Shown: positions 1 to 64,000 of the stretch, in pieces
How the letters are laid out: each line of letters begins with the position of its first letter
Position numbering within the stretch: position 1 is the first letter of the stretch
NCBI GenBank assembly: GCA_030141605.1
Contig: JAQGDQ010000198.1
Span: 1 to 64,000, forward strand
Direction: 5' to 3'
Length of the DNA stretch: 64,000 bases
Source of the DNA: Tubiluchus corallicola
Lineage: Eukaryota; Animalia; Priapulida
The notes under the pieces: model-generated
Seen by the model: the letters and a program-made list of their open reading frames with translations, nothing else
Told to the model about the DNA's origin: nothing
The model's database searches: none
Translations under genes and position numbers: made by a program

Positions 1-699
1 TAACCCTAACCCTAAACTCATATTTTATAAATGTACTATTTTCCCCTATTTCTCCATTTGTGTCCAGTTTTCCTGAGCCATTTTTTCCTGTGCTGTTTTC
101 ACCGTGCCATTTTTATCTGTGCCATTCTTTAACGTGCACCATAATTTTCATGAGGTATAATAGTTCGGGATGTGAATCAACATTCTCCTTTCTAATGACA
201 TTTATGCTATGCTTACAAAACACGTACAATTATACATGTATCTGAAACAATGTAAATCAAATTATCGTCATTTTTATTCCGCTGTTCGAAATTTCTTGAA
301 CAGTAATAATTTGTGATAATTATATGACAATTTAAACAATCTGTATCAAACAGTAGGTTATCCATTTTGCCGGCCTTGCTTGGTGTGTTAGTCTATAAGA
401 TTAGTATAATCATTACCGTTATCAAATAAAAAATTGTCTTACTATAACATCTGTGTGAATGCATATATTTCCCATCTCACGTATATACAAACCTAAACAA
501 TATTTACTCATCCTTATTAGTTGACTTACAATTCTATACTCGTTTTTGTTAGTTTCTGTGTGCCTTGTGTTACTGACAGGAATGGCAGTGTACTGAAAAA
601 TAATACAGTACTAAATATTTAATGTTTAATGAGCTACTTTTTTATTAACCAATTTCAGCTATAATTTCAATTGTTGTTGTCGTTGCTGTTGCTGCTGCG

Positions 700-775
700 A
701 TTACTGTTAATGTTGTTATTATTTCCGTTGTCGTTATTATTACTATTATTATTATTATTATTACTATTATTATTC
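700..775. repeat. Imperfect (TTA/TTG)n trinucleotide microsatellite
   Basis: ttattattactattattattatta run; explains the poly-Leu start of ORF 671-1054. Confidence 0.85.
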
Positions 776-920
776 CCATCTGATATAGAATATGTACGTA
801 CAATGTTGTTAACAGACAAACGAATATACAAAAATGTTCATAAAATTCAGCCTTCCAGAGAAAGACAGGCCGTTGACCATCAATGTGTAACTGATCATGA
901 AAACTTGTTTTCTTTTACAG

Positions 921-3900
921 TTGTTTTGATGTTTGTGAACTGCGTGAACGTGACATGGGCAACCCGAGTTCAAGACGTGTTCACCTTTGCCAAACTGTTG
1001 GCATTGGCTATGATCATCATCACTGGAATTGTACAGTTATGCAGAGGTCAGTGACCAAAATACGTCTAATTATTCTTCACAAGTACAATTAGCTAATTAC
1101 CACGTCTATTATTATAGTTCAGTTAAAACCATTTACAGAAATCTAATTGATACCAGTGTAACAAAAACGAGCTCGTGTCTGTTTTTTATATCACACACTG
1201 TATGGCTGCTCTGGTAGACAATTAACTGTACAATTTGGCGTTACAGTTCACAACTAATCTACTCTGAGTGCATTATTTTCTGGGTTAGTATTTAACCGCC
1301 AACATAACTACTGTAATGAGTCGAATGAAAATACACCCTTCCCAAGTGCTGGTTCTTTTTATTCGTATTTATTAAGTCCTGAGTCCGGTTTTTCTTTTCT
1401 TATTTATTAAAAGGTCACTATTGTAAAGCGATCAGCAATTAATTTCATGATCAGTGTTAAAGCTTTTTAGCTAACTAGATCTTTGAAGTTTACATACTCA
1501 TCTACAGACACTTCATTTTCACAACGTAGTCTTCACCCTAGTCTTCCTTGACCTTGGCCAGGGCGTTGGTCATTGACAGTGGTCTGTTAACTGAAAACCA
1601 CTTCTGCTAAAAGTTATTTTTTCTTCCTGTCTCACGCAAAACGCGTTTCCTGTTTTGTTGTCAGTCTGCATGTTTCAATTTGAAATGTTGCACTGCTTTG
1701 TTTAAAGTTTGAAACTGGGGCTAACGTACTAGAAGTACTGGCCGGTTCAAACTAACGCAATGAATTTCTATTTCCTGCACTTTCAAATGCCTTTCAAATC
1801 ATGAAGAGTTGCACCGCATGTACGTAAATTTTTTATTAAACTGTGTGATGCATAAAAAACTGTTTGTAATGCTCACATGGGAGATGACTTCAGTAAAGAA
1901 TCAAAAGAATCAGAATAGTGAAAAAGCCTAGCGTTTTAGTTCTGAATTTTGCGAAATACTTCAGTATTCTACTGAACTTGTGATGGTCACAGTTATGAGC
2001 GCAAAGGCTTTGGATAAGCTAATATTACCATGATTGCATCTTCTATAGTAGTGTCTTCCTGTTTTTTCCCATGGCCGGTGCTTTTATGTTGATTATCTGC
2101 CGGATCGAGGCGTTCTAGTATTCCAAGTTTTTGTATTGTACTTAGAAGAATGTAACTGGTGAACCCAGACAGTAGACATTTTACATATTTCACAGTTTAT
2201 TTCTATCAAGGGGAGGGTGCTTTTCTTCGTTCACCCTACATTCACGAAGAGCCTGGTCGTAGATTGTATACGGCGCGCATTCAGAATTTAGAGCACGGAG
2301 AATTAGTAAAGTATCATTCAGAATTTTAGAGCACGGAAAGAATTTTGGAATATGATACGTTTTGATAATTTTCTGTGCTCTAAAATTCTGAATGCACGCA
2401 TAGAACGAAACTGCTAGGTAGTTTCGGCATGTATATCCCAGTTTAATCAAGAAGTACAAGGAAGGGTTTCCTGTGAAGATGACTAGTTGATTGGGTGAAG
2501 TAATTTTATTTCCTTCTCAAGATTATCCCAGATTTGACAAGCCTGCTTTAACTGCCATTGATTATACTCACGCTAGACGAAGAAAATCTATTTTCGTCTA
2601 AAAAGACGATTGAAAGTGTCCTAGATTTGAAAGCGTGGGTGGCTCCCAGTGATGAAATCTTTGTGTAGGCTCAAAATTTGGAGCTATAAGTAGCGTTTAC
2701 CTGGAATCCCGAATGCGTATGAGTTATGTTGATTCAGAACAAATAAAATCCGTTTATATTGTTTTAAATGCACCCTTTTTGTGAGACCTACGTTATGTGT
2801 TTTTTCCTGCAATGTGTTTTCTATTTAATTTTTATATGCAGCTATTCCGCAAGTGGATAACGCATAACGCATTCCGGGTGCTAGGTAAACGCCACTTAAG
2901 TGACGTTTATTTAGTACCCGGAATGCGTATGCGTTATGAGGTCCTGATTCCGCGGAATAGATAAAGTGTGTTTATATTGTTTTCAATGCACTCGTTTATC
3001 TGACCTGCGTTATGCGTTGTTCTTTTTCTGCAGTTATTTCTAACGATTTTTTATTCCACAACTATACGGCAGGCGGATAACGCATATCGCATTCCGGATG
3101 CTACATAAAGTACAGAATGAGCGAATTCTTGTCACGTGACGTCACCTATCTTTTTCATGAAAAACTTTTCGTTTGCTAGTTTTTATTAAAAACTCATTCT
3201 CCTTTGTCAGTTAATGTAACTAATAAAACTGGTTAATAGTTCGTCACTCTTTGTTAAAGAGTTAAGAACGAGTCCGCGAGAGCACCAAGCAGAGGATGGC
3301 ACATGAGGGGTGACGAATTTATATCATTTTTTTCTAACATGAAGGGCGACCCCTCAAAACCATGTAACCAAGATATCAAATCGGTCGAGCTACTATTAGC
3401 AGAGAAATGACCACATCAGGAAATTGACTTCAAAAGAGGCAAAAAATCGCTATTTCCGGGGGTTATTTTAACTTTTTCTCCTGTATAAACTATTATAGAT
3501 GGGTCGATATAAGTTGGCTGGTACATAGACTCAGACATTGTCTTCTGATATCCTAACTTTTTCTGACATACTATTAATAGTATCAGAGAACGGGATTTTT
3601 CAAATTCGGCTCTTTGGGAGTTCGAGTCCAGGGAGAGGTTAAGTTGTAAGGCTCATAACTCGCCCACTGCGGGGCTACAGAACTTCTGGTTTTCATGTAT
3701 GTGTTAACCATCATCCTCACTAATAATATAAAAAAGAAAATTCGCTGGAGCCTGTTTCAGTATTTAGTACTGGCACTTTAAAATTTCTCAAAAATCAGCA
3801 AAATTCGCCTTTTTTGTAGTTTTTCAATATTTTTTCTATCTATATGCTGGATTATAAGTGACAAATTTGTATTCTAAATTTCATGAAAATGCACGAGCTG

Positions 3901-6900
3901 AGATAATATCATGAATGACATTATATAAAGGGGGCACTGTTAGAAAAAATTGCCATATCAACACACTTTTTTTGCTTTCCATAGTAATTCCGTCCATGTG
4001 TAAAAAGTAGACATACTTGGCTCAGGTCGTATATGACAGTAGACATTTAACCTGCATTTTCTGTGACTAGTGCTCTAATTTCCTAGTAGCAATAGATTTC
4101 TTTGCCATGGAAATTGCTAGAAATTTGCGAATTTCATCTTAAATTGGTTTAGTTATGTTGGAATTTTCATATGACTACAAATATAAATAATTGCCTCTGG
4201 ATTTCAGGACAGGACATCATGCATGCCCCTAGTACCGAGTCCGACCCTGATTCAGGGCATTCTCTACACACTGAATCACTAATGGATACCAGGAAAGACT
4301 AAACAATAAGCCCTCTAATAGAAAAGAAGTACCGATTGTTAAGATTGAGAGTCATTGCTAGCGAAAGAATCTGACAACACTTGGTGTATACATAAAAAAT
4401 AGAAATCCATTCATTTTTATACATCTGCTCATTTTTTATACTTTTTATATGAATAAGCTTCATGGCTATACATAGAAGATTATGAATATCAGTACAAAAA
4501 TGAAAAACTACAAAACTCAGTCAGAATTATTTTCTCTAAGTCCAAAATACTGTTCTTATTGTAGCAGCATAAACCTATCACTGAAGAGTAGTACAAGTAA
4601 TCAAAACCATAATATCTAAACAATAAAGAAAGAATTATCGATGCAGGTAGATTATCGCTAGAAGATAGATACAGAAATATAGACAAATATATCATGGGGA
4701 AAGTGATAAAGTGAAAATCTTACAGTCTAAACATGAGGCAATATAAGCATATGGGCCGCTTCTAGGGGGATGGCGGTGATATTTAGCTCAGAAAATTTTT
4801 CTTTGCCCAAAATTTATTTGTGGCACCAAATCGATACTTCTGACAAAAAATATTAATAGTGTGATTGAATGATTGCGCCAATGGGACAAAAATTTTCGAT
4901 GTTTTACAGTCAAAAAATCACCGGACAAACGATATCAAGTCTGTCCCATATTTTTTGGGCATTCGCTCAGATTTAGGGCAATTTTCTTTGTGTCCTGGCT
5001 TGTACGCCTATGTAAGACAAGGAGTAATAACTAGGTAATAACCTGTACATAACATTTACAAAGCATAGAAAATAAACAGTACATAAAACATTTTCCAGTC
5101 CTTGCAAGAAGCAATTTCCATTCCATAGATATTTTATTTTTTTAAGATTGGAAGCGCTCCAAATGCGGTCCAGTGTCTTTAGCACAGGCTAATAGATTCG
5201 CAATATTCGTTTCGTGCGGATAACTAGTCAGAATACCGCATTTAACACTGGTAAACATCCCAGAAAACGAACATTTTAGTTCAGCAGTGGCCGCCATCTT
5301 GAATGATGGAGTCCAATCCTGTCGGTAGTTTAACCAATGTGCTGGCCAGGCCCCTAGTTGCCAAAGATGAATATTTATGATGTTTTGAACTCTTTTGACA
5401 AGATTTGACAACTCATGTTTACCTACACGAAGCTTTTTGGTGAACGTTGTTACCTATATTTTCACCCTGATATATGCCTCTTTCAGGGGTCTTTTACAAT
5501 AGGGTGGAAATTCGCTCCATCGAAATTGTCACTGCAGCACATGCTCTATTCACATACATATCGATATTTTTGTCCCCGCCCCCGCAGTGGGTGAGATATA
5601 AGACTTTGAAATGACTGAGTATTTGCATCTTGTGCGTGATGCGAGCTTAAAGACCCCCAGTAGAGCCGAAAGAGGGGGGTTTGGGACAAAAGTCGAAAAG
5701 TCATTTTGGAGAAGATAACAAGATCCAATACTGTGCAGAGTCAGATCTATTCAAACTCAGTAGTTGCTGCATGACTAATCCTTCAAATATGAGTACAAAA
5801 TAGAGAAAAATTGGCATTTTTTCATGAAAATCGGCCTATGCCGTACCTCTGCTACTATGAGGAGTTGGGCTTAGCGGATTCACATAGTGAATACTAGTGA
5901 CTAGTGGACCTCATACCCGAACTTTGGAATCGGTTTACCTAACCTTGTGCCGGAATTTTTCGATTTTGCATGGTCTTCTCGCGGACGCGTTCTTAAACTT
6001 TCCTTGACGGTCTGTTGAAAGTTAGGACTGTCGTCTGTAAAACATTCAATGTTAGCAATCTCATCTGATCATTATTAATGTTATCACTAAAGTAGCTGAT
6101 GCCGCAGACTGAATTCTACGACAGCCAGCTGGCGTAAAGAGTTAAAAGATAGGGCACTAATTTTATCTCAACCTTGTAAACAAGTTGGTTAATTTTATCA
6201 TGGCTAACTCTGTACGACTGAGGAACGATTGCGGCACCATAGTGTTTTATACTAATCTATCGTTCTCATGTCTAATCTGAGTGTTTTAATCTGATTGCAA
6301 AATCGTGCATGACAAACGTACATGCAGACGGCAGATCCGTCTAACAATGAAAATGCTCTACAGCGCTTGGAGTTTTCAGCACTGGTTTATATTAGAACTC
6401 GTTAACCTGGGTTTTACCTCTAACACAGTTTAATTTTTTACGAAGTGAGAAACTATACACGGCAACTGAGTTTGTTGAATTGATTACATGGTTGAATAAA
6501 ATTGTAAGACTGTATTTTTTTCTATTAAGAGCCTCGAGCTATTGTATCTCTAGTAACATTTAATTTAATCATTTAATACGGTAATTGGTTGTGTAAATTG
6601 TTGCTCACATAGATTTACTCAGTTTAGTATACCTGCGGGCTGTGGCTAAAACTTCGGTTTTAATTGATGTTGTTAGTACTTTCCAGCCTCTCAGCGTTGA
6701 GTTGAGTGAACGTTCATTGATTTTGGCTCTTTGCCAGGTATGAACTCACGAACGTGTCACGCATTGCAGGTTGTTAATGAACGTCTTATTGGCTTCATTT
6801 AGGCTATAAATCTGGATAATTAATTCTGTACTTATGGCCTCTTGTGCGCTTGAGACGATAGAAATGTCAAAATTGCAATTTTTAGACAAACGGGACGAGA

Positions 6901-9900
6901 ACACAAGCCTCTCAATGTTGATAACATTTTATATGATGTCTATTATCTCTGTATTGTGGCTCTGGGTGTTTTAACTTCATATCAATAACCGTTTGATCGC
7001 TAAACACCGTAAAACTCAGTTTTCTTGCTGTCCCTAATGAGCACTCTGAACAACAAGTTGTTATTGGTTTGGTGATTGCTTTTGAAATATCGTCTCCGTT
7101 CTTGTTTTAACTATATCTTTTTGGTTCAGTTTAAGTTAGATTTCCAGTCGGTTCACAAAATTTTATGTGAGACTGTAATTAATCAAATTAAAAGTAAAGT
7201 TATTAAGTATCACTCAGTATTAGTAACTGTCAGCTGCTTCAAGTGACATTCTGCGATTAACCAATCAAATTACTGCTAAACAACGAAAACAAATTAGTTT
7301 TATACGTGCAAGTAATTTTTGCTTCACATGAATTTTATATTCTCAATGAGAGCCCTATATAGTCTACTCTTGTCAGATGCTGGTAGTTTATATAGCTACA
7401 CCACTGTTAAAGTGTTAGTGTTGCATTTTATTGTATTATTACACTAGCAGTGCCCTCGATTCCAGGAAAATGAACTGATAAAACCAGTTTTAACCAGCTT
7501 CTGCCGGTTCTGTGCCATTAGTCTGGGTCAGTATCATGGAACTGTGTCATTAAGGAAGCCAGAATTATTACTGCCATAAAAAGTTCTGGGTTAGTCTTGT
7601 ATGTAATTTTACGTAAAGTCATTAGACACTGTAATTACGAGATACTTATGACATTAACGATAGTCTGAATTTTATTGCGTTTCACGAAGAAGTCGTATCA
7701 ACAAAAATTTTATAGCGCTAAACGCCGCAAAACAAATTTTGTAGCTATATGTGTTAATAAATGCTGTTTCAGATTAAATAATTTCATACTGGTGACAATT
7801 GTTGTACTAAGAATGCAATTACAGCGTCCCAATCGTGGGCAGGTTGATGATTAGTTGTGTAAATTAAATTAGCATTATTGGTTGCGGAGAGCCGTGTCAC
7901 GTGACCACGAGCTGTCATTTTCAGAACTCTCTCAATCTCGCGGGTATTCTAGCTGTTCTTGTCTCCCTATTCATAGCAGTGATTGACCAAGCAACCGTAC
8001 GTAAGCCAAACATAATGCTCAAAACTTTCTGATTTGTCACTATCCGCTGATTTGTAAGTTTTATACAGTTTGTGCAGTTACATTCTTGCGAGCAAAATGC
8101 TTTTATTTACTTCAAAAAGTCAAAATGGTTCATACTAAATTTGAAACGTGTGATTCGTTCTGTTGCATGAGACGTTGATAAAAAACTTCTAGTAGCATTA
8201 GTGACCTGCTATGTCCCAAGAAGTCATGTAATTCAAATCACAGTCTACAAATAAGACGAAACTTTGAATCTTCATACACTGAAGAACTACAAACACACCG
8301 TATGTGTCCTGTGTAAATTTATCGATATTTATATTTATCGATAGTGCAAGCACCTCAGATGTGCTCCCTACTAGTGCAGTATATGGCATGCCATTATCTG
8401 CAACATGCAACAACAGGTATCATAGTAACACTTAGGAACCTAAATCGTATCGCAGTTAAATAATATTACTTGTACTAGTGAATAAATGTATAAAATAGCC
8501 TATTTGTCTTCGGTTACACTTCATCCTGTCCCTTTTCCCGCCTCTTTCAAATTGACTAGCGAACATCACGTGACTGACTGCCTAGCAATGATACGAATAC
8601 TCAAAGCCCGTCTTCTTTCTTTTTGATGTTTTTCCGGTAATAGCTTGTTTTACTCTATTTCAGCTTCTCCTTTTGGTTTTTGCTCCATTAAATTGTCATT
8701 TGCTGCTCATACACACAATCATTACTTATCACTAGGGCTTCTAAAGTTACTGTCAGTTTGAATCAGTTGGATAATTCATTGTGGAATTTGTGAATGACAT
8801 TTTATTTTTCTGCATGGTGTAATGACAAGACATAGTTCAGTGTTGTTAAAAGTGCATGGTGATTCGCCTCTATAAGTTTTACTTAAATCAAAGTGTGTAG
8901 ATCAATGTATTATAGTCGATTAGTTTTAAATGTTAGCTAGTAACTTGGCTGCGTGATTCTTAAACTTTTTTATTTAGCTCGTGCATTACTTATGTTAGGG
9001 ATTTTTATATTTTTCTTTCAGTTTACCTGTATAAGTTGAACAGAAATTGTGATTTTGCTGACACATTGATTGTGGCTGAAATCAAACAATTGTTGTCCAT
9101 TAACTAAGAGTGCATGCATCTTAATCCATTTTATGCCACATTGATGACTTATCAGCAACACAGCTTTTATGTCTGCTTTGTACAGTTGCCCATTGCCAAT
9201 TCACTATTCTATAATTGCATGAATGTGTATTCACCTTAACTGGTGATTTGCGTTTTGCGTTTTCATATTTCATGTCCCACTGTGTTTTAGGTCAAACACA
9301 GTATTTTGAGAATCCGTTTGAGGGCACACAAACGAACATAGCTCAAGCTGCACTGGGATTTTATTCTGGCTTGTTTGCTTATAATGGCTGGTAAGATCAC
9401 ATGTCATGGTAATAATGGCAATCCCTTTCTTGTTGTTACATGGACGATAGACTAGAATGTTAACACATTTCCTTCAGTTGTGTGTTCACACACGCTTCCT
9501 AAACAAAAACTGTCAAGCCACAAGAAATAATGCTTACCTTAGAAAAGTTGCACAGAATTACAATATTGGGTGTATTCCTGTTGTTTTCTTTCATTCTGAT
9601 CTTTATGCCCTGAAATTAGTCGTGCACAGGACAAGAACAGTAGTGATCCCAAGATTGTGCAATAGCTTGTGTCTTGTTTTATGAACAATATACAAGGGCA
9701 TTCCTTATCTTATTAAATTAACAAAAAGTGTTGCTGTTATCATTTTATTTAGCCGGACCACAGTTTTAAGAAAGTTCTCATTTTGTGATTTTTGGTCTGG
9801 TAAATCAGTAAATGCTTTGTTATTTCCCCACCCCTAGATCTTACTCTGGACCTCTTTTTTAGTCACCATAACACTGTTAAAGTGTACTTATTCTTATTTA

Positions 9901-12900
9901 GCTTTTTTGAAAACAAAATCCATGTATTAAACTAACAACATAGTAAAATATGAAAGACACTAGGAGGAAATAAGATATCTTCAGATGAACAATTTAAGCA
10001 ACTACCGATACATAGCTGTTGTGTGTTTAAACCTGCCAAATGTTTTATTGCATAATGTTAAGGAAAACAAAATTCTTTATTCAGATTAACTACGCTACCA
10101 TAATTGAAAAATTACATTAAATGCATCAATTTTGCCCAGTTTCCTTTATACCTGCGATTTTGTGTTCTTTTACATCTTTGGCTAGTATGGAGAAGTGTTA
10201 CTTAATTGTATTTGATGGTCTTTTATAACCAAGAGCAAAGTACTAAACGGTAAACCATAAAACTTGTTTTAGAATTGAGAAGCGGCCACAATGTTGAATG
10301 GGTTCAAATTCATTTAGCACCTGAAATTGGTGGTGTATTGATCCTCATTCTTTATAGCTTTTATTGTCTCCTTATAAAAACTATGCTTTGTAAAACTCTC
10401 CGAATAAGATAAACAGCACTCACAGCAGTTGTAATTAAGTTAAAAACTTGGCATTTTAGCATCTAAAATTTTAGATACTTCAGTATAAAATTTTACAAAG
10501 AATTCTCAGTTAGGCCTGCTAGGGCATAAATTACGTGCTTCATGAAATTTAAAACAGTAATACATTTTAAACAGTAAAACAGATTTTACTTATGTCATTA
10601 AAATGACGTTCTGTATGCCTGTCATTTAGAAGTATTTATGACTTTCTCTTTCTTTGAGTACTGCAGAATGAAATTAAAATTTGGTAATAGCAAAATTTAA
10701 ACACCAAAGTTAAATAAATATTTGTAACATTAAAACCCATAAACTACTGCTGCTACCATTTCATTGACTAACATCACCTTTCTGTTCAAATATAAACAAG
10801 AATAATGGTAGGCATTTCCTTCGTTATGCACAGATTTGTAAATGCACTTTCACTGCTTTGCTGCTTCTGTGTAGAAATGTTCTAGTTCACACTATTCAAG
10901 TTTATCGTCGTGGGCTTAACAACAGGAAAGCATTTTGCCATTATTTTTGGCATTATTCATGCAAATGTCATTTAAACTAAATGGATTATTTCAGGAGAAG
11001 TACACTATTTCAAGAGTCCGTGGGCAGACAGTGCAACCTCTATTACTTCGGTAGCACTAGCATTTTACTCCGGGCTATTCGCTTATAACGGATGGTAAAA
11101 AATCTACCGTTTATCGACTTGTCAATTGTGATGGCTTACTGTCTAACAAGCTATTTTTCCAATAACTTTGGTAGCTTACACTCGCATAGAACTAAAACAG
11201 TGCAATATATGTGTGCTTGCAGAGCAAAATGTCCAAAAGACCACAGTTAGGCTTTTCTGGCAGTTCGTATATACTGACTCTGCGTTTCATGAGGATCGTT
11301 TTGATACTAAGCTCATCGCTCTATGTTATTTCTAATGAGATCATGCACATTGAAGTTGAAGATAGGGTGCGAACTGAAAAACAATTTTCAGAAAACCACT
11401 GTTAAAATTTGCCATTGTTTTTGTCACGTTTCTATGAAAATGCTTAGCAAACGTACTAAAGTGAGGTTGCTGTGGACTGTGCAAGAACATATTGAAGTTT
11501 AGTTGAAATACAGTAGATTGCTCTTCTAGACAAAGATCTGGGCTGGGGAAACGGAAAAAGCACAAGCAAAATGACTTCTTCCACGAGTTGTTATCGTATT
11601 TTGAAAATACTAGTTTTTCACAATTGCAATGCTAGGCAGAGCAGGTAGGGTTATAAAATTAAAACTTTTTGGTATTTTTCAAACAATTTCCTGATGCTTT
11701 GATGCTAGAATATAAAACGTCCAATACATTTGGCATTTGTTTTAGAAAAAAACTGATATTTGACCCAATTTTTGATGCATTCGGCTTTGAAACATTATAA
11801 TGTAGTTTAACTATGCTGACTTACAGACTGTTTTGGTATGCAAGCACACATGTATCAAAGGCGAAGCATTGATATTGTAACTCGGTACTAATATAGTGGT
11901 AAACAGCTTTGCTAATTTACCACCTTTTCAGAAAAATGCAGGTCTGTAAAGCTAACATGGAATGACTAGTTGGTGAGTAGTTTAGCTTGTAGTTAGCTAG
12001 AAAAACTGAAATGATGAAAATATTGACCATCTAACCGGAAGACAACAAAACTACTAATATGATTGTGCATGCTTACGTAACACACATCCTCAGTTTTGCA
12101 GTAAGTTGTGCATTTGTAATATTCTATAATTCTAGGATATTGCTGTGTTTTCGGAAAAAAATGAATTCAATTTTTAACATTTTGTATGCTTAATTTGGTT
12201 GCCTTCCTGTGATATTCTCACTAGCCGTCTATATGTAAAACTATACTAAATTTAAAACAGTTATATTTCAAAATAATTCTTAATAACAAGAATAGTAATA
12301 ATGAATAAAAAATCCCAAAAATGGAAACAAAGAAAAAGAAAGGAAGCTTAAATGTTGTTATCTTTAACATTTACTGTTCGATTTCATTTGAGAAGGCTGT
12401 TATGGGCTTTTGTGTATGAATTTTTAAATTAAAATTGTTATTTCTTTTTAGGAATTATTTGAACTTTGTGATTGAAGAATTGCAAGATCCTGTAAAGTAA
12501 GTTGTGCTTCACTATGTTTGGCATAACATTTACTTGAGTAATCTATACTCAGATGTCCAATCTTGTACCAAATGAAACCGTGTACCAAAAGTGCCGCAAA
12601 AGGCGAGCCCAAATAGCATGACCAAAACCACAATTCCCACTATCGTGAATGTCATTTTTTATAACAGTGTAGCAGTTTCTCAGCACACTATATGCTCGTC
12701 AATTTTGTGCTGGATGTATTTGTACCATATTAGTTAAGCAGTAAATTTTGCTTACATGTATTGAAATTGAAAAGCCGAAAAGTTACCTAAAGTATTCTAC
12801 ATTTATTTCTTAGTGACTGTTTGGTAAGATAACTGTGCAGCCTGATAACAATGTTAATTGTTTTTAATGATTTTGCAGGAATTTGCCAAAAGCTGTAGGC

Positions 12901-15900
12901 ATTTCTTGCGCTATTGTCATCTTCACGTACGTCATGACAAATGTGGCATTCTTGACTACCGTGTCAAAAGAAGAGATCTTGTCTAGTCCAGCTGTTGCAG
13001 TGGTCAGTAGTTTTGTAATTATAAGAAATTATGGTGACATTTCACATTTTCCAGGTAATGCTGTCACCAACCAAAACACTGACTCTCACGTGGTATTTGG
13101 ACTGCTTCCATTGTTAACACCGTGTTTTGTCAAGCTAATGCTGAGTTCATTTTAAGAGGCTGACCATTCTGGTCTCAGTTAGAAGTTTGGAAGAAAACCT
13201 GATCTTTAAACACAAAAACAACTTTATACATAAGGAATTAAATGTTGAAAGCATTTGGTTGTTAAATTTTTATGCACACTTTTTTGCTAATTTTTTTCTC
13301 ACTGATCCATCTTTATAAGTGGAGAAAACTTTTTTGCTAATTAACAGTGAGTTTACAAAATGTTACTAACATAACAGGCGAGTTTTTGTTTCACTGAGTT
13401 ACTGTATTTTTTATTTTGTTAAAGTGTGAAACTATGATTATAGTGAATAACAGCACATGAATCGTGTTACAAGATCTATAAAATAACCAGTTGAGAATTC
13501 TTAACACAAGTCAGTGAACTAGCAAAAGTGGTACTAAAAAGTGTAAACTAACTATGCGCTGTTTGCAGCTGTTTGCCGAGAGATTATATGGTGTCATGGC
13601 GTGGATTATGCCTGTCTGCGTTGCCATGTCCACATTCGGGACCGTTAACGGAATCCTTTTCACCTCTGCACGCTTGTTTTATGTCGGCGCACGAGAGGGA
13701 CACATGCCTGAAATTCTCACTATGATTCAACCTAAACTACTGACTCCATTGCCAGCTGTTTTATTCATGGTAAGCATACACACTACATACCTGAACATGA
13801 TCAAGTTTATGTTCCTTCAATGCTTAAGGGCTGTCATCTATCTTTATGAGTGGACGAAACTGTTGTGCTAATTAATGATGAGTTTATCAGTAAAATTGTT
13901 ATGCTCAATAGTAAAATATTATTAACACTACTCATTACTAATTATATTACTTATACAATATTGTGCACAATATTACTAATACAACGAGTGTAAAACCAAA
14001 AAATGGTTTGCAAAATGCTGCAAAAAGGTCTTGCCCCTTTTTATTAAATGGAGTTTTTGTCAGCTTATGTACCAAATTTGTAGAAAGTAACTCGAATTTT
14101 TTGGTTCATCATTTTAAATTCTGTGACTGCACGATCACAACTCGAAATTGATTCCACAATTAGGGGTGAGCATCGAACGTTCGAATTGAATTCAAACGCC
14201 CGAATTCGATTCGAACGAGTTTTTTTAATTCGAACTAGATTCGAATCCAAAACTATAGATTCGAATAATTCAGCACTTCAGTCACATACGTTCTTTATCA
14301 TTAAAACATCATGGAACATCTTGCAATTAGCATAATTTAGCTGTGATTTCTGTGCACAATTTTATATCAATTACTAGTCGGTTTATTGCAGAACACAATC
14401 TAGTGATATGCATGATCTTTGTAAGACTAATTTTTACTGGTGGTTCGAAAACTTGTTCGAAAATCTATCAACCTCAATTCGAATTCGGTTCGAATTCAAA
14501 ACACTGAAGTTCGGTTCGATTCGAATTCGAAAGTCACAAATTCGGTTCGATTCGAATTCGCTTTCTAGTAGAGAATGCTCACCCCAATCCACAATGTAGT
14601 CTTGCTCCAATTTCTATTGATAATGGCATTGGTTTCGTTTCCATAACAAAGCTAATAAACACAAAATTTAATTGCTAAACTACGTGTGCTTTCCTGGGAG
14701 TTTTAGAGTTTCATTTCTCTAGCATTTTCATTTAAATTACATTCTCTGTTAGTTCCAGGTCTGTTTTGAATGCTGTCACTTGTAGGCTATTATCAGCTGT
14801 AAAATATCAATTGTATAAACAGCACGTTATACAGCCTGTATGACATTGATGAAACATTATGTCTGCTATTATATTTTTTGAAAAAAGTTTTATGGTTTCC
14901 AGTTTCCTTAAAACTTATTTTGTATCTCAAGCTACAGTTAATGCAACTTTATATGACGAACTTTGTAAATTAGTGGAACTGTATTTTTTGAATTTATAAA
15001 GATATGAGGGTAACTGATTTGATATTACTAAATTGATAAGTTTATTTATTGGATAGTGGTGTGATTAAAATTTAGAAATAAACCAGGAAATTTTGAAATA
15101 CTTGTGTCATTTCCTGAGAGTGATATATAGTTTTGAATATTTTTTGGTAACATTGCCTAAACATGTTATTTATGTGAGATAGTGATGCCATGTGCTTGTT
15201 AATATTATTTATTATTCCAGGGATGTATATCATTACTGTACCTTGCATCAAGTCAGATTTATGCATTAATCAACTACGTTAGCTTTGTGTGTTGGCTTGC
15301 AATTGGCCTTGCTGTGTTCAGTGTATTATGGTTTCGTTGGAAGAGACCTGATGCTCCTCGGCCAATTAAAGTAAGTTCATGGGTGGATTGCAATTGCAGT
15401 ATTTTATGTATATGAGACAATTTTTATTATATGTTTTGGCGTATTATGGGCTAGAGTCAAAGACTCATGGTGAATGGTTCCATGTAGCAGGAACAGGACA
15501 TAGCTCATTGGTCAAGGGTAATTGTCTGAGGTGAGACCTTTCTAAGTCAATAAATTGTAGTGATACTCAGTTCTCCTGTGGACATTATGAATTAATCCTG
15601 CCCTCCCAAATACAAAACTAGCAGAGTGCCAAGCCCCCAGTTCAATGAGTTTATATAAATGAACAAGGGTAAACATTTTTGAGGATGTTTATTTACGAGA
15701 GTAAGAGTCTTCGTTGTGTAAATTTGTTTCTTGCACAGTTTGGAGTAATTCTGGTGGTCCTGTGCTGAGTTGTATGATTTATCGCTTTAGATTTAGTCCC
15801 ATTTAACAAAACAGAAATGCGATTTTACAAGTCCTAAAAAAACTTTTGGTGATAAAATTGTTTGGCATTTGTTTTACATATGTACATATTACTTATTGTA

Positions 15901-18799
15901 TATGTGAAAATGTGTTTTTAGTGCACATATCAGAAAACTTGCAACTCTAGATCCTGATCTCAAGTACAATAACATCCGTCTTATATTTTGAGATCTTTGT
16001 AGGTGATCATCAATTTTGAAATTTACATTTTGCACTAAACATGTAAAAATTATAAAAATGGAACTATGATAAGCAAACATGGTATCATTAAAGCTATTTA
16101 ATTAGAATTTTGATTTTTTTAGGATATTAAATATTCCTCATTTACAATGTACAGTATTAATTGCTTGCTTTTGATTGATCACTACTCCTACACAGATGAA
16201 TTTTCTTTTCATGGAACAGAAAATTACATTTACATTTCTTACATTTTCTTAATTTTTGATGTAGAATTTTAGATTTTAAGATTACATAAACACCTAATTT
16301 TACATTCTATTTCACATAAAGAATGTTTCAAAATAAAATATGAGAATATGTGTGTTACTCATTTTTTTAACATCTTTTTATCTGTATGTTGAAAGCACAT
16401 ATATACACGCAGACAATTTTTTCCAAATTTGGCATTCAGGTTTTTCTTTAGAAGTCATAAAATAATAGGACTACTGTTCAGTAAAAAAAAACTATGCACT
16501 TGTTGTTACGACTATTGGGAGGCTGAGAACTACTAAATTTTAACCTAAACTATTCTGTGCTTTCCTTACATTGTAACTTAACATTTTAGTAAATTCCTGA
16601 TTTTAGGATCTCTTACTGTGGCTCAGTAAGAGCCAGCTATACAGCAAAAATCTAAACAATACTGCTGTTTTCCTAATTTTATAATTTTATTTGTTTGTTT
16701 TCATATTATTTGATGCTGGGGAGGTTTATTATTTGTTAGCCATTTGTTATTATTTATGTTTACCTATTTTGCCATTCCTATAGTAAAAATGAATATTCTA
16801 TGTGACTGGGAAATTTTGCAGAACCCTAAATTTCATAATATTATAGGTACAACGTTTTAAATTCAGATGTTCAGTTGTTCACTCACATAAATAGGAAATT
16901 AAAGTTAGAAGTATTTTCTTACAAACTAGTTTAATTCAATCTGATAGCAGATTTAAGTAAACATTTAGTGTTAGGTTGCATAATATTTTTTTATATATTT
17001 TTTCAGGTTAATCTGATTTTCCCTATTCTTTATGTGCTTGGCTCCATTTTTCTAGTAGTATTGCCTGCGATAGCCAGTCCGATAGACACAGGTTAGTAAC
17101 ATCTTAGATTCTAAGATTATGCATCTGCATCACATGGTAAAAAGCTACACTGTTTGGTGTAATTAGTCTGTGTGGAAAAATAGTGTGCACTTTTTGCGTC
17201 TTTTTTCGGTGTATAATTAGTCTGTGTTGCACTGAGGAGTGCAGGTCTTAAACACATGAAGCAAAGGATTATGCAATCTGGCAGAAGACTCTGTACCAGT
17301 GTTTGGTGCTTAGTGAGACATCACTTTTGCCAGGAAGGCAATAATACACACTGACGTGGCGCTAGATGTGGACGGCAAATGGAATACAACTCAACTGTAC
17401 CCAGTGTTACAGGAGATCATAGCAAAATATTAAGAAGAGTTCATTGGCAAGCCGGTTGATGAAGGAACCTCTAGCTCCGCATCTGAGGCCGCTGAACAAG
17501 TTTCTGATTGAAAAGCAAAACATTATTACTGTCATTTAAATTTCATTGGAAATAAAGTCTATATTGGAATGAAAAAAATTCTATGAAATTAGTCTGTGCG
17601 GAAAATTAGTCTAACACAGATTAATTTTGATGGTACGCATTAAAAAGTTATTTCAGAATTTGTCTCAGGCAGACTAATTACACAAGTAGTTGTGCACATA
17701 TTTTTAAGATTTGAGTTTAGACTAAAACTGAATTAAGTTTTGTATAGATTTTTAATTGTGCAAATTTTGTTAGCATTGATTTTTGTACTGAATTGAATTA
17801 GCTCCATTGAAATATGTTAAGGGACATATTTCGACATTGAGCAAAATCTTACTTCACTCTAGAAAGGTTTTGTAAGTTTTATAACACTTGAAATTAAGTT
17901 TAAAATCAATAAACATATTTAAAAGAAAGTTTGGACTGGTTACACGAAGAGATGGCTGTGATTCCTACAAGTTTACTTCCAGTTCATAACATTTCTTAAT
18001 AAATAGCAACATGCACATGAACGACTTGAGCTGTCTGTAGTTTTATTGTTAATTAAATATTGGATTTTTCGCACATATGTAAAATGTACCGGGGGTAACA
18101 AAGGTAAACTGTGAACAATTTTGTTTGCAACACACTTATTAGCAATTAGGGGTAGAATAGGCAAATTAATAGCAACCTCCCTAGTAAAGCATCTTGATTA
18201 ACAAGTGTGGCAAATAGACCAAAGTAAGGAAACAAAGTGAATGACATTGACTTTACACACAACCCGTTGTGTCCTATATAAACTTAGACAACAAATCAAC
18301 ATATTCATTTCGCAGCACTGTTCATTGAAATGCTACATTCATGAAAAAGTGCAAATAAATTGCCCTGCTTAATTGTTTGATTTTCCTTCTCATGAGTACT
18401 TACTGTCAGTTTTGTAATGTGATTATGGTTAACTAGTTTTAGTGAATGTTAATAATGCTTTATGTATGTGTACAGGTATTGGTGCAGTCATCATGCTGTC
18501 TGGTATTCCGGTTTATTACATATTCTGTTGGTGGAGAAAGCCGTTGGTCTTGAGAAAGAGAATTAGTAAGTTGAAATTTTGAAACTAGAATTTTTAAATT
18601 ATCCCTGGGTAAAATAATACTGTTTGACGTTGTTGCATTTTTTTACTAAACATCTAAAAATCATGGCACCTTTATACATATTGTAAGATTTTGTGTGCCT
18701 GAAGTGACTTAAACTAGTATTCTTGTGTTTTTTACAGATGGACTAACAATTGCAATGCAGAAGTTACTGCTAGTTGTGCCTGAAGAAAAGGAAGTATAA
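921..18799 (+). CDS. SLC7A5/SLC7A8-like: SLC7 L-type amino acid transporter light chain (LAT1/LAT2-like), 5'-partial, spliced
   Basis: GT-AG exons with consistent phases: 921-1046 ([35 protein letters not shown]), 9291-9390 OR 10995-11094 (..[11 protein letters not shown]), 12452-12496 ([15 protein letters not shown]), 12879-13002 ([10 protein letters not shown]..), 13569-13769 (..[26 protein letters not shown]), 15221-15370 (..[11 protein letters not shown]), 17007-17091, 18476-18565, 18738-18799 (stop TAA). These motifs are typical of the LAT subfamily of SLC7. The N-terminal exon(s) lie before the window. Confidence 0.96.
2273..2399. mobile_element. Small MITE-like inverted-repeat element
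   Basis: gcgcgcattcagaattt(t)agagcac at left, a second direct copy near 2314, and inverted gtgctctaaaattctgaatgcacgc at right. Confidence 0.55.
2689..3112. mobile_element. Head-to-tail dimer of a ~210-bp MITE joined at a TA
   Basis: Copy 1 (2689-2896) has ~40-bp imperfect TIRs agtagcgtttacctgg..gaatgcgtatgagttat / ataacgcataacgcattccgggtgctaggtaaacgccact; TA at 2687-2688 and 2897-2898; copy 2 starts at 2899 with homologous TIR and interior. Confidence 0.75.
3266..5992. mobile_element. 2.7-kb non-autonomous DNA transposon with TTAA target duplication (Kolobok-like)
   Basis: TTAA|GAACGAGTCCGCGAGAGCACCAAGCA ... TGCATGGTCTTCTCGCGGACGCGTTC|TTAA (22/26 TIR match); purine-purine terminus fits Kolobok better than piggyBac (CC/CY ends); no transposase ORF. 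Confidence 0.75.
9291..9390 (+). CDS. SLC7 alternative exon A (100 nt; extracellular loop 3 plus first half of TM6)
   Basis: ttttag|...|gtaaga, phase 1 to phase 2, encodes [34 protein letters not shown]. Confidence 0.93.
10995..11094 (+). CDS. SLC7 alternative exon B (100 nt paralog of exon A)
   Basis: tttcag|...|gtaaaa, phase 1 to phase 2, encodes [34 protein letters not shown]; no stops or frameshift. Confidence 0.9.
11285..11850. mobile_element. Dispersed repeat family, copy 1 (probable old non-autonomous DNA transposon)
   Basis: Collinear similarity to 26135-26535 (ttttgatac(t/c)aagctcatcgc; ctgttaaaatt.gccattgttttt; gctttgaa.cat.ataa.gtagttt; gttttggt.tgcaagcacacat). Confidence 0.7.
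14161..14587. mobile_element. hAT-type MITE (427 bp)
   Basis: TIR TAGGGGTGAGCAT...ATGCTCACCCCAA; perfect 8-bp TSD tccacaat (14153-14160, 14588-14595); subterminal TTCGAA repeats. Confidence 0.9.
17147..17695. mobile_element. Internally deleted DNA transposon with subterminal AATTAGTCTG repeats
   Basis: Perfect 14-bp inverted repeat gtgtaattagtctg (17157-17170) / cagactaattacac (17670-17683), further internal copies, and a relic coding-like interior ([25 protein letters not shown]). Confidence 0.6.
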
Positions 18800-20446
18800 T
18801 ATACTGGTTTGTTCTAATGAAATTTCACAACAGAAGAAGAACAAAGAAAAATTCTCTTTTCATTGATTTTTCTGAAACTATCATTATGTCATACATATTT
18901 TGCAGTTATGCTCAATTAGGAAGAAACTACTTTCAAGTTTTTCAGGCTGATCACAGTTGTTTTAAAAAGTAAATTTTATCTTCTCAAATTATCCAAACAG
19001 TTTTTTAAAGACTAATAAGTTTCGTGGAACCAGTCCATGAGACTACAAATTTGTAGTTTTACAAAACTGTTTTTAGCTTCTATGAAAATGAGCCTTAGTT
19101 TTTTCCTTAGACTGTCAAATTTCTTCATGGTGAATTAAGAACATCCTTATTTTGAGGTTTCATGCCTGGAACACCAGAACGATTGTTGGGGGTTATAAGT
19201 TAACACTGACAATGTGAGACCAGAAATTGTCTTACGTTGTTAAGCCAGGTTTAGAAATGCTCTACCGGGCCTGGAAAATCTTTGCTGATTGACGGACATG
19301 ACAGATGCAGTCCGTGGGACACTTCTGGCAGTGGGAAACAAATTTTTACTTCAAATATTTTTTTACAATTTTAATAAAAAGTAGGTTTTCTTTCTTTATT
19401 AGTAAAAATGACGTTCACACATTCAAATACTTATTCAAAGTTACAATGTGATTATTACGTGCAGTAATATTTTTTCGAGTTCCTGCATACCCTGCAACTT
19501 CTCTCTAGGTATTGCGTTGCACTCAAAAATTTGGCAGCAGCAGAACGTCCAGGTGTAATTCTATGTGCATATACCCAGCAACTATTATTGTGGGGTCTCC
19601 TAGAAATAGGCCTGCTGCTATAAGGATATTATTTTTATTTTTGCAGTTGCATAGCTAGCCTTCTAACTCCTACCAAGAGACAATACTAAAATTTTACTTA
19701 TTAAGAGTTTAAACTTAAAGTGTTATCTTGCTGATTCATTTAAAAAATTTGTGGTTCGCTTGAAATTGTACTAATATAGTTAGCGTAGCAACTGGCCTTG
19801 CCATCTAGTCACCAACCAGTACATGCAAAAATACTTCCTTCAGTAGTTAAGCAACATCAGACATAAGAAGTGTCTAAATGGGTGAGATATTTTGCAGAAT
19901 TGTTTTCATGTTGTGTCCTAGTAAAGTGATAGAAGCAGTGAACCAAACAAAATCGTAGTAAAGTTCTAAGAAATTCTGAGGAACAGTAGCTAACGTAAGG
20001 TAAAATTATCTTGTTAAGCATCACAGTTTAACATCACTTCACTTATATGTTTGCTTGGTGTATATATAGACTACTGATTAAAATTATGAGCGAGTGTGTA
20101 ATAATAACTAAAATAGTGTTTAAAAGTAGAAACTGCATTAACAATGGAAATACATGTACGTGTAAACAGTGAAAATTTTGATAAAATTGACATTTTTGAA
20201 GTCCAACTTTTCAAATCTTTCAGTTGCAACACCCCCTGCAACTAGCTCGATCCTGGATGCTTTTCTGTAATTGTCTCTGGGCTAGGTCCATCACTGGGAT
20301 GTCAACTTTTAGTCCTTGGGACATTTATAAGATTTTCTGCTTCTGTGCTCTACTTAACAACTTTGATAGATTTGGCACTTGTTAATGTTTTATGCAGAGA
20401 ACTGGCTGTTAATTTAGAAATCAGACTTGACCTTTTTTGCTATAGA

Positions 20447-20542
20447 TAGATTTTTTTCATACAAACAAGCAAACAATTTTAATGTGCTACTAATTAGATT
20501 TTTTTCATACAAACAAGCAAACAATTTTAATGTGCTACTAAT
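20447..20542. repeat. Perfect 48-bp tandem duplication
   Basis: tagatttttttcatacaaacaagcaaacaattttaatgtgctactaat x2. Confidence 0.95.
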
Positions 20543-23488
20543 TGCTTATTTCTAGTCGAATTAAAATAATGACTTGAAACAGTAGCTCTGTGGATACCAA
20601 ACTAAGAGGTGTTGGTTAGTTCCTGTGCAAGCTTCCCTTCCCTTACAAGTAAGCAAAAAACCAAACAATTTGGTTTGCAACATTCCCTAAAGCATGAAAC
20701 TGTACATGTACCACTAAAATATAACAGAACGTCTGTATTATACTAAAAACGAATACTTAAGAGCTGCAAGAGTTAGATTTCTGTTACCAAGTAAAGTAAA
20801 TAGGTGACTAATGTTTATAATGATCGTTCTCATTGTTACCAACTATAGTATAAGTAGCTTAATTGTATAATTGTATTGTGCTGTCAGTACTCATAACTGG
20901 TTCTTTCCCAGAATCCCTAGCAGTGAATGCTAATATTTATCCTGAATAATGCAGGATTTTGCAATTGATTGGTATTCGTGTTGCTTCGCAATTTGCAGGC
21001 AATTTTTATTTGAAGTGTAAATTAGACTCATGAGGATGTTAGAACACGAAGTGTTTAAGATCTCGTACTTCGTTGAACGTGACCTTCATTGACAGTTTAT
21101 AGAAGGGAAGGGAAAGTGATTTTTAAAAGAAGGTGTGCTAGCTTAGTATATTTTTGAAAATTTCAATATTATTAGGATTTGTCCTCCAAAGTCTAATATT
21201 GATGGAATTTGATACTTGCACAGCAGAAGCAAGAAAAAATTTGCATCGCTTTGTTGTTACACAATTATTTATGAGTCACACCATTATTTTTTTTGTAAGA
21301 ATGTTGGTCTTTGTCTTTGTCTCATCTTTATCATTTTTGGGTGAGAATATAGGAATGTAGTGTGTTTAATCTGCCTAAATAATAGCTTAAATTATTTCTG
21401 TTTTGAAATAATTTTTTATTTTTGTTCTATTGCAATTTATTTTTTTAATAATTAGTGTTTAAAAATGTTAAAAATTAAGCAGTGAATGTGTTAGGCTAAT
21501 GTTACTAAACATTAATGGCCTTAATTGGTTATAGTACTGTTTATATTTTAGGAATTTTTAAGGCCACTGAACTGACCAAGTTTATTTTTAGTGCTATAGA
21601 TCGGTTGCGTATCTTTGATTTCATTGTACAAACTATGTGATTTAGCACCTTATGTGTTTAGAGTGCTATGTATAAAATACATTTTGTACCTTGTAAATTT
21701 CTTTTGTAACATAAAGATAAAATAAGCACTGTAGATGATGCTATCTGACGTGACCAGAAACAGGTGAATGTTGAAAATCAGAAGAATGTACAGGGTGGTA
21801 CATAACCTATTGCTAAAGGTGCACAGAAATGAGTAATAGTGCAGAACAATTTATTGCATCAGAGGATTGCTCATCTATCAATAGCAAATCTATCGTGCTC
21901 TCAAAATTTAGTGTGGGTGCTTCATATGTCTCACACAGCCTGCTGTCTTTTATGGTATGATTGGAGCAGAGACCTAAAAACTCTAAGATTAATTTTTTCG
22001 ATTAAGCTAAAATAGCCTGGAAATTCATATGACCTCAGCTTCACCAAACACATTGAAGCTATCCTAAAAAAACAGTAGATCCTGAAGTGATAAAGACATG
22101 CCAGTGATCAGTATTCATAAGCTTGTGAAACATCTACAAAATGTGTTGGAGGATCTTGAGTTTTTGAGCCATTGCTCCAGTCATAACTCACAAGACTGCA
22201 GGCTGTACGAGACTTCCATACATAAGTTTGAGGTAGCAATAGATTCCCTATTGTTTGAGCAATTTCAATTCAATAGATTTATTTTGCAATAAACATATAC
22301 ATATGCATTATAAGTATATCGATAATCGGTTTTTGTTAATATAAAATTAGGATATAATTCATTAATTCTGCACTAGAGACCTAAGAAACTGGCTTATGCT
22401 AGGCCACTAGAATTAGTTACGAGAAAAATTACTATTACTCATTGTTTTTATATCTGCTGGCAAAATGTTATGTGCCACCATGTACTGTGTATAATGCTGT
22501 ACAGCAAACTAATTTATTTCCATTTAACATCAAGATATCTGGGTGCGTATTGTGTAAATTATTGCCACTTCAGCCTTCACTGTTTTTTGCTTTAACCAAA
22601 GACAATGAGGTGTATTGTAATGTATTGACACAAAATTTAACTCAATAAAATTAATAACTTTCTCTTGTTAGAAAATTTATAGCTACTGAGTAGTACACCA
22701 ATAAGAGCAAATCCCAGACAGTCATTTTGTTTTCATGGGTGAAGCTTGTTCAAGCTGCTACTTTGCCCATTTCAAAGTGAAATTACTATCTTGGCACTTA
22801 TTATAATCTTATTACAATGTTTTGACATGCTATCTATATAAATTATAAAGTGGAACTTGGATGGTTATGTTAAAATTTTGATGCGGGGTCCATATTGTAT
22901 ATTTACTGCTTAAATATGAAATGGTGACATGAGATTTTTTGCAATTGCTCAATACTTCATAATACATATCTTTTACTAGCTCTTACTTTGTTTGCCTTGG
23001 TGTGCTAAGTTTTGTTTAAGCATTGCTGTGTTTATTGTTTATGTTATGATGAATAGCGGCATAGCGGGTAACAATAAGATTGCACTTATAAATGTCATTT
23101 TGACAGCATACCAGAAAGGTACATTGTTTGCTGCCATCGTTGTCATTTGTTGCTTTTGCAGTGTATTATATTCGACTTGCTGTAATTAATGATAGAATAA
23201 ACTTACAAGTTTTTGAATTTAGAGGATTATTGAATAACCTCTAAAAGACATTGCCAATTTAGCTATGGCTGAAAGAAGGAAATGTGCAAAGAAGTGAGTT
23301 TATTCCCATTATGTGTACTGCTGTAACTGGTGATAGTTCAATTCTTATTGCATAATTTTACTTCTCTGAAAGCTTTGTAAATAATACTTCCAATCAATTA
23401 AGTTTACCTGTGGAAATTGTGATATTACATATCTCACCAAGTTGTATTTATTGCTGAAAAGCAACACTTTGAATATGTAGTTGATGAT

Positions 23489-24158
23489 CAGGGCTGAATT
23501 TTTCTGGTTTGGCATCGCAATATGCTACGCAGGTTTTGGCAGGCGTTACACAGTTTTAGTTTTGCACCACAGTCACTCCTAATCAATTTCATCTGTAGTA
23601 AACATCACAGTTTGTCTGTATAGTTATACCTTTTTTTAATGTTTTAGGTTTAATTTGTGCATCGTTGGTAATATAGTCATAGAATCTGGAGGAAACTGTA
23701 TCTGATCCTACAAAACTAGATAATGTATGGTGTACGGCTTACTTGCCCACTGAATTTGGTTGTGTGTAATGATCACTAACTTGCTATTGCGAGTACTCCT
23801 GCAGAGAGATTATGTCTATACATAGAAAAGAAAATGTTGAGTGCTCGAAAAGAGCAGCTGATGACGTAGGTGAAAAAAGCAATTATGTACCAAAGCTAGC
23901 AAAACTTGTTTAAATCAGTTGCAGTATTGAACAGTTCTCATAAATATGCTTTATTAAGCTTTGTTTTGTACTTTTGAAAATTTGATCTGATTGATTGCAT
24001 TTGCATTAAATTCAGATGGACAAAAACAAAGCAAACTAACTCTATTTCACATTGTTTTCCTTTTTTACAAAATACCACACGTAACTGTAAGATTGCTACA
24101 CAGTTCTAAATTTGTATAGCACTTACTACTGGGCAAACGTTCCATAAATTCAGCCCTG
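23489..24158. mobile_element. hAT-like MITE (670 bp)
   Basis: Perfect 13-bp TIR CAGGGCTGAATTT...AAATTCAGCCCTG; TSD not preserved. Confidence 0.65.
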
Positions 24159-25694
24159 ATGCTTTTTTGGTGTACTGTTTAGTGAGATTAGTTATGTTAC
24201 ATACATTCTATATAAAGGCATTTCTCAATAAAGCATGGGTGTAATACTTTTCAATATTTGCATTTTAATTTTTGTTTTTGTGATGGCTTATTATGATCTT
24301 TTGTTCTTACGTTAATGTTTCAGCAACTTTCTTTGCTATTTTGAAGGCAACTGTAATGAACAAAAATTATTTATACATCCCCAAACTATATACATGAAGT
24401 CAGGTATAAATAAATTTACCGTATGAATCATTTATACAAACTTTGCAAAAAAATACTGCAGGCAACCAAAAACACCAATCAAGAAACACCACACATTTCG
24501 AATTCGTTTTCTACGCTGAAATCCAGGGTAAACGAGGGTGCACTGCTGTTTTCTTAACATCAAAATCTGGCTGCTAGATGGCGTGTTGGATATTCAAGAA
24601 TAACTTCATGCAGTGATCTATCTGTACTAAATGTACCTGACATCAGTTTCTTACAAAGTATCATGTGTCAGTGTTTGGGCTTTCAAAACCAAATTTGAAG
24701 CTAAGGTTACATTTTGCTCTTTCTTCTTTATTTACCTAAACATATCATTCCATCTAAACAAAACCATAAACAAATGACAAAAAAATAAGTAACACTAGCC
24801 AAAAGTCAATTTTACATAATTCAGAGTTTCATACTGCACCGTCGCATTAATCAATAAATAGCTGTTATCTAATAGTAAATTTAAATTTTATAAAGTAATT
24901 TGAGTATATATGTACGTTTTTAGCCCCAAATCATAAACAATTGCAACAGATAACGACAACATTTAATCAACCCACCATGACACGTCCTCACTTCACACGC
25001 CTCTGACACCGATCAAACTGGTCACGTGTCCAGGCCAAAAACACCACAAGGTGGTCAAAGCCAACAACAAGTGGAGGCCGCAAAGCACGCCAATGCCAGA
25101 TTTCCAGTACAGTCAGCGAAGAGGTCAGGCATCAGTATAGTGCTGTAACTCGTGTTGATAATAGTACATGTAATGTAGCGGGTTTCTACATGATATGCGT
25201 GGTGTTTCTTTATTATTTTTCCATAACTTGTATAATTTATTGCAGTAAATTTATTTACTTTTGGTTCTATGTGTATAGTTTTGGGTGTGAATAAATGATT
25301 TTTTGTTTGTTACAGTTAGCCTTGGAAATAGTAAAACATGTTTCTGAAATGTCAGCTTAAGAAGAAACAAAATATCACTAACTACCGTGTTATTTCTTTT
25401 ATTTCTAAAATTGACTTTTCTTGCATACAGAAGGCAATAATGTAGCCCTTGTCTAGAATCCGTATGCCCTTAACCTACGGTTGATCTCTAGTTCAATTTT
25501 TCTCATAGTCAACTTGGAAATCTCGCGTTTTGTTTAATTATAGTAATCAATTGAGTAAAAAATGAACAAGTAATCACGTCAGCTGCGATATCCCTTTTGT
25601 TGTTTTACAAAAGCAATTTTCGTTGTAGGAGCATTATTTAATAATTTTTTATCTCTAAGTAATGAAAGTGCAACAGTACGGAGAACAAAATAAC

Positions 25695-28600
25695 TTAGAT
25701 AACCATTTGCTGTGTTGACAGTGGAGCTTGATGAATTTCACTCTCTGCTCCTTGTGCATGCAAAGCTGTTTCCTTGACACGTTCCTCGTGAAACGTTTCC
25801 AGTGCTCTGCGTTTGGCGATCTGAAAATTTTTGCCAACTGCAACCAATGTTGGTACGATTCTAGGAATATGACCTGCATATCCTGGCAGGGCTGCTTCAC
25901 ATCGCTGTAAACGGTTCTGATCTAGTAATGGAAATAAAGCAGGTTTCGTATTTTTTGATCTGTTTAAATTTTAACTATAATTCTGATTCCGTTGTTAGGC
26001 GCCATAGAATCCTACTTTGAAAACGGCGCGGTACAAAAATTTTTGTAATAATACATATGTGCGCTTGCACAGCAAAATCGTCCATAAGTTAGCAATTAAG
26101 CTTTTCTAGTTATTCACCTATCCCGAATCTCCATTTCATGAAAATCATTTTGATACCAAGCTCATCGCACTACGTTATTTCTAGGCTGAGATAAGTTGAG
26201 CAGGCTGAAAAACATAACCTTGAGAAAATCGCTGTTAAAATTAGCCATTGTTTTTTGTCGTGTTTCTACAAATGTTGATTGCTATGGACTTTGCAAGAAC
26301 GCATTGATGTTATGTTTAAATCCAGTAGAGGATTTCTGACGAAGATCTGGACTTGGCTACAGAAAATACCCGAAGCAAAATGATTGCTTTCATGAGCCAC
26401 TACCGGATGTATTTAGCATTTGTTTTTGTAAAAAAAATGACAGTTCACCAAATTTTGGTCCTTTCTGCTTTGAAGCATCATAACGTAGTTTCAACTATTC
26501 CGACTTATGGACGGTTTTGGTTTGCAAGCACACATATAACAATAATAATGTGATAAATTTTCACTCAATTGCAATACAATATATAAAATCCCGCAACTGT
26601 CCTTCTTTTCGTATATGGCTGGACTGGCCATTGACCAGATTTTTTTTCAAATGAGCACTGAAAAATTAAATAAATGAAACACTGAAACGATTTTATGATT
26701 AGGGTTTATGGGTGAGTGGATAGGCAAGCTAATATTTTCATGTGTACGGCGCTACCGGGGTTCGATACTCTGTTCGCAAACATTGGTTGTTTTTGTACAC
26801 GTTCGAACGTAGCTGAGACATCTGCCAGTTCAACTTTCAGGCATATCCTTGATAATGCGCCAAGTTTCAGTCATGCTAGAACCATTGCATAGGGTACGCT
26901 CTGCTGAATGCTAGATTCAGACTTGGAGTTTGCCAAAATGTATAAAAATATGAAACTTACTATTCGTCATTAGAATAAGCGTAGCCGACCCTGATTAACA
27001 TATTAGTATTTAGTCACGATTTTGTTTTGAAATTTTATAAAATTTATGAAACCATTTTGTAAATTGTTCAAATTACAATTTAAAAATTCAAATTATCTTA
27101 TAAATTAAAAAGCCGATCATTGAGGTTCGGGGCTTTTCCGCTGCGCAGATGGTGGCTTTTAATTTACGCACAGAAAAAACAAAATGCTAACGTTGCACTG
27201 AAAACTAGCAAATAAACGTACCCGCAAGTTTATCGTATTTATCAATCTGAAATTGTTTGAGAATCCGAGATACATCCTGTCGAGTGATTTCGGTTAGAGG
27301 TTCGAGTCTATGAAGCGTGGACGTCTCGACCAAGCGTCCAATGTGTGTCTGCGGCTTATTTATGCCTGAACGTATGCGGAAAAAATTGTTGATACCATTG
27401 CTACATTCCATTGCAAAAGTGTTGCCAACAGTGTGTGATCTGCCTGGTACAAATCCTACAATATAAAGCAAAAGTGATTTCATTACGGATTATGCGTAAT
27501 GAGTGTTTTATTATAATGTTCAACAGTCCACTCACTCAGGTGTGTAGCATATCAATCAGATATCTATCTGCTTATATATGAGATAGAGAGGGGATGAGAA
27601 GCGAGACAGAGAGAGAATGTGTGATGTATTACATTTATTTATATCGTTCATGTTTAAAAGATCAGGAACAACAAAATTGCTTCTCCTGCCACAAAAACAT
27701 TCATGATGACGCTGCTGTTATTAGTAAATCAGCGACAAGTATAAAATCTCTGCTTCGTGTTGTATATAAGTTGAATACAAAAGTCCCTGGCGCCATATAA
27801 AGTCAGTTAGTCAGTTAATCCACAATGTTAACGACGGTTACTTCAGCATAAAACACTCAACATTATACTTTTATGCTACTGTTACAAAATCGTTTTCTAT
27901 GACTTGCAGTCTTACGTATTTGTGGCTTTGATATTCAGGGAATTATTATCGGAATTTTCCTGTGTTATTCTCCAGCCTTAGTTGCTTTAAGAAGAACGAC
28001 ATCAGATTTGCTACTTTTTGCCTCTATGGCATAGATACTTCTTATCGTTAGTCATAAAAATTCTTTTATTTGTAACCCCTCGCTTTCTGTCAAGGCCAGT
28101 GGTTTTGTTTTGGGCGATCATACTTAAACAGCAATGGTAATGGTAGTCTATTGAGTATCACACATATAGTGGATGATTTTATTTTTCATGATGAGAGGAT
28201 AAGGAATTTAATTTAATGCACGTATTTCATGTACGCTCACAATAACATTTAAACATGTATGCTTATTTCGCATATTTTGAAGGTTAATGATTATTAAAAC
28301 TGGTCAATTTACCTGTATAACCAGGGATCATGTGCACTTTGACGGCTACATCAGTTTTTTTACGCGTTACCAAATCTGGTAGACTCGCTGATTCCAATTT
28401 AGTTGTTATTTCTTCATCAAATTCGTCGTTAAACCTAACACACTGACTTCTGCTTCTGAGTTTAGCCTATTAATAAGGCATTGTTTTGTACTATAATAAA
28501 AACACTATACGTGCGTAGTTAATCGAATGCAGCAAGTAAAACTCAATACATTTAACAAACGCGCATGCAATTCTACTAAAAATTTTTACAGTAGTGGTGC

Positions 28601-30243
28601 TGACCGAGCGTCTTATCTTTCAAAATAATATGTTTAAATTTACGTGCTCAAAATAATAATATTATAGATTTATGCAGTGGGTGTATGATCTAGTGTTTGC
28701 ACAAGTGTCAATGGTCATTTTTGACTAAGAAAGACAAAAACTGACACACCGTGATACACGACGTATACATAACAAACATACTGTATATGACAGATTTGAA
28801 CAAAATCAAAATGAAAAGCCAACACTTTTAGTTTTAGTATGTCATGCACACAGGCTAACGAAAATTAAACTCGTCTGCAGTGCAACATGCTTTTTCATCA
28901 TTTCAGATCGAGTTTCAGTTTTCGTTCAACTTTGAAACACTACGAAGAATGTTCGTGCATTATTAATTAGAGGGTAACTGTGAGTGTCATTAACGGTGTT
29001 AGCACGCTGTTGAATAGTACGTTAAACTGGGCAATAGCCGAATAGCGTCATCTTTCTGAAATTTGTCAAATTCTATGCAATTCGTAGATTATACAAAAAT
29101 ACTTTCTTATACGTTATTCTCCTCATGTACTGGTAATTGCAAAAGGCTTTTTAGAAAGAATGCCTCAGGCAGGTTTACTAAATGCTTATTACTTATTGTA
29201 CTATTAAATTAGATAAACGGAATTATATGGCAGATATAGTGGGCGAAGGTTTACGGAACGTAATTTGACCAGACACAGTTAAGTATTTTTTACTTGGAAT
29301 TTTCAACCGAATCTAGAGATAAATGAAAAGCTTTGCTTTACAAATATGGAGACGCTTCTAGATTGTTTTAATTGTCGTAACTGGGGTCGTGTAGAACGCC
29401 AAGATGTTAGTTATCCTAAAAGTTACTTTAATTTTCATTTATCTATGTGCATCACATACTAAATTTAAAAAGTTTTAGTTTTTCACATTAATTTTGCTCA
29501 AATTTGTCAGATACAGCATACTTGTGATATAAGTATGTCACAGCGTGAAAAACAAACCTGGATTAGACTTTTAAAAAACAACCTATCTAGAAACTATCTA
29601 ATACATTCGTTCAGAGGCATGAAACCCTGACACAAAGCCGTAAAGTTACCGGAGCTGATCTTGTTAGACGAATCCGATGAGTTCCTGACCCGAATGTATG
29701 TCCAACCATCTCATGTTGACACGGAACGTGACCAGAGTAGCTACCAAATTAAAATAATGGTAACATGTACTACAGCTTACTATGATCCGTACGCAACACC
29801 CTGTTTAGTGCAGTAAAAATAAATGATAATATAGCAAAATACGTTGAAAGGAAAACAAAAAATTTGTAGACGGATAAGTAAAAGAATTTTAAAGCACATA
29901 ATACGAATTAGTTTTCCGTGTGTTTACATTTTTTCTTTACTTTCTTCACACACATGCATGTGTTCAGTTTTTTGGGTAAAAGATTTAAGTGAGTGGTCAC
30001 TATGCGTTTTCAAAGACTGAAGTTCAGATCCTGCCACAGTCATCCACCAATTAATTAACTCTTGCTGTTGAGTGAGACGAACTCTTCAAAAAATGATACA
30101 CTTAAAGTAATAGCTTACCCGGGTATTTGTGCTCCTGGATTTAGCCCCATAAATTTGGCCCTGTCTTCATCAGTCGATTTTGTCCAGGCTAACTCAGCAG
30201 CTGGATTATATCCCGGCAACAGATCTTGCACTGTGGTTTTCAT
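25695..30243 (-). CDS. FAM166/C10orf82(SPMIP5)-like PGYxGHVP-repeat ciliary/flagellar microtubule inner protein, spliced
   Basis: Minus-strand GT-AG exons: 30243-30119 (MKTTVQDLLPGYNPAAELAWTKSTDEDRAKFMGLNPGAQIPG; in-frame TAA directly before ATG), 29740-29650 (YSGHVPCQHEMVGHTFGSGTHRIRLTRSAP), unresolved small exon(s), 28434-28313 (..VHMIPGYTG), 27455-27222 (FVPGRSHTVGNTFAMEC..), 25921-25695 (..EAALPGYAGHIPRIVPTLVAVGKNF..MVI*). Three PGYxG(H/F)(V/I)P repeats, two reconstituted across splice junctions. Confidence 0.85.
26135..26535. mobile_element. Dispersed repeat family, copy 2 (last intron of the FAM166-like gene)
   Basis: Collinear with 11285-11850, with an internal deletion. Confidence 0.7.
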
Positions 30244-30769
30244 TTACATTAAATAGAAGCGTTTTTGAAATCTAAGACAAAAGCTCAATTAGGTATAACA
30301 AAAATATCTGACAGCACGTAAGAAAACAACAGAATTAACACATAACAGAACCAGGTATCCAAGTACAAGCGCATGTGCTAAGGTAACGAGCGTCTAATTA
30401 ATTAATTAGCTGATAACTACAGACAGCAGTGGCGAATCCATTAAGTCTGCCGTCTTATGTTGATTGGTGCAGGTAGACTCCTTAGCATAGAATCGTTGAT
30501 TTAGGATCAGCAGAACCACCCGAACATTCAGAAAAACTGGGTTAAAAATTACGATGCTTGCGATCCTCGTCACATCAAATTTTTCAGACTTTCTAATTCT
30601 CAACTATTGATTCAATTTTGTTTGATGAAACGCAAAGAAGATCTAGTCATACGGCCAAGACAAAACGAATTTCCTTTCTGTTATTTAACTGGTTCATCAA
30701 CAATCGTGTCCTCTTGGTGACGGCTTTGCATTTCTGAACTGTATGTATACGTGGCGGTCTGGCCTTGGA

Positions 30770-30925
30770 TGTCTGTGTATGTGTGAATGCGTGCGTCTGT
30801 GCGTGTCGGTTCACGCGTGAGCGCACGCATGCATGTCGTGTGTGTCTATGCAGATTTGTATGTGTGTGCTTATTCTATATGTGTGCGTACGTTGACGCAC
30901 TCACTTGTATGTGTGCATGTGTTTG
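30770..30925. repeat. Degenerate (TG/CG)n dinucleotide tract
   Basis: gtgtatgtgtgaatgcgtgcgtctgtgcgtgt...; explains ORF 30765-30974. Confidence 0.7.
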
Positions 30926-33055
30926 GGTTGAAAGTGGTTTGATCTTCAGTTTTGTCTGCGCCATTAAACTTTAAAGCGGTTTTCTCAAGTTGACAAGGCT
31001 TGCATCGCTAGAAATCATTACTTGGTAAATGCTGTACTACATTTCAGAATAGAACAACGTTTGTATGGGAGCGATTGTCTATAGTTCCATACATTATTTT
31101 ACTAATTCAGGGACCATGGGAACATGTACCAGCTTTTTCCTGTTCCTTACAATCCCTACTATTTTAATATAATATTTTTATGATTTTCAATATATATTTT
31201 TTAATATAATATAAAATTAATGTCGAAATGTAGTTGGTAATTAGTAGGTAGTAATCAGCATTACGTATAGACTTAGATTTTTCAGTTGACAATATTAAAG
31301 GTTTGACATTGAACTTTAAATAATAAGATAATTTTCAAACTGCTCTTAGGCTAAAGGTTCTACTATAGAAAAGAAAGCAACTTTGCGACAAGGCTGCCTA
31401 ACATTCTCTCTGCAAACATTTGTCAGCCTTAGGTGATGTTCAGTCACTAGGACAAACGTGATGTCACGTATTTTTCTGAGTTGTTTTCTTAGGGCAATAC
31501 TGTCATAACATGTAATGGTCCAACCGTTCAACAGAAATGTAGACTTTATGGCTATGATTTAAGTTTTATCGCATACATCCAAACATACATAGACCTACAT
31601 GTTTATAGATAATGCACGATGCTATAAACATAGCAGTTGGGCATGAATATAAACGCTTTGCAAATAGGAGCACAGAAATTCTAAAACAATGAATTTTTAT
31701 TGATCTTCATGTGTTAAAAATGTTTAGCAAAACATTTTAATTATCTTTAATTTTGTTGCATGATACCAGTTTTTATTATATTATTATCAGTGTCATTGCT
31801 GTTGTTGTCACAGTTGCTAAAAAGCTTTGAGTTCTTATTCTGTCTGTACACCCTAAAAATTCGTCAACGAACGATGATCCAACCCATATCAATATCCGAA
31901 AACAACTACGTGTGTTAGAGAAAAGACCGTTCGACCGTGAATTAATTTCCCATTTATCGACGCTTAAAAATTTTATCGATTTGCAAAAATGGAAAATGCA
32001 TGATTTATTTGCAGAAACTGATTATAATAATGCGTCTATATGCATAGATGGTAGTAGCGCAGTAGTGCCTATCCATAGCGATATTTACACTCGATCATCA
32101 ATTGTAGCCATTTTTATCATCACCATCGTTATCACCCTCATTATTATCATCACACGGCGTTATTCTCAAAGTTTGTAAAGATATAACATGTTTAACAGAT
32201 CACGCTTATGCATACTTTTTGGATCAAGACTAAATTTGTTAGAAAAGCAAGAAATATGAATCAAAAATGTCCTTCAGACAACTGAAGACTGGTAACTGAT
32301 ACACAAAAATGAGCAGTTTCGTGAAAGTCAATATAGAGGCCGACCGTTTGAGTCAACCAAGAAGGCTGACCATTGACCATTTTTGAGATCTACTGCCATC
32401 GGGATGGCAGAATGACAGGCAATAATCTGTTCCAGAATTTTGTTCCTTGCTGTCATCCAAGGCACACAGCGGTAGGCACAACCTTTGTGCTGATCACGAA
32501 AACTTGAAACGAGAAGTCATAGGTCCAGACAGAGACGTAACTAACTAACTTGTGTATTTACTGCAAAACTGGTTCAATACCCGGAGTTAGTATCGGAAGC
32601 TTTTGTACGCAAATCACCTATGATTAACCTATTCGTTATGCTGCATTTTTAAAGCTGTGATTTTTATCTAGATATGGTACAGCCATGCGTAGTTTATAAA
32701 CATTTTTAGTACTAGTTAGCAATTAATATAAACATACGTCTGATTACCTCTACAGTTCTCGTGCCACAGAACCACTCCAGCTGTTCTACATCTAATAGCA
32801 AAAATTGATGAAAGACAAGTGGCACCCCCAATAATTTGCACCTTTGGTTCTATCAGTATTCCATTTTGTAAAATCAACTAAAATCTATGGAATAGCAATT
32901 CACAGCAGCATTTACAAAATAAAATGTCTACGTCATTTAGTAAATACTTTGAGAAATATAAACTGTACTTGGATGCCGAGCAAACCGTGTCATTCTAGCT
33001 GTACTAGTTTAGTTTTAAATGCCAATTAATATGTGCTTGTATTTCACCGTGTTTC

Positions 33056-33115
33056 ATAAATATAGGCGTGGCTCTGTAAGGTGTGTCCTCCATGCTACGA
33101 CGCCATTGGCCAATA
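33056..33115 (+). promoter_or_regulatory. Candidate Rh proximal promoter elements
   Basis: TATA-like cataaatata near 33056 and palindromic double CCAAT attggccaat (33106-33115), 150-200 bp before the Rh ATG; motif match only. Confidence 0.3.
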
Positions 33116-33257
33116 AAATATTTTAATGGTGAAGACCACACTAACAGCGTTTTAACAGGTACATTGGTTTTCGTGTCGCGATTTTCTTCTGCTGTTTTAA
33201 ACGCAAGCAGAGTTTTGGTTACCTTGTACAACAACAACAAAAAAACGAAATCTCAAA

Positions 33258-48308
<15,051 letters not shown>

Positions 48309-49871
48309 AACTAGTGCAAGGGTTCATCTTATAGGCACCTATAATCAGTAAAATATCGTTTTAGCGCCCTGTCTACTGTGGGTAAATGGAAAAAAACTTG
48401 ATCCCGCAACTCGTCAATTTGGCCATTTTGGACTGACTAACAGTGGGCCAGTAGGCAAATGACTACAGAAACATAAGTGTGAGAAAAAGTGGATATGCTG
48501 CGACTGCAAAAGTAGAGGGGGAAGAAAGAGCAAACAGAGGAGAGAGAGAGAGAGAGAGACAATAGAAGTGGGCCAGACCACAGAGGAGGCAAGAGGAAAA
48601 GTGGAGACAGCAGAGGGGGGAGACAAGAAGAGCAAAAAAGAACAGACAGGAAAAAGAGTAGAAAATTTAGTTAAGTGGAAAAATATACCAGGAACGTTTT
48701 TAACATCACATTTCATGCGGCAAACTGTGAAAAGTTAAGCACTATAAAGATTGTTATGATCACACAAAACAAATGTAAGCACTTCATATTCATAATTCAC
48801 TACAAGTTCTAAATCTCAAACATACGTGAGCAAATAACATGCATAATGGTTAAGAGTTGAGCATAATTCACCACATTTGGCACGTTTACCGCACCAACGT
48901 AAAATGCAAATAAGTTGGTAAGCTTTTGTGTTTAATTAATTACGCATGATTAGGAGAAAGTAGCTACAAATATCACATATCACAATGCCTCAGCCTCAGA
49001 TCTTTCTTGATTGTCTTATACTGTAACTTGTAGTGTAGTAGTTAAAATGTATTTCTCTTACAAGTGCAACGAATTATTTAAATATGAGATTATTTGGTCA
49101 ACCAAATGATTTTTTTAATCAATTACGCGATGGACATTTTTGGGATTAAGGATTTTCTGGTGAGTGTCTCGAGTCCTGTACAGTTGCCCATATAACCCGG
49201 GCACTAAAACGATATTAAATTTGCTTCATCGTCATTATGTTGTTAGAAAAAACATTCTTCTATTATTGTAGTGGGTTTGTAGTTAAAATCATTTAAATAA
49301 TCACGTTATTTATTGTAATGCACCCATTAATTTAGTTAGAATGAGAGCAACTTTACTATATACTGAAATATAGTGTAGTATAACACAAATTGTTGACTCA
49401 CGGCAATACTACAATACAAATAAATTGCATCTAACCATAAGAGCTTTTACCAAATATATAGACGAAAAGGGAACAAAGTGTTTTCTCAAGGTTTATACAA
49501 GCTTATTTTGGTTCTCAACTAGTGAATAGTGCACTAACGAACCAATATTTACTTATCTCTTTGGATTTTAGCTTTGTAAATAAAAATAGCAATAGGCATT
49601 CTATAAATTCAAACTAGAACATTGTAGCATTATAAAGTAATATAATAACAGTTTATTTTAAACAAAAACGGCACCTTTTAGCGTTTTATGTATTCTGAAT
49701 TAGCAAAAACATTAAAGTTTATGTTCTTCCAACAGGTGGTGAGAGCGGCAATAATAACTGTGTGACAGCAAACGAATTAAGATTTTACAATTGTGATTCT
49801 TGAATTGTTTAATAACCAACTAACATCTAACATAAAGCCTACCAAATCTACAAATTAAGTTAAAAGTATAG

Positions 49872-52800
49872 TTAAGAACCCTGATCAGACTTGATTATTT
49901 CCAAGCAATCGGCTTTGTCTCCATTGACGATTCCACCATGCAATGCTTTTTCTAGAACAAATGCATCCGCTGGCTCAATGCGTTTGTAATAATGTTCTTT
50001 TGTTTCTCTGATCTCAAAACCGTATTTCTTATAAAAGTTTATGGCTTGCTCATTATTAATCTGAACATGCCTGAAAGAAAAAACACGACAAAAATGTAGC
50101 AAATATTTAACTAGTAGCTTATTAGACAATTTCTTTAAAAAGTCAGTTCTAAAATTAATACAAAACATAGCAAGAATTTACAATCTAGATACTTTTTGTA
50201 TAGTTAGATCTGCTGCAAAACACTACATTTAGAACCAATTTACTAAATTAAAAGAACGTAAGAAGGAGGCCAAGCATAAGTTTAAAAAAAATTCCATTAT
50301 GTGTGTTTGTTCAGTGCCATCAATATAATAGATTGGTAATACCTCTTTGTTAGCCAAACAAGAAGCCGAAACAATAACAGACATATGTTATATAAGCTCA
50401 ACAGATACTAGCTATGCACCACACAGGTTACAATCATCATTAACAATCTGCCAAAGTCAACCATTTCAAGTTACATAATACTGAATGAAAAACCAAAATT
50501 TGACTTTTTTGCTGTGGATATAAAACATTTACTTTAGTAACAAATTAAAAATACAAAAGGAAAATGTATTTACAGTATCAGTACAATACAAATCAAAATA
50601 CTAACTTATATAAAAGAACAATACTAATCAGAACAAATGCTCAGACAGAAAATATTGAATTGTCAAATCTGAATATATAAATCATAACTTAATGTAAAAA
50701 TTGTTTTAGTGCTCCTGCCATTTTCATTTTTTTTCAAATCTACATGGAAAGTACAATGAGCATTTCATTGCTTCTATATCTGTCATTAGTTTCCTGTAAC
50801 ACGAGACACTTCATCCAGTGACGACTGTTCCTTATCGTCATGCAGTTAATTCAAACACTATACATATTCAGTTAGCTCAGATAACAATTATACTATTCTA
50901 TGCATGATCATAACGTGCAAAGACCATCATCATATACAATTTGCAATTTTAAGAAAATTTGTAGATTTTCTTCAAGTCACTGATGGAAAATTTGTCAACA
51001 AAAGTACGTGTAAAAAATTAGCATAAATGTTTCTGTTTCGAATCAGAAAATACAACAGTGGGTGTTATGCATTACACAGCCATCTAACACAGCCATCCAG
51101 ATACACTTATGGATAAAAATTAATAAACAATCGAATTTTATCTACTTACAAAAATATGCTGTCTATGTTGCCATCTCCAGAGCAGATTTCAAACACATGG
51201 TCTAACATCTTTGCTCCTACAATATTCATGTAACCTTTAAAACTTGTTTTCAAATTATTTACTTGGCTGTTTGCCTATCTACAGGTTTCTCAGCAAACAT
51301 GTACCAAAACTGCTTACATTGTCAGTAGAATAAACACAGAAATCAGCTTTTTCAGAGTGTACTGAGGAAAATATCTAAGGAGAGATGTGCCAACTGATTT
51401 CCTTACATCCAGTTTAATTTATAAAATGACTTCATGTCCTCTTTTAACACACTCTTTTTTAAGACAAACACAAAAGTATTTCACCATACTTTATCTGAAA
51501 ACTTCACCTGTTAGTTTGTTTTTATAAAGAAATGTAGCTTTACAAATGGCTGCTAGAAGAAATGATCACCACTAAATATGATGTATTTTGCTAGAAACAT
51601 GAAACCTACTTCACAAATTCATGGCAGCCTCCAACATAGATATAACTTCTTGTATAAAACGTACTTCGACGAATTATACGTTCGAACTGAATCGACAAGT
51701 TTTTCACGCTCTAACTTCAAAAATTCCTTGTGAGTGACTGCCATTATTAACGAATTATCAAAACATCTGGCCAGATTTCCATTTGCATTTCTAAGTAAGC
51801 GCAGAGTATCCAGCAAGGGTCCATGCTTTCCAGGGTGTTCATTAACATTTTTCCATATTTCACTACATGTAACTTTCCACAATTTTAAAATTTTTCACTC
51901 TAAGATGCACAGGCTAAGAAAATCCAAATTTTGCAATGCCACTACTTCCTTGAATCTCATTCCCTAATGAAAAATTATTCAGCACTTACCTATACCAAGG
52001 CGCCTGTAGGGAGCTAGGCAACCAAGAGTCATTATATATAGTTTTCTTTGTTTGTCACTGATGTCAATCCGACAGCAAACAGCACCAACGACTATGTCAT
52101 TATAAAATGCTAAAAAACAGGTAATAATAATTACTAGTGTTTAATGAGAAAAAAATCATAAAAATGATATATTATAATAAAGTAAAACTAGCTATATTGA
52201 TCAGTTATCAAAGACTATATCACAGAAGTAAAAAAACCTAAGTAAAAGCATATACAAGAGCATAGATTCTATATTTCATAACAAAAACAACCTAACATTT
52301 CCAACAATAACAGAGATCTCTTTGTTACATTACATATACTTCACAAGTCATAAAACAATAAACACCTAATAAAAAGTTATTGAACTAAAACTCAAAAATA
52401 AGTGTTTTGTATTTCAACCAGATGTTCGACAAATATAAGGCTATGACTTGAAAACAATACTATAAAAATTAAATATGCACAGCAACTGTATCAGTTAACA
52501 TGCTGAAACTTGTTCTTTTTTCATGCACTAAGTACAGAATTTGTGAACATCAGAATATTGTTAATTAATGCATACTTGCACACTTATCACTTATAGCTTA
52601 CCCAGCTTAGCTAGTTTTCCAGCTTCTAAAACATCTTTGTAGAATTTATCATTATAGGAAACCGGGAAAACGACCTGATTTAGCCGCTTGAGTTGCTTGA
52701 TATTATGTGGTGTCACATCACCCAATTCTATCCGTCCTCCTCTTGGACAAAAACTGCAAATAAAGAGAAAAGCTAGAATACTGAACATGCTCTGCTATAA

Positions 52801-55800
52801 TTTTGCATAAAAATAAGAGTAGAAATGGAATGGCTTCAACTGTCTTAAAGAAGCCAAGAGAAATTAACTCTAATACAAAATAGTCATTTTACTGTATGAT
52901 TGCATAAATGTTTATTGGCTTTTCTTCATCAATTGCAGCTGAGCTGTAGTCAAAGCAACACAAAAATTTATCCCTGGGTCATAACCAAACTTCTGATGAG
53001 CAAATAGGAATGAATACTATATTAGCAAAAACAAGTTTTACTGGGCTTGTGCTACTACTGTTAAAACATCCTTGATAAAAATTGAACTTGAGAAGCGAAC
53101 ACATTCAAACACCACAAAACACAGTACTCTTTTAAATTCATAGATATGCAAAGCTAAACATGGCTTAATTTACAGGCCCACCAATGCTTCATATTCATGT
53201 GAACACAAATTTTTTGTCAAATGTGCAATATGCAAAACCACTGCTAGATTAATGGTTTATAGAGACTTCATTGAGACTTCATTTTAGAATGCAAAGGCAT
53301 TACCACTCGTACAAAAATATTTAAAGCTGCTTAATGCTTTAAAGCTTATTGTGACCACTATTGCTGGGAAAAAAATCGTATGATACATTAAATAGTAAAA
53401 TCCACAGTTCATTAAATCCTAACTTCATTTTGTAATCCAAATTGCACTCTGAGAAGACAACAAAATTGTCTTAAGACCACATGATTGTCCCGCATTTCCA
53501 ATTCAGCTATTTCAGCAATTTTGTTTTAAGCACATTTTAACACCTTTGCATTTTTTCACTTAATGACCTATAACAACAAAACTGGTGATGATAGCAACAA
53601 ACTGGGAATTACTGTATTAGCTGCTGAAATGCAACACGTGCTGGAAACACTTCACCATAAACTGCAGAACAGTGACAATTCAAACAGGCAAACTCACCGA
53701 ATTCAGACAAGACATTGAAACGCATCTTGGAAAAAATCTACTGAAACAGACTACACTGGACATATTTTGACTTTATACTTGCATGCTATATAATGGTAGA
53801 CCTATTGCATCTTCTTATGCATGTATACATAATTAGGTCAAACTGAAATGCCTAATCTAACTGAGAAGCGATTGCACACATGAGAACGTTGATGACCCAA
53901 ATATATGAATGCTGAATCATCGCTGATGTTGAAGTTATATGTATTGTAAATTTGTAAAATTGGCATGCAGTTTGTCACATGATTTAAAAGGTAATCGCAC
54001 CACAGATAAAGGATACATACTTTACATGAATTACTTTAATCATTAGAATCCTACTTTATTGGACTTACTGATTGTTAACAATCTGCACATTGTATCAAAC
54101 CTGCAGTCACATTCACCAATTGGCAAAAGTGACCACTTAGTTATATCATATAGCATCGAAGCTTCCTGGGAAGTAAAAATTACTAATCATAAGAAATATA
54201 ACTTTTACAGAGCAGATCATACAGCTATAAAAAACTACTTAAATTCAAAAGATTAGGATGTAATTTTTCGAGATAAAGATTTATTTACCTGCAACAGTGC
54301 ATTGGAGGAAACATGGCAAAATCAAGGCAACAGTACAAAACCAAAGTGGTTTAATAATGAAATAAAATTGAAACTTAGGCAGAAGAAAGCTGCATGGAAA
54401 AAATATCAAAGAACAGCTTCTCGTGACAATTATGAATGATACGCTCCAACTAGGAATGATGTTACAATATTAGTTAGAACAGTGAGAAGAAACTTTGAGC
54501 AAAAATTGTCAGAAGAATGTGGTAGTAATCCTAAAGCGTTCTGGGCATATGTAAATTCTAATTTAATGAAAAAAAAGAAGGAGTAAGATCCTAAAAAGAG
54601 AAAATGGTAGTATTGCCACTACTGATTAAGAAAAGGCTAATGAATTACAGAATTTTTTCACATCTGTTTATATAAACGAAGATACAATCCAAATTCCTCA
54701 ACTACTACCAGTAACTGAGTATAAACTTGATGTATGTAGCATCAGTGAATTAGAACTTAGAACAAAAGTTAAAAAAATGAAGGCTAATGAATCTATGGGC
54801 CCTGATGGAATCCATGCAAGCATAATGAAGAACAATGAAGATATCCTTATAAGTCCAATGCTACAAATAATGAACCAAAGTTTATCCAGTGGTATAATAC
54901 CACCGAGTTCGAAAATGGCCAGAGTTTCTGCTATCCACAAGAAAGGTGAAAAAGACTTAGCAAAAAATTACAGACCTATCAGTCTGACATCAGTTGTTTG
55001 TAAATTGCTAGAAGGAAAACAAAGGAATAAAATCTACAACTTCATTCCTGAACATTATCTCATTCGTGATAGTCAACACAGCTACAGAACTGGCAGATCT
55101 TGTATTACAAATCTATTAGTTTCACTTAAAGAATGGATGGATTTACTTGATAATAAAGGCGAAGTTGATGTTATCTTTTACGATTTTTTAAAAGCGTTTG
55201 ATCGAGTACCCCATCTGAGACTGCTTTAAAAACTTGAATCATACGGAATTTGTGGTCACCTGCTAACATGGATTAATAGTTTTCTCTGTGGGAGAAGGCA
55301 ATGTGTAGTAGTCAATGGGCAAGAATCAGAATGGGCAAATGTGACCAACGATATACCACAGGGAAGTGTGCTTGGACCTATTTTACTTACTATTTACATA
55401 AATGATCTTCCTGAAGTTTTCAACTGCGGTAAAACCCTGTTTGCAGACGACATTAAAATATATGGAAAAGCATGTTGCCTGGTTGATTTTGAGATCATGC
55501 AGAATAATATTAACTATGATGAGCAATGGTGTCGCCAATGGCAAATGGAATTTAACACCGAAAAATGTAAGCTCCTGACTATTGGAAGGCATGATATTGC
55601 AGGTCGAACATATAAAATGGCACATGGACAAAGTTCTACAGAAATTATAAGCGTCACAGAAGAAAAAGATCTGGGTATTACCATTTACAGTATGCTTAAT
55701 TTTCAAACACATATAAACAACGTTGTTAATAAAGCACATGGAAGACTGACTTTAATCAAAGGTAGTTTCTCTTATCTTGATGGATCTATGATGACCAAAC

Positions 55801-56496
55801 TATATAAATCAATGGTTTGCCCTATATTGGATTATGGTGATCTGATATGGAGCCCAAATCGTCAAGACATGATAAGGAAAATTGAAAGTATACAACGTCG
55901 AGCTACCAAGACTCGTACCTGCTGTTTCTCATTCACCATATGCTGCAAGACTTAAGAGTCTAGACCTTAGAACTCTGAAGTACAGATGCAAAAGACAATA
56001 TTTAATCCAAACATTTCATATCCTTAAAGGTATAAAAACCATCAACAGCGAAATATTTTTCCATCGACAGACATACCATGGTACAAGAATTCACTCCTAC
56101 AAAATTAAGAAGAGAACAGTTTCCCAAAGGTGGAGTAGGAGGTTCACATTTGCAAGGCGAGTACTTAATGAGTGGAACACACTGCCTGACACTGTAGTCC
56201 AAACCTCCAATCCTGCACAGTTTAAGTCTCGTCTCGATAGACACTGGAAATGCAATCCTGAAAAAATATACACCCCAGGTTGCCACAATGGCAACAAGAA
56301 AACTTGTGCTACGCTTCAAGATCGCAGTGTGGCCACCTATTTTGTTCATTTTTTATATTAATAGGGTAAACAAGGAAGAGTGGAGAGTTCCATAATCTAT
56401 TTATGCTTAAAATCTATCCTTCAACGGTAACGGAAAGTGCGCGTGCGACGACTCTGATCACGTGAAATAAAACATCGCAATGCATTACCTTGTCAT
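49872..56496 (-). CDS. NAA50: N-alpha-acetyltransferase 50 (NatE catalytic subunit), complete, 5 coding exons, ~177 aa
   Basis: Exons 56496-56489 (ATGACAAG|gtaatg), 52741 (or 52753)-52602 (RIELGDVTPHNIKQLKRLNQVVFPVSYNDKFYKDVL), 52109-51990 (YNDIVVGAVCCR..YIMTLGCLAPYRRLGIG), 51216-51150, 50070-49872 (LHVQINNE..FYKKYGFEI..HYYKRIEPADA). Phases consistent, 534 nt. Confidence 0.97.
54048..56432 (+). mobile_element. Decayed, 5'-truncated CR1-group LINE in NAA50 intron 1 (antisense to host)
   Basis: Endonuclease C-terminus (LDLL..PIGKSDH); RT motifs GPDGIH, NYRPISLTS, KAFDRVPH, PQGSVLGP, FADD; C-terminal RVLNEWNTLP..FKSRLD; several stops and frameshifts; aacggt-like tail near 56423-56432. Confidence 0.93.
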
Positions 56497-56554
56497 ATTA
56501 TTTAGTTTTTCACGTTCTACAACCACCAGTATATGTGGCAAGTCATATCTTAAA

Positions 56555-56561
56555 CGCCATG
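56555..56561 (-). promoter_or_regulatory. YY1-like motif (CATGGCG) near the NAA50 start
   Basis: cgccatg about 60 bp upstream of the NAA50 ATG; motif match only. Confidence 0.3.
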
Positions 56562-57586
56562 AAAGAATCGGTGAACTATAATAAGTAAAAATAATAAATT
56601 ATAAAAGCAGTCATTAAATTGGCGCGAAGACTGACAAGACGGAAACACTTCGATTCCCATTGAACAGCTACAATTCATCCATCATAGAGATTGCTCGACT
56701 TCCTTGTGACTCTCACAATCATTTTTTCTATCTGAGCGAACTCAGCGAAGTACATCACCTAGCTTCAAGTTTCAAACAGCCTTATAGCTTTTAACTATAC
56801 TAACTGCCAAATATCATATAGAATAAAAAATCTTCAGTGCTTCAATAAGAATAATTATAAGAGTAGAATAATAAGACGATTTTTAAAGGAATTACCAACC
56901 TTCTTGGATGTTAGGGCTTGTCCCAATGTTTGCAAAAATATTAAAGGATATAGTTATAAAAGTGTGACAAATGCCTCATGCAATTAGTAAAATTGTTTTA
57001 AAATCCCATTCATTTCATGTTTAGGCGCTCCTTCCTTGAACATCCGTTCTTCCACCAGTAACATACAATAAGTGTTAACAATAAATTAGATAACTAATTT
57101 TGTGGTATTTTTGCATAAACATTGGGCAAACTGCAGAAGCTTGGACTCGTTTAAGCAGCACGTTGCCTAAAATCACAAAGTCCACCAATTGCATCATAAT
57201 GACGGCTACTACTATATGCCTGAAAATGTTCATACTATAGCAGTAATCGAAATTAGCTTTGTGCTTTATGAAATTTAAAGTTTTATTGTAAGGAAACCCA
57301 TCTCACGTTTGCAAACAGTAAATTTCCACAGGTTGTTAAAGTTAAATAAAAATCAATAATTTTAGACAGCAGGGAACTACACATAACATTTAAACTTTTA
57401 AACATTAAGTATTATTATGTTTCAATATTTTACTGTCAGCAATCTTCTTCAGGTCATAAGGTTGTAAGGGGTATACAGTTACAATTTTTTGTTATGATTG
57501 TGCATGCTTGTTTGATTTTTTTATACATTGTAAACTGATAAGTATAACTGCATGATGAAATTTTTCTATATTTTTTGTTATGACAC

Positions 57587-57715
57587 AGTCAGTAACTAAA
57601 TAAAAAAGTATTTAATTAATATAATTTTAAATATTTATAGATAGATAGATATAGATAGGTAATATATATACAATGATGAAATTAAATTAAATACTTTTTT
57701 ATTTAGTTACTGACT
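57587..57715. mobile_element. Short hairpin MITE with 31-bp perfect TIRs (Tc1/mariner-like CAGT end)
   Basis: agtcagtaactaaataaaaaagtatttaatt ... aattaaatacttttttatttagttactgact. Confidence 0.75.
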
Positions 57716-59284
57716 ATATCCACAGATCGGGATGGTGATTGTGCATAACTTTTTCATTTACAATACCAAATGAATAGTAAGTTAAATTGCATGTCATTAT
57801 TTCCGACGTTTATTGAATTATCATTAATTAACGTTCATATATAGCATGATCTGCATAATATCGTACACAGATATACTTTACTTTTTCTTCTAATGTATAT
57901 AGTTTACTATATCCTTCTAATATATATATATATACTGGAATGTATGTACTATACTAATATTAAAAAAGATAATATATAGGCCCTATACTTCGGAAAATAT
58001 ACATTTAATAGCATTGTATACTACTAATTTAAAACTCAGTTTGAGGTGGCTGATTCGATGACTAATGTATTTTGCCACCCCTTTGCATTTGTTTGGCTTT
58101 TTAATTTATATTTTATTTTCTATGTATTATTATTAGGAAAATAAATGATTTGATAAAGAGTTTTAGAATAAAATTTTTACACTTTGTAAGAACCCGAGCA
58201 GTTTGCTACCTGTACACAGGACTTAAATGGATTTGGCATTAAATCTTGTGTGTACAATGTTTGCTAAAATGTCAGATCAACTTTATCACATAATTATACA
58301 CGATCCCAGTAATTTATCCACATGCCAATCTGCTTATTCAAGAACTTATATAATTAGTACTTCAATTATAAATATTTGTAAACGTTGGCGTATAATTAAT
58401 GGTGCAGCAGTTTTTGACTGCTCTGGGTTATTCTTGAATTTTGATTAAGTATGTCTGGAAATCAGGCGTTATCAGTGGCATAACTCGCAGTCGCGTGTTT
58501 TTTACTTTACTACACTTGTCGAAAGTCTTGTTAACTATTTGGGTAAGCAGAAGCTAATAATTGATACAAAGGGGACAAATTTATATGCAAATAATTTATA
58601 CATGTATATGATAAATTTTAAACAGTAGCTTCGGAGAACAATACGTCCATTTGACTGCTCAGTGGTTGCCGTATACGAATTGTGTGGAGTGTTCATCGGT
58701 GGATTATACCTTGGAGGAGTCTACGTGGGTCGGTGGAGCGTCTGCAGAGGAGTGTAACTAATGGCAAGGTGTACACTTTGCTGATGTACACTCTATCAAC
58801 GTATCGTCAGATGTAGATAAATGTATTTATCTCTTGTAATACACGGAAAATCAAGTACATAGCAAAATAAGTTATTAGTAGTTAGAGAAAGGGTGGCGAA
58901 AAAACCCTAAGAGGTTAGCAAATCAGTCACCCTTACTTAATTAAAATTAGTGCAAAAGAATCTAGCGACAATTTAAGCCAGGATAAAACAAAGAAAATTC
59001 TTCCTGTCAAACTGAAAAAAATTTAATAATGAAGAAATGGTAACAAAAACATTAATAAATTACTTTTATTAAGTGGCAAAGCAATATAAAAATAAAAAAA
59101 ACAAACATAAGCAAAACAGGTAGAGAAACAAAACAAAAACTATCAGAAGTGAATAAGCATATAAAGTTACAATAAATAATAATGGATATAAAGATAAGCA
59201 TATTTAAGGAGTGAAAACTGAAATAAGCACTGAAAACATAAACTGAGGGAATCAATTCAGCAAAAAGGATAATAATAATCATAA

Positions 59285-62160
59285 TCTTCTTTATTTATCT
59301 TGCAATACACTTACAATTATAATACAATTAATTTTGAAAAAAAATTGTGAAGAAAGGGCAGCGAAAGACCAATTGGTCATCTAGTCAGCTGCCCTTTGGT
59401 TAGTGATGAACATTTTTACAAATGCTGTGCTACAGTGTATTAGTGTTAGTACTGCTTGTTGTTAGAATTTAATTCTTACAAATGACATTAAATTGATTTG
59501 TTTATAACTTGTCATATATAATATATTAATACAATTCATACGCAGTAATAAAAAATCAAACAAGAACTGAAAATAAAAATCTGACAACGGAAAAATAAGA
59601 ATAATGGCAACTGAAATATACTTCATGACACAAGCATAGTATTTGACAGCCATAAATAAATTATCATGGAAATAATGGTACTGAAAATCAGGTGTATCTA
59701 CATCGGGCGTTAATTTTCATGCACAGGCATACAGAAATTATAATTTACATAACAAAAAGCTGATCATGTGGGAAAAAACAGCCGGAATAAAAAAAATACA
59801 TTGTAAACAATATTGTATGTTGTGTGTTATAGTTGTGCAGAAGCAAACGAATGTATAATTGAGTCGTTAAAAAATTACAGAGCAATTTTAGATGATCTGT
59901 GTTAAAATAACTAGGTACAGAAAATCACCTAGACTTTGCAAACTTGAAATTGATCTACCGAAGTTAGACAATAAACAAATTAAATATTGAAATTAATTGA
60001 ACCTGCTATAATAGTAATTGCTCTTGCATGCAGTTAGACAAATTATTGTAGTGGGCGAAAGGAATAAAAGTTGTTGGAAAAATACTGTAAGCCTGCATGT
60101 CGTTAATCTCAGTAATAAGTTTGCAAGGGTTGATATTTATATAATTTACTCAAGTGACAGATACTAATTGATTGCTTAAGATCGTCCGAAAGGGTATTCC
60201 ATAGAATTGTACTATTGTGTTTTGAAGTTTTTAGATCTCTGTTGTGTTAAATCTTTCCTGAAAATAATATTTAGTAGCTTGCACTCGTAGAATATTGCAC
60301 TAATCGTTCTGAAATAATTGCTGTATAATTTAGGTAGAATGCCCTTTTTATAATTGAACATAAATTTTGCTAACTCAAGCTTATAAATTTCATTTATTTT
60401 TAATAATTGCAAAGCATAATAAGAAGGGGTATCATGATATCGGAACCCAGCAGAAGTCCTTTTGTTTTGATAATTTTTTTATGTGCTGCTGTAAGTGGTT
60501 TCACAACAGATTTTTTTTGCTGTGTCCTACAACAAGGCACAATAGTCAATATGTGGGTGCACAATGGCAAAGTAAATCATTTTTAGGATATCCGTGCTCA
60601 AGCAATGCCTCAATTTATAAAATATAACTGTAACTTTGCTTACTTTGTAGGTAATATTTTTTGTGTGTTGGCCAATTAAGTGTGTCATCTACGTAAACTC
60701 CCAGATATTTTATGTCTGATACTTGTTCTAATAAACAGTCTTGCATGGATACTGTTATATTGGAGTTTTCATTGTTTTCAAATTTATTTCTTATGATCAT
60801 AAATTTTGTTTTATTATAGTTTACTGTTAACTTATTTGTTCACATCCATATGTTAATTTTGATCAGTTCTTCATTACTTCTAAGCTCGAGATTATGTGTG
60901 TTGTTATCTACTAAGAAGAGGTTAGTGTCATCAGCAAAATGTCATGTTTGCATGTTAGTACAAAGAGGTAGGTCATTTATATATATCGGGAAAAGAAGTG
61001 GACCCAAGGTGGATCCTTTAGGTACACCACATTATATTGGGCATGGGTCGGAAGCAGAATTGTCAACTATGGTAAATTGGTGTCAGTTCGTAAGATATGA
61101 CTGAAATAGTTTTTGAGCGATTCCACGGATACCATAATAGTCCATTTTTTTGAGTAAAATGTCATGTTGAATGGTGTCAAATGCTTTTGTTATTGTCTAG
61201 GTTTGTCAGAAGATTGTCTATGATTTCAGCAGTTGCTAATATTGTGGAATGATTTTTGCGGAACCCGAATTGAAAACATGATATTATATCATTTTTTATT
61301 AAATATGTCATCAGACGTTTATATAAGAATGACTTAAAAATTTTAGCAATGGGTGATACAAGTGAGATGGGTCGATAGTTATTCAGCTCATTTGGGTCAT
61401 CTTTTTTATATATGGGGATTATTTTTGCCAGTTTTAAAGTGTCAGGGAATGTCCCAGTCAAAAGTGATGCATTAAACAGATTAGTAAGCGGAGCTAAAAT
61501 TATGTTTTTTGACATTTTGAAACATGTAATTTGGATGTCATAAGGGCTTTTGCTTTATTAGTCTATCAATTAGGATTTAGTCTATCACTAGTTTGCGAAA
61601 TCTCGAATTTTGTTGGGGATGCACCAGATAGTCTGTATACTTACAGTTTTTGGGTTGTGTTATGCGTGATGCCAATGATATACCAATGTTTGCAAAAAAA
61701 ACTGTTAAAAGCATTAGCTTCATGGTGCGGGTCACATGAAGTTGTGCCTTGGTAACAAGCTTTAGTAGGCATTATACTAGTTGTCTTTTTTAATTTTGAG
61801 AAGTTCATTGATAGTGCTCCAAGTTTGCTTCATGTTATTTTTGTTTGCAAGCAAGATCTGGGAGTAGTATTTCTTTTTGGATGCATGTTTGATGTGATTA
61901 ACTTTGTTAGAATATGTTTTATATAAATTTTTCTTATGCAATGAATTGGATTACTTATGTGTTACATGGCTTCTTGTTTTAATAGAATTGAGAATGCCGG
62001 GAGAGATCCAAGGTTTAGCTATAGTTTTTGAATTTTTACTTGATAATTTTGTTTACCATATTCGACGAGTAGTGTTTTTAATGAATCCATGAATTGTGAG
62101 CAGTAAGAGTGTATGTTTGCTTCGACATCATTCAGTGTTAGGTTACTTATATTAACTTGA
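59285..62160 (-). mobile_element. Decayed CR1/L2-group LINE including its probable 3' UTR
   Basis: Minus-strand RT fragments KLAKIIPIYKK..NYRPISL, FQFGFRKNHST, KAFDT, YYGIRG, GVPKGSTLGP, FADDTNL, KYLGV, QLLKINEIYKLE; 3' stem-loop at 59353-59397 followed by AATAAA and a short-repeat tail. The link between the coding part and this 3' end is inferred. Confidence 0.88.
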
Positions 62161-62403
62161 AGCTTGCTTATAATGTATGGTAAAGCTGAAATAAGCATAC
62201 AGCGAGAAAATCAAACTGAAATAACACTATAAACAATGAAACAGATTGTTTTGTGTGTAGTATTATAATAATTGGCAAAAACAAAAGCAAAAAACAAAAT
62301 CATAAACAAAGCAGCGACAAAATATCATTGTTGTTTAAGCATAGAAAGCAAGAGCTTGCAACCTGGAAGAAGATGCATCGTCAAGGTACGTCCTGCCGCA
62401 GTA

Positions 62404-62435
62404 CATGGCGACCACCAAAAAGTCAAATGCGCATG
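62404..62435 (+). promoter_or_regulatory. Candidate ACAT2 housekeeping promoter motifs (YY1-like CATGGCG, NRF1-like TGCGCATG)
   Basis: Locally GC-rich patch ~600 bp upstream of the ACAT2 ATG; motif match only. Confidence 0.3.
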
Positions 62436-62522
62436 AAGTTACCATGTAGTATTTAATTGTAAAACTATAATAGCACAAAGCTTCACGGTGTCAAAGTGAA
62501 GAACTTTTTAGTAAATCACTGT

Positions 62523-62754
62523 TAGGGGTGAGCATCGAACTTTCGAGTTTTTTTATGGACTTAAAATTCTAAACTTGAATAATTCAGCTCTTCAACTACA
62601 TACACCCTTTATCATTAAAATGTTTGAAATATCATGCAATCAGCACAGTTTAGCTGTGCGATTTTTGTACACAATTTTTAAACAAGTTAAATAATAATAA
62701 TAATTAGTGTTTTTACTGTAGAACATAATCAAGCGATGTGCATGATTTTGTGAG
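62523..62754. mobile_element. Truncated copy of the 14161-14587 hAT MITE
   Basis: taggggtgagcatcgaac start and collinear interior (gaataattcagc, tttatcattaaaa, tttagctgtg, gcatgat); right TIR missing. Confidence 0.8.
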
Positions 62755-63021
62755 ATCGCTGCTATATTAGTTACATTAGCAAGAAAGTGAGATTTATTTT
62801 CTAGAAACTACTTTACACTCATAACGAGATTAATCAAAACTTTTTACAATGCATTGTAAAATTTTATATGTGGTATCTTAAGTAGAAGGAATTTAAAATC
62901 CACTGTAAGTAAATGCAAGTCTTCCATAAAGCAAATTGTGGCAATTATTTGGCAACTGTAACATGTTTTATTTGCAGTACATCTGTCAGGAAAACTATTT
63001 GAATACTAAAAGGAAGAAAAC

Positions 63022-63789
63022 ATGACCGAAACAGTAATCGTTTCTGCCCTGCGTACACCTGTAGGTAAGAGTTGTAAAAAATTCATTTTTAATTCTTGTA
63101 TATTCAAACATCCGATTCTGCGTTTGTTGTGCTTCCTAACTAGTTGCACACTTAGTCGCATCAGTGGGGGTAATAGTTGTAATGTAAATTCCTTTGACTA
63201 CTTTTATAGATTATAGATAATTGAGTAACTTCTCATTTAATTAGAATCTAGTTAAACTTCTCATTTAATTAAAATTTAATCTTCCAATCCACCTAATTAA
63301 ATGATGTTAATTAGCTTGGCCTGAAATACCTTTATACAATTGTGATTAGAAGCACTCTGCGTTAAAAAATTTGCAGTTGCGGTTTGCTGCTGCACCTGCA
63401 GCACAGAAATTTTCAGTTTAGCACAGGGTCATTGCCATGTTTCTTAGCAATGTAACAGTTGACATAGAGCACAAAGTTACTTGCACTAATACATAAGTTC
63501 CTGAGTGAAATAAGTGCTTCTTTTACTGGCCTCCAGTACATGTAGGCCTACAATAGGCATATGGGGTGATACCTTGCAACATTTACTTTTCATGTGTTTC
63601 ATAAATTAGTGGTAATGACTCATAAATACTTTAACAACAACATTTTTATTGTAGGCAAATTAAATGGTGCTTTATCGGCGTTTTCGGCCCACGAGCTTGG
63701 CAGTTTAGCTATTAGTGAGGTTTTGAATGCTGCGAACATTCCACCATGTGATGTTTCAGAAGTTATTATGGGCCAAGTTTTAACAGCAG
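63022..63789 (+). CDS. ACAT2: Acetyl-CoA acetyltransferase, cytosolic (thiolase II), 3'-partial
   Basis: Exons 63022-63064 (MTETVIVSALRTPVG) and 63655-63789 (KLNGALSAFSAHELGSLAISEVL..DVSEVIMGQVLTAG), phase 1 junction; no mitochondrial presequence; gene continues past the window. Confidence 0.92.
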
Positions 63790-64000
63790 GTGAGTCTGTG
63801 CTGGAGAAAATGAAATTAAGGAATTTTAGTGTTATTATTTTCATGATTATTATGTAATTTATTCATTTGAGGAGATTAAATCTAAAGTTTCTTGGCCCAG
63901 AAATCTGGAATTCAATTCTAAGTCAGTTGAGGTAGCAAAAATGGCAGAAAAAATTTTTGCATGGAGTTAGCTAGTTCACTTCAAATGAGTTTGAATTATT

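Follow-up and report, generated by a model that had tools for sequence, protein, structure and literature searches.

A duplicated TM6 exon in an SLC7 LAT-type transporter gene of the priapulid Tubiluchus corallicola: a probable mutually exclusive pair with a common substrate-binding core

Does a single LAT-type transporter gene of the priapulid Tubiluchus corallicola make two light chains by choosing between two copies of its TM6 exon? The locus lies in a window of 64,000 nt (forward-strand positions 1 to 64,000 of contig JAQGDQ010000198.1, assembly GCA_030141605.1), in which two similar exons, here called A and B, stand in tandem between exon U and exon D (Table 1). The exons 5' of U lie outside the window, and our gene model therefore begins at position 921. 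On homology, the gene is an SLC7 LAT-type light chain. TIGR00911 was the best match for all six exon peptides (6/6), and the nearest relative of the gene was found in Priapulus caudatus, at 84% identity. The P. caudatus orthologue, whose record apparently lacks the C-terminal part, matched TIGR00911 with an E value of 1e-174 and 581.7 bits, below the cut-off of 701.8, and matched human LAT1 (SLC7A5) and LAT2 (SLC7A8) at E values of about 1e-144 to 1e-146. In the studied gene, the regions of the TM1 GSG motif and of the EL2 cysteine for the heavy-chain disulfide are encoded 5' of the window; the P. caudatus protein has the GSG motif and a cysteine in its TM3-TM4 loop. In a midpoint-rooted tree of 28 rows, the gene was sister to P. 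caudatus (100/99) within a protostome clade (100/97), apart from b0,+AT. This clade cannot be equated with LAT1 or LAT2 in particular, with y+LAT2, LAT2, consensus-mutated xCT and LAT1 all within 11 bits.

We observed that A and B are each 100 nt long, bounded by AG and GT, and lead from phase 1 to phase 2. Coordinates, splice sites and phases thus agreed with the initial annotation, which had described two intact duplicate exons here. At the nucleotide level the copies are 62/100 identical, their in-exon residues agree in 17/32, and the introns flanking A have no similarity to those flanking B. A six-frame profile search found exactly two copies of the TM6 exon and one copy each of four other tested exons. 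Models with either A only or B only have 327 codons each, and their sole stop is the natural end at 18797-18799. Inclusion of both exons, in contrast, leads to a stop at TAA 11086 and skipping of both to a stop at TGA 12460, so that both or neither shifts the frame, as had been claimed. The accompanying description of the pair as "obligately" mutually exclusive applies to productive mRNA only; no bar to spliceosomal double inclusion was found in the sequence. Moreover, the frame lock had been overstated as a special feature: homologues of this exon that stand in single copy have the same 100-nt length and the same phases, and no special design is thus needed. Judging from these homologues, the frame constraint is an inheritance from an ancestral 100-nt exon.

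Table 1. Positions of exons and of elements that might affect splice choice in the window
Feature	Position	Strand	Role and evidence
Exon U	921..1046	+	Constitutive, upstream; end of TM4 and TM5; AG/GT, 126 nt; TIGR00911 positions 179-218, E 3e-13
Predicted 9-bp hairpin	9279..9302	+	Holds exon A acceptor AG in loop; candidate damper of A, weak lead
Exon A	9291..9390	+	EL3, TM6a and unwound TM6; more conventional copy; TIGR00911 E 2e-5
5' arm of predicted long-range duplex	9814..9850	+	Would loop out B; weak lead
Exon B	10995..11094	+	Duplicate of A, intact, more diverged; AG/GT, same phases, open frame; TIGR00911 E 9e-4; use probable
MITE-like element	11205..11855	.	In B-D intron; 25-nt inverted ends, inverted repeat I7; contains duplex 3' arm (about 11526-11565)
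Exon D	12452..12496	+	Constitutive, downstream; TM6b; spliced joints confirm both ends
TM7 exon	12879..13002	+	Constitutive; 5' joint confirmed by spliced contig; gene model and TIGR00911
TM8-TM9 exon	13569..13769	+	Constitutive; 61/67 identical to P. caudatus XP_014667469.1
TM10-region exon	15221..15370	+	Constitutive; gene model and TIGR00911
Exon	17007..17091	+	Constitutive; gene model
Exon	18476..18565	+	Constitutive; gene model
Last coding exon	18738..18799	+	Stop TAA at 18797-18799; gene model and profile search

The comparison of A with B gave a dN/dS of about 0.19 (Fisher p = 5e-4), at a total dS near 1.9 that is close to saturation and imprecise. In the last 10 codons, which encode the core, the 8 differences are all synonymous, against 8 synonymous and 22 non-synonymous sites available (Fisher p = 2e-7). 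The initial annotation had read the protein-identical core with its many synonymous differences as purifying selection; the 8-versus-0 count in the core and the low ratio for the pair both bear this out. In simulations of a neutral copy (20,000 runs per level), core, frame and splice sites survived together in 0.25% of runs at 0.2 changes per site and in none at 0.4 or at 0.6, levels to be compared with the total dS near 1.9. B has no stop, no indel, no splice-site damage and an unchanged core. Of its 32 residues, 31 also occur at the same position in one or more of 68 homologues, whose profile scores (54.6-78.3) bracket that of B (62.1). By these sequence measures, both copies have been under purifying selection in the past, although past selection on B is no proof of present use.

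Splicing of A was seen in a contig from run X2, which carries the joints 9390>12452 and 12496>12879, with A joined to D and B skipped. The junction 9390>12452, which had been put forward as a check, is thus present in one spliced contig. This contig is the only one, is 193 nt long, comes from one run assigned by species label and has 8 differences from the window, indicating that its source is a relative or another population. Its 193 nt are all that the RNA-like run X2 covers of the gene, so that the absence of B there is uninformative; they contain no B transcript, and neither a U>A nor a U>B junction was seen. A DNA-like run, X1, extends over exon A, the sequence around it and the two sides of B at 99% or more, with a hole over B itself; since it may be the source sample, we took it as evidence in neither direction. 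Our reading, to which we give a probability of about 0.75, is that copy A is spliced with B skipped, that B is likely used instead in some tissue or stage, and that two LAT-type light chains sharing one substrate-binding core are the likely products of the gene. The earlier proposal that one gene makes two transporters stands in part: A is spliced with B skipped in one contig, and the use of B is what we infer.

With B spliced in place of A in some tissue or stage, exclusivity would come from splice-site competition, B having the weaker acceptor; indeed, its pyrimidine tract (9/19) is the weakest of the 10 acceptors. Double-inclusion and double-skip mRNAs would presumably be cleared by nonsense-mediated decay. 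A steric bar to double inclusion is unlikely, with an A-B intron of 1604 nt and an AG-free zone of 62 nt before B, and so is minor-spliceosome incompatibility, with 0 of 9 donors matching the U12 consensus. RNA structure may bias the choice between A and B. The predicted hairpin at the acceptor of A had a z of -2.40, which was reached in 2 of 200 shuffles, and was alone among 12 splice-site windows in having a z below -1. The score of the candidate downstream duplex was reached in 0 of 120 shuffles but in 2 of 18 real control block pairs. We downgraded this duplex because real-sequence controls reach its score and one of its arms lies inside a repeat, the MITE-like element, of which a second copy is found at about 26052-26545. 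Upstream pairings were at chance level (13/30 and 10/30 shuffles).

The same features bear on the notion that B was long a functional alternative and has since fallen largely or wholly out of use in this species, which we regard as rather unlikely. It would fit with A alone having been seen spliced, with the weak pyrimidine tract of B and its longer branch in a tree of the 32-residue exon (0.51 versus 0.25 for A), and with a mobile element behind B that could form a duplex with the A-B intron, B being looped out between them. However, B is intact with an unchanged core, and any decay would thus be very recent. Very little weight goes to B serving mainly as a poison exon, whose joint inclusion with A would lower transporter mRNA via decay. 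Double inclusion does give a premature stop with seven junctions downstream, and the intron and AG-free zone described above revealed no sequence bar to the A-to-B splice; yet such a role needs no protein-level conservation, whereas B keeps its own frame and core despite saturation at synonymous sites.

A larger combinatorial switch, in which the choice between A and B would be coupled to alternative N-terminal halves encoded 5' of the window, appears highly improbable. Among 33 protostome isoform sets, which are database annotation records, 8 combine one C-terminal half with either of two TM1-TM4 halves, but in those 8 sets the swap ends before exon U, and U is single here. That the pair is an assembly artefact (tandem alleles) or a stray piece of a paralogue is hardly credible: although it is known from one assembly, alleles would be far more similar than copies that share 62% of their bases and have unrelated flanks, and B corresponds precisely to one exon, has both splice sites and sits in the correct intron in the correct orientation, no other tested exon being doubled.

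If A and B are indeed alternatives in two light chains, the swap would act on the outer part of the transporter. There are 15 amino-acid differences between the copies, 11 in EL3 and 4 in TM6a, and LAT1-numbered positions 247-256 are identical. In an AlphaFold model of the P. caudatus orthologue, exon positions 1-15 are loop and 16-29 are TM6a helix; alignment and model both support the initial annotation, which had expected the same binding core with a different EL3/TM6a. In LAT1, EL3 contacts the heavy chain and TM6a is part of the extracellular gate, according to the structure paper (bioRxiv 10.1101/577551), in keeping with the earlier suggestion that a different EL3/TM6a could alter gating or heavy-chain contacts. 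By analogy with human LAT1, the swap would change two parts, namely EL3, in contact with the ectodomain of the SLC3 heavy chain, and the outer half of TM6a with the gate position Ala246, which is Gly in A and Ala in B. Phe252 of human LAT1 is conserved in both copies, and Gly255 is replaced by Asn in both, as in 66 of 68 invertebrate homologues. Since A and B are equal at these two positions, kinetic or partner tuning is likelier than a specificity switch, and the identity at 247-256 disfavours a switch of substrate class. On this analogy, the swap likely alters turnover, apparent affinity or heavy-chain coupling and not substrate class. The two isoform proteins may nevertheless behave alike, since Gly, Ala and Ser are all found at the Ala246 position (4, 45 and 19 of 68 homologues, respectively) and EL3 is variable among homologues generally. 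The best structure match of B was xCT, at a nonsignificant E value of 0.06.

We then compared the pair with TM6 exons of relatives. Exon A is identical to a clam homologue at 24 of 32 residues. The annotated TM6 exon of P. caudatus is identical to A at 17/32 and to B at 19/32 residues, the other exons matching at 78-91%, and on a rarity-weighted score it ranked 3/53 for B and 40/53 for A. There is a hint in these comparisons that a non-A copy may be used in P. caudatus. In the exon tree, AU tests rejected none of the groupings B with P. caudatus, A with P. caudatus, and A with B (p = 0.40, 0.23 and 0.46, respectively). When short fragments were searched with the TM4-TM7 region of P. caudatus, the best 120 of 207 matches were all at or below 68% identity. 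Exon B alone, which is too short a query, had no match among 50%-identity representatives, and two TM6 motifs in one protein were found in 0 of 298 proteins. No TM6-exon swap occurred in the isoform sets from other protostomes (0/33), which share the gene family with the studied gene and differ in the exons swapped. Equal-length swaps at about residues 292-322 (the TM8 exon) were present in 7 of 9 malacostracan sets, and the sets with alternative TM1-TM4 halves came from gastropods (7) and a nemertean (1). The comparison thus also revealed swaps of other exons in the same gene family, in crustaceans and snails; we found no published description of the crustacean TM8 and gastropod TM1-4 swaps.

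A broader interpretation, which is possible and on balance doubtful, is that an old mutually exclusive exon pair switches an outer-gate and heavy-chain-contact module in the priapulid LAT. Exons on the substrate pathway would then have been duplicated three times independently in the protostome LAT lineage, the other two cases being TM1-4 in gastropods and the nemertean and TM8 in malacostracans, and splicing would give invertebrates the tuning of LAT for which vertebrates have paralogues. Should both isoforms be made, they would be natural chimeras, alike except in EL3 and TM6a and with a constant substrate pocket, allowing a clean test of the share of outer gate and heavy-chain contact in LAT kinetics. 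One of the positions that differ between A and B corresponds to the site of the human disease variant LAT1 A246V.

Among known systems, Drosophila serpent is likewise a duplicated exon pair in an ecdysozoan, and its geometry is that of the candidate duplex described here. Downstream intron-intron pairing promotes the first of its exons 4.1/4.2, through conserved elements tested by compensatory mutation (PMC4691838). In T. corallicola, in contrast, a mobile element contains one of the two arms of the candidate duplex, and upstream pairings do not exceed chance. In SLC12A1 (NKCC2), exons 4a/b/c encode TM2. This gene, too, encodes a membrane transporter and carries mutually exclusive exons derived by tandem duplication; however, its product is a cation-chloride cotransporter, with three exons and at another helix. 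Joint inclusion of its exons shifts the frame and leads to nonsense-mediated decay, as stated in PMC8373072. The initial annotation knew of no such arrangement in vertebrate LAT genes, and LAT genes are indeed absent from that human catalogue of 236 events (PMC8373072). SLC7A2 shares with the studied gene the SLC7 family and homologous mutually exclusive exons, but it belongs to the cationic CAT branch and not to the heavy-chain-dependent LAT branch. Its exon pair corresponds to the TM8-TM9 region. The exons encode 46-47 residues in a later part of the protein, not EL3/TM6, and both isoforms and their functions are established. In human and mouse, these two homologous internal exons distinguish CAT-2A from CAT-2B, and their swap changes capacity and affinity (PMC12714141); the catalogue classes the pair among its tandem-duplication events (PMC8373072). 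Duplicate exons used in mutual exclusion are thus a familiar arrangement, also within SLC7 through this function-changing case, and the splicing mechanism itself is ordinary.

The duplicated exon pair is a genuine feature of the window. As the initial annotation had described, exons A and B are intact, 100 nt long, bounded by AG and GT and run from phase 1 to phase 2; they share 62/100 bases and 17/32 in-exon residues. The 5' part of the LAT gene lies upstream of the window, and our model covers the rest. A-only and B-only models gave 327 codons each and ended at the natural stop. The prediction that both exons or neither would break the frame was confirmed, since joint inclusion led to a stop at 11086 and joint skipping to one at 12460. 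A six-frame search with exon profiles derived from 210 homologues detected two copies of the exon encoding extracellular loop 3 (EL3) and TM6; the upstream, downstream, TM8 and last exons were each found once.

Coding exons, predicted duplex arms and repeats in the window
Feature	Position	Remarks
Upstream exon	921-1046	
Likely DNA transposon	about 3262-5996	Long intron before A; 30-nt inverted repeats at borders; depth 200-900 in DNA-like run X1
Exon A	9291-9390	
Predicted duplex, 5' arm	9814-9850	
Exon B	10995-11094	
MITE-like element, two copies	11205-11855; about 26052-26545	25-nt inverted ends; 69-81% identity in aligned parts
Predicted duplex, 3' arm	11526-11565	Within MITE-like repeat
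Downstream exon	12452-12496	
Other coding exons	12879-13002; 13569-13769; 15221-15370; 17007-17091; 18476-18565; 18738-18799	
Palindromic repeat	about 14180-14590	Very high copy; intron after exon 13569-13769; run X1 depth ~6300
Short-unit tandem repeat	38155-38562	Yields spurious long ORFs
Long GA/CT microsatellite	45657-46491	Yields spurious long ORFs
LINE-like reverse transcriptase remnant	54630-55952	Two open stretches; Pfam RVT_1

The proposed identity as an SLC7 LAT transporter was supported by profile matches and tree placement. TIGR00911 (L-type amino acid transporter) was the best match for all six exon peptides tested, including A and B, and the closest protein was Priapulus caudatus XP_014667469.1. 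A 28-row tree built on the constant C-terminal region placed the gene of the window and this protein as sisters (100/99; 84% identity), nested in a protostome LAT clade; judged from the protein, a priapulid origin of the window is likely. The clade is neither LAT1 nor LAT2 specifically.

Purifying selection on both copies, suggested earlier from a core identical in protein with many synonymous changes, was borne out. Indeed, the core (the last 10 codons), nearly invariant across 68 homologues, showed eight synonymous and no nonsynonymous differences between A and B. Over 32 codons, the Nei-Gojobori method gave pS 0.69, pN 0.28 and dN/dS ~0.19 (Fisher p 5e-4), with a total dS of ~1.9, close to saturation. 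Both profile scores (A, 63.8; B, 62.1) fell within the homologue range of 54.6-78.3. The duplication is old, since the flanks matched at only 22/60 and 20/60 positions, without a BLAST hit. Neutral simulation (20,000 runs per setting) left core, frame and splice sites intact in 4.6% of runs at 0.1 changes per site, in 0.25% at 0.2 and in none at 0.4 or 0.6. This pattern of substitution shows that B has been under selection for a long time; it says nothing on present use.

Use of A was observed in run X2, an RNA-like run chosen by species label. In one 193-nt contig, 9331-9390 was followed by 12452-12496 and the latter by 12879, with GT..AG ends at each joint and 8/193 letters different from the window; it contains the expected junction from 9390 to 12452. 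Run X2 (putative RNA) covers these 193 nt of the LAT gene and no other part, and is uninformative on B. An A-only spliced form thus exists, on one contig of putative RNA. A is used, B is very likely a maintained alternative, and we put the probability that both are in current mutually exclusive use at roughly three in four.

The P. caudatus exon was identical to A at 17/32 and to B at 19/32 residues, while the remaining exons showed 78-91% identity; A matched a clam homologue at 24/32. With B it had three uncommon residues in common, each found in 4-5/52 others, and with A only common ones, and it ranked 3/53 for B and 40/53 for A. AU tests rejected no grouping, and the short-exon tree lacked firm branching; the residues thus give a hint of likeness to B rather than A. 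Among 36 metagenome loci, the exon was present in eight intron-bearing ones, one copy in each, 2/8 covering the full upstream-to-downstream interval. Six of the eight were measured, and all had a 100-nt exon with the same ends. The frame lock is therefore an inherited property of the exon.

As claimed initially, the two forms have the same binding core and a different EL3/TM6a; the altered gating or heavy-chain contact also proposed is extrapolated from LAT1. For the P. caudatus protein, AlphaFold predicts (mean pLDDT 88.7) a loop at exon positions 1-15 and the TM6a helix at 16-29, placing eleven of the 15 residue differences in the loop and four in the helix, at LAT1 positions 241-243 and 246 (numbering from an ungapped match to LAT1 232-256). 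In EL3, A has the common Phe-Glu (62/68 and 45/68 homologues) and B has Trp-Ala (6/68 and 7/68). LAT1 charged EL3 residues may touch CD98hc lysines, and Ala246 packs against TM1b at the extracellular gate (bioRxiv 10.1101/577551); A246V reduced leucine uptake (PMC5983779). By analogy, the swap may tune gating or partner contact. Position 246 is Gly in A and Ala in B, and a large effect is less likely because natural homologues carry Gly, Ala or Ser there. A new substrate class is disfavoured, since both exons keep Phe at 252, critical for LAT1 transport, and Asn at 255, where LAT1 Gly255 biases to large substrates (bioRxiv 10.1101/577551).

Decay of frameshifted mRNA would be the simplest safeguard of exclusivity. 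The pyrimidine tract of B (9/19; A, 14/19) was the weakest of 10 acceptors, which would fit a minor or regulated exon. A 9-bp hairpin predicted around the acceptor of A (z -2.4) was equalled by 2/200 shuffles, with 12 windows tested. The predicted duplex, which would loop out B, exceeded 120/120 shuffles and was equalled by 2/18 real control block pairs. Both structures are weak leads to a role in exon choice.

Isoforms were compared, as annotated, in 33 same-species sets of records hand-picked from search matches and from 30 clusters, each listed to a maximum of 15 members. Among the records listed, 0/33 sets had a TM6 exon swap; one Cherax record differed by one residue in this exon, and in one tick record the exon after it was different. 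An equal-length TM8 swap (~residues 292-322) occurred in 7/9 malacostracan sets (P0303/P0305, P0312/P0313, P0351/P0352, P0266/P0385, P0357/P0358, Cherax, Scylla), with two types recognisable across decapods and one stomatopod; from these records, it is likely a conserved mutually exclusive pair in a substrate-lining helix. Two alternative TM1-TM4 halves with one C-terminal half occurred in eight sets, seven gastropod and one nemertean (P0015/P0016, P0014/P0064, P0012/P0065, P0216/P0326, P0217/P0329, P0220/P0221, P0224/P0392, P0222/P0391); Pomacea model P0087 and the 759-residue gene model P0235 carry both in tandem. In many arthropod and oyster records the last exon exists in two or three alternative, homologous versions; the window has one.

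A literature search judged by titles and abstract openings, mostly within openly available papers, found no LAT, invertebrate or priapulid case; a published one may still exist. Mutually exclusive duplicate exons mostly change surface residues close to functional sites (PMC7954323). The mechanism is a known one, and among the LAT genes compared no other was found to show it at this position. In a human catalogue of 236 tandem-duplication events, all five 'SLC7A' supplement entries are SLC7A2, and frameshift plus decay is invoked for SLC12A1 (PMC8373072). The candidate duplex would loop out B in the manner of Drosophila serpent, where pairing between introns favours the first of two duplicated exons (PMC4691838), and in SLC7A2, mutually exclusive exons (CAT-2A/2B) alter capacity and affinity (PMC12714141).

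What the first reader, a model, noticed from the sequence alone, without database searches (positions are those of the whole stretch)
9401..10953. Long-range intronic RNA duplex joining exon A's donor to exon B's acceptor region
Seen: the two ends of the 1.6-kb intron between the duplicated exons are extensively complementary. atgtca(9401-9406) pairs with tggcat(10948-10953); aataatggcaa..ctttcttgttgtta(9411-9438) with taacaacaggaaag..ttgccattatt(10917-10945); gacgatagactagaat(9443-9458) with attcaagtttatcgtc(10894-10909); acatttc(9465-9471) with gaaatgt(10874-10880); a weaker extension may pair ~9503-9538 with ~10807-10840. The transition differences in the core are G-U compatible on the sense strand, as expected for a selected RNA helix and not for a neutrally decaying DNA TIR. 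The helix starts 10 nt after the donor and ends 41 nt before the acceptor (candidate branch point ctaaat near 10977). Known: long-range pairing and too short a donor-to-branch-point distance both enforce exclusivity in other exon clusters. Inference: folding shortens the effective donor-to-branch distance to roughly 35-50 nt and blocks A-to-B splicing, giving an RNA-structure switch not, to my knowledge, described for SLC7 genes.
Basis: partly seen in the sequence, partly recalled or inferred. Interest (0 to 1): 0.88.

Follow-up and report, generated by a model that had tools for sequence, protein, structure and literature searches.

The report
RNA clamp closing an exon-choice intron
In an amino-acid transporter gene, probably of a priapulid worm, the two ends of the 1.6-kb intron between two duplicated exons are strongly complementary and are predicted to fold into a 61-pair RNA helix that likely stops the two exons from being joined, a likely variant of known RNA-structure control of exon choice.

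Summary
Arms 9401-9471 and 10874-10953 form a predicted 61-pair helix (-62 kcal/mol, z -10 against shuffles). No other intron-end pairing in the gene (7 tested), none of 28 orthologous single-exon introns and none of 3,827 random window pairs comes close. The gene is a LAT-type SLC7 transporter, closest to a Priapulus protein. Exons A and B are both 100 nt: either keeps the frame, both or neither give a stop. One probable RNA contig joins A straight to the next common exon; no transcript with B was seen. In a diverged DNA run, 5 of 6 changes in B are silent. The arms are not multicopy at 82-85% identity. Function is not shown: that run lacks the 5' arm, so there is no covariation, and conservation of the 3' arm is mixed. 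The folded intron leaves 15-54 nt between A's donor and the candidate branch points, at or below the 42-50 nt steric limit, and it buries the best consensus branch point. It looks more like a lock than a switch, since competing partners are weak. Closest precedent: human ATE1 R3-R4. New variant of a known kind; moderate interest.

The parts
921..1046 (+). Common upstream exon of a LAT-type SLC7 transporter gene; followed by an 8.2-kb intron
   Evidence: tblastn with Priapulus P0001 residues 167-210, 77%; AG and GT boundaries
8811..9221 (+). Four TGCATG hexamers upstream of exon A (8811, 8853, 9111, 9216); candidate Rbfox-family sites
   Evidence: 0.28 expected in 490 nt from the window-wide rate, region chosen after looking; motif meaning from PMC12772994; untested
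9291..9390 (+). Exon A, 100 nt, TAG acceptor and GTAAGA donor
   Evidence: a probable RNA contig (run X6) joins its end to 12452 across GT..AG
9401..9471 (+). 5' arm of the predicted helix, starting at intron position +11
9529..9538 (+). 5' strand of a 10-pair inner helix (weaker support)
9472..10873 (+). Looped-out intron interior, about 1.4 kb, AT-rich; a low-copy repeat fragment near 10380-10620
   Evidence: no Pfam match in 6 open frames tested of the 13 listed; no Rfam match; extra depth in run X1
10807..10816 (+). 3' strand of the 10-pair inner helix
   Evidence: run X5 has G10811A, turning a U-G pair into U-A (depth 3.1)
10874..10953 (+). 3' arm of the predicted helix; holds the consensus branch-point candidate CUUAAC (A10919) and a U-rich tract
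   Evidence: unchanged over 10895-10909 and 10915-10951 in run X5
10954..10994 (+). Free 3' end of the intron: branch-point candidates A10959 (yUnAy match), A10970, A10980/10981; short pyrimidine tract; CAG acceptor; no AG between 10931 and 10992
   Evidence: sequence, motif and AG scan; branch point not mapped
10995..11094 (+). Exon B, 100 nt, 62% identical to A in DNA and 19 of 34 residues; CAG acceptor and GTAAAA donor
   Evidence: 5 of 6 listed changes in run X5 are synonymous, P about 0.007
12452..12496 (+). Common downstream exon C (45 nt)
   Evidence: joints 9390-12452 and 12496-12879 in run X6
12879..18800 (+). Remaining coding exons (12879-13002, 13569-13769, 15221-15370, about 17007-17091, 18476-18565, 18738-18800)
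   Evidence: tblastn, boundary print-out; the last three are approximate

Best explanation
The two ends of the intron between duplicated exons A and B are complementary and are predicted to pair in the pre-mRNA, which likely pulls A's donor so close to B's branch region that the spliceosome cannot join A to B. Shown: the exon pair, the frame logic, the complementarity and its specificity, A spliced to the next common exon in one probable RNA contig, purifying selection on B. Inferred: the helix forms in vivo; it loops out 1.4 kb and leaves 15-54 nt between donor and branch point, so that U1 on A's donor and U2 on B's branch site exclude each other; it probably also dampens B by burying one consensus branch point and its U-rich tract. 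It would act as a standing lock, with the choice between A and B set by proteins (candidate TGCATG sites upstream of A) and nonsense-mediated decay removing any A+B or exon-less message. The two isoforms would differ in the stretch just before the shared [11 protein letters not shown] motif (third outer loop and start of helix 6, by recalled LAT1 topology).
For: Helix z -10.2, pair probabilities about 0.9-1.0 in the full-intron fold. Only this intron has it: 7 other pairings in the gene and 28 orthologous introns lie between z -2.5 and +1.4; 0 of 3,827 random pairs match it. Each arm is the other's best partner among 475 windows over 1-19,000. A or B keeps the frame; A+B stops inside B; skipping both stops at once. 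A-to-C joint in run X6. Exon B 5 of 6 changes silent. In run X5, 0 of 8 intronic substitutions fall in the 39 core paired positions (P 0.044, core chosen after seeing the data), and 3 of 6 changes at paired helix sites keep the pair. Linker lengths by arithmetic: 15, 26 and 36 nt to A10959, A10970 and A10980 with the outer 6 pairs closed; 33, 44 and 54 nt without. [quoted passage not shown] In ATE1, loss of the intervening-intron element raises double inclusion (PMC7797038).
Against: No covariation: run X5 does not cover the 5' arm and no relative's genome was reachable. By energy, X5's changes spare the helix no better than random placement (62% of 1,000 placements as good or better); 3 of 6 paired-site changes break a pair against this window's 5' arm, and a 15-nt deletion removes the loop-side block. 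Both changes in the outermost 6 pairs weaken the part that sets the shortest distance. X5 differences rest on single contigs at depth 3-5. The branch point is unmapped; with A10980 and only the inner core paired the linker is 54 nt, which would allow splicing. The frameshift alone can explain exclusivity in mature mRNA. No transcript with B was seen. The window holds several stronger DNA inverted repeats, so fold-back pairs do arise here.
Confidence: 0.5

Rival explanations
1. ATE1-like switch: the helix mainly masks B's branch point and U-rich tract (default A), and weaker alternative pairings or proteins open it to let B in. Candidates are the 5' arm with 8817-8848, which would loop out A, and the 3' arm with 11120-11160, which would loop out B.
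For: Two of three yUnAy matches near B lie inside the helix, and the AG-free zone 10931-10992 fits a distant branch point at A10919. The only transcript seen uses A. ATE1 R3-R4 works by hiding a 3' splice site (PMC7797038). Both candidate partners beat most shuffles (13 of 600, 8 of 1,500).
Against: The alternatives are -20 and -22 kcal/mol against about -60, are interrupted, and are the best 2 of 16 tests (about 0.35 and 0.09 after correction). No partner was found just upstream of A, where ATE1's R1 lies (13 to 58 of 60 shuffles as good). Flanks of A and B are not detectably similar (P 0.32 and 0.63).
Confidence: 0.2
2. Neutral relic: the arms are decayed terminal inverted repeats of an old element or a chance local inversion; exclusivity comes from the frameshift plus decay and from proteins.
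For: The window has other long inverted-repeat pairs (24300-24455/25211-25367, 28766-28869/29427-29531). A 7-nt direct repeat sits at 9401-9407 and 10965-10971. The antisense duplex is also strong (z -7.0). The energy test in X5 is null.
Against: Depth over the arms is single-copy in runs X1, X4 and X5 while neighbouring repeats reach hundreds to thousands. No transposase trace. As DNA the pair is too weak to appear among the 28 inverted hits listed for the window, yet as RNA it beats all 3,827 random pairs. Both arms abut the splice sites of the one intron where it could matter. Strand asymmetry P 0.03-0.06. Copies under 82% alike would have been missed.
Confidence: 0.2
3. Zipper stem that helps A-to-B splicing, making a frameshifted A+B message for decay and so tuning transporter level.
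For: Stems joining donor and branch regions can promote splicing in yeast, and the helix starts at the 10-nt minimum distance given there (PMC12350175). A+B gives a stop inside B. A 44- or 54-nt linker is possible.
Against: B keeps a full, selected coding frame matching A, which a poison exon would not need. Four of six linker estimates are under 42 nt. No A-B joint was seen, though contigs cannot show absence.
Confidence: 0.1

Closest known systems
Human ATE1 exons 7a/7b, elements R1, R3, R4 (PMC7797038; passages and Discussion read)
   Same: Two duplicated mutually exclusive exons; an element in the intervening intron pairs with the region just upstream of the second exon; losing it raises double inclusion.
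   Different: ATE1 has a true competitor (R1, similar to R4, upstream of the first exon); none was found here. The helix here is predicted at 61 pairs and closes almost the whole 1.6-kb intron, starting 10 nt from the donor.
Steric exclusion by a short donor-to-branch-point distance (OGDH 4a/4b, PMC7969005; 57 of 629 human clusters, PMC5740500; passages read)
   Same: Exclusivity because U1 and U2 cannot both assemble within about 50 nt.
   Different: There the distance is short in the linear sequence; here it is about 1.55 kb and would be short only after folding.
Yeast zipper stems (PMC12350175; passages read) and Drosophila intron-end box pairs (PMC2724269; passages read)
   Same: A stem between the 5' and 3' parts of a long intron that brings donor and branch point together.
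   Different: Zipper stems leave 42-85 nt of linker and can promote splicing; Drosophila boxes average 11 nt and sit about 60 and 80 nt from the splice sites. This helix is far longer, closer to the sites, and overlaps a branch-point consensus.
FGFR2 IAS2/ISAR stem and SCN9A ISRE1/ISRE2 bridge (as described in PMC12772994; abstract, introduction and passages read; the position of the FGFR2 stem between exons IIIb and IIIc is recalled)
   Same: A single intronic stem, with nearby UGCAUG sites in SCN genes, controlling a two-exon cluster whose double inclusion shifts the frame.
   Different: The SCN stem lies downstream of the cluster and sets the ratio; no TGCATG lies within the A-B intron here.
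SLC7A2 (CAT-2A/CAT-2B) mutually exclusive exons 7 and 8 (PMC12714141; passages read)
   Same: An SLC7 transporter diversified by a mutually exclusive exon pair.
   Different: Cationic subfamily, not LAT; a different protein region (recalled); regulation reported through A1CF, with no RNA helix in the passages seen.

Membership tests
Tandem-duplicated mutually exclusive exon pair | Adjacent homologous exons of equal length and phase with intact splice sites | tested here: met
   Both 100 nt, AG/GT ends, 62% DNA and 19 of 34 residues alike; only two copies in the window by profile search
Tandem-duplicated mutually exclusive exon pair | Each exon is used alone in transcripts | tested here: inconclusive
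   A alone seen in one probable RNA contig; B not seen; selection on B argues it is used
Tandem-duplicated mutually exclusive exon pair | Double inclusion or double skipping is absent or unproductive | tested here: inconclusive
   Both give premature stops; their frequency cannot be read from contigs
Competing docking/selector RNA structures (Dscam, ATE1) | Two or more partners of comparable strength compete for one site | tested here: not met
   Best alternatives -20 and -22 kcal/mol against about -60; not significant after 16 tests
Competing docking/selector RNA structures (Dscam, ATE1) | Pairing conserved with compensatory changes | not testable with these tools
   No orthologous 5' arm reachable
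Steric exclusion (donor to branch point under about 50 nt) | Linear donor-to-branch-point distance under about 50 nt | tested here: not met
   About 1.53-1.59 kb to the candidates near B
Steric exclusion (donor to branch point under about 50 nt) | Effective distance under about 42-50 nt after folding | tested here: inconclusive
   15-54 nt by arithmetic over 3 candidate adenines and 2 helix ends; 4 of 6 under 42, 5 of 6 under 50; branch point unmapped
MITE or DNA transposon with terminal inverted repeats | Multiple genomic copies of the arms | tested here: not met
   Single-copy depth at 85% (X1) and 82% (X4, X5) likeness; older copies would be missed
MITE or DNA transposon with terminal inverted repeats | Target-site duplication flanking matched termini | tested here: inconclusive
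   A 7-nt direct repeat at 9401-9407 and 10965-10971, but the termini inside it do not match and X5 differs at 10969-10970
LAT-type SLC7 light chain | Sequence and exon-by-exon similarity to LAT/y+LAT proteins with the AA_permease_2 domain | tested here: met
   91% to Priapulus LAT2-like P0001 over one exon; P0001 matches solved y+LAT2, LAT2 and LAT1 at E 1e-147 to 1e-144; nine exon matches in order, the tail exon through P0014

The most novel reading that the evidence does not exclude
A single, non-competing fold-back of about 60 pairs turns a 1.6-kb intron into a virtual micro-intron and so enforces steric exclusion between two exons. It may have begun when an element with inverted ends landed in a 40-50-nt intron that already excluded the exons sterically; pairing of its ends kept the distance short, selection kept the pairing, and the interior decayed. 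This would be a route round the intron-size restriction described for OGDH, in an animal phylum for which my searches turned up no splicing-structure work.
Probability: 0.3. Interest if true: 0.7.

Novelty: new variant of a known kind. Interest (0 to 1): 0.5.

Why it matters
Steric exclusion is screened for by linear distance, and long intervening introns are set aside (PMC5740500 analysed only introns under 500 bp for it). If folding can supply the short distance, a class of two-exon clusters now put down to decay alone may have a structural lock, and it can be found by a simple scan of intron ends. The case is clean to test: one long helix, a frameshift reporter built in, and a clear disrupt-and-compensate design. 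It also adds a lineage-restricted isoform switch to LAT-type transporters: the exon is single in all 81 other animal loci fetched, 12 of which span both flanking exons.

Tried and rejected
No own genome is held, so a genome-wide search for the arms was replaced by read depth. Run search: no RNA holder listed. X4's 7% share suggested an RNA run, but it proved to be thin DNA coverage with no splice joints. Exon B absent from X6 contigs and the 5' arm absent from X5 contigs: holes, not evidence. Protein search with the exon A frame found nothing (1 candidate); the search with P0001 residues 160-300 found no second priapulid protein among the 120 listed of 359 hits, next best 69%. Cluster members of 10 relatives show isoforms differing at the termini, none in this exon. 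Among 189 proteins, 13 of 141 pairs with near-identical flanks differ in this exon, but the differences look like species differences in a fast loop. All 81 metagenome loci have one copy. No Rfam match. No Pfam match in 6 of 13 loop frames tested. No third exon copy and no second tail exon. Duplication of intron flanks with the exon: not detectable. The long inner extension: rejected except for 10 pairs. The full fold also pairs the end of exon A and its donor with 10957-10977; not counted, since X5 breaks it at 10969. A first script timed out. Three papers that may hold a direct precedent were not available and were seen only as titles: Yang 2012 on intra-intron pairing in 14-3-3, Yue 2013 on Dscam exon 17 steric hindrance plus structure, Yue 2017 on MRP. 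Earlier-findings look-ups by place gave nothing.
Full report
What is there. The window carries the 3' part of a LAT-type SLC7 amino-acid transporter gene on the + strand. One exon is 91% identical to a Priapulus caudatus LAT2-like protein (P0001); the next best of 75 hits is 80%. The organism is therefore probably a priapulid, which is an inference from similarity. P0001 matches solved y+LAT2, LAT2 and LAT1 chains at E 1e-147 to 1e-144. P0001 residues 209-242 match twice, at 9291-9390 (exon A) and 10995-11094 (exon B); a profile search finds no third copy. Both exons are 100 nt with AG and GT ends, 62% alike in DNA and 19 of 34 in protein. Either one keeps the frame; A+B stops inside B and skipping both stops at once.

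Are both exons used? A 193-nt contig of run X6 (RNA by guess) joins A to the next exon at 12452 and that to 12879, both across GT..AG. So A is spliced past B. No contig with B was seen in that run, which proves nothing. Run X5 carries the same species label but is diverged: of its 6 listed changes in B, 5 are synonymous and one is Ile to Val, against 27% expected synonymous (P about 0.007). B is thus probably a working coding exon. X5 differences come from single contigs at depth 3-5; the synonymous pattern argues they are not errors.

The helix. In a fold of the whole intron the main blocks have pair probabilities of about 0.9-1.0. The first 90 and last 130 nt of this intron give z -10.6; 7 other donor/acceptor pairings in the gene give -2.0 to +0.6 (some boundaries were set 1-2 nt off), and 28 distinct orthologous introns give -2.5 to +1.4 (of 81 loci, those lacking the next exon, duplicates and introns under 230 nt were left out). 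None of 3,827 random window pairs reaches -66.4. Each arm is the other's best partner among 475 windows. The long extension is not significant (76 of 500 shuffles) apart from 10 pairs at 9529-9538 with 10807-10816.

RNA or old DNA repeat? No genome is held, so I used depth. Run X1 covers 9000-11328 with one contig and shows no extra depth on the arms, while the repeat just past B reaches thousands and more; X4 and X5 agree at 82% likeness. Six of the 13 open frames in the intron were scanned and match no Pfam family; Rfam finds nothing. The sense strand is 12.9 kcal/mol more stable than the antisense; simulated neutral decay reaches that in 3-6% of cases. Against function: the antisense duplex is still z -7.0, the window has several stronger DNA inverted repeats, and a 7-nt direct repeat at 9401-9407 and 10965-10971 could be a target-site relic, though the ends inside it do not match.

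Conservation is mixed. X5 covers the 3' arm only. None of its 8 substitutions in 10856-10994 hits the 39 core paired positions (P 0.044, core chosen after seeing the data), but placed at random the same 8 changes spare the energy as well or better in 62% of 1,000 trials. At paired sites, changes at 10811, 10877 and 10952 keep the pair; those at 10879, 10910 and 10953 break it against this window's 5' arm; a 15-nt deletion at 10880 removes the loop-side block. Covariation could not be tested. No second priapulid protein turned up. The exon is single in all 81 other animal loci fetched, 12 of which span both flanking exons, and isoforms of oysters and crustaceans differ at the termini, not here. 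The duplication looks lineage-restricted on this sample.

Mechanism. The branch point is unmapped. Matches to yUnAy near B give A10904 and A10919, both inside the helix, and A10959, 6 nt outside it; there is no AG from 10931 to 10992. By arithmetic, the unpaired linker from donor to A10959, A10970 and A10980 is 15, 26 and 36 nt with the outer 6 pairs closed, and 33, 44 and 54 nt without. Yeast modelling asks for at least 42 nt, and 20 nt between stem and branch point (PMC12350175); about 50 nt is cited for mammals. So most combinations would block A-to-B splicing, and the helix would probably also hinder U2 at B in general. Competing partners are weak: -20.0 for the 5' arm at 8817-8848 (13 of 600 shuffles) and -22.2 for the 3' arm at 11120-11160 (8 of 1,500), the best 2 of 16 tests. 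I therefore read it as a lock (0.5) rather than a switch (0.2), a neutral relic (0.2) or a splicing-promoting zipper (0.1). Four TGCATG sites upstream of A are a lead for how the choice is set.

Relation to what is known. Human ATE1 is the nearest case: an element in the intervening intron pairs just upstream of the second exon, and its loss gives double inclusion, but it has a real competitor. Steric exclusion is known from short linear distances. Intron-end stems are known in yeast and Drosophila. SLC7A2 already has mutually exclusive exons. Ten literature searches turned up no report of an intron-closing helix acting as a steric lock, nor of this exon pair in LAT genes, but the library lacks most subscription papers, and three likely precedents (Yang 2012, Yue 2013, Yue 2017) were seen only as titles (not held). 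What I read: passages of PMC11802352, PMC5740500, PMC7969005, PMC7404189, PMC2724269, PMC12714141, PMC12350175, PMC8042237, PMC10726166 and PMC12962786; passages and Introduction of PMC6071210; abstract, Introduction, start of Results and passages of PMC12772994; passages and Discussion of PMC7797038. No supplements were read; the cluster tables of PMC5740500 and PMC2724269 could hold similar cases.

Verdict. A real, unusually long and well-placed complementarity in the intron between a likely mutually exclusive exon pair. Function is plausible but not shown. New variant of a known kind; interest 0.5.

Noticed in passing
window 8811-9221: Four TGCATG hexamers in 410 nt upstream of exon A (0.28 expected in 490 nt); none inside the A-B intron. 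Possible Rbfox-type control of exon A.
   Followed up: partly
window 10766-10811: A near-perfect branch-site motif (GACTAAC) followed by a pyrimidine run and AGs at 10799 and 10810, just loop-side of the inner helix; a possible cryptic acceptor or QKI-type site (label recalled). Run X5 loses the 10810 AG.
   Followed up: partly
window 9401-9407 and 10965-10971: A 7-nt direct repeat; removing what lies between would leave a 40-nt intron. May be chance.
   Followed up: partly
runs X5 and X6 against window 9331-12966: Both carry the same species label as the best holder X1 yet differ by about 4-6% in exons; possibly a distinct population or cryptic species.
   Followed up: no
proteins P0019-P0129: LAT orthologues of oysters and decapods have alternative C-terminal tails, and those of abalone and Gigantopelta alternative N-terminal halves; this window shows one tail exon only.
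   Followed up: partly
loci L001-L081: Many loci fall into two exon types (beginning GEYEYF and GEVEHF) on separate contigs, some from the same assemblies: probably paralogous genes, not tandem exons.
   Followed up: partly
window 2536-3403, 3404-6007, 11216-12083: High-copy repeats inside the introns of the gene (depth in the hundreds to thousands); 11207-11858 recurs at 26055-26542.
   Followed up: no
window 24300-24455/25211-25367 and 28766-28869/29427-29531: Long inverted-repeat pairs (73% and 78%) typical of MITE-like elements.
   Followed up: no
window 33201-46839 (+), 49872-50177 (-), 63570-63857 (+): Other gene pieces: frames that resemble an Rh/ammonium transporter (recalled; Pfam did not confirm on two pieces), a GNAT acetyltransferase exon (weak Pfam; NAA50-like by recall) and a thiolase N-terminal exon.
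   Followed up: partly
window 54630-56361 (+), 61177-61554 (-): Broken reverse-transcriptase frames of LINE-like elements (Pfam RVT_1).
   Followed up: partly
window 1-14, 38150-39020, 45650-46490: Two TAACCC units at the window start (telomere-like, recalled), and long simple-repeat arrays.
   Followed up: no
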